Positions 1 through 64,000 of a stretch of DNA of 64,000 bases are shown here, piece after piece. The stretch spans positions 93,915 to 157,914 of the forward strand of contig JAYRGW010000001.1 in NCBI GenBank assembly GCA_041907665.1, in the 5' to 3' direction. The notes below the pieces were generated by a model that saw only the letters and a list, made by a program, of their open reading frames with translations, was not told the DNA's origin and made no database searches. Source of the DNA: Bacteroidaceae bacterium (GTDB lineage Bacteria > Bacteroidota > Bacteroidia > Bacteroidales > Bacteroidaceae). How positions within the stretch are numbered: the first letter of the stretch is position 1; each line of letters begins with the position of its first letter. The position numbers and the translations under genes are program-made.

Positions 1-347
1 GTTTTGTACTTATGTCTTTTTCGACAGAACTTTATATGCTGTTTGTTTCCTTTGCCCTTATCGGTTGTGCTTGGGCTGCAACATTGGCTTTACCTTTCAC
101 CCTATTGACAAATGCCCTTAACGGTTCTCACATGGGTACTTATTTGGGCCTTTTCAATGGGACAATATGTGTCCCGCAAATCATCGCTGCTTCGTTGGGA
201 GGAGTTATACTTTCGCTTATCTCTCCTGCAGGAGCACTTCCTTCCGAATGGTTAATGATGCTTATTGCGGGTTTAATGTTATTTGTCGGAGCATGCTTTG
301 TGTGGATGATAAAAGAACAATATGGTGAAATACAATCAGTAGATTAA
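1..347 (+). CDS. C-terminal fragment of an MFS/GPH-type sugar transporter (gene starts upstream of the window)
   Basis: The frame is open from the window edge to the stop at 345-347. The tail consists of hydrophobic helices (LFVSFALIGCAWAATLALPFTLL, ICVPQIIAASLGGVILSLI, WLMMLIAGLMLFVGACFVW). It lies 31 bp upstream of, and is co-oriented with, the pullulanase gene. Confidence 0.6.
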   Translation, partial: FVLMSFSTELYMLFVSFALIGCAWAATLALPFTLLTNALNGSHMGTYLGLFNGTICVPQIIAASLGGVILSLISPAGALPSEWLMMLIAGLMLFVGACFVWMIKEQYGEIQSVD

Positions 348-378
348 ACTCTGCTGAATAAGTTCATCAATAAAAAAA

Positions 379-2376
379 ATGACAATGAGGCTATCGAATA
401 GATTTCAATTAATATTATTGTCGGCTATATTTAGTTGTTCGGCCTACGCTATCGGAGTAGTACAATATGATAGCTATCCTATGCCAGCGGGGCAATGGGA
501 GGAATGTCGCTACTCCGTAAGGTATACTTCATTCTGTTTGTGGGCACCTACGGCGAACCGTGTTAGACTTAATATCTATTCATCCGGATCCGGTAATAAT
601 ATTTGGCGGACCCTCTTTATGCAATATTCCAAAGAGGATGGTTTGTGGAAGACGGCAGTCAATAAAGATTTGAATGGTAAGTTTTATACTTTTCAGATAC
701 AAATGAATGGTCGTTGGCTTGCTGAGACTCCCGGCTTATGGGCCAAAGCTGTTGGCATTAATGGCAGACGAGCATCTATTTTGGATCTTAGTACAACCAA
801 TCCTAGCAATTGGGCAAAAGATTATCGCCCAGCGTTGAAGAACTTCTCGGATATTACAATATATGAGATGCATTATCGAGATTTATCGGCAAGCAAAAGT
901 TCGGGAATCAAGCATCGCGGAAAGTTTTTGGCGTTGACAGAAGAGAATACCCATACTTCCGACGGATTGTCTACCGGTATTGATCATTTAAAGGAACTGG
1001 GTGTTACTCATGTTCACGTGTTGCCTTCTTTCGACTTTGCTTCTGTGGATGAAAGAGACAGTAATAGATACAATTGGGGCTACGATCCACAGAACTATAA
1101 TGTTCCCGATGGGGCATATTCGACGAACCCTTACGATCCTAAGGTCCGCATTATGGAATTCAAAAAGATGGTGATGGCTCTGCATCATGCGGGTATTCGT
1201 GTTGTCCTTGATGTTGTTTACAATCATACATCGAAAATGGATGGAAGTAATTTCCAACTTACCGTGCCCAGCTATTTTTATCGGACAGATGATAAAGGAG
1301 CCTTTTCGAATGCTTCGGGTTGTGGTAATGAAACAGCTTCGGAGCGACCCATGATGCGCCTTTACATGATTCAATCCGTGCTTTATTGGGCGAAAGAATA
1401 TCATATAGATGGTTTCCGTTTTGATTTGATGGGAGTGCATGACATCGAGACAATGAATGGAATAAGAAAAGCATTGGATGCTTACGATTCTTCTATCTTT
1501 GTTTATGGCGAAGGCTGGGCTGCCGGTGCTCCGGCATATTCGCCAGAGAAGTTGGCAATGAAAGCAAATATTGTTGAGATGCCTCGCATTGCAGCTTTTG
1601 GCGACGAAATGCGCGATGCTCTTCGAGGTCCTTTTAGTGATGATAATAAAGCGGCTTTCTTGGGAGCTGTGCCTGGTAGCGAAATGAGTATCAAATTTGG
1701 TATCGTAGGTGCTATCTGGCATCCACAGATTCTTTACGATAAGGTAAATTATAGTACTAAGCCTTGGGCCTTGCAACCTACTCAAGCTATTAGCTATGTA
1801 TCATGTCACGATGATATGTGCTTGGCCGATCGGTTAAAGGCTTCTATCCCTAATGCTACTGAATCTGAACTTCTTCGACTCGACAAACTTGCTCAAACAA
1901 TTGTCTTTACATCGCAAGGAGTGCCTTTTATGTTTAATGGAGAAGAAATGTTTCGAAGCAAAAAGGGAGTGCACAATAGTTTTGATAGCCCCGACAGTAT
2001 CAATGCCATTGATTGGTCACTAAAAAGTAAGTATAAAGATCTGTTTGAATATTATAAGGGGCTTATTGCCTTGCGTAAAGCACATCCTGCTTTTCGGATG
2101 GGCAGTGCCGATGTTGTTCGAGAGAAACTGAAGTTTCTTCCGGTGAACAAGGATAATGTCATTGCCTATACGCTGAATGATCATGCTGCAGGTGATCAGG
2201 CCAAGCAGATCGTTGTAGTGTTTAACTCGAATGCAGAAGACATCAGGCAAATGATAGATAATGGAAAATACAAGGTGCTTTGCCGAGATGGTGAAATCAA
2301 ACTAAGCGGATTGGGCACCATAGATGGTGGAGAGATAATTGTACCCAAACAGTCTGCTCTTATTTTGTCTAAATAA
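379..2376 (+). CDS. pulA: Type I pullulanase (GH13 family)
   Basis: 665 aa with a signal peptide. It carries the pullulanase signature YNWGYDPQNYNVPDGAYSTNP and the GH13 catalytic regions VVLDVVYNH, DGFRFDLMG, YGEGW and YVSCHDD. Confidence 0.9.
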   Translation: MTMRLSNRFQLILLSAIFSCSAYAIGVVQYDSYPMPAGQWEECRYSVRYTSFCLWAPTANRVRLNIYSSGSGNNIWRTLFMQYSKEDGLWKTAVNKDLNGKFYTFQIQMNGRWLAETPGLWAKAVGINGRRASILDLSTTNPSNWAKDYRPALKNFSDITIYEMHYRDLSASKSSGIKHRGKFLALTEENTHTSDGLSTGIDHLKELGVTHVHVLPSFDFASVDERDSNRYNWGYDPQNYNVPDGAYSTNPYDPKVRIMEFKKMVMALHHAGIRVVLDVVYNHTSKMDGSNFQLTVPSYFYRTDDKGAFSNASGCGNETASERPMMRLYMIQSVLYWAKEYHIDGFRFDLMGVHDIETMNGIRKALDAYDSSIFVYGEGWAAGAPAYSPEKLAMKANIVEMPRIAAFGDEMRDALRGPFSDDNKAAFLGAVPGSEMSIKFGIVGAIWHPQILYDKVNYSTKPWALQPTQAISYVSCHDDMCLADRLKASIPNATESELLRLDKLAQTIVFTSQGVPFMFNGEEMFRSKKGVHNSFDSPDSINAIDWSLKSKYKDLFEYYKGLIALRKAHPAFRMGSADVVREKLKFLPVNKDNVIAYTLNDHAAGDQAKQIVVVFNSNAEDIRQMIDNGKYKVLCRDGEIKLSGLGTIDGGEIIVPKQSALILSK

Positions 2377-2387
2377 AAAATACATAA

Positions 2388-5072
2388 ATGATGAAAGTCT
2401 ATTTTCAAATTAATTATTGTACGGCTTGGGGCGAAGAGGTTAGGATAAAACTGATTCAGTCCAATGGAATAGAAACCGTTTATCCTCTTGCTACTACCGA
2501 TGGTAAGGTGTGGAGCGGCAGTCTTTCTGTTTCTGGTGATATTCAGTATCAATATTGTATCTATGCCGATGGCAATTTTTCACGTTCCGAGTGGGATTTG
2601 AGTATACGTAGCCTTTGTGATGATGGAAACGTCAAAGTAGTTCATGTTGTCGATGCTTGGCGTGACAAACCCGAAATGTCTTTTTATTATAGTTCGGCCT
2701 TTACCGATTGTATCAGACGGAAAGAGAAATCCAATAAAAAGGCGTTGAAAAAGAAAATCTTCTCGAAAGCGATACGTCTCAATGTAACTGCTCCTCAGCT
2801 TACTCGTGATCAGGTCCTTTTTCTTTCAGGTAATCAAGACTTTCTAGGCAATTGGGATACGACAAAAGGCATCCCTATGGAAAGAGGTACAGGATTGCTC
2901 GAATGGCAGGCACTATTGGACGCATCAATATTGGCATTGCCATTGGAATACAAGTTTTATGCTGTCAATCGTACAACAGGAGAAGTAGAGTGGGAGACGG
3001 GAATGAACCATTCTATAGGCAACTTGAGTATCCAAGAAAATGAGATGTATGTATTCTCGGATATAACGGCCTATTTCTCTTTTCCTCGCTGGAAGGGCGC
3101 AGGCGTTGCTATTCCTGTCTTTTCGTTGCGTAGTAAGAAAAGTTTTGGTGTAGGAGACTTCGGCGATTTGAAAAAGATGATTGACTGGGCTGCGCTTACT
3201 CACCAAAGTGTTGTCCAAATTTTGCCTATCAATGACACTACCATTACTCATACATGGATCGATTCGTATCCTTATAAAAGTATTTCGATATATGCGCTTC
3301 ATCCTATGTATATGGATCTTAATGTTCTAGGCAAACTCAAAGATGCAAAGAAGAGTACAGCTTTCGCCAAGAAGCAGAAGGAATTAAACGCTCTGCCTCA
3401 GATAGATTACGAAGCGGTCAATAGTGCGAAGCTGGACTATATTAAGCAGAAGTTTGACGAAGAAGCAGAAGAGGTTCTTGCCTCCAGTAAGTTTAAAGCT
3501 TTCTTTGCTGACAATGAGTCGTGGTTGATGCCCTATGCCGCTTTTTCTTATCTGCGCGATAAGTTCGGTACGGCTGATTTCCACCTTTGGGGTGATTACC
3601 AAAACTTTGATCGGCAGAAGATTGCTCAACTTTGTTCGCCCGAGACTACGATATATAAGGAGATAGCATTTTGTTACTATATTCAATACAATCTTCATCT
3701 TCAGCTTTCCGACGTTAGTACTTATGCCCGTTGCCATCACGTTATTTTGAAGGGCGATATTCCGATAGGCATCAGTCGCAATAGTGTTGAAGCTTGGACC
3801 GAACCTCATTACTTCAACCTTGACGGACAAGCAGGTGCTCCACCCGACGATTTTTCGGTGAAGGGACAAAATTGGGGATCTCCTACCTACAATTGGGACG
3901 AAATGGCTAAAGATGGCTATGCTTGGTGGAAACATCGTTTCAAACAAATGGCACAGTACTTCGATGCTTATCGTATAGATCATATTTTGGGGTTTTTCCG
4001 TATTTGGGAAATTCCTATAGATGCCGTTCACGGATTATTGGGACAATTCTCACCGGCATTGCCTATGTCTGTTGGCGAAATACAACGTTACGGTTTGTGG
4101 TTCCGTTCCGATTTCTTCACTAAACCATTTATTAATGATCATGTTTTGGATAAAATCTTTGGTGAACATGCCCAAGAAGTCAGACTCAACTATTTGCAGC
4201 CCATTCACGACGGGCTCTATGAGATGTTGTCCCAGTATGATACTCAACGTAAAGTAGAAAAAGCTTTTGCGGGGAAGACAGACGAAAAGAGCAATTGGCT
4301 TCGAGAAGGCTTATATTCACTTATCAGTGATGTGCTTTTTATTCCAGATCGGAAGAATCCCAATATGTATCATCCTCGTATTGCTGTTCAATTCGATTTC
4401 GTCTACGAAGCGCTGAAATGGGGCGAAAAAGAGGCTTTCAATCGGTTGTATAACGATTATTATTACCGTAGACACAACGATTTCTGGTATCATGAGGCTA
4501 TGAAGAAACTACCTTGCCTTATCGGTGCCACTCGTATGCTGGTGTGTGGAGAAGATCTCGGAATGGTTCCCGGTTGTGTAGAAGCTGTAATGAAACAACT
4601 TCAGATATTGAGTCTGGAGTTGCAACGTATGCCCAAAAGCCAAAATGCCGAATTCGGTCATGTTACCGATTACCCTTATTTGTCGGTTTGCACTTTCTCC
4701 TCGCACGATACTTCTACTATTCGTGAGTGGTGGGAAGAAGATTATGGTAAGACCGCACGTTATTTTCAAAACGAATTGCATAGACAAGATGATATACCCC
4801 CATTTGCTCCCGCGTGGATTTGCAAATTAATAGTCGACCTGCAACTCAATAGCAACTCGATGCTTACGATTCTTTCATTTCAAGATTGGTTGTCTATTGA
4901 TGAGTCTGTTCGTCTTCCCGATGCTTCGGCCGAACGTATCAATGTTCCTGCTGATCCGCAGCACTATTGGCGTTATCGTATGCATCTTACTCTTGAAGAG
5001 TTAATGAATAGTGATGAATTGAATGAGGAAATAAGAAACCTGATAAGTAATAGCGGTAGAAATAAACAGTAG
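2388..5072 (+). CDS. malQ: 4-alpha-glucanotransferase (GH77 amylomaltase) with N-terminal starch-binding (CBM20-like) repeats
   Basis: 894 aa. The N-terminus has two CBM20-like segments (YCTAWGEEV, FLSGNQDFLGNWD). The core has GH77 motifs (GVAIPVFSLRS, SPYKSISIYALHPMY, DAYRIDHILGFFRIWEIP, CGEDLGMVP). It starts 11 bp after pulA. Confidence 0.9.
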   Translation: MMKVYFQINYCTAWGEEVRIKLIQSNGIETVYPLATTDGKVWSGSLSVSGDIQYQYCIYADGNFSRSEWDLSIRSLCDDGNVKVVHVVDAWRDKPEMSFYYSSAFTDCIRRKEKSNKKALKKKIFSKAIRLNVTAPQLTRDQVLFLSGNQDFLGNWDTTKGIPMERGTGLLEWQALLDASILALPLEYKFYAVNRTTGEVEWETGMNHSIGNLSIQENEMYVFSDITAYFSFPRWKGAGVAIPVFSLRSKKSFGVGDFGDLKKMIDWAALTHQSVVQILPINDTTITHTWIDSYPYKSISIYALHPMYMDLNVLGKLKDAKKSTAFAKKQKELNALPQIDYEAVNSAKLDYIKQKFDEEAEEVLASSKFKAFFADNESWLMPYAAFSYLRDKFGTADFHLWGDYQNFDRQKIAQLCSPETTIYKEIAFCYYIQYNLHLQLSDVSTYARCHHVILKGDIPIGISRNSVEAWTEPHYFNLDGQAGAPPDDFSVKGQNWGSPTYNWDEMAKDGYAWWKHRFKQMAQYFDAYRIDHILGFFRIWEIPIDAVHGLLGQFSPALPMSVGEIQRYGLWFRSDFFTKPFINDHVLDKIFGEHAQEVRLNYLQPIHDGLYEMLSQYDTQRKVEKAFAGKTDEKSNWLREGLYSLISDVLFIPDRKNPNMYHPRIAVQFDFVYEALKWGEKEAFNRLYNDYYYRRHNDFWYHEAMKKLPCLIGATRMLVCGEDLGMVPGCVEAVMKQLQILSLELQRMPKSQNAEFGHVTDYPYLSVCTFSSHDTSTIREWWEEDYGKTARYFQNELHRQDDIPPFAPAWICKLIVDLQLNSNSMLTILSFQDWLSIDESVRLPDASAERINVPADPQHYWRYRMHLTLEELMNSDELNEEIRNLISNSGRNKQ

Positions 5073-5099
5073 ATAGAAAAAAGTATGTACTTATGTATC

Positions 5100-5187
5100 T
5101 TGCGACTCACGCCCGTGAGTCGCAAGTTTCGTCCTTACGTTTTTTCCGACTCACGGGCGTGAGTCGCAGGCGTCATAAGGACGAAAA
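5100..5187. repeat. Nested palindromic element: two copies of a GC-rich hairpin in opposite loop orientation, plus an outer stem
   Basis: Hairpin 1 is CTTGCGACTCAC-GCCC-GTGAGTCGCAAG (5100-5127). Hairpin 2 is GACTCAC-GGGC-GTGAGTC (5149-5166), the reverse complement of hairpin 1. TTTCGTCCTTA (5128-5138) pairs with TAAGGACGAAA (5177-5187) and encloses hairpin 2. Confidence 0.6.
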
Positions 5188-5309
5188 CTTTTTCTTCTCT
5201 TTTAGTAATTTTAGAAATGATCAGTTCCGAACAAAAGTATTAAAAAACATTGCTTCGGAATGTCTATGGAATACTGGTAAAAGTACGGTTCCTGGGTATA
5301 AAAAACGTC

Positions 5310-5347
5310 AGAAGTCCCGCCATATCACATGGGGAGACTTCTTTATT
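5310..5347. terminator. Putative bidirectional rho-independent terminator between convergent malQ and the GH97 gene
   Basis: AGAAGTCCCGCC (5310-5321) and GGGGAGACTTCT (5331-5342) form an imperfect stem. An A-run lies on the left (5301-5305) and TTATTT on the right. Confidence 0.4.
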
Positions 5348-5457
5348 TAAAACCTTAACACTAACACAAAAATTGATAATATGTATATTCTTGTCCGCTT
5401 TTTGTATGTTGCAAACCTACTTATCGTGTAACGAATGCCAATGATGAAATCATCGCT

Positions 5458-7599
<2,142 letters not shown>

Positions 7600-7668
7600 C
7601 TAATTATGTTAACAATATGCGTCATTGTAGAATATTAATTCTAGGGAATCTTTTATTCTATATTGCAC

Positions 7669-7788
7669 CAAAATTACTATTAATATGGTAGAGAGGTCGG
7701 CAATGTTAGTGAAAAAGTAGCAACTCGTATGATTTAATATTGTTGACAATCAGTTTATTGTGAATGTTTGTAACGCGGAAAAAAGTAG
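7669..7788 (-). promoter_or_regulatory. Predicted activator-dependent promoter/operator of the GH97 gene
   Basis: Read on the minus strand: distal box CTACTTTTTT (7779-7788), proximal box CTACTTTTTC (7711-7720) with starts 68 bp apart, and -7 box TAATTTTG (7669-7676) starting 44 bp after the proximal box. No -33 TTTG is present. The geometry is the same as upstream of susC. Confidence 0.55.
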
Positions 7789-7805
7789 TGGCTATATGCT
7801 ATTTG

Positions 7806-9434
7806 CTATCCTAAATCGTTGAGTTGTGCTATTTTCATAATTTCTTTTTCGAGTGCATTACGGTCACCTTTTGCTGCATTTCTTATTTTTACTCTATAAT
7901 TATAGATAGTGGTGACCGAGTATCTCAAGAACTTTGCAATCTTGGCGCTATCAGAGATACCCAATCGAATTAATGCAAATATACGTAGCTCTACATTGAG
8001 TTGTCCTTTCTCCTTGGGATAGATTCTGCCTTCTGGGATTAACATATTGTTGAACTCTTCGACAAAAGTGGGGAAAAGCTCAAGAAAAGTTTTGTCGAAG
8101 TTCAAGTAGAAGTCTTTTAATTCGTTTTCGATGAACTCAGACGAACGTAATGCTCTATACAGCGCTTCTACTTTCTCGTTAGAGGCGATCTTTATAAGGG
8201 AGTGCTGGTATTCATTCATCTTCTCGATATAGAAAGAACACAATTCCATGTATCGACTTAGGCTTGCTTCTTTTATATTATTTGCTTCGACAAGCGATAC
8301 ATTGGTTGTTATTAGCTTTCTATTCGAATGTTTGAGTGCTTCATTCAAGTCTATTAGGTTTTGTTTGAATAGAGAGAGCTTATTCTTTTGTTTGTTCAAA
8401 TAGAATAGCACGATAGCCAATACGATAGCCAATATTGTAATGCATGCAAAGGCAATGGTGCGTTGTTGCTCTTTTTTCTGTAGCTTTAGTTGATAGCTCT
8501 TCTCCACAATGGGGTATATCTGAGAAATCTCGACGGTGCGAAGCCGTGCATTGCAATAAGAAGCATCTTCCATTGCACATTTCATATAGTTGTATGCCCT
8601 ATTCAAATCTCCTTCCTTATATAAAAGTTTGGATAGCTCTAATAGCGAAAGATATTCTTTTGTTGCCGACTGAAGGTCTGCAATGGCTGATGTAGCTAGA
8701 TAATACTCTTCTCTTTCAGTATCTCCCGCTTGGCGATAGGCCATTGCTATGGTATAGCCTAAATATCTCATCATATCCATATCCGATTTCTTCACCCAGG
8801 GGAGCATCAGGTTGAGCGCTTCTTTATAATTTCCATTGTCCAAAAGCTTTTCTGATTTTGAGATCGCATAAGAAGAGGTGTTCTTTCCTTGATAGAGCAT
8901 TAAGGAGTCTCTGTAAAGGCTTACTTGGCGAACATATTCGTTATGGAATGATTTCTTGGAAGAATAATCGGCCATGAAACCATACATCATACGATAGACG
9001 TGGTAACAATATTTTAGATTGCTGGCATTGAGAGAATGTCTATTAACCGAGTTCGCTAAGTTTAGGGCTTCCAGATACAATCCTTCTGTAGCATAGACTT
9101 CGGCCAATGTTAGTATCGAGTGATTAATATATTCCGTATTATTTAAGTCTTTTGCCAATGTTAGTCGTTTGGAAGCAAACACTTCAGCCGAGTCGAGATT
9201 AAACACTCGATACTCTTCGTAAATCTCATCAATCAATTTGTATTGACGTTCTTTACTTTTTGCCATATTGAATTGCTCCTTTGTCTTTGCAATCAAATCC
9301 AATTTCGTTTGAGTGATCTGTTGTTTTTCTTTTACAACTTTATCGAGTATGGCTAATGCTTCTGGTGCGGTCGATTGGGCAGAGCAAACGGCTGGCAAAA
9401 ATATTAGAACAATAAGGCGTAATAAATTTTTCAT
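7806..9434 (-). CDS. Membrane-anchored TPR-sensor/HTH transcriptional regulator (DUF6377-type), paralogue 1
   Basis: 542 aa. Domain order: signal peptide, about 300 aa of TPR-like helical repeats, one TM helix (TIAFACITILAIVLAIVLFYL), a coiled coil, and a C-terminal LuxR-like HTH (LNVELRIFALIRLGISDSAKIAKFLRYSVTTIYNYRVKIRN). Confidence 0.75.
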   Translation of the reverse strand: MKNLLRLIVLIFLPAVCSAQSTAPEALAILDKVVKEKQQITQTKLDLIAKTKEQFNMAKSKERQYKLIDEIYEEYRVFNLDSAEVFASKRLTLAKDLNNTEYINHSILTLAEVYATEGLYLEALNLANSVNRHSLNASNLKYCYHVYRMMYGFMADYSSKKSFHNEYVRQVSLYRDSLMLYQGKNTSSYAISKSEKLLDNGNYKEALNLMLPWVKKSDMDMMRYLGYTIAMAYRQAGDTEREEYYLATSAIADLQSATKEYLSLLELSKLLYKEGDLNRAYNYMKCAMEDASYCNARLRTVEISQIYPIVEKSYQLKLQKKEQQRTIAFACITILAIVLAIVLFYLNKQKNKLSLFKQNLIDLNEALKHSNRKLITTNVSLVEANNIKEASLSRYMELCSFYIEKMNEYQHSLIKIASNEKVEALYRALRSSEFIENELKDFYLNFDKTFLELFPTFVEEFNNMLIPEGRIYPKEKGQLNVELRIFALIRLGISDSAKIAKFLRYSVTTIYNYRVKIRNAAKGDRNALEKEIMKIAQLNDLG

Positions 9435-9813
9435 GTAAGTGTTAGTGCTATTTCTGATAGGTTTCTCTCTTCTCTATTTATAATCTCAAAAATAAACTTT
9501 TTTTTTGACTTAAGAAACATAATCAAGAGAAAAAGAATGAATTTTAATGTGCAACCGTTTTACTTGTTCTAAAAGGTCCTTGATCTTTTGTGAATCGTGG
9601 GTGTCAATAGTAGGTTTGAGTATTGTTGGTGGATTGATAATATAGTTGTCTCAAGTTGTATAGTGTTGTTCAACATCTTTTTATATGTATAATATCTTTT
9701 ATTTTTATTAATTTTCATCGTTGCTTTTAATAAAGAAACGGAGATATGCTAACCAATTAATAAATATTATTTATATTTACGTCGTTCTAATTAACCTTTT
9801 TATTATCTAGTGT

Positions 9814-10908
9814 ATGTCGAATAGAAGAAATTTCTTTAAAACTCTTATCGCAGGGTCTTCGTTATTGATAAGCCATAAAGTAATGGCTTCGAGTCAGAAT
9901 TTTGAAAGCGTAATCGCTTCGAATACTAAACCTACCGGAAGCCGGTTGAATAACTTCTCTACTCCCGGTGCATTTAAAGGAATGCCAATAAAAGCAACTT
10001 TTCTAGACGAGATTAGTTGGGATATTCCTCATCAGAATTGGGGAGTTCGCGAGTGGGATAATGATTTTAAGGCGATGGTTAAAATGGGTATCAATACCGT
10101 GGTGATGATTCGTGCAGGTTTGGGACGCTGGATTGTTGCTCCTTTTCAATCATTATTGAAACAAGAAGAAGTCTATTATCCTCCAGTTGACTTGGTAGAG
10201 ATGTTTTTAACCTTGTCAGATAAGTATGGGTTGAATTTCTTTTTTGGGATGTATGATTCAGGTAAGTATTGGCAAGAAGGTCTTTTTCAAAAGGAAATAG
10301 ATTTGAATCTGCAGCTAATTGACGAAGTATGGACCAAATATGGCCATCATAAGTCGTTTAAGGGTTGGTACTTGTCTCAAGAGATAAGCCGCAGGACTAA
10401 GAATATGTCCAAAATATATGCTTCAGTAGGTAAGCATGCAAAAGATATATCAGGCAATCTAACCACGATGATTTCTCCCTATATACATGGAGTGAAGACT
10501 GATCAGGTAATGGCTGGAGACAAGCCTCTTTCGGTGAAAGAACATGAGGAAGAGTGGAATGAGATATTAGATAACATACATGGTGCTGTTGATATACTAG
10601 CTTTTCAAGATGGGCAAGTAGACTACCAAGAGCTTTATGATTATCTTGTAGTAAATAAGAAATTGGCCGACAGATATGGAATGAAGTGTTGGACAAATAT
10701 CGAATCTTTCGATCGGGATATGCCTATTCGTTTTCTTCCGATAAAGTGGGAGAAACTTTTGTTGAAGCTTGAGGCTGCTCGTAAAGCTGGTATGGAAAAT
10801 GCCATTACTTTTGAGTTCTCTCATTTCATGAGCCCCAATTCAAGTTATTCACAAGCAGGGCATTTGTATAATCGCTATCTTGAGCATTTCAATATTAAAA
10901 GAGGATAA
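9814..10908 (+). CDS. Tat-exported glycoside-hydrolase-like protein (probably DUF4434 family)
   Basis: 364 aa. It has a twin-arginine signal (SNRRNFFKTLIAGSSLL). The segment ATFLDEISWDIPHQNWGVREWDNDFKAMVKMGINTVVMIRAG resembles the DUF4434 TIM-barrel-like family as I recall it. Confidence 0.55.
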   Translation: MSNRRNFFKTLIAGSSLLISHKVMASSQNFESVIASNTKPTGSRLNNFSTPGAFKGMPIKATFLDEISWDIPHQNWGVREWDNDFKAMVKMGINTVVMIRAGLGRWIVAPFQSLLKQEEVYYPPVDLVEMFLTLSDKYGLNFFFGMYDSGKYWQEGLFQKEIDLNLQLIDEVWTKYGHHKSFKGWYLSQEISRRTKNMSKIYASVGKHAKDISGNLTTMISPYIHGVKTDQVMAGDKPLSVKEHEEEWNEILDNIHGAVDILAFQDGQVDYQELYDYLVVNKKLADRYGMKCWTNIESFDRDMPIRFLPIKWEKLLLKLEAARKAGMENAITFEFSHFMSPNSSYSQAGHLYNRYLEHFNIKRG

Positions 10909-10967
10909 AATAAATATCAGTATTTTCCTACTTGCCTGGTATTGACTAGGCACATAGGTTTCTTATG

Positions 10968-11018
10968 GGCATGCAATTAATTGATTCATTTCTTACGGAA
11001 TGCAATTAATTGTATGCC
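10968..11018. repeat. 16-bp inverted repeat containing two copies of the 10-bp palindrome CAATTAATTG
   Basis: GGCATGCAATTAATTG (10968-10983) faces CAATTAATTGTATGCC (11003-11018), matching at 15 of 16 positions with a 19-nt spacer. It lies 60 bp after the DUF4434 stop and about 225 bp before regulator paralogue 2. Confidence 0.55.
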
Positions 11019-11241
11019 TCATTTAATTTTATGTGTATTTTTTTTAGAGAATAAGTATTGCAATTTATTTATTTCTGTAACTTTGTTTATCAGAAATGCT
11101 TTAAGATTGTTTATTGTATTTTGTAGCATTTGGCGAATTGTTCGGTGTTGGCATCATGTCTTATTGTTTTGTGAGAAGAATCACTTTCCTTTATGATCAC
11201 ATGATATTGAATTGATGTTGAATTGTTATTATTAATTGCTT

Positions 11242-12903
11242 ATGGATTATATGAAAAAGTATTTGTGCTTTGCGCTTTTCTTATGCTTGCCCTCTTTTTG
11301 CTTTTCTCAACTAAATCTTTCGCAAGTATTGAATCAGCTAGATAAAGTTATTCTTGATAGACAGCAAATAACAAGTCTGAAACTTGATAGTATTCAGAAA
11401 TTGAAAGAACAGTTTAGATACACTCGAAGTGCCTTACAAAAGTATCAATTGTCAGATAAAATATATAAGGCTTATAGCAAATTTGAAACAGATTCGGCGG
11501 GAGCTTATGCTCGATATAAACTGGCATTAGCTTATGAAATGAATAATTTGCCATGTATTGAATATGCTAAACTGAATATTGCAGAAGTATATCATATTCA
11601 GGGCATGTATATAGAGGCTTTGAAAACTGTAGGTGATGTGAAAAAAAAGTTCTTGGATAAAGCCGGTCTGAAATACTATTTTAATATATATCGTACTCTC
11701 TATGGATATATGGCAGACTATGCATCCGATAAAACTTGTAAACGTCTTTATACTGATAAAACAGATGTTTATAGAGATTCTTTATTGGCTGTCCAAAATA
11801 GAGGATCGTTTAATGAAGTTATTGTTAAAACAGACGGTCTCTTGCGTAGAGGATATTATAGGGAAACACTTGCTTTATTATCTCCCTGGTTCCATAAGAG
11901 TGATCTTGATATGATGCGTTCGCTTTGTTATACATTTGCAATGGCCTATCGCCAAGCGGGAGATACGGAGAAAGAAGAATATTATTTTGCTCTTTCGGCA
12001 ATCGCCGATTTGAAAACAGGTACCAAGGAATATTTATCTTTATTGGAATTATCGAAGATCTTATTCAAAAAGGGAGATTTGGATAGAGCTTATGCTTATA
12101 TGAAAACGACAATGGAGGATGCTGCTTTTTGTAATGCCCGACTTCGTACTATTGAAGCTTCTGAGATTTATCCAATAGTAGTAAAAGCATATCAGCATAA
12201 ACTAAAGAAGAAAGAGCTGCAGCGCACTTTAGCTCTTTCGTGTGTAAGTCTTTTAGCTGTTCTTTTATCTGTATTGTTATTTTTCTTGAATAAGCAGAAG
12301 AATAAACTGAACATATCCCGAAAGGATCTTATAAATCTTAACGAGGCTTTAAAATCATCTAACGTCGCATTGAAGGAGTCCAATGACGCTTTGATGATAT
12401 CTAATTCTTCGCTTGTTGAAGCGAATTATATAAAGGAGGCAAGCGTCAGCCAATATATGGAACTATGTTCTCTCTATATTCAGAAGATGGGAGAATATCA
12501 GCATTCGTTAATTCGGATTGCTTCTAATGAAAAAATAGAGGCTCTTTATCAAGCATTGAAGTCTTCTTCTTTTATTGATAAAGAACTGAAAGACTTTTAT
12601 TCTCATTTTGACAGAACATTCTTGCAATTGTTTCCTACTTTCGTCGATGATTTCAATAATCTTCTTGTTCCCGAAGGGAAAGTTCATCCCAAAGTAAAAG
12701 GACAACTCAACGTTGAATTACGCATCTTTGCATTAATTCGGTTAGGTATCTCTGACAGTGCAAAGATTGCAAGCTTTCTTAGATATTCTATTATTACGAT
12801 TTATAATTATAGAGTAAAAATAAGGAATGCGGCAAAAGGCGATCGTAATTTGCTTGAAAAAGAAGTAATGAACATTGGCTGTTTTAAGAATACCACAGAT
12901 TAG
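11242..12903 (+). CDS. Membrane-anchored TPR-sensor/HTH transcriptional regulator (DUF6377-type), paralogue 2
   Basis: Same architecture as 7806-9434. The track ORF begins at a TTG (11236). The ATG candidates are 11242 (MDYMKK) and 11251 (MKKYLCFALFLCLPSFCFSQ signal peptide). The HTH segment differs from paralogue 1 at 3 of about 50 residues. Confidence 0.75.
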   Translation: MDYMKKYLCFALFLCLPSFCFSQLNLSQVLNQLDKVILDRQQITSLKLDSIQKLKEQFRYTRSALQKYQLSDKIYKAYSKFETDSAGAYARYKLALAYEMNNLPCIEYAKLNIAEVYHIQGMYIEALKTVGDVKKKFLDKAGLKYYFNIYRTLYGYMADYASDKTCKRLYTDKTDVYRDSLLAVQNRGSFNEVIVKTDGLLRRGYYRETLALLSPWFHKSDLDMMRSLCYTFAMAYRQAGDTEKEEYYFALSAIADLKTGTKEYLSLLELSKILFKKGDLDRAYAYMKTTMEDAAFCNARLRTIEASEIYPIVVKAYQHKLKKKELQRTLALSCVSLLAVLLSVLLFFLNKQKNKLNISRKDLINLNEALKSSNVALKESNDALMISNSSLVEANYIKEASVSQYMELCSLYIQKMGEYQHSLIRIASNEKIEALYQALKSSSFIDKELKDFYSHFDRTFLQLFPTFVDDFNNLLVPEGKVHPKVKGQLNVELRIFALIRLGISDSAKIASFLRYSIITIYNYRVKIRNAAKGDRNLLEKEVMNIGCFKNTTD

Positions 12904-12917
12904 TTCTTATTTGTTTA

Positions 12918-13037
12918 CTACTTATTTATTAATTACAATTAAGCTTAATAGCCTGTCTAATAGGTTGATTGTAATGGATATTTTACTACTTATTTAATAC
13001 ATGTCTTATTTTCTTATCTTATTTAAGACTACATTTG
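12918..13037 (+). promoter_or_regulatory. Predicted activator-dependent promoter/operator of the susC-susD-GH13 operon
   Basis: Distal box CTACTTATTT (12918-12927), proximal box CTACTTATTT (12986-12995) with starts 68 bp apart, and -7 box TACATTTG (13030-13037) starting 44 bp after the proximal box. No -33 TTTG is present. Confidence 0.55.
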
Positions 13038-13110
13038 AATTGAAAAACGGGCAATACCTTGACACTCGTTTTTATGAAAACATTTTGTTAACGATTAATA
13101 TTATTGAAAA

Positions 13111-16100
13111 ATGGAACAAAAAAAATTGTTACGACGAATTCTATTTGTTTGTATAGGATTTTTGTTTTCCGTCTGTGCTTTTGCACAGCAAATCACGGTT
13201 ACCGGTCATGTGAAAGATAATACTGGCGAACCGATTATTGGAGTAAATATTTCGATTCAGGGAACAAAAGTAGGAACAGTTACCGATATCAATGGTAATT
13301 ATGTTTTGAAGAATGTGGATCCGAATGCTAATTTACTGTTTACTTTTGTGGGCTATTCTACTAAGAATGTTGCTGTAGGAAATAAGAAAATAATAAATGT
13401 TGTTCTGTCAGAAGATTCGAAGGTCCTCAACGAAGTAATGGTCGTTGGTTATGCAATTGGCAGCAAACATACTGTATCTGGTTCTGTTGAGAACCTTAAA
13501 CATGAGGATATGAATAAAGGCGTTGTTACGAGTCCTCTTGAAGCATTGAAAGGTAAAATAGCAGGAGTCATTATAAGCCAGTCGGGCGGTGATCCAATGG
13601 GAACAGTAAATATTCGTATCCGCGGTACATCTTCTCTTTCTGGAGGAAACGAGCCATTGGTTATTATAGATGGTGTATTCGGTGATATGTCTATGTTGAA
13701 TGCGATAGCTCCAAATGATATTGCTTCTATGACCATATTGAAAGATGCATCAGAAACGGCTCAATATGGCTCTCGTGGTGCCGCAGGCGTTATAGTAGTT
13801 ACTACTGCCAAAGGCCATTCCAGTCAGAATTATACAAATATAGAATATAGTGGCCAATTTGGCGTAAATAGTGTATTCAAGAATTTAAAGATGCTTTCTG
13901 CCGATCAATATCGTTCTACAGCAAAATCGTTAGGTCTTTCTTTTACGGATATGAATGGCAATACTAATTGGCTGGACGAGATTGAACGTAGCAATGGCTT
14001 GACTCAGAATCATAACTTTTCTTTTACATCGGGTAGTGAATACTCAAACATGAGAGCATCTATTGGAGTTATAGAACGTCAAGGGGCTTTGAAGAATTCC
14101 GATATGACGAATTATACAGCCAAGTTCGATGCTACTCAATATGCATTCAATAAGAAATTAAAACTGGAACTTGGAGTCTTTGGCTCTCAGCGTGATGGTA
14201 ATATTCAGTATGATATGCAAAAGATGTTTTATTCGGCTGCAGCTTTTAATCCTACTTATCCGAACGTAAGAAACAGTAGTGGAACTTATGATGAGGACTT
14301 GTTAGCTAACGAAATCTATAATCCATTGGGACAATTGGAAATAACAAATAAGTATAGCGTAGCTTCGGTTAATGTTCACGGGCGTTTGACATATACAATT
14401 CTTCCTGGCTTGAATTTGAGCGGATTCGGATCTTATTCTTATAGAGATGCTCAAAACAAACGGTATATTCCAAACGATATCCGTCAAGGCAAATTGAATG
14501 GTAATGGATGGGCTTATATAGCCGATGATAATCATAAAGATTTGATGGGCAATATAGAGTTGAATTATACAAAAGATTTTGGTAAGCATCATATTGATGC
14601 ATTGGCTTTGATAGAAGGACAAGATTATAAAACGTTTACGTGGAGTACTCAAGCTAAAGGATTTGAAACAAATTACTTTAAATATAATAATTTGAAGGCT
14701 GGAGCCAATATTGCATGGGGTGACAACACTTCTTATTCTTCGGAATATAAGCTGATGTCATACATGGGTCGTATCAACTATATGTTTAACGATCGGTATA
14801 TTGTTACCGGTAATCTTCGTGCTGATGGATCTTCAAAATTAGGACAAGGTAACAAATGGGGGTACTTTCCATCAGCTTCGGCCGCATGGATTGTAAGTAG
14901 TGAATCCTTCTTTAAAGGGCTACTCCCTATTGTCAACAACTTTAAATTCCGTGTAGGCTATGGTGTTACCGGTAATCAGGATGCGATAGATCCTTATAAT
15001 TCATTGTCTTTAATGGAACCTAATGGAACAACGTTGGTCAACGGTAGTAAAACGACGACTTTTGCTGTTACTTCTAATAGTAATTCTGATTTGAAATGGG
15101 AAACTAAATATACGTTTGATGTCGGCGCCGATTTGTCTTTCTGGTCTAATAGGTATAATTTGACTGTAGATTACTATCGTTCAAAGACAAAGAATCTATT
15201 ATATAATTATACCGTACCTGTTCCTCCTTTTACTTATACTAGCCTATTGGCGAATGTTGGAGAAATGACTAATAATGGATTGGAGTTTGCTTTTAGTGGT
15301 GATATTGTTAAGGTGAAAGACTTTTCATTCAATGCTTCGATCAATTTTTCATATCAGAAGAATAAGTTAGTGTCTTTGCATGGCACATACAACGGGCAAG
15401 ATTTAACGACGAGCCAACATATTGCTGTTGCAAATATAAATGCAGCTGGCTTAACTCAGAACACCGGCGTAACATATTTGATGGAGGGGCAGCCCATAGG
15501 AGTCTTTTATTTGCCTCATTTCATTGGATTCAGTGATAAAAATCAGTACGAATTTCAAGACTTGAATGGTGATAAAACAATTGATACGGGCGATAGTGGT
15601 GACCGTCAGGTCTGCGGACAGTCATTACCTAAATATTATTTGTCCATGAATTATACCTTTAAGTATAAAAACTGGGACTTGACTACTCAGTTCAATGGTG
15701 CTTTTGGTCATAAGATTTATAATGGTACTTCTATGACATATAGTAATATGAGCTCTTTCCCTACTTATAATGTTCTGAAGAAAGCACTGAATGAGAATAG
15801 CGGTAAAGGTATTTATGATATACAAATCTCAGATTACTGGTTGCAAAAGGGAGATTATCTGAACTTTGAATATTTGCAATTGGGCTATACTTTTACACCT
15901 AAGCAACTTAAGGCACTTCATATTATAAATAATCTCCACGTAGGCTTCTCTGTCAATAATATTTGTACGTTTACCAGTTACAAGGGCTTGACTCCTATGA
16001 TAAATTCTGCCAGTTTGAGCCGGCAGAATGAAGGTACTACGACTTATGGTACAATGGGTGTGGATGATAAGCGTATTTATCCGTTGACGCGTACTTATAT

Positions 16101-16125
16101 GTTGTCATTATCCGTTAAATTCTAA
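13111..16125 (+). CDS. susC: SusC-like TonB-dependent outer-membrane transporter
   Basis: 1004 aa. It has a signal peptide, a carboxypeptidase-regulatory-like N-domain (ITVTGHVKDNTGEPIIGVNISIQGT), a plug, a large beta-barrel and a C-terminal aromatic residue (SVKF). A SusD gene follows directly. Confidence 0.9.
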   Translation: MEQKKLLRRILFVCIGFLFSVCAFAQQITVTGHVKDNTGEPIIGVNISIQGTKVGTVTDINGNYVLKNVDPNANLLFTFVGYSTKNVAVGNKKIINVVLSEDSKVLNEVMVVGYAIGSKHTVSGSVENLKHEDMNKGVVTSPLEALKGKIAGVIISQSGGDPMGTVNIRIRGTSSLSGGNEPLVIIDGVFGDMSMLNAIAPNDIASMTILKDASETAQYGSRGAAGVIVVTTAKGHSSQNYTNIEYSGQFGVNSVFKNLKMLSADQYRSTAKSLGLSFTDMNGNTNWLDEIERSNGLTQNHNFSFTSGSEYSNMRASIGVIERQGALKNSDMTNYTAKFDATQYAFNKKLKLELGVFGSQRDGNIQYDMQKMFYSAAAFNPTYPNVRNSSGTYDEDLLANEIYNPLGQLEITNKYSVASVNVHGRLTYTILPGLNLSGFGSYSYRDAQNKRYIPNDIRQGKLNGNGWAYIADDNHKDLMGNIELNYTKDFGKHHIDALALIEGQDYKTFTWSTQAKGFETNYFKYNNLKAGANIAWGDNTSYSSEYKLMSYMGRINYMFNDRYIVTGNLRADGSSKLGQGNKWGYFPSASAAWIVSSESFFKGLLPIVNNFKFRVGYGVTGNQDAIDPYNSLSLMEPNGTTLVNGSKTTTFAVTSNSNSDLKWETKYTFDVGADLSFWSNRYNLTVDYYRSKTKNLLYNYTVPVPPFTYTSLLANVGEMTNNGLEFAFSGDIVKVKDFSFNASINFSYQKNKLVSLHGTYNGQDLTTSQHIAVANINAAGLTQNTGVTYLMEGQPIGVFYLPHFIGFSDKNQYEFQDLNGDKTIDTGDSGDRQVCGQSLPKYYLSMNYTFKYKNWDLTTQFNGAFGHKIYNGTSMTYSNMSSFPTYNVLKKALNENSGKGIYDIQISDYWLQKGDYLNFEYLQLGYTFTPKQLKALHIINNLHVGFSVNNICTFTSYKGLTPMINSASLSRQNEGTTTYGTMGVDDKRIYPLTRTYMLSLSVKF

Positions 16126-16154
16126 TATCACACAATTATTAAAAGGAAGCAACA

Positions 16155-17882
16155 ATGAAAAAAATTATATTTGGCTGTTTATGTTTGATGAGTATGCTTA
16201 TTACGTCATGCTCGTTGGATGAAAATCCTGAAAGTAAGTTCAGTGAAGAAGAGGCTTATAAAACTTCTACATTGATTTATGTGAATACGGTAGCGAATAT
16301 CTATTCGGCTATTGGTAGTGGCATATATGGTGGTACAGACTGTATACATACACTTCAGGAGTTTACCTCTGATGCAACATTTCTTCCTGGTCGTCAAGGT
16401 GACTGGGTAGATGGTGGTAAGTGGCAGAATATGTTCCTGCATAACTTCAAATCGTCTGTTGACTTATATGCTACTGTTTGGAATCACTTGTATCAAATCA
16501 TAGGGCTATGCAATTCGTCAATTGATAAACTAACGGCATTGTCGGCTACCAATGAAGAGGCCAAACCTTATATTTACGAAGTCCGTACTCTCCGGGCTAT
16601 CTATTATTATTATGCAATGGATTTGTTTGCCGAAGTACCTCTTGTTACTTCAAGTACCGCTTCTATTTCGAGTGTCGCCCAATCTAAACGTCCCGAGGTC
16701 TTTGCCTTTGTGACAAAAGAATTGGCAGAATGTATTCCTAATCTTTCTGAAAGTGCTTCTCAGAAATCAGGTCTATATTATGGTAGAATAACAAAAGCTA
16801 TTGCTTATATGTGCATGGCTAAGTGTGCTCTTAATGCTGCCGTTTATAATATCGATGATGCGTCGGCAACTAGCTACCAATCGTTTGTTGGTGATGATCT
16901 GTCAGGAGCTTGTACTGCCAGCGAAACGTTGGGCGCAGCAGTTACTACTAAGGGGAGCGCTGTTAATATATCGCTTGACGGAACTACAAGAAATGCGTGG
17001 GAAACCGTTATTTATTGCGTGGATAAGTTAGCTTCGTTGGGTTATTCGCTGCAAGCCAAGTATGCTGATAACTTTGTTACTTCAAACAATTCTTCTGTAG
17101 AGAATATATTTACTCGTCCCAATGATGATGTGACTTACAAAATTGTAGATTACAATTTGATGCGTTCAATACACTACAATCATGCAGGAGCTATGGGATA
17201 CTCCGGTTGGAACGGTGCATGTTCTACTGTTCATCAAATGATCGTTTTGGGATATGGTACAGCAAACCAAGATCCTCGTGTTGCTATCAATTTCTATACG
17301 GGTACCGATTATACTGCCGATACCAATGGCAAATTAGTGAAAGACGGAGCTACGGATCAAGATCTTTCTTATGAACCGATGAAAGCGATTATTGATTTTA
17401 AAACCGGCTCGGATGCTCATGATGTTAAGTGTGCAGGGGCACGTTTTAAGAAATATCAATATGATACATCCAGCAGTATACAAGGTTGTATGAACAATGA
17501 TTTAGTTATCTGGCGTTATGGAGATGCACTCTTGATGAAGGCCGAAGCTGAATATCGGCTGGGCAATACAGCAGAGGCGCTGGACGAAATAAATCAGATT
17601 CGTAATCGTGTTGGCGCCATTCCTGCAACATCTGTTTCGCTCAATAGTATTTTAAATGAACGTATGGCAGAACTTTCATGGGAAGGTGTCAGACGGCAAG
17701 ACCAAATCCGCTTTTGTACCTTTACACAACCTACCGAAGATCGGTATGTCGGTGTATGGCACAATGCTTCGGCAGGCGATTATAATAACGATACGCAAGG
17801 ATATACTTGTGTTTATCCTATTCCTTATTCCGTTATTAATTTGAATAAAAACCTGAAGCAAAATCCCGGCTATAGTAATTGA
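16155..17882 (+). CDS. susD: SusD/RagB-family outer-membrane lipoprotein
   Basis: 575 aa. It has a lipoprotein signal (LMSMLITSC) and a SusD-like C-terminus (RNRVGA...ERMAELSWEGVRRQDQIRF). It starts 29 bp after susC. Confidence 0.9.
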   Translation: MKKIIFGCLCLMSMLITSCSLDENPESKFSEEEAYKTSTLIYVNTVANIYSAIGSGIYGGTDCIHTLQEFTSDATFLPGRQGDWVDGGKWQNMFLHNFKSSVDLYATVWNHLYQIIGLCNSSIDKLTALSATNEEAKPYIYEVRTLRAIYYYYAMDLFAEVPLVTSSTASISSVAQSKRPEVFAFVTKELAECIPNLSESASQKSGLYYGRITKAIAYMCMAKCALNAAVYNIDDASATSYQSFVGDDLSGACTASETLGAAVTTKGSAVNISLDGTTRNAWETVIYCVDKLASLGYSLQAKYADNFVTSNNSSVENIFTRPNDDVTYKIVDYNLMRSIHYNHAGAMGYSGWNGACSTVHQMIVLGYGTANQDPRVAINFYTGTDYTADTNGKLVKDGATDQDLSYEPMKAIIDFKTGSDAHDVKCAGARFKKYQYDTSSSIQGCMNNDLVIWRYGDALLMKAEAEYRLGNTAEALDEINQIRNRVGAIPATSVSLNSILNERMAELSWEGVRRQDQIRFCTFTQPTEDRYVGVWHNASAGDYNNDTQGYTCVYPIPYSVINLNKNLKQNPGYSN

Positions 17883-18014
17883 TATTAGATAGCAAATCGT
17901 TTAGAAGGAGAGACTGCGTGAATTTAATTTATTCAGTCTCTTTTTCTTAAAAGATGATAAAGCTATTGTGCTTCATCAATAAAATATAGATTTTTGTACA
18001 ATAAATTATTAGTA

Positions 18015-19760
18015 TGTATGTTTAGTAAAAGTTCTTTTCGAAAAGTTTTATTCGCTCTGTCGGTTGCATGTCTTATACCCGCATCGACTATGGCACAAAA
18101 GGGGCCTCAGTGGCTCAACAAAGCAGTGTTTTATCAAATATATCCATCTTCGTATATGGATACCGATGGCAATGGTATTGGCGATTTGCCCGGTATTATT
18201 TCTCGGTTGGATTATATTAAGTCTGTTGGCGTCAATGCTATCTGGCTGAATCCGATCTTTGAGTCGGGGTGGTTTGATGGAGGATACGATGTGATAGATT
18301 TCTACAAGGTAGATCCCCGCTTTGGTACGAATACGGATTTGGTGCAGTTGGTCAACGAAGCGCATAAACGTGGCATTAAAGTTTGTCTTGATTTAGTTGC
18401 AGGGCATACCAGTGATAAGTGCTCATGGTTTAAAGAATCGAGCGAAGCCGATCCCAACCAACGTTATAGCGATTATTATATATGGACCAATGAAATATCG
18501 CAGGCCGATAAGAATGAGATTGAAAAGCGGCATCAACAGCCCAATCCTCAGTCGAGCACTATTGGACGATATGTTGAAGCCGATGCTCCTCGTGCCAAAT
18601 ATTATGAAAAGAATTTTTTCGAATGCCAACCGGCATTGAACTACGGTTTTGCAACTCCAGATCCTGCTCATCCGTGGGAACAACCGGTCAATGCGCCCGG
18701 ACCTAGAGCTACTCGGCAAGAGTTGAAGAATATCATGTCGTTTTGGATGGATAAAGGTGTAGACGGTTTTAGGGTTGATATGGCTGCCAGTTTAGTCAAA
18801 AATGATCCGGATAAAAAAGAAACTATAAAATTGTGGAACGAAATGCGTAGCTGGATGAATAATAACTATCCGCAGTGCATATTGATTTCTGAGTGGTCTA
18901 ATCCTGCTCAGGCTATTCCCGCTGGATTTAATATCGATTTCTTCATACAGTTTGGCATTAAAGGTTATCCTTCGTTGTTCTTTGCAAAGAATACGCCGTG
19001 GGGAAAACGCAACAGTCATCCTTATTGCTATTTTGACAGATCGGGGAAAGGGGAACTCAAAGAATTTGTAGACAATTTCTCCGATGCTTATGGGCGGACT
19101 AAAGACTTGGGGTATATTGCTCTTCCATCGGCGAATCATGATTTCCAACGCCCCAACATTGGTACACGCAATTCTATCGACCAGCTCAAGGTGGCAATGA
19201 CTTTCTTCCTGTCTATGCCGGGCGTTCCTTTTATTTACTATGGCGACGAAATCGGGATGAAATACGAGATGGATCTTGCGAGTAAAGAGGGTAGTAATGA
19301 ACGTGCCGGTACGCGTACACCGATGCAATGGGACAATAATGCTACGGCAGGATTCTCGACATGCACTCCCGATAAACTTTACTTTCCGGTAGATACAGAT
19401 AATGGCAAGCTTACTGTTGCCACACAAGAGAAAGATAAAAATTCGTTGCTCAATTATGTTAGAAGTCTGATTCGCTTACGCCAATCATCTGAAGCATTGG
19501 GCAATGAGGGCGATTGGACTTTGGTGAGCGATGTAAATAAGCCTTACCCAATGGTTTATAAACGTAGTAAAGGCAATGAAACGTACATTGTAGCGTTAAA
19601 CCCGAGTGAAAAGAAAGTGGAGGCAGATATTGCATATCAAGGATCCAAATCGGCAAAAATCGTTTCTGTCACAGGTAAGGGGCATTATAATGTCAATAAG
19701 AACGGCAAGGATAAAGTGCTATTGAATGCTTTTTCGGCTATCATTGTCAGAGTAAATTAA
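18015..19760 (+). CDS. Secreted GH13 alpha-glucosidase/alpha-amylase-family enzyme
   Basis: The track ORF starts at a TTG (17994). The first ATG (18015) gives the signal peptide MFSKSSFRKVLFALSVACLIPASTMAQ. GH13 regions are FYQIYPSSYMDTDGNGIGDLPGI, DLVAGHTS, GVDGFRVDMA, LISEW and SANHDFQR. Confidence 0.85.
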   Translation, partial: CMFSKSSFRKVLFALSVACLIPASTMAQKGPQWLNKAVFYQIYPSSYMDTDGNGIGDLPGIISRLDYIKSVGVNAIWLNPIFESGWFDGGYDVIDFYKVDPRFGTNTDLVQLVNEAHKRGIKVCLDLVAGHTSDKCSWFKESSEADPNQRYSDYYIWTNEISQADKNEIEKRHQQPNPQSSTIGRYVEADAPRAKYYEKNFFECQPALNYGFATPDPAHPWEQPVNAPGPRATRQELKNIMSFWMDKGVDGFRVDMAASLVKNDPDKKETIKLWNEMRSWMNNNYPQCILISEWSNPAQAIPAGFNIDFFIQFGIKGYPSLFFAKNTPWGKRNSHPYCYFDRSGKGELKEFVDNFSDAYGRTKDLGYIALPSANHDFQRPNIGTRNSIDQLKVAMTFFLSMPGVPFIYYGDEIGMKYEMDLASKEGSNERAGTRTPMQWDNNATAGFSTCTPDKLYFPVDTDNGKLTVATQEKDKNSLLNYVRSLIRLRQSSEALGNEGDWTLVSDVNKPYPMVYKRSKGNETYIVALNPSEKKVEADIAYQGSKSAKIVSVTGKGHYNVNKNGKDKVLLNAFSAIIVRVN

Positions 19761-19952
19761 TAGGAAAACACTGTGATAAGGTTGTATACTCGTAAAAGTT
19801 GCTGAAAAAGAAACTTATGTTTGGATATGTGTCTAATTAGAATAACTACATTGGCGGTGTAGGCTTAGATATGGATTTTCAATCTTTTTCGCCCTTTACG
19901 ATCAACCTTTTTATTCAATCGTTTCAATGTTTTTCTACTTATCATTCATACG

Positions 19953-20040
19953 TTTGGTGGGCAGCAGACAATTGTATGCTGCCCACCAAATGATTGTCTG
20001 CTGCGCAGCAAACATTCGTTTGGTGCCCAGCAAACGAATG
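19953..20040. repeat. Cluster of three adjacent palindromes sharing the words CGTTTGGTG-SSC-AGCARACA
   Basis: TTTGGTGGGCAGCA (19953-19966) pairs with TGCTGCCCACCAAA (19977-19990) around ACAATTGT. TGTCTGCTGC/GCAGCAAACA lies at 19994-20013. CATTCGTTTG-gtgccca-GCAAACGAATG lies at 20013-20040. Confidence 0.6.
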
Positions 20041-20166
20041 GCGGCAATAGACGAAAATAATGATTGCTCTTTGCGCAGATGATGAAACGAACTGACTGCG
20101 AGGTCGTTGCTTACTTATCTACAGTCTGTTTCTTCGTTTTTTTATTATCTCTTGTGGCATGCGTTT

Positions 20167-20219
20167 AGATAGCGCCCCCTTTTTGCTCTATGAACAAAAA
20201 GGGGGCGCTATCTATTTTT
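20167..20219. terminator. Strong bidirectional rho-independent terminator
   Basis: There is a perfect 18-bp stem: AGATAGCGCCCCCTTTTT (20167-20184) with AAAAAGGGGGCGCTATCT (20196-20213), followed by ATTTTTG. It lies 10 bp beyond the GH95 stop, in the gap between convergent genes. Confidence 0.8.
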
Positions 20220-20229
20220 GTTTTAATCT

Positions 20230-22686
20230 TTATCGGATGACGTTAAGATCGGCATCGAGGTTGTATGTCTTTCCTTTCACTGTTCTAAACGATTGCGTTT
20301 TATTCTTATATCTGATGTGGCACATTCCGCCCGATTTTGATGTTATCGTAGCTCTCTTTAGTTTGTTGCCGGTCCACTTCATGCTGACCTCGAAGTTCCC
20401 TCTTGCGCAAAGTCCTTTTACCGAACCGCTTTTCCATGCGTCAGGCAGTGCCGGTAGCAATTGTATGAAACCCAAATGACTTTGCATCAGCATCTCTGTC
20501 ATACCGGCAGTGCCACCGAAGTTACCGTCAATCTGAAATGGCGGGTGTGTATCCCATAAGTTATCCATCGTACCGTTCTTTAGCAGATTGCCCAATAGCA
20601 TATAGGCGTGATTTCCGTCTTCAAGTCTTGCCCATTGATTGAGCTTCCATCCCATGCTCCATCCTGTAGCGCCATCTCCGCGATGTTCTAAAACTACTTT
20701 GGCAGCTTGAGCCAGCGCAGGTGTAGTGATAGGAGAAATTGTATGTCCGGGATGTAGTCCGAACAGATGGTTTACGTGGCGGTGATGGTCGTTGGGGTCA
20801 TCAATATCTTTTGACCATTCCATCAGTTGTCCATATCGTCCTATTTCGTATGGTGCCAAGTGCTTGAGCACATCTTCCCAGCCTTTTCTTTCGCTGCTGT
20901 CTATTCCTAGTGTCTTGGACGCAGATATGGCATCCAAAAGTATCTCGCGAATCACTGCGTGAACAAATGTTGCTCCTTCGTCTATTGGTCCATGTTCGGG
21001 AGAAGTAGATGGGGCGGCAGTATAAGTTCCGTCGGGTTTATGCCAGAGATAGTCGGTGGCAAAGTCGGCAGCTCCTTTGATGATTGGGTAGCCGGTCTCT
21101 CTTAGAAATCTCATGTCGCGAGTGTAGTCGTAGCAATCCCAAATGTGTGTTGCCAGCCATGGTCCGGCCATAGGAGAAAAGTTCCACGACATGTCTTCAC
21201 TTATCAATGGGGTAGTGAATCCAAAAATATTGGCCGAGATAGATGCCGTCCAGCCGCGTGTACCAAAATAAGCTTTTGCAGTCCTTTCACCCGGTTTGAT
21301 CAGTGTTCGTATGAAGTCTACAAGCGGTTTGTTGCATTCGCCGAGATTGGTGGAAAAGGCCGGCCAATAGTTCATCTGAATGTTGATGTTGTTGTGGTAG
21401 TCTACATTCCAAGGGCCTTCTACACCGTTGTGCCATATTCCTTGCAGGTTGGCAGGCATATTGCCTGGTCGCGAACTGGCGATGAGCAGATAGCGGCCGT
21501 ATTGATAATATAGAGATTCTAAGTAAGAGTCTGCTGTGCCTTTGCGATAATTTTCCAATCGTCTATCAGTAGGTTCGTCTACGGTGCCTTTATCCGGGTT
21601 CAGGTTGAGGCTGACTCTGTCGAACAAGTTGGAGTAGTCTTTGTAATGTTCGGCAAATAGTGCGCCGTAACTTTTGCTTTCGGCCGATTGTATCCATTTG
21701 TTTGTTGTCTCCGTAGGATCAGTGCCAACGTATGTTTTCGGATCTTTGAAATCAGGGTCGAAATTCATCTTATAATCTGTATCGGCAGTTACATAGAACA
21801 CGACTTCATCAGCGTTTTCGGCAGTTAGTTTAGTACCGTCGTTAGACAGATGCCCCCCTTTTACTTCTGCTCTGATGCGAACCACGAATTGCATATTATT
21901 GTTTTCTAAGTGCGAAACGAATATTAGTCCGTTGTTTCCGTCGGCTCTGATCTTTCCTATCAGCAAAGGATTTGGCGCATAGCTGAATGTTAGATTCTGC
22001 ATACCTCGCTGGGTAGCCTTGAAACGAATGACCATTACATTGGCGGGATAAGAAATAAAATAGTCGCGCAGGTATCCAATTCCTTCTTTCTGAAAAGAAA
22101 CTTTTACCAATGCCGAATCGAGTGATAGCGAACGGCGGTAATTGCTTATACCGGTATCGGTAAGTCCTGTTGCGATATAAAACTCTCCGGCAGTGGTGAA
22201 ATTGCCGAAACGGAAAGGGTTTTCCTCGTTCGAAGCGTAGGCCACATCACTATTGAAATTTTTTCGTGTCAGCGAATCAGCTCGTCTATCATCTTTCTGG
22301 GCAAATGCTTGTCTGATATCTGTCAGTACGTGCGCAGAATTCTTGTTGACATCCCAATAATAAGCAGGCCCTTTAATCGTATTGGGTCCGCCTCGCCACA
22401 ATGTCTTTTCATTGAATGTGATTCGTTCGGATTCAATGGAACCTAATATATTTGCCCCAAGACTTCCGTTTCCAATAGGTAGCGAGCGCATCTCCCAGCT
22501 CTTGTCCGTATTTTGATTATCCCATGGTGCTTTGCCTTGAAGATTATTGGGAGTGTCGAACCATATCGTTAATCCATGGTTGCTTTTGTGTGCCGATTGT
22601 GCTTTTAAAGGTTGCCAGACAGAAACAACCAACAGAATGTGCAATATAACTAAACATAGACATGTCGAAGTGAGTGGTTTTCTCAT
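20230..22686 (-). CDS. GH95-family glycoside hydrolase (alpha-L-fucosidase-like)
   Basis: 818 aa with a signal peptide. It has the GH95 N-terminal signature (WFDTPN...WEMRSLPIGNGSLGANILG...ERITFNEKTLWRGGP) and an (alpha/alpha)6 core of the right length. Confidence 0.8.
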   Translation of the reverse strand: MRKPLTSTCLCLVILHILLVVSVWQPLKAQSAHKSNHGLTIWFDTPNNLQGKAPWDNQNTDKSWEMRSLPIGNGSLGANILGSIESERITFNEKTLWRGGPNTIKGPAYYWDVNKNSAHVLTDIRQAFAQKDDRRADSLTRKNFNSDVAYASNEENPFRFGNFTTAGEFYIATGLTDTGISNYRRSLSLDSALVKVSFQKEGIGYLRDYFISYPANVMVIRFKATQRGMQNLTFSYAPNPLLIGKIRADGNNGLIFVSHLENNNMQFVVRIRAEVKGGHLSNDGTKLTAENADEVVFYVTADTDYKMNFDPDFKDPKTYVGTDPTETTNKWIQSAESKSYGALFAEHYKDYSNLFDRVSLNLNPDKGTVDEPTDRRLENYRKGTADSYLESLYYQYGRYLLIASSRPGNMPANLQGIWHNGVEGPWNVDYHNNINIQMNYWPAFSTNLGECNKPLVDFIRTLIKPGERTAKAYFGTRGWTASISANIFGFTTPLISEDMSWNFSPMAGPWLATHIWDCYDYTRDMRFLRETGYPIIKGAADFATDYLWHKPDGTYTAAPSTSPEHGPIDEGATFVHAVIREILLDAISASKTLGIDSSERKGWEDVLKHLAPYEIGRYGQLMEWSKDIDDPNDHHRHVNHLFGLHPGHTISPITTPALAQAAKVVLEHRGDGATGWSMGWKLNQWARLEDGNHAYMLLGNLLKNGTMDNLWDTHPPFQIDGNFGGTAGMTEMLMQSHLGFIQLLPALPDAWKSGSVKGLCARGNFEVSMKWTGNKLKRATITSKSGGMCHIRYKNKTQSFRTVKGKTYNLDADLNVIR

Positions 22687-22833
22687 ATAAGTAGCATTTA
22701 TTTGAAAGAAGATTCTAAAGATAATGGATATTACGGAATGATCAAAATTTATTTTCTATTTCTAAATCGCATGTTATTAATTCAGAGATAGCGTGATGAG
22801 TTTCATAGATGGAAATAGGGTGGTATATAAATA

Positions 22834-22861
22834 AAGGAGGAAGCACAACGGCCTCCTCCTT
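22834..22861 (-). terminator. Rho-independent terminator of the efflux operon
   Basis: The minus strand reads AAGGAGGAGGC-cgttgt-GCTTCCTCCTT followed by TATTTAT. It lies 35 bp after the tolC-like stop. Confidence 0.6.
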
Positions 22862-22895
22862 CTGGTCTATTTGGTTATCAATTCAATTCGTCCGT

Positions 22896-24170
22896 TCAAT
22901 TTATATCCCATATCCCGGCGCTCTTCTCCAAGTTTATTAACGCGGAATCATAATCGAATACCGCTTCGTAATATTGCCCTTGCACTTCGTTGTAGGTGCG
23001 TTGGGCGTTGAGAACCTCCAGTAGGGAAGTGTCGCCTCTATTGTAACTATAGATTTTGCCTTTCAATACCTCATAAGCTTGTCTAAGTAGCCCATTTTCG
23101 AAGTGAAGCACTTGCTTTGCAGCCGATTCGTAATCGTAGTAAGCTTTCATTATCTCGTTCTGAACCTGTAGCGCTGCTTGGTCGTACTCCAATGAAGCTT
23201 GCCTTACTCGTTGCTTGGCGGCATTAATACTACCTCTGTTCATTTTTGAAAATGGAATAGGAAGTGATATTCCTGCTGTCAGGCTATTGTATGACGGAGC
23301 CGGTGCAATCTCGTTCTTTACTTCTGCATTGTGTCCCAACTCCAGTGAAACCGTAACGTCACTGTTTTTCTCTCGTTGTGCTACTTTCAAGGCTTTGTTG
23401 GCAACATCTATGTTTTGCATGGCTGCAACCAAGTCCGTTCTTTGGGTTTTGCCTTGTTCTATCAAATCTGCCAATCTGTACGAACGGTACGTCAGCTTTA
23501 TTGCCGATTCGGGTTGATACAGCAGGTTTGATTTCGTGGTTCCTGTGTAGAGAGACAATTCGGTGAGCGCTTTATTCTTTTCGGTCTCGGCTTGAAGCAG
23601 TTCGTTATACATCAATCCCGCTTCAACCTTGCTTTGTATGGCATCTATCTCCATTATTTTACCTTTCGCGAAACGTATGCTATCCGATTTAGCTAAATCG
23701 GATATGTTTTGATAGGCCTCTTTTTTTGTCTCATATAGTTTCTTCTGCCTCAACGATTCGAAGAAAGAAACCGTAGCATCTGCATGGAGATTTCTCAGAT
23801 AGTCGGCAAGTAATGATTTAGAAAGTTCTGTTTCGCTTTTGGCTAAACCGATGGCTGCCGAACGTTTGCCAAAGGTGAAGGTCTGCGAAATGGAGATCGA
23901 ACCACCATATCCCATTTTTTTCTTTACTTGTTCGTTATTGAAGTAATTGAATCCGAGTTGTGGATCATTCCTTACTTTTGCTGCGATAACTTGTGCCTCG
24001 GCTATGCTGACATTAAGTTTTTGTGCCGCATATTCCAAGTTTCCCGAGTCTACCTTTTGCAGATAAGTAGAAAATGTGATAGGCTTTATGGTCGTCTGAG
24101 AATACCCCAACGACCAAAGGGCAATGCTGATGATAGTCAGCATTAGCCGTTTATTACTGAATGTTTTCAT
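22896..24170 (-). CDS. TolC-family outer-membrane efflux protein
   Basis: About 424 aa counted from MKTFSNKRLMLTIISIALWSLGYSQ. The longest ORF would start at 24215. The body shows the two-repeat helical pattern typical of outer-membrane factors. It is the last gene of the RND operon. Confidence 0.8.
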   Translation of the reverse strand: MKTFSNKRLMLTIISIALWSLGYSQTTIKPITFSTYLQKVDSGNLEYAAQKLNVSIAEAQVIAAKVRNDPQLGFNYFNNEQVKKKMGYGGSISISQTFTFGKRSAAIGLAKSETELSKSLLADYLRNLHADATVSFFESLRQKKLYETKKEAYQNISDLAKSDSIRFAKGKIMEIDAIQSKVEAGLMYNELLQAETEKNKALTELSLYTGTTKSNLLYQPESAIKLTYRSYRLADLIEQGKTQRTDLVAAMQNIDVANKALKVAQREKNSDVTVSLELGHNAEVKNEIAPAPSYNSLTAGISLPIPFSKMNRGSINAAKQRVRQASLEYDQAALQVQNEIMKAYYDYESAAKQVLHFENGLLRQAYEVLKGKIYSYNRGDTSLLEVLNAQRTYNEVQGQYYEAVFDYDSALINLEKSAGIWDIN

Positions 24171-27100
24171 TGTCTGCAATTTCCAATTTATTCTTTTTCT
24201 GTTCTTTATCTTCATGCCTTTTCTCGATCATGAAGTAAAGGGCCGGAAGTATATATAATGTAATGACTGTAGAGAACAACAGTCCATAGACAATAACCGT
24301 AGCGAGCGGGCGTTGCACATCCGACCCAATTCCTGTTGTAATAGATGCCGGGAACAAACCGAGGATAGCTACTGTTGCCGTCATGATAATGGGGCGGAAC
24401 CGATGCGTGCTGCCTTCTGTAACAGCATCGTATAAACTCTTTCCTTTTTTGCGAAGATTGTTGATATGAGATACCATAATGACACCATTCTGAATGGCTA
24501 CTCCGACTAAAGCGATGAATCCTACGGCAGACGATACATTGAGCGTCATTCCTCTTAGGTTGAGTGCGAGCATTCCTCCAAAGAGAGCCAACGGTATGAT
24601 GCACATCTGTAGAACGGCTTGCCTGAACTTACCGAATGCGGCAAATAGTAAAAGTAGCATAATACCCAATGTCAAGGGAATGACAACCCCCAATTTGGCA
24701 TAGGCCCGCTGTTGATTCTCAAATTGACCTCCCCATCGCAGTTGAATGTTTTGCTTGTTGAAGTGAACGTTTTTATTTATTTGTCGGTTCGCTTCTTGCA
24801 AGAAAGAGGTCAAGTCGTTGCCTCGAAGATTTACTCTAACAGTCAAGTGACGTTTGTTCATCTCGCGTGATATGCAACTAGCTCCAGTTGTCAGCTTGAT
24901 AGTAGCGACCTGCGAAAGAGGAATTTTCACGCCGGAATTGGTTGTCAACATTAAATTGCCAATCTTCTCTGGAGTATCCCTGCTGTCTTGATTCAACTTA
25001 CAGGTTACGTCATACGATTTGCTACCTACAAATATCTCTGAGATAGGCGTACCACCAATTGCCATTTCGATAACATCTGCCACATCTGATATGTTCAGTC
25101 CGTATAATGCGATTTTGTCTCGGTCGGCAATGATCTGCAGCTGTGGTAACGGAGGCTCTTCATCAATTGTTACGTCGGCAGCCCCCTTTATTTTATTCAG
25201 GGTGTTCACTATTTGTTCGCCAACGTTTCGTATCTCTTTCAAATCATCTCCATATATCTTGACCGCAAGATCGCTATGTGCTCCTGCTATCTGATCCATT
25301 ACCATATCTAGTATGGGCTGCGAAAATCCGACAGTGTATCCCGGCATTTTGCTTAGTGTATCAGACATCTTTTCTATTAGTTGGGCCTTGGTTAGCCCAC
25401 TTTTCCATGTATTGTAGGGCTTTAATCCGATGCAGCATTCTACGTGAGAAAGAGAGAACGCATCAGTTCCCTCGTCGTCTCGCCCAACTTGTGTCATAAC
25501 GTAAGATACCTCATCAAAGCCCTTAATTACTTTTCTGAAGTCGGCAGCCATTTGCTTTGATTTCTCTTGAGAAATGCCCGGAGGCAACTGCATCTGTACC
25601 CAGATGGAACCTTCATCAAGCGGAGGAAGAAAATCTTTTCCTACCATCCAGCTTAGCCCGATGGCGAGTATCAATATGACAGCCAGCGGTCTCAGAACTT
25701 TTTTAGGATGTTGGAGTATCTTTATAGTCTGCTTGTGGTAACCGTTGGAGAGCTTTTCGAGCCATTTGTTCTGGCGCATTTTAGTCGGCTTATGATAGAT
25801 GATGTACGATAAGGCCGGAGTGAGTAAAAAAGAAACACACATCGCACCGATTAATGCATATCCTACGGTATAGGCCATTGGGGTGAAAAGCTTTTTCTCA
25901 ATATGCTCGAAAGTAAAGAGAGGCAGATAGGCGGTAATAATAATTAGGGTAGAGAATAGAATAGGACGTGCTACTTCTAGCGTTCGTTTCAACGTCGATT
26001 CTTCTTCTAAAGGTGCAAGAGGATGGCTCTCTCTCTTCTTCAATATGGTTTCCATCATTACAATCGAACCGTCCACGAGTATACCGAAGTCGATGGCTCC
26101 CAATGAAAGTAAATTGGCGGGAATACCTGTGAGGTGCATCAAGATGAAGGCTATAAGTAAAGACAGAGGAATAGTCAATGCAACGACTGCCGCACCTCTC
26201 CAATTGCCCAAGAAGATGAATAAGACAAGTAGTACCAATATCATACCTTCTAGAAGAGTATGAGATACGGTATGTAATGTGGTATTCACTAAATTGGTGC
26301 GATCTACAAAAGGATGGATAGAAACTCCCTTTGGTAATCCGCCGTGGTTGAGTTCTTCGACGGACTGATGTATTCCATCCAATACTTTTGAGGGGTTCTG
26401 AAAGCGAAGCATCTGTACGATACCTTCTACTCCGTCTGAAAGATTGGTTGAGTCGGAAGAAAAGCCTAAAACACCTTTTCGTTCGAGATTACCGTATTTG
26501 AGTGTTCCTATGTCATTGATGTATATAGGTACTCCATCCTTTGAGCTAATAACTATTTTACCTATATCATCGAGGTTCTTTACCAAGCCTATGCCTCGAA
26601 TGACATAACTTAAGTCTCCTTGTTGTAGAATGCTTCCGCCGGCGTTTACATTATTTTTCTCTATCTTGTCTTTGATATCGGACAGAGTAATGTCGTACTG
26701 CTCCATCTTATGCGGATCTATTTCTATCTGATACTGTGTAGTGATTCCTCCAAAATTACTTACGTCGGCAACTCCTATCACTTGTTTCAGACGTGGAATG
26801 ACAACCCATTTGTTTATATCGGTAAGTTCTCTTAGATCATGATTTTTGCTTTCGAGCACATAACGATAAATCTCTCCGATAGGAGATGTTAATGGATTAA
26901 GCGAAGGAGTGGCACTATAGGGTAGCTCTACATCGGTGAGTCGCTCTTGTACTCGCTGCCTTGCCCAGTAATCGTCTACTCCGTCTTGAAACACCAAGAT
27001 AATTGTCGAGATACCAAACGAACTGCGACTACGCATTACGGTGGTTCCCGGCAATCCGTTCAGTGCACGTTCTATCGGAATAGTGATCTGCTGTTCTATT

Positions 27101-27279
27101 TCTTCGGCTGCAAGGCCCGGAACTTGGGTTATCACCTGAACGGTAACGTCAGCAATATCGGGATATGCATCGATAGCTAATTGTTTCCATGAATAATATC
27201 CGATGGCGGCGACAAAACAAAAAGCAACAATCATCAGTCCTCGCCGATGAAAGGCTAAAGATATTAATTTTTTCATCAC
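24154..27279 (-). CDS. CusA/CzcA-family heavy-metal RND efflux permease
   Basis: 1041 aa. The N-terminus (IDAYPDIADVTVQVITQVPGLAAEEIEQQITIPIE) and the 12-TM layout with two large periplasmic loops are typical of HME-RND pumps. Confidence 0.85.
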   Translation of the reverse strand: MMKKLISLAFHRRGLMIVAFCFVAAIGYYSWKQLAIDAYPDIADVTVQVITQVPGLAAEEIEQQITIPIERALNGLPGTTVMRSRSSFGISTIILVFQDGVDDYWARQRVQERLTDVELPYSATPSLNPLTSPIGEIYRYVLESKNHDLRELTDINKWVVIPRLKQVIGVADVSNFGGITTQYQIEIDPHKMEQYDITLSDIKDKIEKNNVNAGGSILQQGDLSYVIRGIGLVKNLDDIGKIVISSKDGVPIYINDIGTLKYGNLERKGVLGFSSDSTNLSDGVEGIVQMLRFQNPSKVLDGIHQSVEELNHGGLPKGVSIHPFVDRTNLVNTTLHTVSHTLLEGMILVLLVLFIFLGNWRGAAVVALTIPLSLLIAFILMHLTGIPANLLSLGAIDFGILVDGSIVMMETILKKRESHPLAPLEEESTLKRTLEVARPILFSTLIIITAYLPLFTFEHIEKKLFTPMAYTVGYALIGAMCVSFLLTPALSYIIYHKPTKMRQNKWLEKLSNGYHKQTIKILQHPKKVLRPLAVILILAIGLSWMVGKDFLPPLDEGSIWVQMQLPPGISQEKSKQMAADFRKVIKGFDEVSYVMTQVGRDDEGTDAFSLSHVECCIGLKPYNTWKSGLTKAQLIEKMSDTLSKMPGYTVGFSQPILDMVMDQIAGAHSDLAVKIYGDDLKEIRNVGEQIVNTLNKIKGAADVTIDEEPPLPQLQIIADRDKIALYGLNISDVADVIEMAIGGTPISEIFVGSKSYDVTCKLNQDSRDTPEKIGNLMLTTNSGVKIPLSQVATIKLTTGASCISREMNKRHLTVRVNLRGNDLTSFLQEANRQINKNVHFNKQNIQLRWGGQFENQQRAYAKLGVVIPLTLGIMLLLLFAAFGKFRQAVLQMCIIPLALFGGMLALNLRGMTLNVSSAVGFIALVGVAIQNGVIMVSHINNLRKKGKSLYDAVTEGSTHRFRPIIMTATVAILGLFPASITTGIGSDVQRPLATVIVYGLLFSTVITLYILPALYFMIEKRHEDKEQKKNKLEIADNENIQ

Positions 27280-27281
27280 CT

Positions 27282-28388
27282 TTAGAATACGTTATTGAGA
27301 TAGAATGCTCCTTCGTAAATGATTTCTTCGCCTTGATTCAGTCCGTCAGTGATAGCTGCTTGTCCGGCAGAAGCTGTGGTAGTGTGCACTGCTCGTTTTA
27401 AGTATTTGTTTTTTCCGACTTTCACAAACACATAGGTCGAATTCTCTTCCTGTAAGATGGCAGAAGATGGTACCATTATCTTTTGGGTGGGTCTATCAAT
27501 CAATTTCACATAGCCATACATTCCGGGTTTCATTAATCGGTTGGTATTGTTGCATTCGATGATGACCTCTACCGAGTGAGTATCTTGGTCCATTATCTGG
27601 CTGATATGGTATATTTTTCCTTCTATCTCTTTGTTGGGCATGGAAACCAATGCAATCTTGACAGTCGATAAACTCCTGATTAAACTGATATCCTTCTCTT
27701 TGACGTGAGCTACAACCCATACCTTGTTCAGATTGGCTACTGTAGCTACCGGCTCAGCATCTTCTTTCAAATATTGGCCTATGACGATGTCGCTTTTTAT
27801 AACTTCTCCCGATAGAGGAGAACGAACGACAAGCGGTTGCCCTAGTTTCATTTGTTTGGGTGATATGTGATAGATGGATAGAGCAGCTCTAGCATTTTCT
27901 ACTTCTTTTTTCTTCAGTGTGTAGTTAAGCTCGGCATCTTCTTCTTCTTTTTTCACGCCGACTTTATTTTTTACTAGGTCTTTTTCTCTCCTCATATTAA
28001 TATAGGCGACTTTTAGCTCTTGCATTGACTGATAGTAGTCTTTTATCGATTCGTAGAAATCTGCCGAGCTAATCTCGAATAACGGACTTCCAACTCTAAC
28101 TTTTTGTCCTAAGCGAACAAAAGATCTTGTGATACGTCCTGCAAATGGAGAAGCTATTTTTGCAAAATTATTAGGGATGGCTTCAACAACTCCAGAAGCC
28201 GTGAATGTTTCGTTATATGACTGTAGAGTTGCTGATTCTGTCTTAATCTTTTTTTGTAATGAAGATTGCGACGGAATACATATAGTATCACCATGAGTGA
28301 AATAGTCTTGCTGATTATTGGATTCTTTTCCACTTTTGCAAGACGACATAGCAATAACTAGTACAAGAAAGTAATAGTAAATTCTCAT
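27282..28388 (-). CDS. RND efflux periplasmic adaptor (membrane fusion protein, CzcB/CusB-like)
   Basis: 368 aa with a lipoprotein-like signal (AMSSC). It has coiled-coil hairpin and beta-barrel segments. Its stop lies 2 bp before the permease start. Confidence 0.8.
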   Translation of the reverse strand: MRIYYYFLVLVIAMSSCKSGKESNNQQDYFTHGDTICIPSQSSLQKKIKTESATLQSYNETFTASGVVEAIPNNFAKIASPFAGRITRSFVRLGQKVRVGSPLFEISSADFYESIKDYYQSMQELKVAYINMRREKDLVKNKVGVKKEEEDAELNYTLKKKEVENARAALSIYHISPKQMKLGQPLVVRSPLSGEVIKSDIVIGQYLKEDAEPVATVANLNKVWVVAHVKEKDISLIRSLSTVKIALVSMPNKEIEGKIYHISQIMDQDTHSVEVIIECNNTNRLMKPGMYGYVKLIDRPTQKIMVPSSAILQEENSTYVFVKVGKNKYLKRAVHTTTASAGQAAITDGLNQGEEIIYEGAFYLNNVF

Positions 28389-28438
28389 ATTTCTTACGTT
28401 AATAGTTTATGTTATTGGTGGGTGTTGTTTCTTTGTCT

Positions 28439-28780
28439 TTAGAATGTGTCAATAGCCAAAGGAGGTCCCCGTAAGAAAATATGTTGTAAATGTTTGAGTG
28501 TATGTAATAAATGAAATGTAGAAGTGAGTCTTCCTATGAGGCATAAGAAAATGGCAATGAAAGCCGCAAATGTAGTAAAAAAGAGAGCTTTAGAAAGAAG
28601 AGATATTGTAATATAGGCAGAAGTGGTGTGGGAATGAGGTCCTTTGAATGGGTGAGAGTGAGTAACCGGACCGAAAGGGGTCTGGTGAGTATGCATAAAA
28701 AAGGTAGAACATCCATAATAGTTCATGAAAAGAACTATTAGGAATAATCCTGATAATAATCGTAACCTTTTGGCTCTCAT
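28439..28780 (-). CDS. Small His-rich two-TM membrane protein, first gene of the efflux operon
   Basis: 113 aa. Domain order: TM1 (LLSGLFLIVLFMNYY), His-rich loop MHTHQTPFGPVTHSHPFKGPHSHTT, TM2 (ALFFTTFAAFIAIFLCLIG), His-rich tail HLLHTLKHLQH. It ends 50 bp upstream of the adaptor gene. Confidence 0.5.
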   Translation of the reverse strand: MRAKRLRLLSGLFLIVLFMNYYGCSTFFMHTHQTPFGPVTHSHPFKGPHSHTTSAYITISLLSKALFFTTFAAFIAIFLCLIGRLTSTFHLLHTLKHLQHIFLRGPPLAIDTF

Positions 28781-28934
28781 ACTGAAATTCTCAAAACTTC
28801 TTTGTATGTTCTTTTTCTGTTTGCAAACTTACGTAAAATAAATGAATAACATGATGCAGTTTAATGACAAAAAGCATTTTTCTCATTATGAATAAGGAAA
28901 ATGCCTTTGTTTTTATTGGAGTTATATGGTAACT

Positions 28935-31550
28935 TTAAAGATTTGCCAACTCTATTATTCTATTTACAGCATCACGAAGCCCATCTTTGTTTTTACCTCC
29001 AGCTTGTGCAAAATGTGGTTGTCCGCCACCGCCACCTTGAATAAGTTTGGCAGCCTCTTTTACCATCATACCTGCTTTCAATCCTTTGGCAACTAATTCA
29101 TCGCTAATAGCGACAGTCAACATTGGTCTTCCATTGTCGTCTGTACCTGCAACGAAGAATGAGTTCGGAACTTCACTACGAATCTGGAAAGCTAAGTTTT
29201 TCACCATTTCGGCTGGCATTGTGCTGCAGATGCTAACAAGCTTCACTCCATTTATATTTGTAGCATTTTCTATCAATTTAGTTTTTAAGGAAGCTTCTTT
29301 CTCATGCATAAATTCTTCGATCTGTTTCTTTAGGGCTGCATTCTCTTCAATGGATTTTGAGATGGCTCCTCTTAGATCTGGAACATTATTGAATAACTCT
29401 TTCATTCCTTTGATCAGATCTTCGTATTGTTCCATTAGCTCTTCTGCTTTCGTTCCAGTAACAGCCTCTATACGTCTTACTCCAGCTGCAACGCTGCTTT
29501 CAGAAAGAATCTTAAACATGCCAATTTTACCAGTTGCACTAACATGTGTACCTCCACAGAATTCAATTGATTGCCCGAATTGAACAACACGAACTTTGTC
29601 TCCATATTTTTCGCCAAACAGTGCAATGGCTCCTAATTCTTTGGCTTTTTCTATAGGGTAATCACGTTTCTCTTGTAGAGGAATGTCTTCGCGAACATGT
29701 TCATTAACGATATGTTCTACTTGGCGTAGTTCTTCGTCAGTCACTTTCTGAAAGTGAGAAAAGTCAAAACGTAAACCTTCTGAATTCACAAGCGAACCTT
29801 TTTGCTCTACATGATTGCCTAATACTTGCCGTAATGCCTGATCGAGCAAGTGGGTAGCAGAGTGGTTGGCAGCAGAGGCATTGCGTTTTTCAATATCAAC
29901 ACATGCCATAAATTCTGCTGATGGGTCGTTTGGACATTTGGGAGAGAGGTGTATCGTAAGATTGTTTTCTTTCTTGGTGTTAATGATGTCAATGGTCTCA
30001 CCTTCGCAAACCAATACACCCGTATCACCTACTTGTCCGCCCGATTCAGCATAGAATGGAGTATTGTCGAGAACAATTTCGTAAAAAGTATTTTTCTTTT
30101 GAGATACTTCACGATAACGAAGAATGTGTACGTTGTATTCGGTATAATCATAGCCTACAAAGTTCGATACACCAGGCTTTAGCTCAACCCAGTCTCCTGT
30201 TTCTACAGCTGCCGCATTACGTGCTCGTTGTTTCTGCTTGTCCATTTCCGCTTTGAACTCATCTTCGTTGAGAGATAAGTTGTTCTCTCGAAGAATCAAC
30301 TCTGTTAAGTCGAGAGGAAAGCCGAAAGTATCATATAAAGTAAAAGCGTTTTTCCCGCTGATCTCCTTTATTCCTTCCTCTTTAGCACGTTCCATTACAT
30401 TGTCGAGTAATCGGATACCGTTATCGAGAGTACGTAAAAATGCCTCTTCTTCGTCTTTCGTGACTTTCATGATGAGCTCTTTCTGTGCTACGAGTTCCGG
30501 ATAAGCTTCGCCCATCTCAGCGTTTAGTACTGGAACTAACTTATACATGAAAGGAGCTTTTTGATCGAGGAAAGTGTAACCATAGCGAACTGCTCGGCGC
30601 AGGATGCGGCGAATGACATAGCCGGCTTTTGCGTTTGATGGCAGTTGACCGTCAGCTATTGAGAAAGCGATAGTACGAATATGATCTGCAATAACTCGCA
30701 TAGCTACGTCTTTTTGTTCGTTTTTACCATATTCAATCTTTGAAAGACTCGAGATTTCTTTAATGAGCGGTTGAAATACGTCGGTGTCGTAATTGGATGT
30801 CTTGTCTTGCAAAGCCATGCATAGGCGTTCAAATCCCATACCGGTATCGATTACTTTGTTGGGAAGTGGCTCGAGCGATCCATCTGCTTTACGATTATAT
30901 TGCATAAATACTAAATTCCAGATCTCAATAACTTGGGGATGGTCTTTATTTACAAGTGTTTTGCCGTTTATTAGTTTACGCTCTTCTTCAGTTCGTAAGT
31001 CAATATGAATTTCTGAACAGGGGCCACAAGGACCTGTATCGCCCATCTCCCAAAAATTATCGTGCTTATTGCCATTGATTATACGATCGGGTGAAATGAA
31101 TTGTGCCCAATATTCAGCGGCTTCATTGTCACGTTCCAATTTATCGGTTGGTGAACCTTCAAATACTGTTACGTATAGTAAGTCAGGATTAATCTTTACG
31201 ACATCTATTAGAAATTCCCACGCGTATTCAATCGCTTCTTTCTTAAAGTAATCACCAAACGACCAGTTTCCTAACATCTCGAACATCGTTTGATGATATG
31301 TGTCGTGGCCTACTTCTTCAAGATCATTATGCTTTCCGCTAACGCGTAAACATTTCTGAGAGTCTGTCGCTCGTTTGAATTTGGCTGGCTGGTTACCTAA
31401 AATAATATCCTTAAATTGATTCATTCCGGCATTAGTAAACATCAATGTCGGGTCATCTTTTATTACCATTGGTGCCGAAGGAACAATCTGATGTCCTTTC
31501 GATTGAAAGAAATTTTTAAACGAATCTCTAATTTGATTAGCAGTCAACAT
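28935..31550 (-). CDS. alaS: Alanine--tRNA ligase
   Basis: 871 aa. It has the class II AlaRS N-terminus ([16 protein letters not shown]...[16 protein letters not shown]), the editing-domain HxxxH (HSATHLL) and a C-terminal DHHA1-like GGGG motif. Confidence 0.95.
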
Positions 31551-31669
31551 ACCTAATTATTAACTTATTTTGAAATTTATCTTCACGAAACATTGTGCAA
31601 AGATACTTTCTTTTTAGTATTTTTGCTCCACAAAGCTCTAATTAATTTTCAATAAACTCTTAAAAAAGA

Positions 31670-32011
31670 ATGAATCAGGTGGTAGAAAAAGGGGACAAGA
31701 TGTTTTATCGTATTAGCGAACTGGCTGAGATGTTCGATGTAAACGAGTCATTGCTTCGTTATTGGGAGAAAGAGTTTCCTCAAATTTCACCTAAAACGAA
31801 TAATCGTGGTGTACGCTTGTATCGGAAAGAAGATATTGAGGTAATAGGATTAATTTATCATTTGGTCAAAGAAAGAGGAATGACTTTGCAGGGAGCTCGC
31901 CAGAAATTGAAGGAAAACAAAGAAGATACTGCTCGTAATTATGAGGTGGTTCGTCGGTTAAAAGGTATTAAAGAACAACTTATTGCTTTGAGTAAAGAAT
32001 TGGAAGGATAG
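31670..32011 (+). CDS. MerR-family transcriptional regulator
   Basis: 113 aa with a MerR HTH (YRISELAEMFDVNESLLRYWEKEF...GVRLYRKEDI). An alternative start is M11 at 31700. Confidence 0.8.
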   Translation: MNQVVEKGDKMFYRISELAEMFDVNESLLRYWEKEFPQISPKTNNRGVRLYRKEDIEVIGLIYHLVKERGMTLQGARQKLKENKEDTARNYEVVRRLKGIKEQLIALSKELEG

Positions 32012-32089
32012 GTCAAGTCAATTCTCTGGTCAGTCTTTAATACCATGAAAGAAAAGAAAACAATGACAATTGTTGGAGTGGATTGGTAA

Positions 32090-34348
32090 TTAACTTTCTA
32101 CCCGGGTTGCTGCTTTTATGTTCGGCAGCCTTAAAAGCTCATTACAAATGAGGCGTACATCATCTACGTCGTGTACATACAATTGTACTTTACTAGTGAA
32201 GATGCCGGCTTCTGATTCTATCGTTAGCTTGTGAATATTGACATTAAGACGACGCGAGAGAACTTGAGTAATATCATTCAGTACACCTACGCCATCTATT
32301 CCGTTTATTTGTACATAAACTAAGAATGTTAAGGTCTTTCCGGTATCCCATGTTGTTGCAAGAATTCGATTTCCATAACTACTTTTTAATTTGGCTGCAA
32401 CGGGGCACTCTTGTTGGTGAATAATGACTCTGCCATTTTCATCAATATATCCTAAAACATCGTCGCCAGGGATCGGATGGCAGCAAGTAGCCATGATATA
32501 TTTCTTTTGTATGGCATCTTCCGTTAATTTTAAAACATCTTTTGTGTCGATGAGTTCCTTTCCTTCAGACTTTTCTGTCTCTTCTGGTTTCTTTTCTTTG
32601 CTACTTCCAAAAGAGAGTGTCAATAACTTTTTCCACGATTTGTTTTGTTTACCTTTTATCGCATCCTTGTCTGCCTCTCCTAATACAATTTCTTTTTTGC
32701 CAATGGCTAAGTAAAGTTCATTCTCATTAACTAAATGGTGAAAATGTAGAAGCTTGTCAATAATGCTGGTTGAAAAAGTAAATCCTTCTTTATTGAGAAA
32801 ACCATTAAAAAGGGTTTTGCCGATATCTTCGTATATTTTATTTTCTTTGCGAATGACAGATGCTATTTTTGCACGGGCCTTGGCAGTTGTGGCGTAAGCT
32901 TCCCATTCGGGTTGTATGCGTTGTGATTTCGATGTTAGTATTTCTACCTGATCACCACTTTGTAGCTTGTAGCTGAGCGGCACTAATTTGTGATTTACTT
33001 TAGCTCCTATGCAGTGCACCCCAATATCGGTATGCAACATGAAAGCAAAATCCAAAGCGGTAGAGTTTTGAGGCATAGTCTTGAGTTCCCCTTTTGGAGT
33101 AAAGGCAAAGATTTCTGAGGCGAAAAGGTTTAATTTGATAGCATCAAGAAAATCAATAGCATCGGGCACCGGATCATCTAGAATCTCTTTCACCGTATGT
33201 AGCCATTTTTCTAGTTCGCCCTCGTCTTCACTACCATCTCCACCTTCTTTATATTTCCAGTGTGCTGCAAACCCTTGTTCGGCTATGTCGTCCATACGTT
33301 GACTACGAATCTGTACTTCTATCCATTCGCCGTTGTTGCCCATCAATGTGACATGTAAGGCCTGATAACCATTCGCTTTAGGATGGCTTACCCAATCGCG
33401 TAATCGATCGGGGTGGGGTTTGTATATTTTTGATATAGCAACATAAATATCGAAGCAGTCATTCAATTCTTCGTCCATACTCTTGGGCTCAAACACGATA
33501 CGTACTGCCAGTATATCATAGATCTCTTCAAAAGGAACATGCTTGTTTTGCATTTTGTTCCATATAGAATAGACTGACTTTACCCGTGCGATAATATGGT
33601 ATTTAAGTCCCATCTTGTCGAGCTGGGTACGGATAGGAGTAGTAAATTCTCGAAAGACCTTTTCGCGGGCTGCTGCTGTCGCACTTAACTTTTCTTCAAG
33701 CTCTTTATATTCTTTAGGATGCTCGTATTTGAAACTGAGATTCTCAAGCTCTGTTTTAATTTTGTTTAGCCCTAAACGATTAGCAAGTGGAGCATATATG
33801 TATAATGTTTCTCCTGCTATTTTATATTGTTTATTAAGCGGCATAGAATTGAGTGTCCTCATATTGTGTAGCCTGTCTGCTATCTTGATGAGAATAACAC
33901 GTATATCATCAGACATGGTCAGAAGTAACTTCCTAAAGTTTTCTGCTTGAGCTGATGCTTTATCTCCAAAGATACCACCTGCTATCTTTGTCAGTCCATC
34001 TACAATAGTGGCAATTTTATGTCCAAAGATGTTTTCAATATCTTCGATCGTGTAATCTGTATCCTCAACTACGTCGTGTAGCAATGCCGAACAGATAGAT
34101 GTGGAACCAAGACCAATTTCATTGCACACAATATTGGCTACAGCAATAGGATGTAGTATATATGGTTCACCCGAACGTCGTTTGATTCCTTTGTGAGCCT
34201 GGTTTGCAAAATTAAATGCCTTAGTAATGATTTCAACGCGTTTCCGATGCTTCGTTTGTAAATAGTTATGAAGCAACTCCTGAAAAGCGTCATTTATCAT
34301 CTTCTCTTCAGCAATTTCTTTCTGATTTATTTCATCTGCAGTATCCAT
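32090..34348 (-). CDS. Bifunctional RelA/SpoT-family (p)ppGpp synthetase/hydrolase
   Basis: 752 aa. It has an HD hydrolase motif (HDVVEDT), a synthetase domain (YQALHVTL...EVQIRS), then TGS and ACT-like C-terminal domains. Confidence 0.9.
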   Translation of the reverse strand: MDTADEINQKEIAEEKMINDAFQELLHNYLQTKHRKRVEIITKAFNFANQAHKGIKRRSGEPYILHPIAVANIVCNEIGLGSTSICSALLHDVVEDTDYTIEDIENIFGHKIATIVDGLTKIAGGIFGDKASAQAENFRKLLLTMSDDIRVILIKIADRLHNMRTLNSMPLNKQYKIAGETLYIYAPLANRLGLNKIKTELENLSFKYEHPKEYKELEEKLSATAAAREKVFREFTTPIRTQLDKMGLKYHIIARVKSVYSIWNKMQNKHVPFEEIYDILAVRIVFEPKSMDEELNDCFDIYVAISKIYKPHPDRLRDWVSHPKANGYQALHVTLMGNNGEWIEVQIRSQRMDDIAEQGFAAHWKYKEGGDGSEDEGELEKWLHTVKEILDDPVPDAIDFLDAIKLNLFASEIFAFTPKGELKTMPQNSTALDFAFMLHTDIGVHCIGAKVNHKLVPLSYKLQSGDQVEILTSKSQRIQPEWEAYATTAKARAKIASVIRKENKIYEDIGKTLFNGFLNKEGFTFSTSIIDKLLHFHHLVNENELYLAIGKKEIVLGEADKDAIKGKQNKSWKKLLTLSFGSSKEKKPEETEKSEGKELIDTKDVLKLTEDAIQKKYIMATCCHPIPGDDVLGYIDENGRVIIHQQECPVAAKLKSSYGNRILATTWDTGKTLTFLVYVQINGIDGVGVLNDITQVLSRRLNVNIHKLTIESEAGIFTSKVQLYVHDVDDVRLICNELLRLPNIKAATRVES

Positions 34349-34413
34349 GGCTACACTATGTTTCTATAGCGCAAAGATAATTAATAATTCTTGTTTCACA
34401 ACAATTAATCTTA

Positions 34414-35754
34414 TTATCTATGAATTTTTATTTTTTTACCAGCTCTTATGGTATTGCCTTTGATATGGTTTGCCTTCCTTAATTGCTTGACGGATACATG
34501 GTAGCGTTCTGCGATATCCGATAATGTTTCTCCATTCTTAATGGTGTGAGATTTAGATTTTCGAGAATGCTTTTTCTTTCCATGATGACTATAAGTAGAA
34601 TGATGATGTGAATGCCTGCCGTAGGAATGGCGAGAAAGAGAAGGCTCTGCTGATTTATCGACTTCAACTGTACGGCGATTGGGCAATAGCTGATCTGTTT
34701 TGTATGAGTAAATAGAATCTTTGTTATCTATAAATCGGCTAATATCACTTTGTGGTAATTTTAATGTGTATGGATGGCTATTTCCAGGTATAATGTCTAG
34801 TTTGTATTGAGGATTCAGACTTCTGATTTCCTTTTTGTCTATATTGAGTACTGCAGCAATTTGATCGAAATGAACTTCTTTATCAATTTGAATCGTATCT
34901 GTACTGATTGGAATATTGGTTTCCATCGGGCAGATATTATGATTGCAATAATAGGTCATTACATAATTGGCCGCGATGAAAGCTGGTACATAGCCTCGTG
35001 TTTCACGGGGAAGATAATTGTATATGGCCCAATAGTCCGTTTTACCTCCACTGCGACGTACCGCTTTGTTGATATTGTTAGGGCCGCAATTGTAGGCGGC
35101 GATAACCAAGTTCCAATCGTGATAAATGTTATATAGATCTTTTAGATAACGTGCTGCCGCCCATGTAGCCTTTATTGGATCCCGGCGCTCATCTACCAAG
35201 CTGTTTATTTCTAGTCCATATTGTTTGCCAGTGAAAACCATGAATTGCCATAAACCTGCGGCCCCTACTCTGGATATAGCTTTCGGATTAAGAGATGATT
35301 CTATAACTGGAAGATATTTTAATTCTAAGGGTAAATCGTATGCATCAAGAGCCTCTTCGAATATAGGAATGTAGAAGTTGGCAGCGCTTAGCATGAAAGA
35401 TACCTGATTGCGCATTCTGCACGTATATAGATCAATGAACTTTCTAACAATATCGTTATAAGGCAGTTCCATTACTGCAGGTATCCTTTGAAGTCGATTG
35501 ATATAGATAGAATCTGGGAATGAAGGATTTAGTGGTGAAGTACTACATTCCTTTTGTTGATCAATGAAGTTTTTGACCTGCCAATCGTTTAGTAAACTAT
35601 CCAACGGATAAGTCAAACTTTTGGGAATATCAATTTGTTCTGATTTTGTCTTCCCGTCTTTGTTGATAGTGACATCGACAGTTTGTGCTTCAATATGTGA
35701 TACTGTTACTAGGATAAACAGTAAAAAAGGTAGAAAATAAGAAAATCTTTTCAT
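34414..35754 (-). CDS. Lytic murein transglycosylase (MltD-like) with C-terminal LysM domain
   Basis: 446 aa with a signal peptide. It has an SLT catalytic region (VIESSLNPKAISRVGAAGLWQFM), a low-complexity His/Ser/Lys linker and a LysM domain (HTIKNGETLSDIAERYHVSVKQLRKAN). Confidence 0.85.
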   Translation of the reverse strand: MKRFSYFLPFLLFILVTVSHIEAQTVDVTINKDGKTKSEQIDIPKSLTYPLDSLLNDWQVKNFIDQQKECSTSPLNPSFPDSIYINRLQRIPAVMELPYNDIVRKFIDLYTCRMRNQVSFMLSAANFYIPIFEEALDAYDLPLELKYLPVIESSLNPKAISRVGAAGLWQFMVFTGKQYGLEINSLVDERRDPIKATWAAARYLKDLYNIYHDWNLVIAAYNCGPNNINKAVRRSGGKTDYWAIYNYLPRETRGYVPAFIAANYVMTYYCNHNICPMETNIPISTDTIQIDKEVHFDQIAAVLNIDKKEIRSLNPQYKLDIIPGNSHPYTLKLPQSDISRFIDNKDSIYSYKTDQLLPNRRTVEVDKSAEPSLSRHSYGRHSHHHSTYSHHGKKKHSRKSKSHTIKNGETLSDIAERYHVSVKQLRKANHIKGNTIRAGKKIKIHR

Positions 35755-35786
35755 GCTTTGTATTACTCTATATTTTTACTCATTTC

Positions 35787-36572
35787 TTAAAACCGAAGGC
35801 TGCATTGAATGCCATAAGCTCTTTTGTCTTGCGAAATGATATGGTTATTATTCATTATTACAGGTTCTACTTTCATACTTAAATCTGGCGAAATATCAAA
35901 ATTAGACAGCTCTGCGTCAACATACGCATCTACTATAGATAGCAGATATACGCCTATAAGAGAGAAAATACTCAGATCGCGGTATCTACGATATAAATCT
36001 TTTCTATTCTTTAGTATTGTTGTTAATTGAGTCGTCGAATAGTTCGCGAAACTCGGTATTAAAGTTTTAAAACTATTGGTATTTGGATTCTTGTCTGAGT
36101 AGTCACGATAAGCTTGTGCGTAGTCTTTGTACATTTTGTTATTCCAGCTTAGAGCATAAGCACAACCAGCCAAGCCTCCATAAACAATAGGCAATTTCCA
36201 GTACTTTCGATTGTATATTTGTCCACCTCCGGGGAATATCATGGCTAACCACGTAGCCCTTAGTGGATTTGGGTTGAAGATGGGCTTCTTTAATTTTAGC
36301 GAATCAAATTTTATAGAATCGTTAGCCATTAAAGGTCTCTTCTTATTTTTCTTCTCTACCTTTTTGTTCTCTCCAAGTTCCAAAGTAGAGTCGGCAGGCA
36401 TCGTGAAACGAACCCTTTGCCGTTGTTGAGGTTGTTTTTTTGTCTTTACAGTATCCGAAGGCAATGAAGAATATGGATGGGCATAAGTGTTCCCCGCCGC
36501 CATTAGAATAAAGCAGGTAAACAACATTGAACTAATAATATACCATCTATATTTTGGTAACCTTTTTGTCAT
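35787..36572 (-). CDS. DUF5683-family membrane protein
   Basis: 261 aa. It has the motif FPGGGQIYNRKYWKLPIVYGG. It occupies the conserved Bacteroidetes position just downstream of parB. Confidence 0.7.
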   Translation of the reverse strand: MTKRLPKYRWYIISSMLFTCFILMAAGNTYAHPYSSLPSDTVKTKKQPQQRQRVRFTMPADSTLELGENKKVEKKNKKRPLMANDSIKFDSLKLKKPIFNPNPLRATWLAMIFPGGGQIYNRKYWKLPIVYGGLAGCAYALSWNNKMYKDYAQAYRDYSDKNPNTNSFKTLIPSFANYSTTQLTTILKNRKDLYRRYRDLSIFSLIGVYLLSIVDAYVDAELSNFDISPDLSMKVEPVIMNNNHIISQDKRAYGIQCSLRF

Positions 36573-36575
36573 TTA

Positions 36576-37463
36576 TTATTTGTTGAGGCTGTCGAATATT
36601 TCCATAATATGTTCCAACTCTTCTTCATTGGCAAAAGAAATACTTATTTTCCCCTTTCCCCTATCCGAACATGTGAGTTGCACTTTTGTTTTAAAGAAGT
36701 TCGACAGTTTGCTTTTTAGCATGTTGTACTCTTCTGGAAGTTTGCTTTCTCCAGATGGTTTTATCTTTTTAGAGCCGCTTTTCACAGTCTCTCCTTCAGC
36801 TAGAGATTTGACGATCTCTTCGACTTTACGCACCGAGTAACCATGCTCTTGAATTTCTTTGAAAACCTTGACTTGCAATTTAGGATCGTTTAAAGCAAGT
36901 AAGGTGCGAGCATGTCCCATATCTATCTCTTTCTTCTGTAGAGCTACTTGAATAGGTGCGGGAAGTTTGAGTAGGCGTAGATAATTGGCTATCGTTGCTC
37001 TGTTTTTCCCAACTCTTTCGCTTAACTTCTCTTGGGTTAATCCATACTGGTCGAGAAGATGTTCATAAGCCAAAGCTATTTCTACTGAATTTAAATCTTC
37101 GCGCTGAATATTTTCTATCAATGCCATTTCCATGACATTCTCATCGTCGGCAGTTCTGATATAAGCAGGTACTGCTTTGAGCCCTGCTTTTTGTGAAGCG
37201 CGAAAGCGACGTTCTCCTGCTATAATTTGATATTCTTCATCCGATATTTTACGCAGTGTGATGGGCTGGATAATCCCTATTTCGGCAATGGAATTTGCCA
37301 GTTCTTGTAGTGCATCCTCATCGAATTCTCTACGTGGTTGATTGGGGTTGACTTTAATTTTTGTCAGCTCAATTTCATTGATAGAAGATGAACCTTCTGT
37401 TTTGATGTCGTCCATTGAAAGCAGAGCATCCAATCCGCGTCCTAATGCTTGTCTTTTTGGCAT
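36576..37463 (-). CDS. parB: Chromosome partitioning protein ParB
   Basis: 295 aa with ParB box motifs (NPNQPRREFDEDALQELANSI, IQPITLRK, YQIIAGERRFRAS) and an HTH. Confidence 0.9.
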   Translation of the reverse strand: MPKRQALGRGLDALLSMDDIKTEGSSSINEIELTKIKVNPNQPRREFDEDALQELANSIAEIGIIQPITLRKISDEEYQIIAGERRFRASQKAGLKAVPAYIRTADDENVMEMALIENIQREDLNSVEIALAYEHLLDQYGLTQEKLSERVGKNRATIANYLRLLKLPAPIQVALQKKEIDMGHARTLLALNDPKLQVKVFKEIQEHGYSVRKVEEIVKSLAEGETVKSGSKKIKPSGESKLPEEYNMLKSKLSNFFKTKVQLTCSDRGKGKISISFANEEELEHIMEIFDSLNK

Positions 37464-37471
37464 AACTATTA

Positions 37472-38242
37472 CTATTTGTTGTCGTTATGATTAATAAGTT
37501 CTTTTGCAAGAGCCATGTAATTTCTGGCTCCACTAGAGTCGGCGTCATATAATATGGCGGGAATACCATAACTAGGAGCCTCGCTTAGGCGAACATTCCT
37601 CTGAATAACAGTATTGAACACCAATTCTTGAAAATGGCGCTTTATTTCGTCGTATATTTGATTGGCCTGTCGTTGTCGAGAGTCGAACATGGTGAGCAAG
37701 AATCCTTCAATCTCGAGTGATGGATTGAGGCGCTTTTTTATGATTTTAATTGTATTAAGTAGCTTGCTAATGCCTTCAAGAGCAAAATACTCTGATTGCA
37801 CTGGAATAATAACAGAATTTGCAGCGGTCAGCGAGTTCACCGTTATTAATCCTAATGACGGCGAACAGTCTATTAAGATAAAGTCATACTCATCTTTGAC
37901 AGGAGCAATTACTTTTTTCATAATGTTTTCTCTGTCGGTTATATTGAGCATCTCTATTTCCGCACCAACCAAATCAATGTGTGAAGGAATAATTTTCAGT
38001 GTTTCAATACTAGTGTCGTGAATTGCTTCTCTTACATCAGTATCGTTTATCATACATTCATAAATGGTATATTCGGCTTTTTTTATATCAACCCCTAGTC
38101 CGGAAGAAGCATTTGCTTGCGGATCAGCGTCAACAATGAGCACTCTCTTCTCTAAGGTAGCCAAAGACGCAGCTAAATTAATAGTCGTTGTGGTCTTTCC
38201 GACTCCTCCCTTTTGATTGGCTAAAGCAATAATTTTTCCCAT
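37472..38242 (-). CDS. parA: Chromosome partitioning ATPase ParA/Soj
   Basis: It has the deviant Walker A KGGVGKTT. The likely start is MGKIIALANQ (38242) rather than the longest ORF (38296). Confidence 0.9.
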   Translation of the reverse strand: MGKIIALANQKGGVGKTTTTINLAASLATLEKRVLIVDADPQANASSGLGVDIKKAEYTIYECMINDTDVREAIHDTSIETLKIIPSHIDLVGAEIEMLNITDRENIMKKVIAPVKDEYDFILIDCSPSLGLITVNSLTAANSVIIPVQSEYFALEGISKLLNTIKIIKKRLNPSLEIEGFLLTMFDSRQRQANQIYDEIKRHFQELVFNTVIQRNVRLSEAPSYGIPAILYDADSSGARNYMALAKELINHNDNK

Positions 38243-38414
38243 ATATCTTGGTTTTATTGAAGCAATATTCCTATTGTAAAATGCAAATGTAGACATTTTT
38301 ATTGAAATATGTACGCTTTTTACTCACACTTGATTAAGATTAAGATTTGTAAACGCTAACCGATTACTTTATTTTTGTTACTTTTGCAACATATTAAATA
38401 TCAGTTATTGCTTT

Positions 38415-39191
38415 ATGGAAATTAGTAAGCCTCTTATATTGGTGACCAACGACGATGGCATAATGTCAAAGGGTCTTAGTTCTTTGATTAAATTTATCAG
38501 ACCGTTGGGGGAAATTGTAGTCATGGCACCCGATTCGGCTCGTTCTGGTTCTAGTGGTGCTATTACGTCTTGCGAACCGATTCATTATAGTCTGGTGCGT
38601 CAAGATGTAGGCCTTTCTGTCTATAAATGTTCAGGTACTCCTGTGGATTGTATAAAGATGGCGTTGAATAAAGTTTGTTCTCGTAAGCCCGATTTGGTAC
38701 TTGCTGGAATCAATCATGGTGATAATTCGGCTACAAATGTATATAACTCAGGTACAATGGGTGCAGTTATTGAAGGATGTTTGGATGGAATAAAATCGAT
38801 AGCATTCTCTCTTTGCAATCATGAGATGAATGCCGATTTTGAGCCACAGGCTATTATTGTACGACAGATAACTATTTGGGCATTGCAACGTGAATTGCCT
38901 GAGCTTACTTGCCTGAATGTGAACTTTCCGGATCTTTCTGAGTACAGAGGTATTAAAGTTTGCAAAATGGCTCGTGGGTATTGGAGTCGTGAACTCGACC
39001 CTTGTCCTCGTCGTGGCGATGATCATTACTTTTGGCTTGGCGGTGAGTATGTTGAACTTGATATTAATGATGGCGAAAGTGATCGTCGAGCTTTGTCTGA
39101 AGGGTATGTCGCTATTACTCCTACAAAGCTTGATGTAACGGACTATCAATATATGGGGAAATTACAGCAAGAAATGGATTTATTATCTTAA
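38415..39191 (+). CDS. surE: 5'/3'-nucleotidase SurE
   Basis: 258 aa with the N-terminal LVTNDDG motif and SGTMGA. Confidence 0.9.
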   Translation: MEISKPLILVTNDDGIMSKGLSSLIKFIRPLGEIVVMAPDSARSGSSGAITSCEPIHYSLVRQDVGLSVYKCSGTPVDCIKMALNKVCSRKPDLVLAGINHGDNSATNVYNSGTMGAVIEGCLDGIKSIAFSLCNHEMNADFEPQAIIVRQITIWALQRELPELTCLNVNFPDLSEYRGIKVCKMARGYWSRELDPCPRRGDDHYFWLGGEYVELDINDGESDRRALSEGYVAITPTKLDVTDYQYMGKLQQEMDLLS

Positions 39192-39195
39192 TGCG

Positions 39196-40344
39196 ATGAA
39201 ATATTATTTGGTCGTTGGTGAGGCTTCGGGTGATTTACATGCTTCGAAGTTAATGGAGGCTCTATCGCGTGAAGATAGAGAAGCGGAGTTTCGCTTTTTT
39301 GGTGGAGATGGTATGCGGCAGGTCGGTGGTGTATTAGTGAAACACTATCGCGAAATGGCTTTTATGGGTTTTGTACCTGTATTACTTCATTTACGGACTA
39401 TTTTTTGCAACATGCGCCAATGCAAGGAAGATATTCTTTCGTGGAATCCAGATGTCGTAATATTGGTCGATTATCCTGGATTTAATCTCGCTATTGCCAA
39501 GTATGTTCGCACTCATACCAATGTGCCTGTCTTCTATTATATTTCGCCTAAAATCTGGGCGTGGAAAGAGTACCGTATTAAAGACATTAAGCGATATGTC
39601 AATGAAATGTTTTCCATTTTGCCTTTTGAGGTCCCTTTTTATAATAAGCATCAATATCCAATTCATTATATTGGTAATCCCTCAGTTGAAGAAGTCTTTA
39701 ATTATAAGTCAGCTCATCAGGAATCATTTGAAGATTTCGTCTCCTCGAATCAATTGTCGGGACGTCCTGTTATAGCCCTGCTGGCGGGAAGTCGTCGTCA
39801 AGAAATAAAGGACAATCTTCCTGATATGCTCCGAGCTGCGCAAAGTTTCTCCGAATATGAAATCATATTGGCTGGTGCACCAGGTATTGATTCACAATAT
39901 TATGATCAATATGTTAAGGAAAGAGGAGTAAAAATCGTGTATGGACAGACTTATCGTGTTTTAAGTCATTCTTCAGCTGCGTTAGTTACATCGGGTACGG
40001 CGACTCTCGAAGCTGCTTTATTCCGTGTCCCACAAGCAGTGTGTTATCATACTCCTCTTGTCAAACTTATCTCTTTTCTTCGTCGGCACCTCCTGAAAGT
40101 AAAGTATATTTCTCTTGTCAATCTTATTGTTGAAAGGGAGCTTGTTCGAGAGCTCGTTGCCGATACAATGACTGTTAACAATATGCAAACAGAATTGGAT
40201 CGCCTTCTGAATGACAAAGATTATCGTTTGCAGATATTGGAGGGATATGACCAGATGATGGAACGCTTGGGAGATGCCCATGCATCTGAAAATGCTGCCC
40301 GAGAAATGATGAAATGCCTTGCCTTATGCCGAGATGAGGTATAA
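39196..40344 (+). CDS. lpxB: Lipid-A-disaccharide synthase
   Basis: 382 aa. It has the LpxB N-terminus (VVGEASGDLHASKLMEAL) and the GTATLEAAL motif. Confidence 0.9.
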   Translation: MKYYLVVGEASGDLHASKLMEALSREDREAEFRFFGGDGMRQVGGVLVKHYREMAFMGFVPVLLHLRTIFCNMRQCKEDILSWNPDVVILVDYPGFNLAIAKYVRTHTNVPVFYYISPKIWAWKEYRIKDIKRYVNEMFSILPFEVPFYNKHQYPIHYIGNPSVEEVFNYKSAHQESFEDFVSSNQLSGRPVIALLAGSRRQEIKDNLPDMLRAAQSFSEYEIILAGAPGIDSQYYDQYVKERGVKIVYGQTYRVLSHSSAALVTSGTATLEAALFRVPQAVCYHTPLVKLISFLRRHLLKVKYISLVNLIVERELVRELVADTMTVNNMQTELDRLLNDKDYRLQILEGYDQMMERLGDAHASENAAREMMKCLALCRDEV

Positions 40345-41154
40345 ATAGCAAACGGCTGCTGGTATAGCTAGTAGTGCACTGTCAAATCTATCCAAAAATC
40401 CGCCATGACCAGGCAATATATTGCCAGAGTCTTTTACGCCTAACTTTCTCTTGAACAACGATTCTATCAAATCTCCCCAAGTGCCGAACACCACGATGAT
40501 AGTTGCCAGTCCTATCCATTGAAGAATATTCATAAAAGGAAAGAAGTGAGAGAGAATAGTAGCTGCTATAATGGCTAATAGCCCACCGCCTATTGATCCC
40601 TCCCATGATTTTTTAGGAGAAATTCTTTCAAATAATCGGTGCTTACCTATCATAGAACCAATACAGTAAGCTCCCGTATCGCTGGCCCACAAGAAAATAA
40701 ATACCGAGAGTGGTAGTATGCTATTTATGGTAGTAGTGCCTTGCGCTGTTTGATAGTATAAAACATTCAGTAAGGAGAAAGGCAGTGCTATGTAGATTTG
40801 AGTGAATATAGAATAAGTCCAATTGTTAATTGGATTTTTCTGATTTAAATACAGTTCACTTATTAAAAGGTACATCAATATTAATAGATATGGCAGAAAA
40901 ATACGTGATCCGATCATGTTAGAACAATATCCAGCAAAGGCAAAAAAGAGGTAAATACCACCGGCCATTGTAATCAGCTTATTGATATGAACTTTTTCTG
41001 TCTCATTTATCAATCCTGCAAATTCGTGGATTGTAAGTGCTGTTACTGCTGCAAATATTGAACTGAACGACACGGGGTTATATAGAATACTGACTACAAT
41101 TGCAGCCACAAATAGAACTCCCGTTATAGTACGTGGTATAAATGAACTTTTCAC
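40324..41154 (-). CDS. cdsA: Phosphatidate cytidylyltransferase
   Basis: 276 aa polytopic membrane protein with the CdsA signature (SFFKRxxxxKDxGxxxPGHGGxxDRxDS, here SLFKRKLGVKDSGNILPGHGGFLDRFDS). Confidence 0.9.
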   Translation of the reverse strand: MKSSFIPRTITGVLFVAAIVVSILYNPVSFSSIFAAVTALTIHEFAGLINETEKVHINKLITMAGGIYLFFAFAGYCSNMIGSRIFLPYLLILMYLLISELYLNQKNPINNWTYSIFTQIYIALPFSLLNVLYYQTAQGTTTINSILPLSVFIFLWASDTGAYCIGSMIGKHRLFERISPKKSWEGSIGGGLLAIIAATILSHFFPFMNILQWIGLATIIVVFGTWGDLIESLFKRKLGVKDSGNILPGHGGFLDRFDSALLAIPAAVCYLYLISA

Positions 41155-41168
41155 GATAATTAATTCTT

Positions 41169-43229
41169 TTATTGGTTTTGTTCTTCTTTTTGTTCAGCTC
41201 CTTCTTGATCTTTTTTTGGTTGAATATCTTTATTTTCTTCTTTCTGCTCAATGGCCTTTCCTGTATCTTGGCGTTTGTCATCCATGATAATTTCAAGCGA
41301 ACGAGATTTCCATTTACGTTTTCCAAATATGTGTTCTACATCTTCTGCGAAGATAACCTCTTTAGATCTCAGAAGCTCAGCTAATTCTTTATGTTTATCT
41401 TTGTATTCTGACAAAATTTCTTTAGCACGATCGTATTGCTCATTGACCATCTTCTTTACTTCTTCATCGATTATTTCAGCTGTACGTTCGCTATATGGCT
41501 TACTAAAGGAATATTCCTCATTGGTGTAGTAGCATAGGTTAGGTAACCTTTCGCTCATACCCATATATACTATCATACCGAATGCCTGTTTTGTTACTCT
41601 TTCCAAATCGTTCATCGCACCAGATGAAATCTTACCGATGAAAAGGTCTTCAGCAGCACGGCCGCCCAATGTCGCACACATTTCATCCAACATCTGTTCT
41701 TTAGTTGTGATTTGTCTCTCTTCCGGCAGATACCATGCCGCACCTAAAGCTCTTCCACGAGGTACAATCGTTACTTTGATCAATGGATTAGCATATTCCA
41801 ATAACCATGACAATGTAGCATGACCGGCTTCATGAACCGCTATTGATTGTCTTTCTTCTTCTGTCGTTATTTTATTTTTCTTCTCTAACCCACCTACAAT
41901 ACGGTCTACGGCATTTGAGAAATCTTGCTTGTGAACATTGTCTTTGCCATATCTGGCTGCTATAAGAGCAGCTTCGTTGCATACATTTGCAATGTCGGCT
42001 CCTGAAAATCCAGGAGTTTGACGTGCTAATAAATCAATATCGACATCTTCAGCTATTTTAATGGGCCGAAGATGTACTCCAAAAATTTCTTTTCTTTCGT
42101 TCAAATCAGGTAAATCTACATGGATTTGTCTATCGAAACGTCCTGCACGGAGCAATGCTTTATCAAGTACATCTACTCTATTTGTCGCCGCTAGAATAAT
42201 GACGCCACTATTAGAGCCGAAACCATCCATCTCCGTCAGTAATTGGTTTAATGTGTTTTCTCTTTCGTCATTTCCTCCAAAAGCCGGATTCTTTCCACGT
42301 GCTCGTCCTACGGCATCAATCTCATCTATGAACACGATACAGGGGGCTTTTTCTTTGGCTTGCTTGAAGAGATCACGAACACGAGATGCGCCTACACCAA
42401 CAAACATTTCAACAAAATCAGAACCTGCTAAAGAGAAGAACGGTACATCGGCTTCACCTGCAACAGCTTTGGCAAGCAATGTCTTACCAGTTCCCGGAGG
42501 GCCTACAAGGAGAGCTCCTTTGGGAATCTTACCTCCTAAGTTCGTGTATTTCTGAGGCTCTCTCAAAAACTCAACAATTTCTTCTACTTCTTGTTTTGCT
42601 TCGGCAAGTCCTGCCACATCTTTAAAAGTAACTCGCTGGCGATTGTTTTTGTCAAACAATTGCGCTTTTGATTTACCAACATTAAAGATGCCTCCACCTC
42701 CTCCGCCAGAAGCATTGCTGCCCATTCTGCGCATTATGTAGAACCACATTCCTATTAAGAATATGATGGGAAGTACATTCCATAAGATTAACCCTATGTA
42801 ATTTTTCTTTTTTTCGTAGCTGACTGTTCCATCAAAGTGCTTATCCAAATTATAATACTTTTGCTTTAGCTCTTTTTCTTTTTGCAGATAAGAATCTAAG
42901 CTCTCTCTGGAAGGAGCTTCTGTTGTAATCATTGGGTTACGTCCCACTTTGGTGGAATCTTTTCCAAAGATCAATCCTATATACTTGGATTTTAGGTAAA
43001 ACTCTACCGAGTTATCATCATAACCTACTACTTTGCTCACATATCCACTATCTACATAAGCTTGAAATTTATTATAATCAACTTCTTTGCTCATTGTAGA
43101 CGAATCATTGGCAAAGTAAAGTCCTGCCAATACTGCGAGGATTATAAAATACAGCCAGTTTAAGTTAAACTTAGGCATATTCATTTTATTATTGTTGTTG
43201 CCGTTTGGCATTTTGTTGTTCGGTTCCAT
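41169..43229 (-). CDS. ftsH: ATP-dependent zinc metalloprotease FtsH
   Basis: 686 aa. It has two N-terminal TM helices, an AAA+ Walker A (GPPGTGKT), the SRH and a zinc motif (HEAGH). Confidence 0.95.
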
Positions 43230-43237
43230 ATTTTTAT

Positions 43238-43597
43238 TTAATCAATGTCTGGAATGTTTGTTAATTTGGCATCAGCCCATAGATGTTCTAGATTATAAAA
43301 GTCTCTCTTCTCGGGCAAAAAAATATGTACAATGACATCTGCATAATCCATTGCTATCCATTCGGCATTGTTTTCACCATCAATGGATAAAGGGCGGAAC
43401 TGAGCGTTTTTTATTGTGAAATCTTTGATTGAACTAGCGATGGCATTGACTTGTAATGTAGAATCGCCTTCGCAAATCACAAAATAATTGCAAATTGAAT
43501 CGTTAATATGTGTCAGATCGCCAACGACAATGTGCTTCCCTTTTTTCTCTTGAATACCTTCTGTTATGTTTTTTATTAGCGCTTTTGTTTCGTTCAT
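43238..43597 (-). CDS. rsfS: Ribosome silencing factor RsfS
   Basis: 119 aa. It is RsfS/IojAP-like (DYFVICEG-type core, here NYFVICEGDS; WIAMDYADVIVHIF; YNLEHLW). Confidence 0.85.
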   Translation of the reverse strand: MNETKALIKNITEGIQEKKGKHIVVGDLTHINDSICNYFVICEGDSTLQVNAIASSIKDFTIKNAQFRPLSIDGENNAEWIAMDYADVIVHIFLPEKRDFYNLEHLWADAKLTNIPDID

Positions 43598-43796
43598 CTA
43601 TTGTTATTAATAGTTTATAATGAAAGATGTGGCAAATATACAACGAATTCCACGATTAGGATACATTAGAGGGCAAAACTTTTGAATATTAATTTTTTTT
43701 GAGAAAATTGTACACTGGAAATAACATATTGAAGAGTCTTACTTGAGGCAATTACACTGCATTTAATGAAACGTCTAAAAAAAACAGTATTTTTTA

Positions 43797-43826
43797 TTTG
43801 TGTTTCCCGAATTATTCGTAAATTTG
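43797..43826 (+). promoter_or_regulatory. Bacteroidetes-type promoter for tRNA-Gln
   Basis: The -33 TTTG (43797-43800) and -7 TAAATTTG (43819-43826) are separated by 18 nt. The tRNA 5' end lies 17 nt downstream of the -7 box. Confidence 0.5.
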
Positions 43827-43842
43827 CACCGCATTTAGCGAT

Positions 43843-43916
43843 TGGGCTATGGTGTAATGGTAACACTACAGATTCTGGTCCTGTCATTCCAAGTTCGAAT
43901 CTTGGTAGCCCAACCA
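43843..43916 (+). tRNA. tRNA-Gln (anticodon CTG), CCA encoded
   Basis: Folded by hand. The 7-bp acceptor stem is perfect (TGGGCTA/TAGCCCA), as are the D stem (GTGT/ACAC) and T arm (CCAAG-TTCGAATC-CTTGG). The anticodon loop is TTCTGGT, giving CTG. The discriminator is A, followed by CCA. Confidence 0.9.
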
Positions 43917-43920
43917 AAAT

Positions 43921-43957
43921 AAAAGCGCATCGGATTTTTCTCTGATACGCTTTTTTT
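43921..43957. terminator. Bidirectional terminator after tRNA-Gln
   Basis: AGCGCATC (43924-43931) pairs with GATACGCT (43944-43951) with one mismatch. AAAA lies on the left and TTTTTTT on the right. Confidence 0.5.
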
Positions 43958-43961
43958 GTTT

Positions 43962-44084
43962 CTACTTTTTCTTTTTTTTGCCCGTACCGATATCGAAGCC
44001 ATTCATTGTTTCTTCTTTTTCGTAGGCAGGAACATGGTTCTTGTCTTTTGGTTTCTTTGGCTTTTTATTTCCAGCAGCTCCCAT
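43962..44084 (-). CDS. Unannotated 40-aa lysine-rich small ORF with a canonical Shine-Dalgarno sequence
   Basis: Hand translation gives MGAAGNKKPKKPKDKNHVPAYEKEETMNGFDIGTGKKKKK*. AAGGAGGT (44093-44100 on the minus strand) lies 8 nt before the ATG (44084). The stop TAG is at 43962-43964, just upstream of the bidirectional terminator. The ORF is too short for the supplied ORF track. Confidence 0.4.
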   Translation of the reverse strand: MGAAGNKKPKKPKDKNHVPAYEKEETMNGFDIGTGKKKKK

Positions 44085-44290
44085 TTTTTAAGACCTCCTT
44101 GTATTTTAGATGTTGATATATGTTTTGGTTGTCGGACAGAAAGCCACAATTGCTTCCTGCTACTAATCGTTTCTTATACTACAAAGAATGTGCCGTAAGC
44201 CACCATATAAACATTTAAAATTTGTCTTGCTAAATCAGAACAGATTTGATTTATGTAGCCATACCATTTTTATCTGTCCTGATCTTATTG

Positions 44291-46291
44291 CTATTGTTCG
44301 CACGGAAACATTGAGACTCTGTAATGTGCAAATCCATAAGGTACTAATTTAAGCTGGACATTGTGTTGTACAGGGATGCATTTTTCTGGAAGTTTGGGAT
44401 TTCCTTTATCCGGTTCCCAAGAGATAATATCTGCTTTTGCCGAAATACTGATCGGCGCACCTGTCAGTTCCCAATAGAAAGGTTGGTAAATATCATTCAA
44501 TATCACTTTCGTATCCGTAAGAGATGATTTTGTCAATGCATAACGGAATTCTCTCCAATAGCCTTCGTTTAGATCAAAACTCCATGCTGAATTATCCATC
44601 AGTGGGAGTGCAAATACCAAGGGACCATAGTTGACTGTAGCAAAATGGGCTCCCTTATTGAATCCATCTATCGTATATTCGGCCTTTGGTTCCATATCAT
44701 GTGGCCAATAGGGCTCTTTATCTTTATATCTGGCAAATTGTTCGTCGTCTTCTTTCAGTTCTGCTTTCATCGGAAAGGTCAGACATATTCGATCTCCGCT
44801 TTTCCATTTGTGCGCGACTATGATAAAATTATCTTTAATCCATTTTGTAGAATATGTTTTGCCGTTTACCGTACATTGAGGATTTGAACACCATGAAGGG
44901 ATGCGCAGTAGTAGTTTCTCTTTTTGCGGTATGTTGTTTATGGTCATATTTATTTGATCCCGAAATGGATACTGAGTTTCCATTTTAATGTCATAACTCC
45001 CATCTTTTGTTTGCAGATGAGCAGGACCATACGTAAGAATCATCAACTCATTTTCCGAATTCTTCATGAACATATTGATGATATAATTCGGGATCACCCG
45101 ATTGAGGTTTCCCGTGCAACAAGTGGGCCAGTGAAGTTCTTTAAAAAATGTTCCATCATCGCGGACTTTTAGGTGCAACCCGGGAATCCTATTCATGGCG
45201 TTCTCGTAAAGATGCAGACTGAAACCGGGCGACATGACAGCCGGAAAAGCGTTGAAGAATGCTTTTTCAATGTGATCTCCATATTGAGCTTTTCCTGTGG
45301 CTCTTGCCAGCCATATGTTAGACCAGATGAAATCAGAGATGTCACACGTTTCCGAACCTTCAAAAGCTCCGATACCGTGCAGATATTCATTGGAAGATGG
45401 TGCCCCATTGGGTAGCACATAGTGTTGTTGCAAGAAATCGAAGGCTCCCACGGAAGCATCCAAATAGTCTTTACGTCCTGTCCATGGATAGGCAATAGCA
45501 TATAGCTTGCCTACTTCATTGTAAGTCACACCGTGGCAAATAGCCGTGCGTAGAAAATCCTTATTTTTTGCCCACGATTCTACAAATCCGCTTTCGTTTG
45601 CTTGGTATATTTTAACGGCTTTATCAAGCAACTCTTTATTGCCAGAATAGCGAACCAATTCGAGCATGATTTCTAGTCCCACCAATTTGCGGTCTTGATC
45701 CATCTCTACTCCGCTCAAAGGGTATTTTTCAGCATCTCGATTAAAGATTGGAGTGCCTGCGTAACATTTCTCGAGCATTTTCAATATACGTTCGTCTTTT
45801 GTTGCCGAATAATAGGCTAATGCTGCTCGCGCAAAGACCGCTTGCGACCAATAGACGCCATAATCTTCTTTGGTTGTATTCCAATCTTTCTTAAATTTAT
45901 CACAGGTCGAATAGATGTATCCATTTTCTGCTTGCCTATTGGCAACTGTATACATCAGTTGTGTCGCTCTTTGTATGAGAGTCGAGTCGTTCAGTACGAA
46001 AGCCAGCCTTACCAATCCGTCAGCATAATAGCCTGATTGTTCGTATGGCCACCAATCGTCGTATGTGTCATTTGCCCAACCTGTCGTGAATGGAAAATAT
46101 TTTTCGCCAAGAGATTTGGTTAATCCTTTGGCTGCTGTTTTTGCCCAATCAAGCAACCAACCTTCAGGGCGAATTTCTCCAACATCGAATGGTATATAGC
46201 TGCTTTTTACAATCGGTTGCAGTTGCTGCGCATGAATGAGAAGCGAGAAGCAGGATAAGCAAATAGTAATTAAAACTTTTCTTGATTTCAT
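44291..46291 (-). CDS. GH127/GH146-family (DUF1680, beta-L-arabinofuranosidase-like) glycoside hydrolase
   Basis: The likely start is MKSRKVLITICLSCFSLLIHAQQ (46291). It has the Cys/Glu metal-site motifs characteristic of GH127 (GSETCDISDF and WPTCCTGNLNR). Confidence 0.7.
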   Translation of the reverse strand: MKSRKVLITICLSCFSLLIHAQQLQPIVKSSYIPFDVGEIRPEGWLLDWAKTAAKGLTKSLGEKYFPFTTGWANDTYDDWWPYEQSGYYADGLVRLAFVLNDSTLIQRATQLMYTVANRQAENGYIYSTCDKFKKDWNTTKEDYGVYWSQAVFARAALAYYSATKDERILKMLEKCYAGTPIFNRDAEKYPLSGVEMDQDRKLVGLEIMLELVRYSGNKELLDKAVKIYQANESGFVESWAKNKDFLRTAICHGVTYNEVGKLYAIAYPWTGRKDYLDASVGAFDFLQQHYVLPNGAPSSNEYLHGIGAFEGSETCDISDFIWSNIWLARATGKAQYGDHIEKAFFNAFPAVMSPGFSLHLYENAMNRIPGLHLKVRDDGTFFKELHWPTCCTGNLNRVIPNYIINMFMKNSENELMILTYGPAHLQTKDGSYDIKMETQYPFRDQINMTINNIPQKEKLLLRIPSWCSNPQCTVNGKTYSTKWIKDNFIIVAHKWKSGDRICLTFPMKAELKEDDEQFARYKDKEPYWPHDMEPKAEYTIDGFNKGAHFATVNYGPLVFALPLMDNSAWSFDLNEGYWREFRYALTKSSLTDTKVILNDIYQPFYWELTGAPISISAKADIISWEPDKGNPKLPEKCIPVQHNVQLKLVPYGFAHYRVSMFPCEQ

Positions 46292-46510
46292 GATTCTATG
46301 ATATTTAATTTGGCTTTCACGTAAATGTGTTTTCAATAAGTAGTCTTTAAGTGTCTCTCTTTTCTACAAAAATGTACGAAAGATGCTAATATCTTCGTTG
46401 CATAACAATTACAACGACCTTTGTTTTTGTCAACAAAAACATTCTTCTCACCTTTATGCTTTTTGCATCTCAATAGGTCAAAGAATATTATGCATATATT
46501 CCCTCTTTAA

Positions 46511-47323
46511 TTAAGAATGATTCTCTATTTCTTTTTCTTCTTTTTTCGGCTTTATCATGAGAATACTCATCTCGTAAAGCATGTAGAGAGGAAGCGCAAC
46601 AATTGTTAGTGTAAATGGGTCGCCTGTGGGAGTAATAACCGCTGCAGCAATTACAATAATAACAATTGCGTGTCTTCGATATTTGCGTAAAAAAGCTCGA
46701 TCTATCAATCCCAGTAGCGAAAGAAACCAAGTAATAAGTGGCAATTCAAAAGCAACTCCCATGCAAAGAGTCAACATCATCAGATTGTCAATGTAAGAAT
46801 CTAACGATAGCATTGTCGTGATGTCTTTGCTTATATTGTAGGTCGAAAGGAAACGTACGGTAAGCGGGTAAATCATGAAGTAGCTCACTGCCATGCCCAA
46901 ATAGAACATAATAGTGCCTACAAGAAAAGCTTTTTTTACTCCTCTTTGCTCGTTTTTATAGAGTGCCGGTTTTATAAATCTCCATATTTCAATAAAGAGA
47001 TAGGGCATAGCCGTCACCACAGACAGCCAGAAAGAAGTTGATACTTGTACAAAGAAAGGTGTTGCAAGATTGATATTGATGAGGCGTAAATTGAAAGAAC
47101 CGGTAAAGAAACTGTCGGTTGATTTAATAGCCTTGCCCAACATTCGGAACCATTGGTAAGAAATGAAATCATTATGACATGCACCAAGTATCACGCTGTC
47201 GAATATCGACGGCATGATACAGAAGTATATAATCGCAAGTGCAAGCCATACGAGGAGAACTCGAATGATGACTGCCCGCAACGCATCTAAATGATCCCAA
47301 AAGGTCATTTCTCTATTGCCCAC
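46511..47323 (-). CDS. tatC: Twin-arginine translocase subunit TatC
   Basis: 270 aa, six TM helices, N-terminal MTFWDHLDALR motif. Confidence 0.9.
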   Translation of the reverse strand: MGNREMTFWDHLDALRAVIIRVLLVWLALAIIYFCIMPSIFDSVILGACHNDFISYQWFRMLGKAIKSTDSFFTGSFNLRLININLATPFFVQVSTSFWLSVVTAMPYLFIEIWRFIKPALYKNEQRGVKKAFLVGTIMFYLGMAVSYFMIYPLTVRFLSTYNISKDITTMLSLDSYIDNLMMLTLCMGVAFELPLITWFLSLLGLIDRAFLRKYRRHAIVIIVIAAAVITPTGDPFTLTIVALPLYMLYEMSILMIKPKKEEKEIENHS

Positions 47324-47351
47324 AATACTAAAGATTTAAAGTGGATATTAA

Positions 47352-47591
47352 TTATTTCTTCTCTTCAGTTTCCTCTTTCTTAGTACTGTCGTCAACAGAT
47401 TTTTCGACCTCATCTTTTGCCTTGTTTATTTCTTCTTTTGCTTCGTTAATTCCTTCTTTGAAGCTCTTTACTCCTTTGCCGAGGCCTCTTGCCAATTCGG
47501 GAATCTTCTTTCCACCAAAAACCAACAATACGATTAGTAGGATGTATATCCATTCAGATCCACTCGGCATAAACAATAACAATTGTGTCAT
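47352..47591 (-). CDS. tatA: Twin-arginine translocase subunit TatA/E
   Basis: 79 aa. It has one TM helix followed by [23 protein letters not shown] and an acidic/lysine-rich tail. Confidence 0.9.
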
Positions 47592-47654
47592 AATTTTCTT
47601 TTGTTTGTATTATAGGCCTATACTCCAATCGATAGATCCTATAATAGGGTTAGG

Positions 47655-50147
47655 CTATTCTTGATAATAAACTCGTTTCACTCGTTTAGAGATACCTGTC
47701 AATACCTCATAAGGAATCGTGTCGAGAATGTCGCTCAACACTGTAATAGGCAGATGGTCACCAAATATTTCGGCTTTGTCGCCTTCTTTGCAATCTATAT
47801 CCGTTACGTCAATCATGCATACATCCATGCATATATTGCCTACATAAGGAGCTTTTTTGCCATTCACCAGGCAGTAGGCATGTCCATTACCCAAGTGGCG
47901 ATTCAATCCGTCGGCATAGCCGATGGGAATGGCTGCAATGCGCGATGGACGTGTCAAATGTCCTTTCCTGCTGTAACCTACTGTGTCTTCTTCGGCAACC
48001 GAACGAATCTGGAGGATGGTTGTCTTTAGCGTGCTTACATTATGGATAATAGAATTGTCTATCGGATTGATGCCATAAAGTCCGAGTCCTAAGCGCACCA
48101 TGTCGAACTGTGCTTCCGGAAAACGTTCAATTCCTGCTGTATTGCAAAGGTGACGTAATATCTTGTGCGAGAATGCTTCCTGGAATTTAGTACTCATTCG
48201 GGTATAAAGTTCTATTTGTTGGCGTGTGAAGTCGTCCAGAAGAGGCGAATCGCTACCTACAAAATGAGAGAATACCGAGCGAGGTATAACGGCATTCTGA
48301 GATTTAAGAACTTCAATCAGATTGTCGATATCTTTTTCTTCAAATCCCAAGCGATGCATGCCGGTATCAAATTTTATATGTATTGGAAAGCGGGTGATGC
48401 CTTCTTTCTCAGCAGCTTTGATCAAGGCATCGAGCATATAGAAATTGTAAACTTCTGGCTCCAGCTTATAGTCGAACATGGTTTTGAAAGCCGTTAGCTC
48501 CGGATCCATAATAATAATGGAAGCTGTAATATCTGCTTTGCGTAGTTCTGCTCCTTCGTCGGCTACAGCGACAGCGAGGTAGTCTACGTGATGTTCTTGT
48601 AAAGTCTTGGCTATTTCTTTCGAGCCTGCACCGTAACCCGAAGCTTTTATCATACAAACCATTTTGGTTTCCGGTTTGAGCATGTTTCGGTAACGGTTGA
48701 GGTTGGCTGTCATATTGGCAAGGTTTACCTCTAATATCGTTTCGTGGACTTTTAATTCCAATGCATCACTTATCTGATCGAAATTGAACTTACGGCATCC
48801 TTTTATTAAAATAACCTCATTTTTCAATTGGTTGAAACAACGAGAATCGAGTAGTTCTTCAGATGTATTGAAGAAATATTTCTCAATGTCGAATTCACCG
48901 GCACAAGAAGATATTTCAGGCCCTACACCAATGATTTTATTCACACCACGGCTCTGTACCAGTTGTGCTACTCTTCGATAGAGTGTTTTCGGATTTTGTC
49001 CTGTCTCAAGGATGTCCGAAATAATAAGTGTGCGTTTTTTATTTGTAGATTCGGAACGTCGCGACATGAAGTCTAGCGCAATATCGATCGACGCTAAGTC
49101 CGAATTATAACTATCGTTAATGAGCATACAACTGTTTTTGCCTTCCTTTACTTCCAGTCGCATAGCTACTGGTTCAAGGTGTGCCATGCGTTCCGTGATT
49201 TCTTCGGACGAGAGCATTAGATAGAGGCAAGCTGCTAGGCAGTTGAGCGAATTTTCTATGGAAGCGTTATCGATAAATGGAATGGTAAAGGAGTTCTCCA
49301 TTCCAATGTAGCGGTAGGTGATAATCGTACAGTCTTTCTTTTTATTGATATTATTGATAAAAAGAGGGCGCTCGGCATCTTTGCGGCTCCATGCTATTTC
49401 ACGAGCTGTGAACATGGATTTCTGTACGCAGGTAGTTATCAGTTCGTCGTCTCCGTTGTATATAATCACGTCGCAGTCTTTAAAGAGCGTGAGCTTTTCC
49501 ATGCACTTTTCTTGCAGGGAGAAGAAATTCTCTTGATGGGCACCACCGATATTTGTCAGAATGCCAATAGTCGGTTTGATTATATTTTGTAGTGCCCGCA
49601 TCTCACCCGGTTGCGATATTCCTGCTTCAAAAAGGCCCAATTGGGTTTTCTCGTCCATTTGCCATACGGAAAGCGGAACGCCTATTTGCGAATTGTAACT
49701 TCTTGGCGAGCGGCACACAATGCGCTCCGGACTGAGCAGTTGGTGGAGCCATTCTTTTACAATGGTTTTACCATTGCTCCCTGTTATTCCTATTACAGGT
49801 ATCTGAAAGTTCTTGCGGTGCAATTCTGCTAGTGTCTGCAATGCTTTTAGTACATCTGGGACAATAAGAAAGTTTGTCTCTTTCAAGTCTTTATCTTGGA
49901 GCATTGTTTGGGTATAGTCCCAATCTTTGTCTTGTTTGGAAATCACAAAATTGCGTACGCCCCTCTGGTACAGATCCGGAATATACTCCGAACCTCTATT
50001 GCGTTTCGAAGAAAGCGCAAAAAATAAAGTCTCTTCGGGGAAACAAAGAGAACGGCTATCTGTTAATAACCAGTCGATGTTGGTAGGGAAGTTTCCCTTT
50101 CGGATAGCACCGATTTTTTCTGCAATAAATTCTATTGAATACGACAT
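47655..50147 (-). CDS. Bifunctional UDP-N-acetylmuramoyl-tripeptide--D-alanyl-D-alanine ligase (MurF) / alanine racemase (Alr) fusion
   Basis: 830 aa. The N-terminal half is Mur ligase (GITGSNGKT). The C-terminal half is a PLP alanine racemase (VCMIKASGYGAG, C-terminal RVKRVY). Confidence 0.9.
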   Translation of the reverse strand: MSYSIEFIAEKIGAIRKGNFPTNIDWLLTDSRSLCFPEETLFFALSSKRNRGSEYIPDLYQRGVRNFVISKQDKDWDYTQTMLQDKDLKETNFLIVPDVLKALQTLAELHRKNFQIPVIGITGSNGKTIVKEWLHQLLSPERIVCRSPRSYNSQIGVPLSVWQMDEKTQLGLFEAGISQPGEMRALQNIIKPTIGILTNIGGAHQENFFSLQEKCMEKLTLFKDCDVIIYNGDDELITTCVQKSMFTAREIAWSRKDAERPLFINNINKKKDCTIITYRYIGMENSFTIPFIDNASIENSLNCLAACLYLMLSSEEITERMAHLEPVAMRLEVKEGKNSCMLINDSYNSDLASIDIALDFMSRRSESTNKKRTLIISDILETGQNPKTLYRRVAQLVQSRGVNKIIGVGPEISSCAGEFDIEKYFFNTSEELLDSRCFNQLKNEVILIKGCRKFNFDQISDALELKVHETILEVNLANMTANLNRYRNMLKPETKMVCMIKASGYGAGSKEIAKTLQEHHVDYLAVAVADEGAELRKADITASIIIMDPELTAFKTMFDYKLEPEVYNFYMLDALIKAAEKEGITRFPIHIKFDTGMHRLGFEEKDIDNLIEVLKSQNAVIPRSVFSHFVGSDSPLLDDFTRQQIELYTRMSTKFQEAFSHKILRHLCNTAGIERFPEAQFDMVRLGLGLYGINPIDNSIIHNVSTLKTTILQIRSVAEEDTVGYSRKGHLTRPSRIAAIPIGYADGLNRHLGNGHAYCLVNGKKAPYVGNICMDVCMIDVTDIDCKEGDKAEIFGDHLPITVLSDILDTIPYEVLTGISKRVKRVYYQE

Positions 50148-50150
50148 ATA

Positions 50151-51107
50151 TTATTCTATTTTGAACTCTAAGTAAGGGTATTTTTCTTTAAGTCGATTTA
50201 TCTTTAACACTATTTGTTTTAAAAACTCTTTATGCGTCTCTTCGTTTTCATGTAGAGGCCGATGGTGTAAAGCTTTGTATATCTTTTGGCATTTTTCGGC
50301 TATTTGTTGCGTTTCACTTATAAAACTGCAACTTGCAAATTTCTCCCAAAGATATTCTATAGCCATTGTCGATGGGTGCATAAGGTCGTCTGCATAAAAG
50401 CGGTAATCTCTTAATTCGTCCAGCATTATTTCGTAAGCCGGAAAATAGTAGATGTTACACGGGAACAACGATTTTAGTTTATCGATGGCAAGCAATAATG
50501 TCGATTTGCTGAGCTGATTTTGGTGTAAACCATCGCGCAAATGTCTTATAGGACTAACTGTCATGATAATGTTCAACTCTTTGTTCAGCTTTATAAGCGA
50601 ACGGAATAGTGGTTCGTAGATGCTAATAATGTCTTCTACGGTAAGCTGCTGACGGTCGAATTCACTTTCGGGGCGCTTATGGCAGTTGCTTACTACTTCA
50701 CCTGTTTTGTTGTAGTACACAAAGGCCGACCCGAAAGTCAGTAGTATCAAATTCGTACTAGCCCAATTGCCGTGTGCTTTCGATATTCTATTGTTGATAT
50801 GATCAAGTACTGTCCTTTTATTGGGGTCCGAAAAGGAACCATGATGCATATCGCTTTGCCACAATCCTTGATAGTAGAATATATTGCTCTCATCGTATTT
50901 TTTCCCTTCTCCGATTTCGCGGATGGCTTGTGCTATGGATACCGGATTGTAGAGCGTACCAAACGGATTGATATCTGTTTGGAATCCCGATGTCTGAAGC
51001 TTTTCGCCGATGTTGTCCGAAAAGCAAGAACCTAATACCAGCACGTTGTCTCTGTGAGATATGTGTGGAAAATCTTTTTCTATTTCAACCGGAGTTGTCA
51101 GTTTCAT
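50151..51107 (-). CDS. GSCFA-domain protein
   Basis: It contains the name-giving motif LVLGSCFSDNIG. The likely start is MKLTTPVEI (51107). The longest ORF starts at 51146. Confidence 0.75.
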   Translation of the reverse strand: MKLTTPVEIEKDFPHISHRDNVLVLGSCFSDNIGEKLQTSGFQTDINPFGTLYNPVSIAQAIREIGEGKKYDESNIFYYQGLWQSDMHHGSFSDPNKRTVLDHINNRISKAHGNWASTNLILLTFGSAFVYYNKTGEVVSNCHKRPESEFDRQQLTVEDIISIYEPLFRSLIKLNKELNIIMTVSPIRHLRDGLHQNQLSKSTLLLAIDKLKSLFPCNIYYFPAYEIMLDELRDYRFYADDLMHPSTMAIEYLWEKFASCSFISETQQIAEKCQKIYKALHHRPLHENEETHKEFLKQIVLKINRLKEKYPYLEFKIE

Positions 51108-51341
51108 CCTATCGTCTACAGTTCTCTGTACTTTTAATTTGACCACAAAATTACAATACTCTTTGAAGTTTACCTAATCAAAATGAAAACAATTACGCTA
51201 TTTAAGTTAAATATTTCTATAGGTCTAATAAAGGGTGCCTATTGCCCGGTATTAGGTGGGATAATAACTCAGTCGCGAAATACTCGTATTATTGCAGATT
51301 ATTTTATAACTTCGCATCAGTAAAAGTAATGATTAAAGCAG

Positions 51342-52574
51342 ATGGAATTGATTTATTTGATATTCGGATTATTGGTTGGTGGAGTCTTGGGCTATTTGTA
51401 TGCCTCTCGACAGGTTGCTGTGCTTAAATCGAATATGGCATTGCAATCAAGACATGCCGATGAACTGCGTACTGAAGATCTTCGAAACTTTCAGCAGCGT
51501 ATCAAAGAACTGGAAGCGGAGCAAGAAAAGAATAAGGCGGCTGAACAGAAATTGTTGACTGCGCAGTTTGAAAATCTGGCGAATCAGATCCTTAAATCCA
51601 ATTCTTCGGAATTCAAAGAAATGAGTGCCAATAGCCTGAAAGTGCTTCTCGATCCTCTAAACGATAAAATTAAAGATTTCAAGGACAGGGTCGAGAAGTG
51701 TTACGGTGACGAAGCGAAAGAGCGGTATTCCTTACAGCAAGAGATCAATAAGTTGATACAAGAGAATCAGAAAATAAGTGTCGATGCCAACAATCTGGCA
51801 AATGCTCTGAAGGGAGAGTCCAAGACACAAGGGGATTGGGGAGAAATGATTTTGGCAGATATCTTGCAAAAGTCGGGATTAAAAGAAGGAGAGCAATATT
51901 TCCCTCAGAATACGATTCGTGATGAAAACGGTGAACTTCTCAAATCGGATGCGGAGCAATTGATGCGTCCGGATATGGTAGTTGTGTATCCCGGTGAACG
52001 CAAAATTATTATAGACTCTAAAGTATCGCTCACCGCCTATGTGGATTATGTCAATACGGAGGACAAGAATACGGAGAAACAAAAGCTTAAAGAACATTTG
52101 GCTTCTATCAAAAAACATATCGATGAACTTAGTGCCAAAGATTACTCCAAGTACGATGTGAAAACGCCGGAGTTTGTTATGATGTTTATTCCCAACGAAT
52201 CGGCTTATTATGTCGCGGTCAAGTCCGATCCTAATTTATGGAATTATGCCTATCAGAAAAAAGTTGTGTTGATGAATCAAACGAATTTGATTACGGCTCT
52301 TCGTTTGGCGCTCGATCTGTGGCGCCGTGATGCACAAGAAAAGAATATTATGGAAATTGTAAAGGTGGGATCCGATTTGTATGATAAGTTTGTGCTTTTT
52401 ACCGAAAACTTTTCAAAAGTAGGAGACTCTCTCGATAAGGCCCGTCAATGCTACGATGATGCCTTGGGACAACTTTCTATCGGTAAAGGCAATCTTATTG
52501 GGCGAGCCGAACGGTTGCGCGGACTGGGAATATCGCCCAAGAAAGCTCTTCCTAAAACCGAAAGTGGGGATTAG
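51342..52574 (+). CDS. rmuC: DNA recombination protein RmuC
   Basis: 410 aa. It has an N-terminal TM helix, a long coiled coil and an RmuC nuclease-like C-domain (GDWGEMILADIL, PDMVVVYPGERKIIIDSK, FVMMFIPNESAY). Confidence 0.85.
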   Translation: MELIYLIFGLLVGGVLGYLYASRQVAVLKSNMALQSRHADELRTEDLRNFQQRIKELEAEQEKNKAAEQKLLTAQFENLANQILKSNSSEFKEMSANSLKVLLDPLNDKIKDFKDRVEKCYGDEAKERYSLQQEINKLIQENQKISVDANNLANALKGESKTQGDWGEMILADILQKSGLKEGEQYFPQNTIRDENGELLKSDAEQLMRPDMVVVYPGERKIIIDSKVSLTAYVDYVNTEDKNTEKQKLKEHLASIKKHIDELSAKDYSKYDVKTPEFVMMFIPNESAYYVAVKSDPNLWNYAYQKKVVLMNQTNLITALRLALDLWRRDAQEKNIMEIVKVGSDLYDKFVLFTENFSKVGDSLDKARQCYDDALGQLSIGKGNLIGRAERLRGLGISPKKALPKTESGD

Positions 52575-52599
52575 TTCAATTCAAATAGTATAATATATA

Positions 52600-53436
52600 A
52601 TGAAAAAAGAAATTATAATTCAGTATTACAACAGTTTTGAAAAAGCTGCATTGGAATTGGAAGGTGTAGAATGTTGGAGTGCCAGAGATTTGCAACAACT
52701 GTTAGGTTATAGTAAATGGGAAAATTTTTCGAAAGTAATTGATAAAGCCAAGGAATCTTGCAAAAATGCCGAACAACTTGTAGCTGATCATTTTCCTGAC
52801 GTCAAGAAAACGATCGCAATGCCTAAAGGAGCTGAAAAACAAATAGATGACATTATGCTTACTCGTTATGCTTGCTATCTCATAGCCCAAAATGGCGACC
52901 CACGCAAAGTACAGATTGCGTTTGCACAGACCTATTTTGCCGTGCAAACTCGTAAAGCAGAGTTGATAGAAAAACGGTTGTTAGAAATTGAACGTATCAA
53001 GGCTCGTACGAAATTGCAGGAGACAGAGAAAAGACTTTCAGGGGTGTTATACGAGCATGGTATTGACAATAATGGCTTTGCATTGATCCGCTCAAAGGGC
53101 GATTTAGCTTTGTTTCATCTGAACACTTTGCAAATGAAACGAAAAATGGGAGTACCGGTCAGTCGTGCTGTTGCCGATTTCTTACCTACGATTAGTATAA
53201 AAGCAAAAGATTTTGCGGCCGAGATGACAAACGTTAATGTACAACAAAAAGATCTTTATGGTGAAGCCAACATTAGCAAAGAACATGTCGATAATAATAA
53301 AGCTGTGCGCCAAATGATGATAGATCGCGGCATTATACCGGAAGAACTCCCTGCGGCAGAAGACGTGAAAAAAGTGGAGAGGCGATTAGTCAGCGAAGAG
53401 AAGAAAGCTTTGACAAATAGGAATAAGAAAAAATAA
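52600..53436 (+). CDS. dinD: DNA damage-inducible protein D (DinD-like)
   Basis: 278 aa. The N-terminus ([42 protein letters not shown]) and the segment [17 protein letters not shown] are typical of DinD. Confidence 0.75.
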
Positions 53437-53466
53437 ACTGCATATAGAGCTTTCTGGAAGTTATGA

Positions 53467-54126
53467 CACTTTTACTCTGATGTATGTTCTATCATAGAAA
53501 GAGCAGGATATGGCAAGCAGTTAATGAACAATCTGGTTAAGGAACTTACTGATAGTTATGGTAAAGGGTTTGACCGCATATCATTGTATAATTATTTGAA
53601 GTTTTATCGCTATTTTCCAAAGATTGTTGGCGCAGTGAGTCAACAATCAGAAAAAGTAGGCGTAGCGAGTCAATAATTCAAAGTTGGAGAAACACTGAGC
53701 ACCAAATTGCTGCCGTGGACACATTATAGGGAGTTAATCAGAGTCGATAATGCGCAGGCAAGAAAATGGTATGAGCAAGAAGCACTACATGAAATGTGGA
53801 GTACAAGAACTCTTCATCGAAATATTGCATCGCAGTATTACAGTCGCTTGTTGCAATCAGTACATAAAGAAAAGGTAACCGAGGAAATGCACAAGTTGAC
53901 GGCATCCATGCAACAAGACAGGTTAGAGTTTCTTAAAAATCCTGTAGTTGCAGAATTTCTTGGCTTACAGTCTAATTCCGATTTCACTGAATCAGAGTTA
54001 GAGGGTAGCATAATCAGTCATTTACAGAAATTCATCATGGAGATGGGCAAAGGATTTGCCTTTGTGGGCAGACAGCAACATATACGCACTGATATGGGAG
54101 ATTTTTATATTATTGGTTTAACGTGA
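53467..54126 (+). pseudogene. Degraded YhcG-like (DUF1016) PDDEXK nuclease gene
   Basis: A single frame reads ..IIERAGYGKQLMNNLVKELTDSYGKGFDRISLYNYLKFYRYFP..Q* (TAA at 53674-53676), then ..LLPWTHYRELIRVDNAQARKWYEQEA..GFAFVGRQQHIRTDMGDFYI. The N-terminal portion appears internally deleted. The frame ends where the PD-(D/E)xK core should continue. Confidence 0.65.
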
Positions 54127-54766
54127 CCTTTATACCCAGCTGAAGCGCAGCTGAGATCTTTTCGATGAATGCCTTTTTCATCGGGTTATTGCTATGAGTT
54201 ATTAGAAGCCAGCCATCGCCTAATTCTTTTTGACTTTTCCCGTATTTAGCATCTCTGCGATTGGAAATTACGGGCACTTTGCAGAATTTTAGATGATGTT
54301 CTTCTACTACCTTTCGAACCCTAGTCACACCAATTCTTTTCACTACCTTAACAAAAGTGTCTACTGCCTTTCTCTCGGCTATTATTGTTCCATCAGGAAA
54401 GAATACTGCCATATCCCTTGCCGGTCCACGTTTAATCTTGTCATCGTTATGATTTTCATGCTTACCATGTTCCACTTCCGGATCAACAACTATTTCTTTT
54501 GCATCTGGCATATCAGCGGTAAAATTGCGCTTACGACTTAAGTGTACACTCAGTGGTTGCCCCGGCATATAGTCTACTACCAGTACCAATTCACGTTGTA
54601 CCGGTTGGAGTGCAGGTTCAATACTTTTTGTCAATATGGGGAGAATCTCTTTTTTGATAATTTCTTCCTCTAGTTCGTTTGCTTTCTTTTCAAGGTTCTC
54701 ATCAACAGGAAGACCTTCTTTGCGAAGGGTTTCCATAGCTTTATATAGGTTGTCTAATCTGCTCAT
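54110..54766 (-). CDS. Hypothetical protein (218 aa): N-terminal coiled coil, acidic/His linker, basic C-terminal domain
   Basis: It is a clean ORF with no motif I can assign. Its first 19 codons have a vestigial duplicate at 56091-56147. Confidence 0.6.
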   Translation of the reverse strand: MSRLDNLYKAMETLRKEGLPVDENLEKKANELEEEIIKKEILPILTKSIEPALQPVQRELVLVVDYMPGQPLSVHLSRKRNFTADMPDAKEIVVDPEVEHGKHENHNDDKIKRGPARDMAVFFPDGTIIAERKAVDTFVKVVKRIGVTRVRKVVEEHHLKFCKVPVISNRRDAKYGKSQKELGDGWLLITHSNNPMKKAFIEKISAALQLGIKVTLNQ

Positions 54767-54788
54767 AATTTAATGTTCTAATATTGAT

Positions 54789-54914
54789 ATGTACATGAAA
54801 TAGCGGTTTTATGTACACGTCCTATGTGATGTGTACGCGAAAGTCCAGCTTTATGTACATGAGTAATCTGCCATGTACATGAATATTTGGTTTTATGTAT
54901 GAATTGTACCACTT
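54789..54914. repeat. Degenerate 42-bp tandem repeat x3, each unit carrying two ATGTACAYG boxes
   Basis: Boxes start at 54789, 54811, 54831, 54853, 54873 and 54895, with spacing alternating 22/20 bp. ATGTACAT is an 8-bp palindrome. The third unit runs into the 3' end of the Fic CDS. Confidence 0.7.
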
Positions 54915-56050
54915 ACCGATTCTATCATAGGAACAGTATCTTTAGACAATTCAGCATGATTCAAAAATAGATTTATCAGCTCTGTATTTATATAGTAATT
55001 CACTTGGCCGATTTTTTCTTTATGTAGCAAACCTGCATCTACAATCATATTCAGGTACTTGGAGGCAGTTCTTCGTTCTACCATCATATCCCTTACCATG
55101 AATTCTATCTTTGTATATGGATGAAAGAACAAATTATTCAATAGTTCATGTTTATATTGCTTATCGAATAGGGGGCGTAAGACACTTTTATAGTAATTCA
55201 TCAAACCAGATATACCTTTTACTAAGCTGATAGTTTCAGTAGCTGTTTCTTCTATACCTTTTAAGATAAATAGAATCCATTCAATCCATTCTTTAGCATT
55301 GTCTGTGCCTTTATCACGAATGGTTTGAATTAATCTATAATACTCACCTTTATTATGGGTGATATATCGGCTAAGATATAATATGGGTAAATCCAATAAA
55401 CCGGTTGTTACCAAATACAGAACGTTCACAATACGTCCAGTACGTCCGTTTCCATCATAGAATGGATGTATGCTTTCAAATTGATGATGGATGATTGCCA
55501 TCTTTATCAAGGGATCCAATTCAGACATTGCTTCATCATTGATGAAAGTTTCAAGATTTTGCATATACTCAATAATTTGTGCCCCATCTTGGGGAGGAGT
55601 ATATACGACTTTTCCATCACTGCGTTCAAGTTTGGTACCTGGCGCAGTTCTGAATCCTGCCCTGTTGTGTTCCAACTCAGTTTGAATCTGTTTGATGATA
55701 TTATTTGTAAGCAGCTTTTTCTTTCTAACTTGTTGGAATCCTTTTTCAATCGCTTCACGATATGCAAGCACTTCTTTTGTGGAAGCATTAATAATACTTT
55801 GCTTCACATTTAAATCAGCTTTATAGAGGTCATCCTGGGTGGTAACGATATTCTCAACTTCAGAGCTGTCCTTTGCTTCTTGTAAGGTAAGCGTACTGAT
55901 AAGTATGCGCTCATTGGGTATTGTTAGGGCAACACCCTTCAATTCAGCCAACTTTCGGTGCGAACGAGTTAGTTGTTTTAAGACCTCCTTTGTTTCCAAA
56001 TCATAAGGAAGAGGGAGAGTTGGAATATTGTATTGCTTATTCATAATCAT
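54893..56050 (-). CDS. Fic-family protein (class II, N-terminal inhibitory helix) with C-terminal winged-helix domain
   Basis: 385 aa. It has the Fic active-site motif HPFYDGNGRTGR and an upstream inhibitory motif of the [ST]xxxE[GN] type (SSEVEN). Confidence 0.85.
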   Translation of the reverse strand: MIMNKQYNIPTLPLPYDLETKEVLKQLTRSHRKLAELKGVALTIPNERILISTLTLQEAKDSSEVENIVTTQDDLYKADLNVKQSIINASTKEVLAYREAIEKGFQQVRKKKLLTNNIIKQIQTELEHNRAGFRTAPGTKLERSDGKVVYTPPQDGAQIIEYMQNLETFINDEAMSELDPLIKMAIIHHQFESIHPFYDGNGRTGRIVNVLYLVTTGLLDLPILYLSRYITHNKGEYYRLIQTIRDKGTDNAKEWIEWILFILKGIEETATETISLVKGISGLMNYYKSVLRPLFDKQYKHELLNNLFFHPYTKIEFMVRDMMVERRTASKYLNMIVDAGLLHKEKIGQVNYYINTELINLFLNHAELSKDTVPMIESVSGTIHT

Positions 56051-56090
56051 TATTTTACTCTGTTGATTATTACTTGATTTTATTACGCGA

Positions 56091-56147
56091 AAGACTTCCT
56101 CTACGAAGGGTTTCCATGGCTTTATATATATAGTCTAATCTACTTAC
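56091..56147 (-). pseudogene. Vestigial 5' fragment homologous to the start of the 218-aa gene
   Basis: The minus strand reads VSRLDYIYKAMETLRRGSL, against MSRLDNLYKAMETLRKEGL at 54711-54767. About 45 of 56 nt are identical by hand alignment. The start codon is lost and a stop follows soon after. Confidence 0.6.
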
Positions 56148-57096
56148 CTTTTTTATTTTTTAATTCTTCTATACCCTGTTTTATCAATTTACTTTTATCA
56201 TCACTAGAGCAACAGTATACTTGAATATAGCCACATAAAAAAAAGCATATAAAACTAATGAGAAGAGCTAAAGGTCTTAACTGTTCTACATCTAAAAGAA
56301 ATGGCTTTGAACGATTAGAAGCATGAGATAATAAGCCTCTATACTCTATTAAGATATAGACAATTCCATCAAAGTCTAGTTCCTTTTGCTTTTTCTTACA
56401 TTCTTGTAATATCCATGAATAATTCGAGCCTTTTTTATCTTCATTTTCAAGCATCTGTAACGCACTTAGAACGCATAATTCTAGCAATTCAGAATTCTTG
56501 AAGTTTTGGGTCACCTTATCCCGATGAAACTGTCCATCGGCAAACATAAACTCTAACATCATGAAATAGTTTATGAATGCAAAATAGTAGTCATTATCGT
56601 TGAAAAAATTACGTGCTTGTCTATAATAGCTGAATGGTATATGAGCCTCTGGTAACATTTTTCTAAATATTACTAAATTTGATAAGTTAGAATTACTTAC
56701 ATATTCTGTTGAAGTTTTTGGGATTCTATTTCGTTTTAATGAAGTCATAGGAATGCTTCCTTTTTCTTCTTCTGTTTCATAAATCCATTTAACTTCCAAC
56801 TCGTCAATATGTATTTTTTTTACTTCAAAATTAAATGCTCCCATTGCCTCTATATAGTACAACCATTGTTCCATATCTTTATAAGCTTCAGGCTTTGTTG
56901 CTTCTATATTTGGAGTATTATTTTTAACATAAATTTTTGGTGCGACATCCTTATAATCAATAATAGGTTTAGTGATACTTATATATTTTTTACCATTATC
57001 TTCAAATATCCTAAATTCATAAGGATAAAGTTTTGCCGAAACGGAATCATTTAGCAAAAAGTTACCTTCTATTTCTGCTATTATTTGTATTTTCAT
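56140..57096 (-). CDS. Hypothetical 318-aa protein: beta-rich N-domain plus helical C-domain with an Rx4H (HEPN-like) motif
   Basis: Its ATG overlaps the methyltransferase TGA (ATGA at 57093-57096). The C-terminal half contains YRGLLSH followed by a long hydrophobic helix (LALLISFICFFLCGYIQ). No Walker or other catalytic motif is recognisable. The gene is very AT-rich. Confidence 0.65.
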   Translation of the reverse strand: MKIQIIAEIEGNFLLNDSVSAKLYPYEFRIFEDNGKKYISITKPIIDYKDVAPKIYVKNNTPNIEATKPEAYKDMEQWLYYIEAMGAFNFEVKKIHIDELEVKWIYETEEEKGSIPMTSLKRNRIPKTSTEYVSNSNLSNLVIFRKMLPEAHIPFSYYRQARNFFNDNDYYFAFINYFMMLEFMFADGQFHRDKVTQNFKNSELLELCVLSALQMLENEDKKGSNYSWILQECKKKQKELDFDGIVYILIEYRGLLSHASNRSKPFLLDVEQLRPLALLISFICFFLCGYIQVYCCSSDDKSKLIKQGIEELKNKKGK

Positions 57097-60000
57097 AAAT
57101 TTTCCTCCATATATTCTTTTTCCGTAATTGATGTTTCTGGGTCTACAATTTTTACCTCATCGTAAGTGAGGCCATAAAGATGGTATACTAAACGGTCAAT
57201 TTCTTGCTCTTCCGCTGTTGTATCAGTTTCAGGATTGTTTTGATATGCTTTTATAATCGTATCAATCAACAAATATATTCGGCTCTTATCATTAGGTATT
57301 ACTATTGGTAACTTTTTTGTATTGGCAATTAATACTTTTTGAAATAGTACTTTTTGAACATCCAAATATTTATTTTTATGATAGAAACTCATCAATCTAG
57401 AATTAAGTATTGCCAAAATAATCATTAATTGATTAGAATCGTTTGTCCTTGATAATAAAGAAAAACCAATTTGAGTAAAATAATGGGGTTTATTAGAATA
57501 GCCAGCAATAATTCTTAGCCCATCACCAACAATTTGGCGCACAATTATTTTCTCATTTGTAAAAAACCTTCTTTCTCTAGGAGCACCTAACCATTCACCA
57601 TAATGCAAATACTCCTCAACTTCATTACTAACAAAATATGGATGTATATTTTTACCAGAGATAAGAGGCACATAGCTGTTATCAATCTTTGCAGTAGAAT
57701 GGAAAATGCGATTTTTTATTGTATTTGTATCATGACCTTTATATTTGTCATAAGGCGTAATACCTAATGATGTGATTACGTAATCTTCTAATGGGTGACC
57801 TCTCTTTTTTATCTTTGACAATAAACTAAGAGTTTCTTTATTTGCAAAAATATTAAATCGTAAATCTTTATCTTTTTCCCAATTTTGTTTATCAAATGAT
57901 TCCAACTGAATTTTTTGAAGAGATACTTTTTCATCATTGCTAAAACAATACGCATAAACATCTTCAGTAATTAAATGTTTACTCAATAATAATATTATTG
58001 TTTCTACACTTGCTGATTGAAACACATGATCTGGTAGTTTTATTATTTGAATAACGCTATCAATTATTAGCTTCCTAATTTTAAAATATGATTCATTCAT
58101 AAGAATGGAGTTAGGATTAATATAACATAAGACCCCTTGGTTAGAACATAAATTGTAACCTTTTTCTATAAAGATAGAATATAAATTTATTCGATTCTCA
58201 GTTGTCTTAAATATATTAAAATACATTTTGACATCTTCACTTGATAATCCTTTTATATCAATATATGGTGGATTTCCAATTACAATATCAAACCCGTCAT
58301 TAACTCCAAACATCCATTCTGGGTCGAAAAATGGCGAAAAAGCATTTTGATCAAACATATCCCAAGATGCAAGTTGCTGTGCTTCTTCGTTACCTACAGC
58401 TCCACACTCTTTAAGCATTTCTGCAATTTCCAAACGTAAGTCATTTACTATTTGGCGATATTTACGTTTGGTTTTATACTTAGAAGCAAAGATTTTATGT
58501 TTGGCTACTTTAAGTTCGTTTTCCTTTGTTCTTATCGCATCTGAATCAAATAATGAAGCATCCTTTTTGTCTAATCCGATAAGCGTATTAGCAGCAACAA
58601 ACTTGGCTTCTAGGTTTGGTAATGGACGAATTCCGAAGTTGTCGGCTGGACTGGTATTAGTGTTTTGGTCAACAACCAATGAAATGAAGAAACGGAGTTT
58701 GCTTATTTGGATGGCAATAGGCTGAATATCTACACCATAAATACAGTTCTCTATCAGATATAGTTTGCGGGCATAGTCGGGGCGATTAACGTTCTCATCA
58801 AAGCTGCGTTCAATATCTGCGATCATTTCACTACGCTCTTCTTTTGACGCATTGCGATAAGCGTCTGACGTCTCATCTATAGCTTGATCCATCATCATAT
58901 CCTTCCACTGCACATTGTCAGGATCTATGCGTCCCTGTATATGTACCATTTGTTGGAGTATTCCCATAGGGAATGCACCCGAACCACATGCGGGGTCAAG
59001 AATTTTGCAATCGTAAAGTGATTGCATAATGCTAAGCCGTTGTTCATCCGTGAAATTCACTGGTTCATCAGAGTATTGCAACAGTTGCCGAAATTGTGGT
59101 TCCAAGTCTTCACCAACTGTTCGTTTTAGATGAGCAATCAAACTTTCATCTACCATATATTGAACAATTTCTCTTGGTGTGTAGAAAGAACCGGTCTGCT
59201 TACGGGCTGTAGTTTGTGTTTCCGGATTAAACGAAGCAAGTAAGTTCTCAAATACTTTTCCTAGTAGTTCCGGATCGAGTGAAACTTCTTTGTCAAAAGG
59301 TGTATTCTCTTCTACAGTAAAGTTATATCGTTTCAGGATGTCAATAATACCACGCGCAGAAACTTTCTTTTTCTTCCTATCTCCATACCATATCGAAAGG
59401 TCAATGTTCTTACCAGCTTCATCGCCAAAGAATAAAAAATCGGGAACGACAAGTGACTTGCGGATAGCTTCACGGTCACTGAATCCATCATAATACATAC
59501 CTTTGTCTTTTTCATCCAGGCAATCGAATAAACCACCATTCAAAAATGGCACAGTACGATTGGCTATATCAACAAACAACTGCGGGTTACTGAAGTAATA
59601 TTCATAGCGCATCAACTTATTATTGTCATAGTCACCACGGCCATTACGAAAATGCCGTTCAGAAATTTCCGTGCTGTCTTCTGCCGTAATAGGACTGTTT
59701 AGCATCGCAAAGAAAAGATTCTGTAGAATGGCTTTGTAGTATTTACTTTCAACTGATTTTTCTTTGAATAGGCCTTCTGTCTTATGGGGGTCAAATCCTT
59801 CGATTAAATTATCTGCTATATATTTCTCGTCAAAGAATTCATCGGGTATAAGATGGCGTTGCTTTAGGAACCACACAAAGATGAGACGAGTGATAAGGCG
59901 AATGGCACTTTCGTTATTGAATTTATCATCATCTGTATTGTCATTGATATCATTTGGAAATCGGATAATCTGAATCGCCCAGGCATACCAATCACTAAGC

Positions 60001-60521
60001 TCGCTATAAAATTCTTTAGTAAGCACTTCCACAGAGAAGCGACTGTGCAGGTCTTCATCATTAACTACACGCCCCTTTTCATTGAGATATTTATTGGGGG
60101 TGTAATAGGCAATGCCCTTACCAAGAAAATAGCTATACCTACGTGGATTGCTATAATTGCGTGATATGCGGGACGCTCCTTCAGCCACATCGAGCGTTAT
60201 CTCGATGAAAGAAAAACGGTAATTGTCATTACTGTCTTCGGGTACAAAGACAACTAAAGCGCGGTCTTCCGTTTCATCGGCCAACATACGAAAAGCCTCC
60301 TTTGACAAGGCTACCCTTGCATCATGAGTTGATGTATGCTTCATTTCATATATCACCAAGTCTAATGAAGTAGAAGAACCCAATTTCACTGCTTCTGTCG
60401 TATATTTCATTTGGGTGGAGAGAGTTACCTCTTCCGTGACGGGAACAAAATCCTCCGGCAAAAAACTGTTTTGTAGGAAACTAACGAACTCCTGACGGTT
60501 ATATGCTTTATTAAATTCCAT
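57093..60521 (-). CDS. Large gamma-class N6-adenine DNA methyltransferase with C-terminal target-recognition domain (Eco57I/PglX-like)
   Basis: The motif order is FYTPREIV, then DPACGSGAF (SAM binding), then GNPPYI (catalytic NPPY), followed by about 400 aa of TRD-like sequence. The track ORF starts at a GTG (60548). The first ATG (60521, MEFNKAYN) lies 7 nt after the helicase stop. Confidence 0.85.
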   Translation of the reverse strand: MEFNKAYNRQEFVSFLQNSFLPEDFVPVTEEVTLSTQMKYTTEAVKLGSSTSLDLVIYEMKHTSTHDARVALSKEAFRMLADETEDRALVVFVPEDSNDNYRFSFIEITLDVAEGASRISRNYSNPRRYSYFLGKGIAYYTPNKYLNEKGRVVNDEDLHSRFSVEVLTKEFYSELSDWYAWAIQIIRFPNDINDNTDDDKFNNESAIRLITRLIFVWFLKQRHLIPDEFFDEKYIADNLIEGFDPHKTEGLFKEKSVESKYYKAILQNLFFAMLNSPITAEDSTEISERHFRNGRGDYDNNKLMRYEYYFSNPQLFVDIANRTVPFLNGGLFDCLDEKDKGMYYDGFSDREAIRKSLVVPDFLFFGDEAGKNIDLSIWYGDRKKKKVSARGIIDILKRYNFTVEENTPFDKEVSLDPELLGKVFENLLASFNPETQTTARKQTGSFYTPREIVQYMVDESLIAHLKRTVGEDLEPQFRQLLQYSDEPVNFTDEQRLSIMQSLYDCKILDPACGSGAFPMGILQQMVHIQGRIDPDNVQWKDMMMDQAIDETSDAYRNASKEERSEMIADIERSFDENVNRPDYARKLYLIENCIYGVDIQPIAIQISKLRFFISLVVDQNTNTSPADNFGIRPLPNLEAKFVAANTLIGLDKKDASLFDSDAIRTKENELKVAKHKIFASKYKTKRKYRQIVNDLRLEIAEMLKECGAVGNEEAQQLASWDMFDQNAFSPFFDPEWMFGVNDGFDIVIGNPPYIDIKGLSSEDVKMYFNIFKTTENRINLYSIFIEKGYNLCSNQGVLCYINPNSILMNESYFKIRKLIIDSVIQIIKLPDHVFQSASVETIILLLSKHLITEDVYAYCFSNDEKVSLQKIQLESFDKQNWEKDKDLRFNIFANKETLSLLSKIKKRGHPLEDYVITSLGITPYDKYKGHDTNTIKNRIFHSTAKIDNSYVPLISGKNIHPYFVSNEVEEYLHYGEWLGAPRERRFFTNEKIIVRQIVGDGLRIIAGYSNKPHYFTQIGFSLLSRTNDSNQLMIILAILNSRLMSFYHKNKYLDVQKVLFQKVLIANTKKLPIVIPNDKSRIYLLIDTIIKAYQNNPETDTTAEEQEIDRLVYHLYGLTYDEVKIVDPETSITEKEYMEENL

Positions 60522-60528
60522 ATTATTT

Positions 60529-63500
60529 CTATTTTTGTAGTTCTTCACTTAAAATTAAGGTCTCTTCGCTATCATCCACTCTATTTTGAGTGAGGATGAT
60601 GCGAGCCAAATATTCCGTTTTTATTTTTTTCGGAAGCTTGGTTGCGTCTTTTAATGCCAATTGATTGATAAAACGTATTTCAAAACCTGATAAGGCGTCT
60701 GCTTTGACAACCGACATTAAATCAAACAAATAGTCGGCTGGCAATAGTTCGTTTTTTTGAAGAACCTTTATTTTTGATACAGCATTCAGAATATCTTTCT
60801 CATTGCGGTCTTTTACATCACTGCTGAATAGGGCTGATTTGACTTTTTGGTAAACGTCATCAAAGTCTTTACTAAAATCTACAGGCTCTTCTTCTCGTTT
60901 AGCAGCGAATAGAGATAAAGCTGTTTCGGCAGAAATCATAACAGGAACAATGGATTTGCTTCCTATTTTAAAGACGAAATCATTTCCTTTCTTTCCAAAC
61001 AGAAGCACACCTTGTTGAGGTTTTTTAATATCACGAGCAGTGCGGGCACGATGTGGCATCAGCAATGCCTTTTCGTAAGCTTCCGTTCCTTTCAGTTCGT
61101 TCAAAAGTTTCCGATAAGGTGTATCCCAAGAAGATTCTTCATTGCGTGTAAATTCTTTGCGGTAACGTTCCTTGAAGTATGCTTGGACTTCTTCATCTTT
61201 GGTCAATGCTCTGGTATCTTCTCCCATGATGGCATGAATCATAGCCATTTTTAGTGTGGAGATTTCTTTGGTGCGGGTTTCTGCTTCACCAACGTCCGTT
61301 GGGAAGTAATTGTAAATATAGAGTTCTTCGAATACTTTTTTGTTAATACGGTTGATTCGTCCAATGCGTTGAATGACACGAGTTGGATTATAAGGAATGT
61401 CATAATTGAATATAGCACCGGCACGATGGAGATTGTAACCTTCAGAAATCGCATCGGTTGCTATTAATATGTGATAATCATTTTGCTGCAACGAAGATTT
61501 CAGACCTGCATCAAAATTGGCTCTTATACGGTCTTTGTTGATTTGTGTAGCATCTGCCGATGTATATTTCATAACGGGAAGACCGGCTTTCTGAAGTGCT
61601 TTTCCTAAATAATTAACAGTATCGGCATATTCTGAAAATACAATCAATTTTCGATTGGGGTCACTCTTCATCATTTTCCGAATTATCTTGATGAATGAGT
61701 CAAGTTTCGGGTCAAAATGAATGGTATTATCCGTCCCAAACCATTGTTCGCGCAAGTTATTAAGAAGTTGAAGGTCTGATTTCACATTTTCAATGAAGTC
61801 ATCCTTCACATATTTCATGTCGATCTCGAAGAAGCCTTTAGTCTCGTATTTATCAAAAATGTCTTCGATTTCTTCTATTCCGTCTTCTGTGGATTCATAG
61901 AAATCGTTTACATCAGGAAGATTACCTTTCTTGTATACAGGTATTTTATGGCGTGTCTCCACCCATTTTAAGATATGTTCCGAAGATTGAATCATATAGC
62001 CCAATGAGGATTGGAATGCGGCGACAGAACTTTCAAATCGACCAACTAACAAGTGGCGCATGAAACTTGCCACATTAGCTTGTCGTCCAATCAACAAATT
62101 GAAATTGATTCCGGTTTTTTCTTCCAGTTCCTTGGCCAGTTTCTCTTTCATCTCCTCGTAAACGTATAGAACAGGAGAATAACGAGCAGCCTTGAATCTA
62201 TAAATATCGGTATTGGTGTTTTCGGATTTGCTAATACGGTCTAATGTCGTTAAATATAAATCTTTTAATTCACTTAGGTCGTAAGTAAGCTCTGCAGGAT
62301 CATTCGGGATGACAAGCTTAATACCCTGCTGCTTTAGATCGGCTGCATATTCATCAATCTCTTGCAAATCCAGGCGTGAGCGACGCACCACCAATGGGAT
62401 GATAATGGAACGAATATTCTTTGAAATATTTTTCACCTCGGCTTTAACTTCTTCCTCCGAGCTTTTCCCTTTTCGTTGAGCTTCACGCAAATCACGATAT
62501 TTGTCTATAAGATTTTTGAACGCTGCTCCTAGATTTTCCACAGTCTTAAGTGTAGAGCGTGAAGGTATTTGGAAGAGCTTTATTAATGAGTATATATCAG
62601 CTGGCTGATTATTGAATGGTGTTGCGGTTAACAATAATACTTTATTGCCCGAACAAAGATTATGAAGCAGAGCGTAATCTTGCGTATATTCATTGCGGAA
62701 GCGATGGGCTTCATCAATGATAATCAGAAATTGTTCATTCTCTTTTACCAGTTCCTCATAATGGAGTAACGCATTTTCAATTTTACCGGCACTAAACACG
62801 GAAGCGGTGAAGCCAAATTCATCTCGATAATCTTCCCATTGTTTATATAAGTGAGGTGGACAGACAACTATTGTTCTTAATTTTAGATTACGTGCAATGG
62901 TTGAAGCAATAATACTTTTTCCAAGACCTACCACATCGGCCACAATAGCGCCATTATGATTTTCCAGTGCATTTAATGCCATTTGAACTGCGTCTGTCTG
63001 ATATCTTAAATTGGAATATTTACCATCAGTAATATCATAGGGGGTAAGCAGGTTCTCTTTAGTAGGGATGGCAAAGAATTCATGAAGCACACGGATATAT
63101 ATTAAGAATGGGGAATAAATGTGATCGTACCAAATGCGAGTCATTACTTTATTATTCCATTCATCTACATTGTCTTTGTTTGCAACTACAACAGAGTCTT
63201 TCCAAAGTTCTTCAAATATTTTTTGACCTTCCTCATAATCTGTTTTATCGTTAAAACGAGCATTTAGTTCCAATCGTCCGGTTAAACCTTGATAAGAAAG
63301 GTTGCTTGAACCTGTAATTACCACTCCTGGCAATTCGCCATTTTCGTTCATTTGGTCATTATAAGCGAACAGATACATTTTGGAGTGGCATGGCTCAAGA
63401 GTCTTTCTTATTTCCAGTGACCCATCTACAATTTTTCCATAGAACATCTTGAATTGTTCCAATTTCTCGACCGTATCCAAGAAGTCTGTATCGTTGAATA

Positions 63501-63780
63501 TTTTTACAAACTGTTTGTAATATTCTTCTTTAATGTTACTTCGTGAGGGTAAGGTTTGTCTGAAGTTTTCTACTTCACAGATATGTTTAGTTATTTGCAA
63601 ATCTACATCAAGTCCGACGAGAATACGAATATTTTTATCTTTTAGGTTATTGGATAATTCAATATAACCGGAATAGTAGAAATATCCCACAAGTATATCA
63701 ACAGTATCTGTCTTTGGAAGAATGCCATTAATAATATCTGAAAGAAATTTTTCTTTATTTGTAATGAAATTGCTACTCAT
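60529..63780 (-). CDS. PLD-family nuclease domain fused to an SNF2-type superfamily-2 helicase
   Basis: 1083 aa. The N-terminus has an HKD motif (CHSKMYLF...VITGSSNLS). Helicase motifs are motif I (VVGLGKS), motif II (IIIDEAHRFRN), motif III (LLLTATPFNN) and motif VI (QRIGRINR). Confidence 0.85.
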   Translation of the reverse strand: MSSNFITNKEKFLSDIINGILPKTDTVDILVGYFYYSGYIELSNNLKDKNIRILVGLDVDLQITKHICEVENFRQTLPSRSNIKEEYYKQFVKIFNDTDFLDTVEKLEQFKMFYGKIVDGSLEIRKTLEPCHSKMYLFAYNDQMNENGELPGVVITGSSNLSYQGLTGRLELNARFNDKTDYEEGQKIFEELWKDSVVVANKDNVDEWNNKVMTRIWYDHIYSPFLIYIRVLHEFFAIPTKENLLTPYDITDGKYSNLRYQTDAVQMALNALENHNGAIVADVVGLGKSIIASTIARNLKLRTIVVCPPHLYKQWEDYRDEFGFTASVFSAGKIENALLHYEELVKENEQFLIIIDEAHRFRNEYTQDYALLHNLCSGNKVLLLTATPFNNQPADIYSLIKLFQIPSRSTLKTVENLGAAFKNLIDKYRDLREAQRKGKSSEEEVKAEVKNISKNIRSIIIPLVVRRSRLDLQEIDEYAADLKQQGIKLVIPNDPAELTYDLSELKDLYLTTLDRISKSENTNTDIYRFKAARYSPVLYVYEEMKEKLAKELEEKTGINFNLLIGRQANVASFMRHLLVGRFESSVAAFQSSLGYMIQSSEHILKWVETRHKIPVYKKGNLPDVNDFYESTEDGIEEIEDIFDKYETKGFFEIDMKYVKDDFIENVKSDLQLLNNLREQWFGTDNTIHFDPKLDSFIKIIRKMMKSDPNRKLIVFSEYADTVNYLGKALQKAGLPVMKYTSADATQINKDRIRANFDAGLKSSLQQNDYHILIATDAISEGYNLHRAGAIFNYDIPYNPTRVIQRIGRINRINKKVFEELYIYNYFPTDVGEAETRTKEISTLKMAMIHAIMGEDTRALTKDEEVQAYFKERYRKEFTRNEESSWDTPYRKLLNELKGTEAYEKALLMPHRARTARDIKKPQQGVLLFGKKGNDFVFKIGSKSIVPVMISAETALSLFAAKREEEPVDFSKDFDDVYQKVKSALFSSDVKDRNEKDILNAVSKIKVLQKNELLPADYLFDLMSVVKADALSGFEIRFINQLALKDATKLPKKIKTEYLARIILTQNRVDDSEETLILSEELQK

Positions 63781-64000
63781 ACCTTTTAATTTATTTAAGC
63801 GACAGCTGTATTTTGTTTTTCATCCGCTTACGGACTGTAATCTCAGTTCTACTTAATTGCTCTGCCAACCATTTTATTGGTTTGTCGTTTTCAGCCTAAG
63901 CCATCTTAATCCTATTTTTAGCTATTGTTCGCATATCGTTTGATAATAACTTATCTATTTACGATACAAAATTAGCAGAATATGTTTATAAATAAGTGTA

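Follow-up and report, generated by a model that had tools for sequence, protein, structure and literature searches.

The three reading frames that we have studied lie on the minus strand at positions 56140-63780 of the window, i.e. of the whole stretch of 64,000 nucleotides that was analysed: positions 60529-63780 encode a PLD-SNF2 protein of 1083 residues, to which we refer as HEL; positions 57093-60521 encode a methyltransferase, MT, of 1142 residues when read from an ATG, or of 1151 residues when read from a GTG (57093-60548); and positions 56140-57096 encode a third protein, G3, of 318 residues. A gap of 7 nt separates the TAG stop codon of HEL from the ATG of MT, while the TGA of MT overlaps the ATG of G3 as ATGA; the three genes are intact, and tightly packed with the spacings that the original prediction had described. 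The motifs that it had quoted have all been located in the translations: HSK (residues 132-134), GSSN (157-160), GLGKS (285-289), DEAH (356-359), TATP (385-388) and QRIGRINR (804-811) in HEL, and FYTPREIV (446-453), DPACGSGAF (509-517) and NPPY (750-753) in MT. Its assignment of the second gene to the gamma-class adenine methyltransferases with a specificity region also stands; its length of 1140 residues has been corrected to 1142. The island extends beyond these genes to 53.7 kb, with a SoFic gene, a conserved gene for a 218-residue protein (P218) and a DUF1016 remnant.

HEL combines a single-HKD nuclease domain of the PLD family (residues ~25-204) with an SNF2-type SF2 ATPase (residues ~258-830), followed by a C-terminal region, and is predicted to be the motor-nuclease effector of the locus. 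Its Pfam matches are PLDc_2 (2e-10), RE_NgoFVII (1e-7), SNF2-rel_dom (9e-16), ResIII and Helicase_C, and it matches the PADLOC model C3a139, 'HKD+Snf2', at 3e-40; the motifs HxK, GSSN, VGLGK, DExH, (S/T)ATP and QRxGRxxR are invariant in HEL proteins from the Bacteroidales to Thermus and Nostoc. Since HEL carries a single HKD, two HKD domains would have to pair in order to form one active site. Upstream of HEL, at positions 63797-63934 of the minus strand, lies a pseudogene of an Xre-type regulator, which is interrupted by an in-frame TAG, has lost its C-terminus and matches the 74-residue HTH protein of a P. distasonis locus (L018; BLASTP E=5e-8). In intact relatives an Xre-type HTH gene precedes HEL or AlbA_2-HEL, and an upstream HTH has been seen in many loci; the remnant sits where the operon usually begins, and because the regulator is a pseudogene here, expression may be altered.

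MT consists of three parts that differ in their conservation, and its Pfam matches are Eco57I (1e-31), N6_Mtase, MmeI_Mtase and TaqI_C (1e-14). Residues 1-750 (positions 58272-60521, minus strand) comprise an N-terminal domain without a family match, a helical spacer and the gamma-class N6-adenine methyltransferase core up to NPPY, and are 67-99% identical to the orthologues. Residues 751-1090 (positions 57252-58271, minus strand; GC 27%) form a hypervariable target-recognition region (TRD) that includes TaqI_C and is 15-32% identical to every orthologue, even to that of the sister locus L029, in which the MT core is 95-99% identical; the DNA homology with L029 ends at position 58263, within the NPPY codons. 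The C-terminal tail (residues 1091-1142 and the stop codon, positions 57093-57251, minus strand) is conserved again, with 55-63% identity in all orthologues, including locus L011, where the rest of MT is at about 27%; we regard it as a candidate docking segment. D63 and K70 of the N-terminal domain were considered as candidate residues of a PD-ExK nuclease and rejected, as they are not conserved. Lacking a conserved PD-(D/E)xK triad in this domain, MT alone is not a complete Type IIG enzyme.

The linkage between the two genes is conserved: MT follows HEL in 55/55 related metagenome loci that have sufficient sequence 3' of HEL, with one ORF in between in six of them, in a set of 80 loci of which many are likely near-clonal, so that the counts overstate independence. 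At 25-33% identity the pair recurs in several phyla: it is present in P. nigrescens, Prevotella sp. oral taxon 299, Nostoc, Thermus and Allomeiothermus, and co-located matches on the same plasmids suggest that haloarchaeal plasmids may hold it too. HEL-MT is a conserved, widespread, still unnamed restriction-like pair; the earlier view of a translocating PLD nuclease coupled to a modification/specificity subunit is supported by linkage, domains and spacing, as read from the sequences. The statement that the locus fits no named system was too strong: the HKD+SNF2 fusion is already catalogued (PADLOC C3a139; cd09178 as quoted in PMC9881135), its pairing with a Cj0031-like methylase is listed (PMC9881135), the logic of a PLD helicase combined with a methyltransferase has been characterised in MANTIS (10.64898/2026.09.23.753747), and the REBASE enzyme Pin17FIII belongs to a Prevotella intermedia locus of matching architecture (PMC5608340). 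Produced on its own in E. coli, a 1117-residue 'Type IIG' enzyme from P. intermedia 17F, whose gene lies downstream of that for an SNF2 helicase, methylates GGYGAB (PMC5608340); the layout is the same in locus L122 of P. nigrescens. Pairings of the HEL-MT type were mentioned in passing in 2017 and 2023, and were never named.

Among the scanned genes of the window (positions 53707-63780), Pfam and PADLOC have revealed no PglZ, BrxC, DrmA/B or DUF499, and no DUF499, DUF3780, DUF1998, YprA, PglZ or BrxC has been found among the scanned neighbours of the orthologous loci; this sets the pair apart from MANTIS/BR, Hma, DISARM and BREX, although it resembles the helicase-plus-methylase core that these systems share. 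The predicted incompleteness of the BREX, DISARM and Hma gene sets is thus confirmed for the scanned genes and neighbours, and applies equally to MANTIS/BR.

From its single HKD, HEL is expected to dimerise around one shared active site, as in MANTIS (= Gao_RL, Type-2 BREX-related; MtsA-D), whose PLD-SF2 nuclease MtsD forms a dimer with a single active site between the subunits and works with an N6A methyltransferase on unmethylated asymmetric sites (10.64898/2026.09.23.753747). The hallmarks of MANTIS, however, are the AAA+ ATPase MtsA (DUF499) and MtsB (DUF3780), which are both required to load the methyltransferase; neither has been found here or in the scanned orthologous loci, and Pin17FIII, a likely relative of MT, methylates without helpers. 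On the PLD anti-phage model of NCBIfam, a model that perhaps represents MtsD, HEL scores only 125 bits against a cutoff of 1100. Class 1 DISARM also contains an SNF2 helicase (DrmD, the best NCBIfam match of HEL), an Eco57I-type adenine methylase (DrmMI, among the matches of MT) and a PLD nuclease (DrmC), but there the PLD nuclease is a separate protein and not fused to SNF2, HEL-MT is without DrmA (a YprA-like helicase) and DrmB (DUF1998), and the scores lie far under the equivalog cutoffs. A PLD-family nuclease is likewise coupled to an SF2 helicase-like motor in CglI/NgoAVII (ATP-dependent Type II) and in SauUSI (Type IV), and the PLD domain of HEL matches Pfam RE_NgoFVII; in CglI/NgoAVII, however, the PLD protein includes a B3-like DNA reader, a second protein provides the motor and the partner is a C5 methylase, while SauUSI, which has no methylase, uses a TRD of its own to read methylated cytosine. 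With Type ISP (LlaGI/LlaBIII), Type III and Type IIG/IIL (MmeI, Cj0031, Pin17FIII) enzymes the likeness lies in a gamma-class methyltransferase with a single TRD, asymmetric sites, helicase-driven communication and hemimethylation logic, and MT has an MmeI/Eco57I-type core and a TaqI_C TRD; HEL-MT differs by splitting the activities over two proteins, by a nuclease of the PLD family rather than Mrr or PD-(D/E)xK, and by the MT N-terminal domain without the conserved nuclease triad.

Our preferred explanation is that the locus is a Bacteroidales defence island with a two-gene, ATP-dependent restriction-modification-like system at its core and with G3 as exchangeable cargo; we assign to this explanation, as a whole, a probability of roughly 0.68. 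MT would read a short, probably asymmetric sequence through its single hypervariable TRD, methylate host DNA and supply the specificity, while HEL would be recruited or licensed at unmethylated sites, where ATP would drive its movement along DNA, or the remodelling of DNA, before the invading DNA is cut. The physical contact of MT with HEL, translocation, the cleavage mode and a site-orientation rule are proposed by analogy with MANTIS MtsC/MtsD, SauUSI, CglI/NgoAVII and Type III/ISP; restriction by MANTIS still awaits reconstitution in vitro, and its MtsC requires an AAA+ loader, so that the analogy may fail for the loader-less HEL-MT.

The two genes could instead belong to one of the larger named systems (MANTIS/BR type 2, Hma, class 1 DISARM, ARMADA or BREX type 3), the remainder of which would lie past position 64000 or elsewhere: the window ends only 220 nt upstream of HEL, HEL scores on DrmD (NCBIfam 165 bits; PADLOC 2e-39), HmaA, BrxH and the NCBIfam 'phospholipD_antiphage' model, and MT scores on PglX and DrmMI. 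Against the curated cutoffs, however, these scores are far too low (165 vs 610, 125 vs 1100 and 85 vs 500); the orthologous loci, inspected with flanks of up to 10 kb, contain housekeeping genes or only HTH/AlbA_2 upstream and reveal no missing partner, the scanned neighbours are devoid of the signature genes listed above, and the HTH remnant stands where the operon usually starts, all of which leaves this reading with hardly any credibility. Functional independence of the two proteins, with HEL as a SauUSI-like Type IV modification-dependent motor nuclease and MT as an orphan, Type IIG or phase-variable epigenetic methylase, is improbable as well, although the PLD-then-SF2 domain order of HEL matches SauUSI, REBASE-style tools class such methylases as Type IIG (MT matches PADLOC REase_MTase_IIG at 7e-61), Pin17FIII methylates alone (PMC5608340), and invertible TRD cassettes, typical of phase-variable methylases, occur in Prevotella relatives. 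It is opposed by the invariable adjacency, the pairing across phyla and the tight spacing, by a HEL in which Pfam finds no recognisable modified-base reader or TRD, and by an MT N-terminal domain without the nuclease triad; furthermore, a methylation-dependent nuclease beside a self-methylating methyltransferase of matching specificity would be suicidal.

G3 (positions 56140-57096, minus strand; GC 29%) belongs to a family of about 650 representative clusters and consists of a beta-rich N-terminal domain (residues 1-121) and an all-helical C-terminal domain (residues 135-317); its AF2 model has a pLDDT of 81 over the full length, and of 84, with a pTM of 0.82, for the C-terminal domain. Among 62 members of 17-67% identity, R253 and H258 of an Rx4H motif (codons at 56323-56340) are the sole invariant columns, E182, in the core helix that precedes them, comes close to invariance, and the motif is placed by the model at a helix end/loop start, as described for HEPN. 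The weak Pfam matches of these members include four HEPN-related families, MauJ (36/62, best 9e-6), HEPN_Apea (3), RiboL-PSP (2) and AbiV (1), the best MauJ E-value of the window's own G3 being 0.43. Conservation and model together indicate that G3 is probably a HEPN-type RNase; its fold, earlier called unknown, is most likely a beta N-terminal domain joined to a HEPN-type helical domain. G3 would most likely act as a stand-alone ApeA-like abortive-infection effector, whose N-terminal domain would sense a signal and whose HEPN domain would cut RNA such as tRNA, providing a second line of defence; ApeA itself is a ligand-activated HEPN tRNase (10.64898/2026.01.26.701840). The domain layout, the invariant Rx4H and the place inside an RM operon are shared with ApeA (Gao_Ape) and with RM-embedded HEPN proteins (PrrC/RloC, AbiU2, AbiJ), but G3 has 318 residues against about 440 in ApeA and no above-threshold match to ApeA_NTD1, PADLOC models or curated HEPN models.

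That G3 is instead an inactive HEPN-like scaffold, a nucleotide-/ligand-binding regulator or an anti-defence/immunity protein is unlikely, but retains appreciable weight: G3 has no match in Pfam, PADLOC, NCBIfam or PHROGs, Foldseek yields no significant hit (best E 0.1 with the full-length model, 3 with the C-terminal domain), hhalign against a bona fide ApeA gives a probability of 0.2, the residue after the arginine of the motif is Gly versus the usual N/D/H (PMC3710099), and an antitoxin-like partner is not evident. The invariance of R253 and H258 across such divergent members, with E182 close behind, the position of the motif and the four HEPN-related families favour the RNase, as does the bona fide ApeA, also composed of a beta N-terminal domain and HEPN, that occupies the same slot after MT in locus L078. 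That slot is variable: G3 follows MT in one of 44 orthologous HEL-MT loci, about 20 families (22 counted) fill the position, including ApeA_NTD1+HEPN_Apea, DUF2971 and SPFH, and TIR proteins occur there as well. In L029 (95% identical), three other, unrelated ORFs replace G3, with HEL and the MT core still at 95-99% identity; locus L009 has kept G3 and lost HEL and most of MT; and some G3 relatives stand on their own, whereas others lie in a Lachnospira prophage, behind a TIR gene or within capsule loci. The three-gene module of the original prediction thus dissolves, G3 being one of ~20 alternative cargo genes rather than a core subunit, and an obligate three-component system with G3 as a dedicated subunit (e.g. 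sensor, adaptor or nuclease regulator) is very improbable, even though the ATGA overlap recurs in Marseilla loci and G3 starts 6 nt after MT in L011, beside HEL and MT diverged to 30% and 27% identity. This arrangement, with the translational coupling here and in Marseilla, could reflect a functional tie in that sublineage. The GC content of the TRD and G3 block is 27-29%, versus 37-40% elsewhere; the block appears to have been imported by recombination between the conserved MT core, with the break at NPPY, and the 5' end of the P218 gene, the insertion of SoFic being later.

Downstream of G3, a SoFic-like Fic/AMPylase gene (positions 54893-56050, minus strand; PADLOC SoFic 2e-112; Pfam Fic_N, Fic and SoFic-like_C), which scores 359 bits in NCBIfam, under the cutoff of 550, is a separate single-gene defence candidate. 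Positions 56091-56144 (minus strand) hold a remnant copy of the 5' end of the P218 gene, a 54-nt direct repeat, 83% identical, with positions 54710-54763, which marks the insertion of SoFic between G3 and P218; in Marseilla and L011, P218 directly adjoins G3. Between SoFic and P218, at positions 54789-54899, three 27-nt repeats with a spacing of 42 nt and ATGTACAT-type palindromes may form an operator array. The P218 gene itself (positions 54110-54766, minus strand) encodes a highly conserved protein of 218 residues without a match in Pfam or a significant one in the PDB; it is usually the last gene of the HEL-MT locus, lies <=6 kb downstream of MT in 29/44 loci, and is 75-87% identical even in loci whose HEL and MT retain only 30% and 27% identity. 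Other RM islands contain P218 as well, between RhuM genes after Type I RM and LlaJI/OLD genes. The last gene, on the plus strand at positions 53707-54126, is a truncated DUF1016/YhcG PD-(D/E)xK nuclease gene (Pfam YhcG_C and DUF1016_N; PADLOC PDC-S02 1e-52), a decayed component of the island of which L029 has a longer copy.

The three minus-strand open reading frames of the cluster lie exactly where the original prediction had placed them: HEL, the gene of a PLD (HKD)-SNF2 nuclease-helicase of 1083 aa (60529-63780), is followed by MT, the gene of an Eco57I/TaqI_C-type N6-adenine methyltransferase of 1142 aa if translated from the ATG, or of 1151 aa if translated from a GTG located 27 nt upstream (57093-60521), and by G3, a third gene of 318 aa (56140-57096). 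The TAG of HEL is separated by 7 nt from the ATG of MT, the TGA of MT overlaps with the ATG of G3 (ATGA), and every motif that had been quoted is found in HEL or MT. In Pfam, HEL is matched by PLDc_2, RE_NgoFVII, SNF2-rel_dom, ResIII and Helicase_C, and MT is matched by Eco57I, N6_Mtase, MmeI_Mtase and TaqI_C; G3 has zero matches in Pfam, PADLOC, NCBIfam and PHROGs.

The conserved unit is formed by HEL and MT. One scan of metagenome contigs has confirmed 392 HEL relatives, and the best 80 of these (64-92% identity) were analysed as loci; an MT orthologue follows HEL in all 55 loci with 3.6 kb or more of sequence beyond HEL, with one ORF (an AlbA_2/HATPase_c_4 protein or an unknown protein of ~330 aa) being located between the two genes in six of them. 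At 25-33% identity, the pair recurs in Prevotella, Nostoc and Thermus / Allomeiothermus, in the order HTH-HEL-MT in Prevotella nigrescens, HEL-AlbA_2-MT in Prevotella sp. oral taxon 299, HTH-MT-183 aa-418 aa-HEL in Nostoc and MT-hyp-HEL in Thermus / Allomeiothermus; search matches to HEL and MT also occur close by on the same plasmids in Calothrix, Microcystis, Planktothrix and several haloarchaea. The HKD residues (HxK and GSSN) and helicase motifs I, II, III and VI are all invariant across these phyla, which argues that both activities of HEL are under selection.

A protein that combines AlbA_2 (Schlafen-like), HATPase_c_4 and wHTH domains recurs in HEL-MT loci, either upstream of the pair, between the two genes or downstream (L006 1668-3227; L010 3674-5581; L011 11626-13128; L014 11045-12934; L121 10729-12123); it is absent from the examined part of the window.

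Whether HEL and MT are parts of a larger named system can be judged from the defining genes of such systems, which have been described for MANTIS/BR (PMC12839542; 10.64898/2026.09.23.753747) and for Hma (PMC11232893). The pair resembles MANTIS and Type-2 BR (Gao_RL) in that an HKD/PLD nuclease is located N-terminal to an SF2/SNF2 helicase and is accompanied by an N6-adenine methyltransferase (Pfam, PADLOC), but differs from them in standing, among the genes scanned, without MtsA (DUF499) and MtsB (DUF3780): no DUF499 AAA+ ATPase turns up at 53707-63780 in the window or in those neighbouring genes of orthologous loci that were scanned, no conserved partner of ~1000 aa occurs in the flanks of the 80 loci, and no scanned small ORF adjoining HEL or MT matches a stand-alone DUF3780 protein. 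Class 1 DISARM is set apart by the absence of DrmA (YprA-type helicase) and DrmB (DUF1998) among the scanned genes of the window and of orthologous loci, and HEL and MT fall outside the DrmD and DrmMI equivalogs, HEL reaching 164.8 bits with the DrmD model NF038317 (cutoff 610) and MT having a partial PADLOC match to DrmMI of 76 bits at most. Also far below the cutoffs are the scores of HEL with the NCBIfam model of a PLD anti-phage protein (125 bits, cutoff 1100) and of MT with the PglX models (85 bits, cutoff 500); neither the PglZ phosphatase nor the BrxC/PglY ATPase of BREX (types 1-6) and Type-3 BR is found in the window genes or the locus flanks scanned. The earlier statement that PglZ, BrxC, DrmA and DrmB are missing thus holds for the window genes scanned (53707-63780), and none of the neighbours scanned encodes DUF499, DUF3780, DUF1998/YprA, PglZ or BrxC.

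The remaining candidates differ from the pair in domain order or type. Hma and Type-1 BR combine a DUF499 ATPase with an SNF2 helicase that has a C-terminal PD-(D/E)xK nuclease, in contrast to the N-terminal PLD nuclease of HEL, which stands without DUF499; the PADLOC match of HmaA to HEL covers only the helicase C-lobe. Type ISP enzymes carry nuclease, helicase and methyltransferase in one chain, and Type III enzymes consist of Res with a β-class Mod; unlike both, the pair has a PLD nuclease, not Mrr or PD-(D/E)xK, and a separate methyltransferase of the gamma-class Eco57I type. SauUSI-like Type IV enzymes are distinguished from HEL by a C-terminal modified-base domain (DUF3427-type TRD), which HEL lacks (Pfam), and by the methylase that is always adjacent to HEL. 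The best PADLOC matches are the generic ‘HKD+Snf2’ model C3a139 for HEL and ‘REase_MTase_IIG’ for MT, and PDB profile/sequence searches return only generic SNF2 and TaqI/Type I methyltransferase matches for the two proteins. The region beyond position 64000 was judged from orthologous loci: close orthologues that are inserted elsewhere (L030, L031) have housekeeping genes upstream, and in P. distasonis and Marseilla the pair is preceded solely by an HTH and/or an AlbA_2 protein. Given the scores below cutoff and the lack of a partner in the neighbours scanned, the defining genes of MANTIS/BR, Hma, DISARM and BREX are absent, and HEL-MT does not belong to any of the larger named systems. The original prediction that the cluster fits no named system stands as far as these genes, among those scanned, are concerned, but not as a claim of novelty: HEL-MT is a widespread pair that has been catalogued as a domain architecture and twice noticed in passing, and is still unnamed and uncharacterised. 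It is not a categorically new system, since the architecture is catalogued and its nearest characterised relative is MANTIS, which depends on two further proteins that HEL-MT lacks.

MT could also be read as a complete Type IIG enzyme, the methyltransferase and target-recognition (TRD) features of which it possesses (Pfam). Its N-terminal 450 aa have no Pfam family match, and the only PD-ExK-like residues of the N-domain, D63, E68 and K70, are not kept as a triad (among six orthologues, D63 varies between D and G, and K70 between K, R and G); for these reasons, MT looks more like a methylase of the PglX/DrmMI/MtsC type that has lost its nuclease or never had one. Among Bacteroidales orthologues, residues 1-750 of MT are 67-99% identical and residues 751-1090, which hold the TaqI_C TRD, are 15-32% identical; in the sister locus L029, at the same chromosomal site, the core is 95-99% identical, yet residues 751-1090 fall within the 15-32% range. 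The last 52 residues are conserved again (55-63%), even in the 27%-identical allele of L011, and form a candidate docking tail.

A probable experimental anchor for MT is Pin17FIII, a ‘Type IIG’ protein of 1117 aa from P. intermedia 17F. Its gene lies between that of an SNF2/RAD54 helicase, located upstream, and an inverted partial copy, and expression of Pin17FIII by itself in E. coli is sufficient for m6A methylation of GGYGAB (PMC5608340). We have judged the likeness through the P. nigrescens locus as a proxy, where HEL and MT have the same layout as described for P. intermedia 17F and the inverted TRD cassettes begin at the equivalent of MT residue ~746, i.e. at the NPPY motif. The programmed-inversion loci of Milman et al. 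include this same pairing, described as a Cj0031-homologous Type II RM CDS with an adjacent PLD+SNF CDS (PMC9881135); a search of the window for invertible TRD cassettes has found none.

The proposal that HEL, MT and G3 make up one RM-like defence module of three genes is not borne out by the comparison, as G3 follows MT in just one of the 44 HEL-MT loci that extend at least 1.5 kb beyond MT. The first position after MT is a variable slot, which is filled by 22 different families, including a bona fide ApeA (ApeA_NTD1 8e-33, HEPN_Apea 1e-13), DUF2971, SPFH, a nucleoside-deoxyribosyltransferase-like protein, a weakly SLATT_5-like protein and an unknown protein of 304 aa; TIR proteins occur in the slot after the SPFH and 304-aa genes, and in some loci the slot is empty, with nothing ahead of P218, a 218-aa gene farther downstream. 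In L029, three other ORFs occupy the place of G3, and the DNA homology with the window ends at 58263, where the NPPY codons are located (58263-58274), and restarts at 56146, just past the stop of G3. The GC content of the TRD and G3 block (27-29%, versus 37-40% for HEL and the MT core) suggests that the two were imported as a block. G3 also persists outside the pair: in an uncultured Bacteroides sp. MAG (L009, 9604-12780), HEL and most of MT are gone, leaving a 121-aa ORF with ~60 aa of the MT tail that is joined to sequence lying upstream of HEL in the window, while G3 (89% identical), the Fic/AMPylase gene SoFic and a truncated P218 are kept; other G3 relatives stand alone, belong to a Lachnospira prophage, or follow a TIR gene or, in capsule loci, unrelated large proteins. 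G3 is, therefore, cargo and not a subunit. Its family, which is sizeable (118 clusters at 90% identity; 649 representatives at 50%, E <=1e-3), is absent from PADLOC, Pfam, NCBIfam and PHROGs.

Distant relatives of G3, with an identity of 38-40%, lie in capsule/polysaccharide loci behind unannotated large proteins (L002 4131-12219; L110 3745-8966). In L002, the relative is preceded by ORFs of 626 aa (weak NERD), 531 aa (PLDc_2), 206 aa and 591 aa and followed by one of 412 aa; in L110, a 1216-aa protein is located ahead of it. These loci may be other uncharacterised defence modules.

The predicted structure of G3 consists of a β-rich N-domain (residues 1-121) and an all-helical C-domain (residues 135-317), with an AF2 mean pLDDT of 81 for the full-length protein and of 84 for the C-domain alone (pTM 0.82). 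When 62 members of the G3 family (17-67% identity) are compared, no column other than R253 and H258 (RGxLxH) is invariant, with E83, R159, E182 and G254 being nearly invariant; the invariant pair has the spacing of the HEPN motif Rx4-6H. In HEPN domains, the motif is located at the end of core helix 3 and the start of the next loop, with an acidic residue on helix 2 (PMC3710099); in the AF2 model of G3, helix 242-257 ends at R253..H258 and E182 is located on the preceding core helix (170-185), so that the modelled placement fits an HEPN helical bundle. Pfam searches conducted member by member match MauJ in 36 of the 62 proteins (best 9e-6) and give weak matches to HEPN_Apea in three (8e-4), HEPN_RiboL-PSP in two (3e-3) and HEPN_AbiV in one (0.03); our literature search for a link between MauJ and HEPN has returned nothing useful. 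Against an HEPN assignment, the residue that follows the arginine is a glycine, instead of the usual polar residue. Foldseek finds nothing significant for the full-length model in PDB and BFVD or for the C-domain in PDB, Csm6 and an HEPN toxin appearing in PDB only at non-significant E-values of ~7-8, and PDB profile/sequence searches with G3 and P218 give only non-significant matches (E >=0.03). PADLOC has no model for the G3 family and assigns no consistent family to the 62 relatives. On balance, the motif and the model make it probable that G3 is an HEPN RNase.

A closer identity with ApeA is not supported: the window G3 has no ApeA_NTD1 or Apea-like HEPN match, which places it outside ApeA (Gao_Ape), and hhalign of the G3 family gives a probability of 0.2 with the bona fide ApeA of L078 and no significant alignment with the 395-aa slot protein of L044, although RGxLxH is aligned with RNSIVH. 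What G3 appears to share with ApeA, an oligomeric tRNA anticodon nuclease that is switched on by 5'-phosphorylated deoxydinucleotides (10.64898/2026.01.26.701840), is a β N-domain followed by a putative HEPN domain, together with the position in the operon; its layout and position also recall the HEPN genes that have long been known to reside within RM operons (PMC3710099).

Downstream of G3, SoFic (54893-56050) is identified by PADLOC (2e-112) and has the characteristic Fic_N, Fic and SoFic-like_C architecture (Pfam), with an NCBIfam equivalog score of 359 that is below the cutoff of 550. G3 and P218 are directly adjacent in Marseilla and L011, which indicates that SoFic has been inserted between them; a 54-nt direct repeat that brackets SoFic (54710-54763 and, immediately past the stop of G3, a P218 5'-end remnant at 56091-56144; 83% identical) looks like the scar of this insertion. 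A role of the 54-nt remnant as a general cassette attachment site is rejected, a second copy having been detected only in loci of the order G3-SoFic-P218 (the window with its identical Logan contig L001, and L009). The intergenic region between SoFic and P218 contains three 27-nt repeats with a spacing of 42 nt (54789-54899) and about five palindromes similar to ATGTACAT at intervals of roughly 21 nt, which may be an operator array for some regulator.

P218 (54110-54766, minus strand, 218 aa) has no Pfam match and no significant PDB match, and Pfam finds nothing in 16 of its relatives either. In 29 of the 44 loci, it is found no more than 6 kb downstream of MT, and it retains 75-87% identity in loci whose HEL and MT are down to 30% and 27%. 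Its family (1434 matches) retains ~80% identity across Parabacteroides, Phocaeicola, Prevotella and Odoribacter, and also occurs between two RhuM genes that end Type I RM and LlaJI/OLD/UvrD/Vsr islands, beside AAA_25 and HTH_17 genes (L021-L028); P218 is a general RM-island gene of Bacteroidales. Its 3' end is overlapped by a truncated DUF1016/YhcG PD-(D/E)xK gene (PADLOC PDC-S02; 53707-54126, plus strand), the copy of which in L029 is longer (208-237 aa), indicating a local deletion in the window; a Bro-N gene (52600-53436), annotated in L001, adjoins the truncated gene.

From these elements, a mechanism can be proposed in which MT would mark self DNA and read the targets, and HEL would act as an ATP-driven nuclease against unmethylated DNA; the MT-HEL interaction, the translocation, the cleavage mode and the site-orientation rule are parts of the scheme that we infer. 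By analogy with BfiI, SauUSI and MtsD, the single HKD motif would force HEL to dimerise, and hemimethylation at asymmetric sites would probably impose a two-site/orientation rule like that of Type III, Type ISP and MANTIS; G3, SoFic and the alternatives to them would be independent second-line effectors. Our wider reading has four parts, to which, taken all together, we assign a probability of roughly 0.3. HEL-MT would be related to MANTIS and DISARM as a minimal system that works without a loader, in which a TRD-bearing N6A methylase directs a dimeric PLD-SNF2 motor nuclease without an AAA+ or YprA partner; it would represent the ancestral or streamlined core common to BREX-3, BR, DISARM-1 and ARMADA; in Bacteroidales, the TRD and the downstream effector (the G3 HEPN family, ApeA, TIR, DUF2971 or SLATT-like proteins) would be swapped as one unit, the recombination taking place between the NPPY-coding core and the conserved P218 gene; and G3 would belong to a new HEPN family of ~650 clusters that fires upon restriction failure or in response to DNA-breakdown products.

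If HEL and MT restrict alone, the AAA+ loader, DUF3780 and YprA/DUF1998 proteins would be shown to be dispensable parts of MANTIS, DISARM and BREX-type systems, and the pair would offer a simple two-protein model of how sites that are unmethylated are passed from a methylase to a PLD-SNF2 motor nuclease. HEL-MT is common in gut Bacteroidales, where it is likely a barrier to phage therapy and genetic manipulation, and the slot after MT is a practical hunting ground for new abortive-infection effectors.

At its upstream edge, the window extends 220 nt beyond the start of HEL and includes an Xre-type HTH pseudogene (63797-63934, minus strand) with an in-frame TAG and a truncated C-terminus. In relatives, an intact Xre-type HTH gene opens the operon; with the regulator pseudogenised, the operon may be deregulated here. 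A scan for sigma-70 promoters and terminators gives counts at or below shuffle expectation and is uninformative, as Bacteroidales promoters differ. Two independent Logan assemblies (L001 and L029) both stop ~450-500 nt upstream of HEL, and this break at a like position points to a repeat or variable junction just past position 64000.

Follow-up and report, generated by a model that had tools for sequence, protein, structure and literature searches.

Our analysis indicates that the 318-aa protein encoded directly behind a helicase/methylase pair in the window (the whole stretch of DNA that was analysed, 64,000 nucleotides) is a two-domain MauJ-like protein and probably an HEPN-type RNase. The fuller reading, to which we assign a probability of about one half, is that this RNase constitutes a portable module and provides an abortive-infection output coupled to an RM-like system of a PLD-SNF2 protein and an Eco57I-type methylase. 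It would then probably add a new clade to the well-known back-up “suicide” effectors. The genes concerned are arranged as follows:

60529..63780, minus strand: protein of 1083 aa that combines a PLD (HKD) nuclease domain at its N-terminus with an SNF2 helicase (Pfam PLDc_2, SNF2-rel_dom, Helicase_C)
57093..60548, minus strand: type IIG-like N6-adenine methyltransferase of the Eco57I type, 1151 aa, in which TaqI_C is the specificity domain (Pfam Eco57I, E = 1.4e-31; N6_Mtase; TaqI_C)
56140..57096, minus strand: the target gene, 318 aa with an ATG start (ORF list)
54893..56050, minus strand: Fic protein of the SoFic type, whose gene follows the target gene after 89 nt (PADLOC SoFic, 2e-112; NCBIfam, 2.7e-107, below cut-off)
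54110..54766, minus strand: p218, a 218-aa protein and recurrent downstream partner of the target gene (synteny)

The reading frame of 318 aa and its overlap with the methylase gene, both of which had been proposed in the preliminary description, were confirmed from the ORF coordinates and by reading the reverse complement: the ATG of the target gene shares an ATGA with the TGA stop of the 1151-aa methylase frame, and the reverse complement around positions 57093-57096 is TTTATGAAA. The gene is under purifying selection, with dN/dS values of 0.23 and 0.17 against two homologues. Both upstream genes are recognized by PADLOC, the methylase as REase_MTase_IIG (7e-61) and the helicase as ‘HKD+Snf2’ (3e-40), with a DrmD-like match in addition; the 1083-aa PLD-SNF2 protein is predicted to be the restriction component. 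Their domain sets are exactly those of the PLD(HKD)-SNF2 and Eco57I/Cj0031-like pairs that are noted in passing as RM-like in PMC9881135. According to PMC12839542, an HKD-helicase is the effector of ‘Type-2 BR’ systems, in which a DUF499 ATPase, an N6-methyltransferase, an HKD-SNF2 helicase and DUF3780 are combined. Neither DUF499 nor DUF3780 was found in the window, of which only 220 nt remain before the helicase gene, or in the loci with 10 kb of upstream sequence. The related loci often carry an AlbA_2/HATPase_c_4/wHTH (Schlafen-like) gene instead. The sections of these two papers that were consulted make no mention of a MauJ-like third gene.

Neighbour clustering was carried out over 68 loci carrying a member of the family (given L numbers here), where the close subfamily comprises sequences of at least 59% identity and the distant relatives that are discussed have 32-46% identity. 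In the close subfamily, an Eco57I-type methylase lies directly upstream of the target or its homologue, with a PLD-SNF2 helicase before it, in the window and in L007-9/L037, L012 and L038, and the order PLD-SNF2 helicase, methylase, target was encountered in Marseilla, Bacteroides and metagenome loci. In L011, L013, L028, L029, L040 and L042 the methylase is located one or two small genes upstream, the inserted gene of L040 encoding a TIR-domain protein. The partner in L032, L033 and L062 is a system composed of a different SNF2 helicase, an AlbA_2/HATPase_c_4 gene and a 1381-aa Eco57I methylase, and in L032 the homologue lies directly behind it. On the downstream side, p218 is present in 15 of the 68 loci, often overlapping the stop of the target gene, and the Fic gene lies between the two only in the window locus and its nearest relative; p218 itself gave no Pfam or PDB match and was not assigned to a family. 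When L012 is compared with the window, the helicases are 34% and the methylases 37% identical, whereas the target proteins are 65% and the p218 proteins 87% identical, and because of this disparity the target-p218 module is seen to accompany two deeply diverged RM-like pairs.

The more distant relatives were found in quite different company. They follow directly after a Hachiman-like HamA and a DEAD-box helicase in L049, L050 and L053, after a 1216-aa protein without a Pfam match (1247 aa by our own ORF calling) in L004-6 and L045, after a 1077-aa helicase adjoining Eco57I and C5 methylases in L026, and, in L024 and L025, after an ORF of 100 aa which they overlap by 4 nt. Those of L001-3 and L022 stand alone in a setting of housekeeping or metabolic genes. 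No homologue of the target subfamily turned up in viral contigs or in the records of phages and plasmids. The nearest genome, a Bacteroides MAG (L010), shows 91% identity to window positions 57212-54326 and 96% to positions 64000-63916, with about 200 bp between the two segments; the helicase gene and almost the whole methylase gene are deleted there, and the target gene is intact (dN/dS 0.23). Since it is intact without the pair, the gene is maintained without this RM-like partner, and its product is not lethally active when the pair is absent. The family is a portable module that is found behind various helicase-based defence systems and also on its own. The proposed attachment to a helicase/methylase pair is accordingly upheld insofar as the linkage recurs across divergent systems, but it is not specific for methylases, as the Hachiman-like, other-helicase, solitary and L010 contexts demonstrate; we regard coupling of the target to the methylase as likely, though not as a requirement.

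It had been stated from the letters alone that the protein matches no recognized family, and this agrees with the scans of Pfam, NCBIfam, PADLOC, PHROG and PDB sequences, in which the target protein obtained no significant match. Its top Pfam match was MauJ (PF17419) with E = 0.43 and 11.9 bits, which does not reach the 28-bit gathering threshold; zero families emerged from the NCBIfam and PADLOC scans, in which E-values up to 1 were admitted; and PDB sequence searches with the protein and two family profiles gave chance matches only, e.g. apolipoprotein E and syntaxin. The motif YRGLLSH (residues 252-258), taken alone, is not beyond chance, because 31% of residue shuffles of the protein carry an Rx4-6H and a second copy, at R145-H152, is not conserved. 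The parts of the protein that matter for its interpretation are the following:

56722..57096, minus strand: N-terminal beta-rich domain, residues 1-125 (AlphaFold2), with WLxYIEAMG in helix 73-89 and a nearly invariant E83
56146..56694, minus strand: C-terminal all-helical domain, residues 135-317 (AlphaFold2), equivalent to the Pfam MauJ (PF17419) domain
56551..56553, minus strand: E182 in helix 2, motif INYFMMLE (E in 305 and D in 5 of 311 relatives)
56323..56340, minus strand: R253-G-L-L-S-H258, the Rx4H motif with the putative catalytic residues (conservation in relatives)
56209..56289, minus strand: helix 270-296, the ‘hydrophobic stretch’ LALLISFICFFLCGYIQVY, a high-confidence helix in the bundle model

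Across 323 relatives the near-absolute conservation of the R and the H of the motif is beyond chance. Their loss among homologues had been named beforehand as the outcome that would speak against a HEPN assignment; R253 is kept in 308 of 309 relatives and H258 in 309 of 309 (of the 323 sequences), and in an alignment of 76 sequences, reaching down to ∼17% identity, these two positions are the only invariant columns. In the larger set G254 is present in 301 of 309 sequences, N176 in 270 of 313, and an Arg or Lys at the position of R159 in 310 of 314, while E83 in the N-terminal domain is kept in 309 of 312 relatives. R159, N176, E182, R253 and H258, together with the N-terminal E83, are conserved family-wide as a constellation. 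In HEPN domains the residue after the motif Arg is usually polar, whereas in the target family it is a Gly. Non-catalytic HEPN domains, e.g. MtlR, are without the R/H pair.

The division into a beta-rich N-terminus and a helical C-terminus, which had been anticipated, was borne out by AlphaFold2. The full-length model (40-sequence alignment, pLDDT 85) has strands in residues 2-121, interrupted by the single helix 73-89, and nothing but helices in residues 135-317, and a model of the C-terminal domain alone reached a pLDDT of 93 and a pTM of 0.89. In the latter, helices 149-166 and 170-185 (containing N176 and E182) are followed by a three-helix insert at 192-235 and by helix 242-257, which ends in RGLLSH; after the motif come a short helix (261-268), the long hydrophobic helix 270-296 and an amphipathic last helix (301-317). 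The expected position of the motif just before a long hydrophobic helix was thereby recovered, with the short helix in between. We propose that helices 149-166, 170-185, 242-257 and 270-296 correspond to H1, H2, H3 and H4 of a HEPN bundle and residues 192-235 to an insert. HEPN domains are up-down bundles of four helices, built from two alpha-hairpins, and the RNase activity of the superfamily is metal-independent and stems from a composite dimeric active site. In the published description, the Rx4-6H motif closes helix 3 or opens the loop to helix 4, helix 2 contributes an acidic or polar residue, and an insert may separate helix 2 from helix 3 (PMC3710099). The predicted topology of the C-terminal domain fits this description in the order and lengths of its helices: the conserved RGLLSH is found at the C-terminal end of helix 242-257, and E182 sits in predicted helix 170-185, our proposed helix 2.

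The HEPN fold of the C-terminal domain is graded as probable and not as demonstrated, because Foldseek gave no significant structural match. Searched against the PDB, neither the full model nor the C-terminal domain had a significant match, and the comparison that the preliminary description had recommended as a check returned HEPN entries at E > 1 only, namely HepT 7ae9 (ranks 4 and 8) and PaREP1 2q00 (ranks 15 and 48), with E-values of 1.8-5 and TM-scores of 0.23-0.49. The C-terminal model had no significant match in a viral structure library. The N-terminal beta-rich domain is proposed to be a sensor or regulatory domain; flavin monooxygenases, which Foldseek returned for it from the PDB (E 0.07-0.5, TM ∼0.17), were judged to be noise.

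An alternative function for the long hydrophobic helix, that of a membrane anchor, had been suggested at the outset. Anchoring of the protein through LALLISFICFFLCGYIQVYCC would agree with the Kyte-Doolittle mean of 2.15 over 19 residues that was obtained for LALLISFICFFLCGYIQVY in the target, the usual threshold for a membrane segment being 1.6 over 19 residues. This hydrophobicity is, however, not conserved: of 137 relatives, just 46 attain this threshold anywhere in the domain, the family median of the maximum is 1.44, and the segment contains at least two charged residues in 131 of the 137. Furthermore, the stretch is confidently modelled as a helix within the C-terminal helical domain, the amphipathic helix 301-317 follows it, and the protein has no N-terminal signal. 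The anchor was rejected on these grounds and appears to us extremely improbable; according to the model, LALLISFICFFLCGYIQVY is core helix 4 of the bundle and not a transmembrane segment.

The target has 118 close relatives, mostly Bacteroidales from gut and rumen metagenomes, and when 1.84 billion cluster representatives were searched with a profile, at least 667 distant relatives (50%-identity clusters) were obtained. The family ranges over Bacteroidota, Firmicutes and Proteobacteria-type MauJ proteins and extends even to Asgard archaea, and its members are at present annotated as ‘hypothetical’ or ‘MauJ’. Since nearly all of the 667 relatives have a length of 300-320 aa, the two-domain architecture is constant. 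Pfam MauJ (PF17419) was matched by 94 of 150 diverse relatives (E ≤ 0.1; best E 1e-9), the matches beginning near residue 155, at the first core helix, and ending at 260-298, past the Rx4H, so that they take in the region of helices 1 to 4 (e.g. residues 156-283 of P0119); several relatives also carry PF17419 as their precomputed Pfam annotation. The Pfam model has 116 positions and comprises the helical domain only, the N-terminal beta domain lying outside it. Judged from these profile matches, the relation to MauJ holds at the level of the family and not for the target sequence alone. We know of no role for the founding member, MauJ of the methylamine-utilisation cluster. A search for the true mau-cluster MauJ on plasmids retrieved only hypothetical proteins in rhizobia, and literature searches (MauJ with HEPN or defence; PF17419) found no paper making that link, so that a connection of the MauJ domain family to HEPN or defence seems to be unreported in the literature searched.

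The same scan of 150 relatives pointed to HEPN. Besides MauJ, the families matched by more than one relative among those listed were HEPN_Apea (10 of 150, best 6e-4), HEPN_RiboL-PSP (2) and DUF1980_C (2, best E 0.042), the last of which is consistent with noise. HEPN_AbiV matched one relative (residues 217-288 of P0127, Rx4H included), and the remaining families listed were single, unrelated matches at similar E-values. All HEPN profile matches are below the Pfam gathering scores and the target itself has none; in a Pfam scan of ten relatives with RN/RD motifs there was no match to HEPN_Apea, only MauJ and one AbiV match. Because HEPN models are very few among the 24,736 of Pfam, it is nevertheless very unlikely that the recurrence of HEPN families in these profile matches is due to noise. 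PADLOC and NCBIfam scans of 76 relatives revealed no known defence family, and neither collection has a model that detects the target family. The HEPN-type interpretation put forward initially thus finds support in the R/H conservation, the helix placement and the recurrent HEPN matches in Pfam, whereas Foldseek gave it no significant match and the HEPN profile scores stayed sub-threshold.

The N-terminal 130 residues had also been likened to the arrangement in ApeA, an HEPN anticodon nuclease activated by deoxydinucleotides (bioRxiv 10.64898/2026.01.26.701840). This part of the proposal had to be abandoned. By cryo-EM, ApeA is a predominantly alpha-helical protein of ∼580-600 aa with an N-terminal, a Mid and a split HEPN domain that forms decamers or dodecamers (bioRxiv 10.64898/2026.01.26.701840), and the target, with 318 aa and a beta-rich domain of 125 aa in place of the helical N-terminal and Mid domains, is unrelated to it in size and class. 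What the two would share is the character of a stand-alone defence protein in which a regulatory N-terminus is combined with a C-terminal HEPN domain with inserts, and HEPN_Apea is the commonest secondary Pfam match of the target family. We recovered full-length Ec1ApeA and Ec2ApeA from E. coli genomes and built an ApeA profile; the best hhalign alignment of the target family to it placed R253/H258 on R521/H526 of Ec1ApeA, at P = 0.04 and a probability of ∼1%. R521A is the active-site mutant of the ApeA study (bioRxiv 10.64898/2026.01.26.701840). Alignments to single ApeA sequences and to a narrow ApeA profile gave P = 0.04-0.4 only, and an HMM from the Ec1ApeA clade did not detect the target family.

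A precedent is found in restriction-modification loci. Since 2013, HEPN domains have been known in association with RM systems, in at least 16 clades (Anantharaman et al. 2013, PMC3710099), and for HEPN genes in RM, BREX and BREX-related loci a role as back-up suicidal effectors has been proposed (PMC3710099; PMC12839542). The target resembles these RNases in the conserved Rx4H at a helix end followed by a long helix, in the predicted placement of the acidic residue in the preceding hairpin and of the helical insert, and in sharing its operon with genes for a methylase and a helicase-nuclease. It differs from them in having no significant sequence or structure match to a defined HEPN family and in its extra beta domain with the invariant Glu. 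The fusion partners of HEPN domains noted in PMC3710099 are nucleases, helicases or ATPases and not methylases; the link between target and methylase is a translational overlap only, and not a fusion.

By analogy with PrrC/EcoprrI and with the HEPN genes in RM, BREX and BREX-related loci, we envisage the protein as a second-line abortive-infection output. The ATGA overlap and the recurrent synteny suggest that its gene is co-transcribed and translationally coupled with the methylase of the PLD-SNF2/Eco57I RM-like system. The C-terminal domain would act as an HEPN-type RNase in the form of a dimer, as other HEPN enzymes do, and the N-terminal beta-rich domain with its invariant E83 probably keeps the enzyme off until an infection-related signal is received. 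Once the DNA-targeting system was engaged or disabled by a phage, the RNase would cut cellular or phage RNA and growth would stop.

In the main rival to this explanation the protein, again a toxin or defence protein of HEPN-like type, works autonomously, as ApeA or RloC do, and clusters in islands or at operon ends without the methylase and the helicase having a control role. The solitary copies in L001-3 and L022 could be understood in this way, as could the highly varied upstream partners, some of them without an assigned function, the other genes that fill the slot between methylase and target (the TIR protein in L040, small ORFs in L011, L013 and L028), and the persistence of the gene under purifying selection in L010 after the helicase/methylase deletion; the GC content of 29%, against 38-43% in the flanks, suggests a mobile cassette. 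An autonomous toxin would, however, hardly be expected to keep the 4-nt start/stop overlap with the methylase in several loci, or to occupy consistently, on the same strand, the terminal place behind helicase-containing systems instead of random island positions, and the target-p218 module occurs beside two PLD-SNF2/methylase systems that are only ∼35% identical to each other. We therefore consider autonomy unlikely, although it retains a substantial share of our belief.

Our doubts are greater about the second rival, a non-catalytic role, which strikes us as rather improbable. The protein would then be a regulatory, sensor or adaptor subunit of helicase-based systems, e.g. a reader of ligands or nucleic acids, and not a nuclease; its R, H and E would serve in ligand binding, and it would have either a new fold or one that resembles HEPN by convergence. 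That neither domain has a significant structural neighbour and that the HEPN profile signals are sub-threshold would accord with such a role, and so would E83, a fourth invariant acidic residue in the N-terminal domain and outside any HEPN core, as well as the derivation of MauJ, going by its Pfam name, from a methylamine-utilisation cluster in which, to our knowledge, it has no known role. Yet the R/H pair is kept in >99% of 309 sequences, whereas non-catalytic HEPN proteins such as MtlR lose it, and an acidic helix-2 residue combined with an Rx4H that terminates helix 3 is the catalytic arrangement specific to HEPN. We see only a slim chance that the MauJ-like family, with no significant PDB neighbour for either domain, is not a classical HEPN RNase but a structurally new two-domain output/sensor module serving as a common downstream effector of diverse helicase-based immune systems. 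The systems sharing this effector would be the PLD-SNF2/methylase, SNF2/methylase and Hachiman-like systems and the ∼1200-aa proteins, and activation might occur through products of helicase-nuclease action on DNA, in analogy to the deoxydinucleotides that activate ApeA. If true, mauJ, long an orphan gene, would thereby acquire its first functional hypothesis.

In conclusion, we favor an HEPN-type RNase that is coupled to an RM-like system and portable between systems. The advance is incremental rather than conceptual, since HEPN back-up effectors on RM-like systems have been established for as long as the 2013 survey. Current defence-system finders miss the target gene because it is absent from PADLOC and NCBIfam. 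If the HEPN assignment is true, at least 667 clusters (50% identity) join the HEPN effector repertoire, and PLD-SNF2/Eco57I-methylase systems, which are little studied and widespread among gut Bacteroidales, would, like some Hachiman-like loci, possess an RNA-targeting layer of abortive infection.

The GC content falls to 0.29 at window positions 56000..58000, as against 0.38-0.43 in the flanks. This segment holds the target gene (for the 318-aa MauJ-like, probably HEPN-type protein) together with the 3' portion of the Eco57I-type methylase gene, which encodes the specificity domain. The drop points to a cassette that was exchanged recently. The nearest genome, the Bacteroides MAG CAXXSS010000001 (locus L010), in which positions 9604-12759 match the locus at window positions 54326-64000, lacks the PLD-SNF2 helicase and nearly the entire methylase, with ~200 bp in place of ~6.7 kb. 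The target gene is intact there (dN/dS 0.23), and the gene for the downstream protein, p218, has been cut down to 153 aa. Downstream of the target, the window contains the following genes:

54893..56050, minus strand: SoFic-type Fic protein (PADLOC SoFic, 2e-112)
54110..54766, minus strand: p218, a 218-aa protein and recurrent partner 3' of the target
53707..54126, plus strand: 139-aa ORF, a fragment of a 345-362-aa protein (neighbour cluster c5)
52600..53436, plus strand: 278-aa protein adjoining the island
51342..52574, plus strand: 410-aa protein adjoining the island

Neighbour clustering placed p218 downstream of the target in 15 of the 68 loci, often overlapping the target stop. In locus L012, p218 is 87% identical to its counterpart in the window, whereas the helicase and methylase are only ~35% identical to those of the window. 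Searches of Pfam and PDB returned no match for p218. It might regulate the target, act as its antitoxin or read DNA. The full-length cluster c5 protein adjoins p218 or the target in four loci (L034, L035, L042 and L046). Judging by sequence, the 139-aa ORF may resemble the N-terminus of a DUF1016/YhcG PD-(D/E)XK nuclease, the 278-aa protein the DNA-damage-inducible protein DinD, and the 410-aa protein RmuC. The Fic gene separates the target from p218 only in the window and in its closest relative, L010; in the other loci that carry p218, it comes immediately after the target. Fic/Doc toxins adjoining RM+HEPN loci have been remarked upon (PMC3710099).

Additional genes accompany the methylase-type loci elsewhere. 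A protein of 480-635 aa combining Schlafen AlbA_2, HATPase_c_4 and wHTH domains lies alongside the helicase/methylase/target cluster in 11 loci (L007-9, 1668-3227; also L011, L012, L015, L018, L032 and L038-40), and none is present within the 64-kb window. According to PMC12839542, this architecture is a common auxiliary RNase in BREX and BR systems. In L040 (2627-3445), the gene for a TIR-domain protein of 272 aa (TIR_2, E 5e-12) is inserted after the Eco57I methylase gene and ahead of the target homologue, and the TIR-domain protein also occurs in L015 and L039; it is a putative second effector occupying the same slot.

Homologues of the target are also found beside other partners. In L024 (7702-8004) and L025 (442-744), a 100-aa ORF, which could be a small antitoxin-like partner, overlaps by 4 nt the 5' end of the gene for a distant member of the family, which adjoins ribosomal-protein genes. 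In L004-6 (L004 6337-9987) and L045, a target homologue of 39-41% identity is preceded, at a distance of 14 nt, by the gene for a 1216-aa protein without a match in Pfam, and this large partner may represent an undescribed system. Finally, a HamA (PF08878) gene and the gene for a 971-aa DEAD-box helicase form a Hachiman-like pair in L049 (737-6748), followed 20 nt on by a ~41%-identical target homologue, and the same combination recurs in L050 and L053. Given these homologues 3' of Hachiman-like pairs, the module is therefore not confined to methylase systems.
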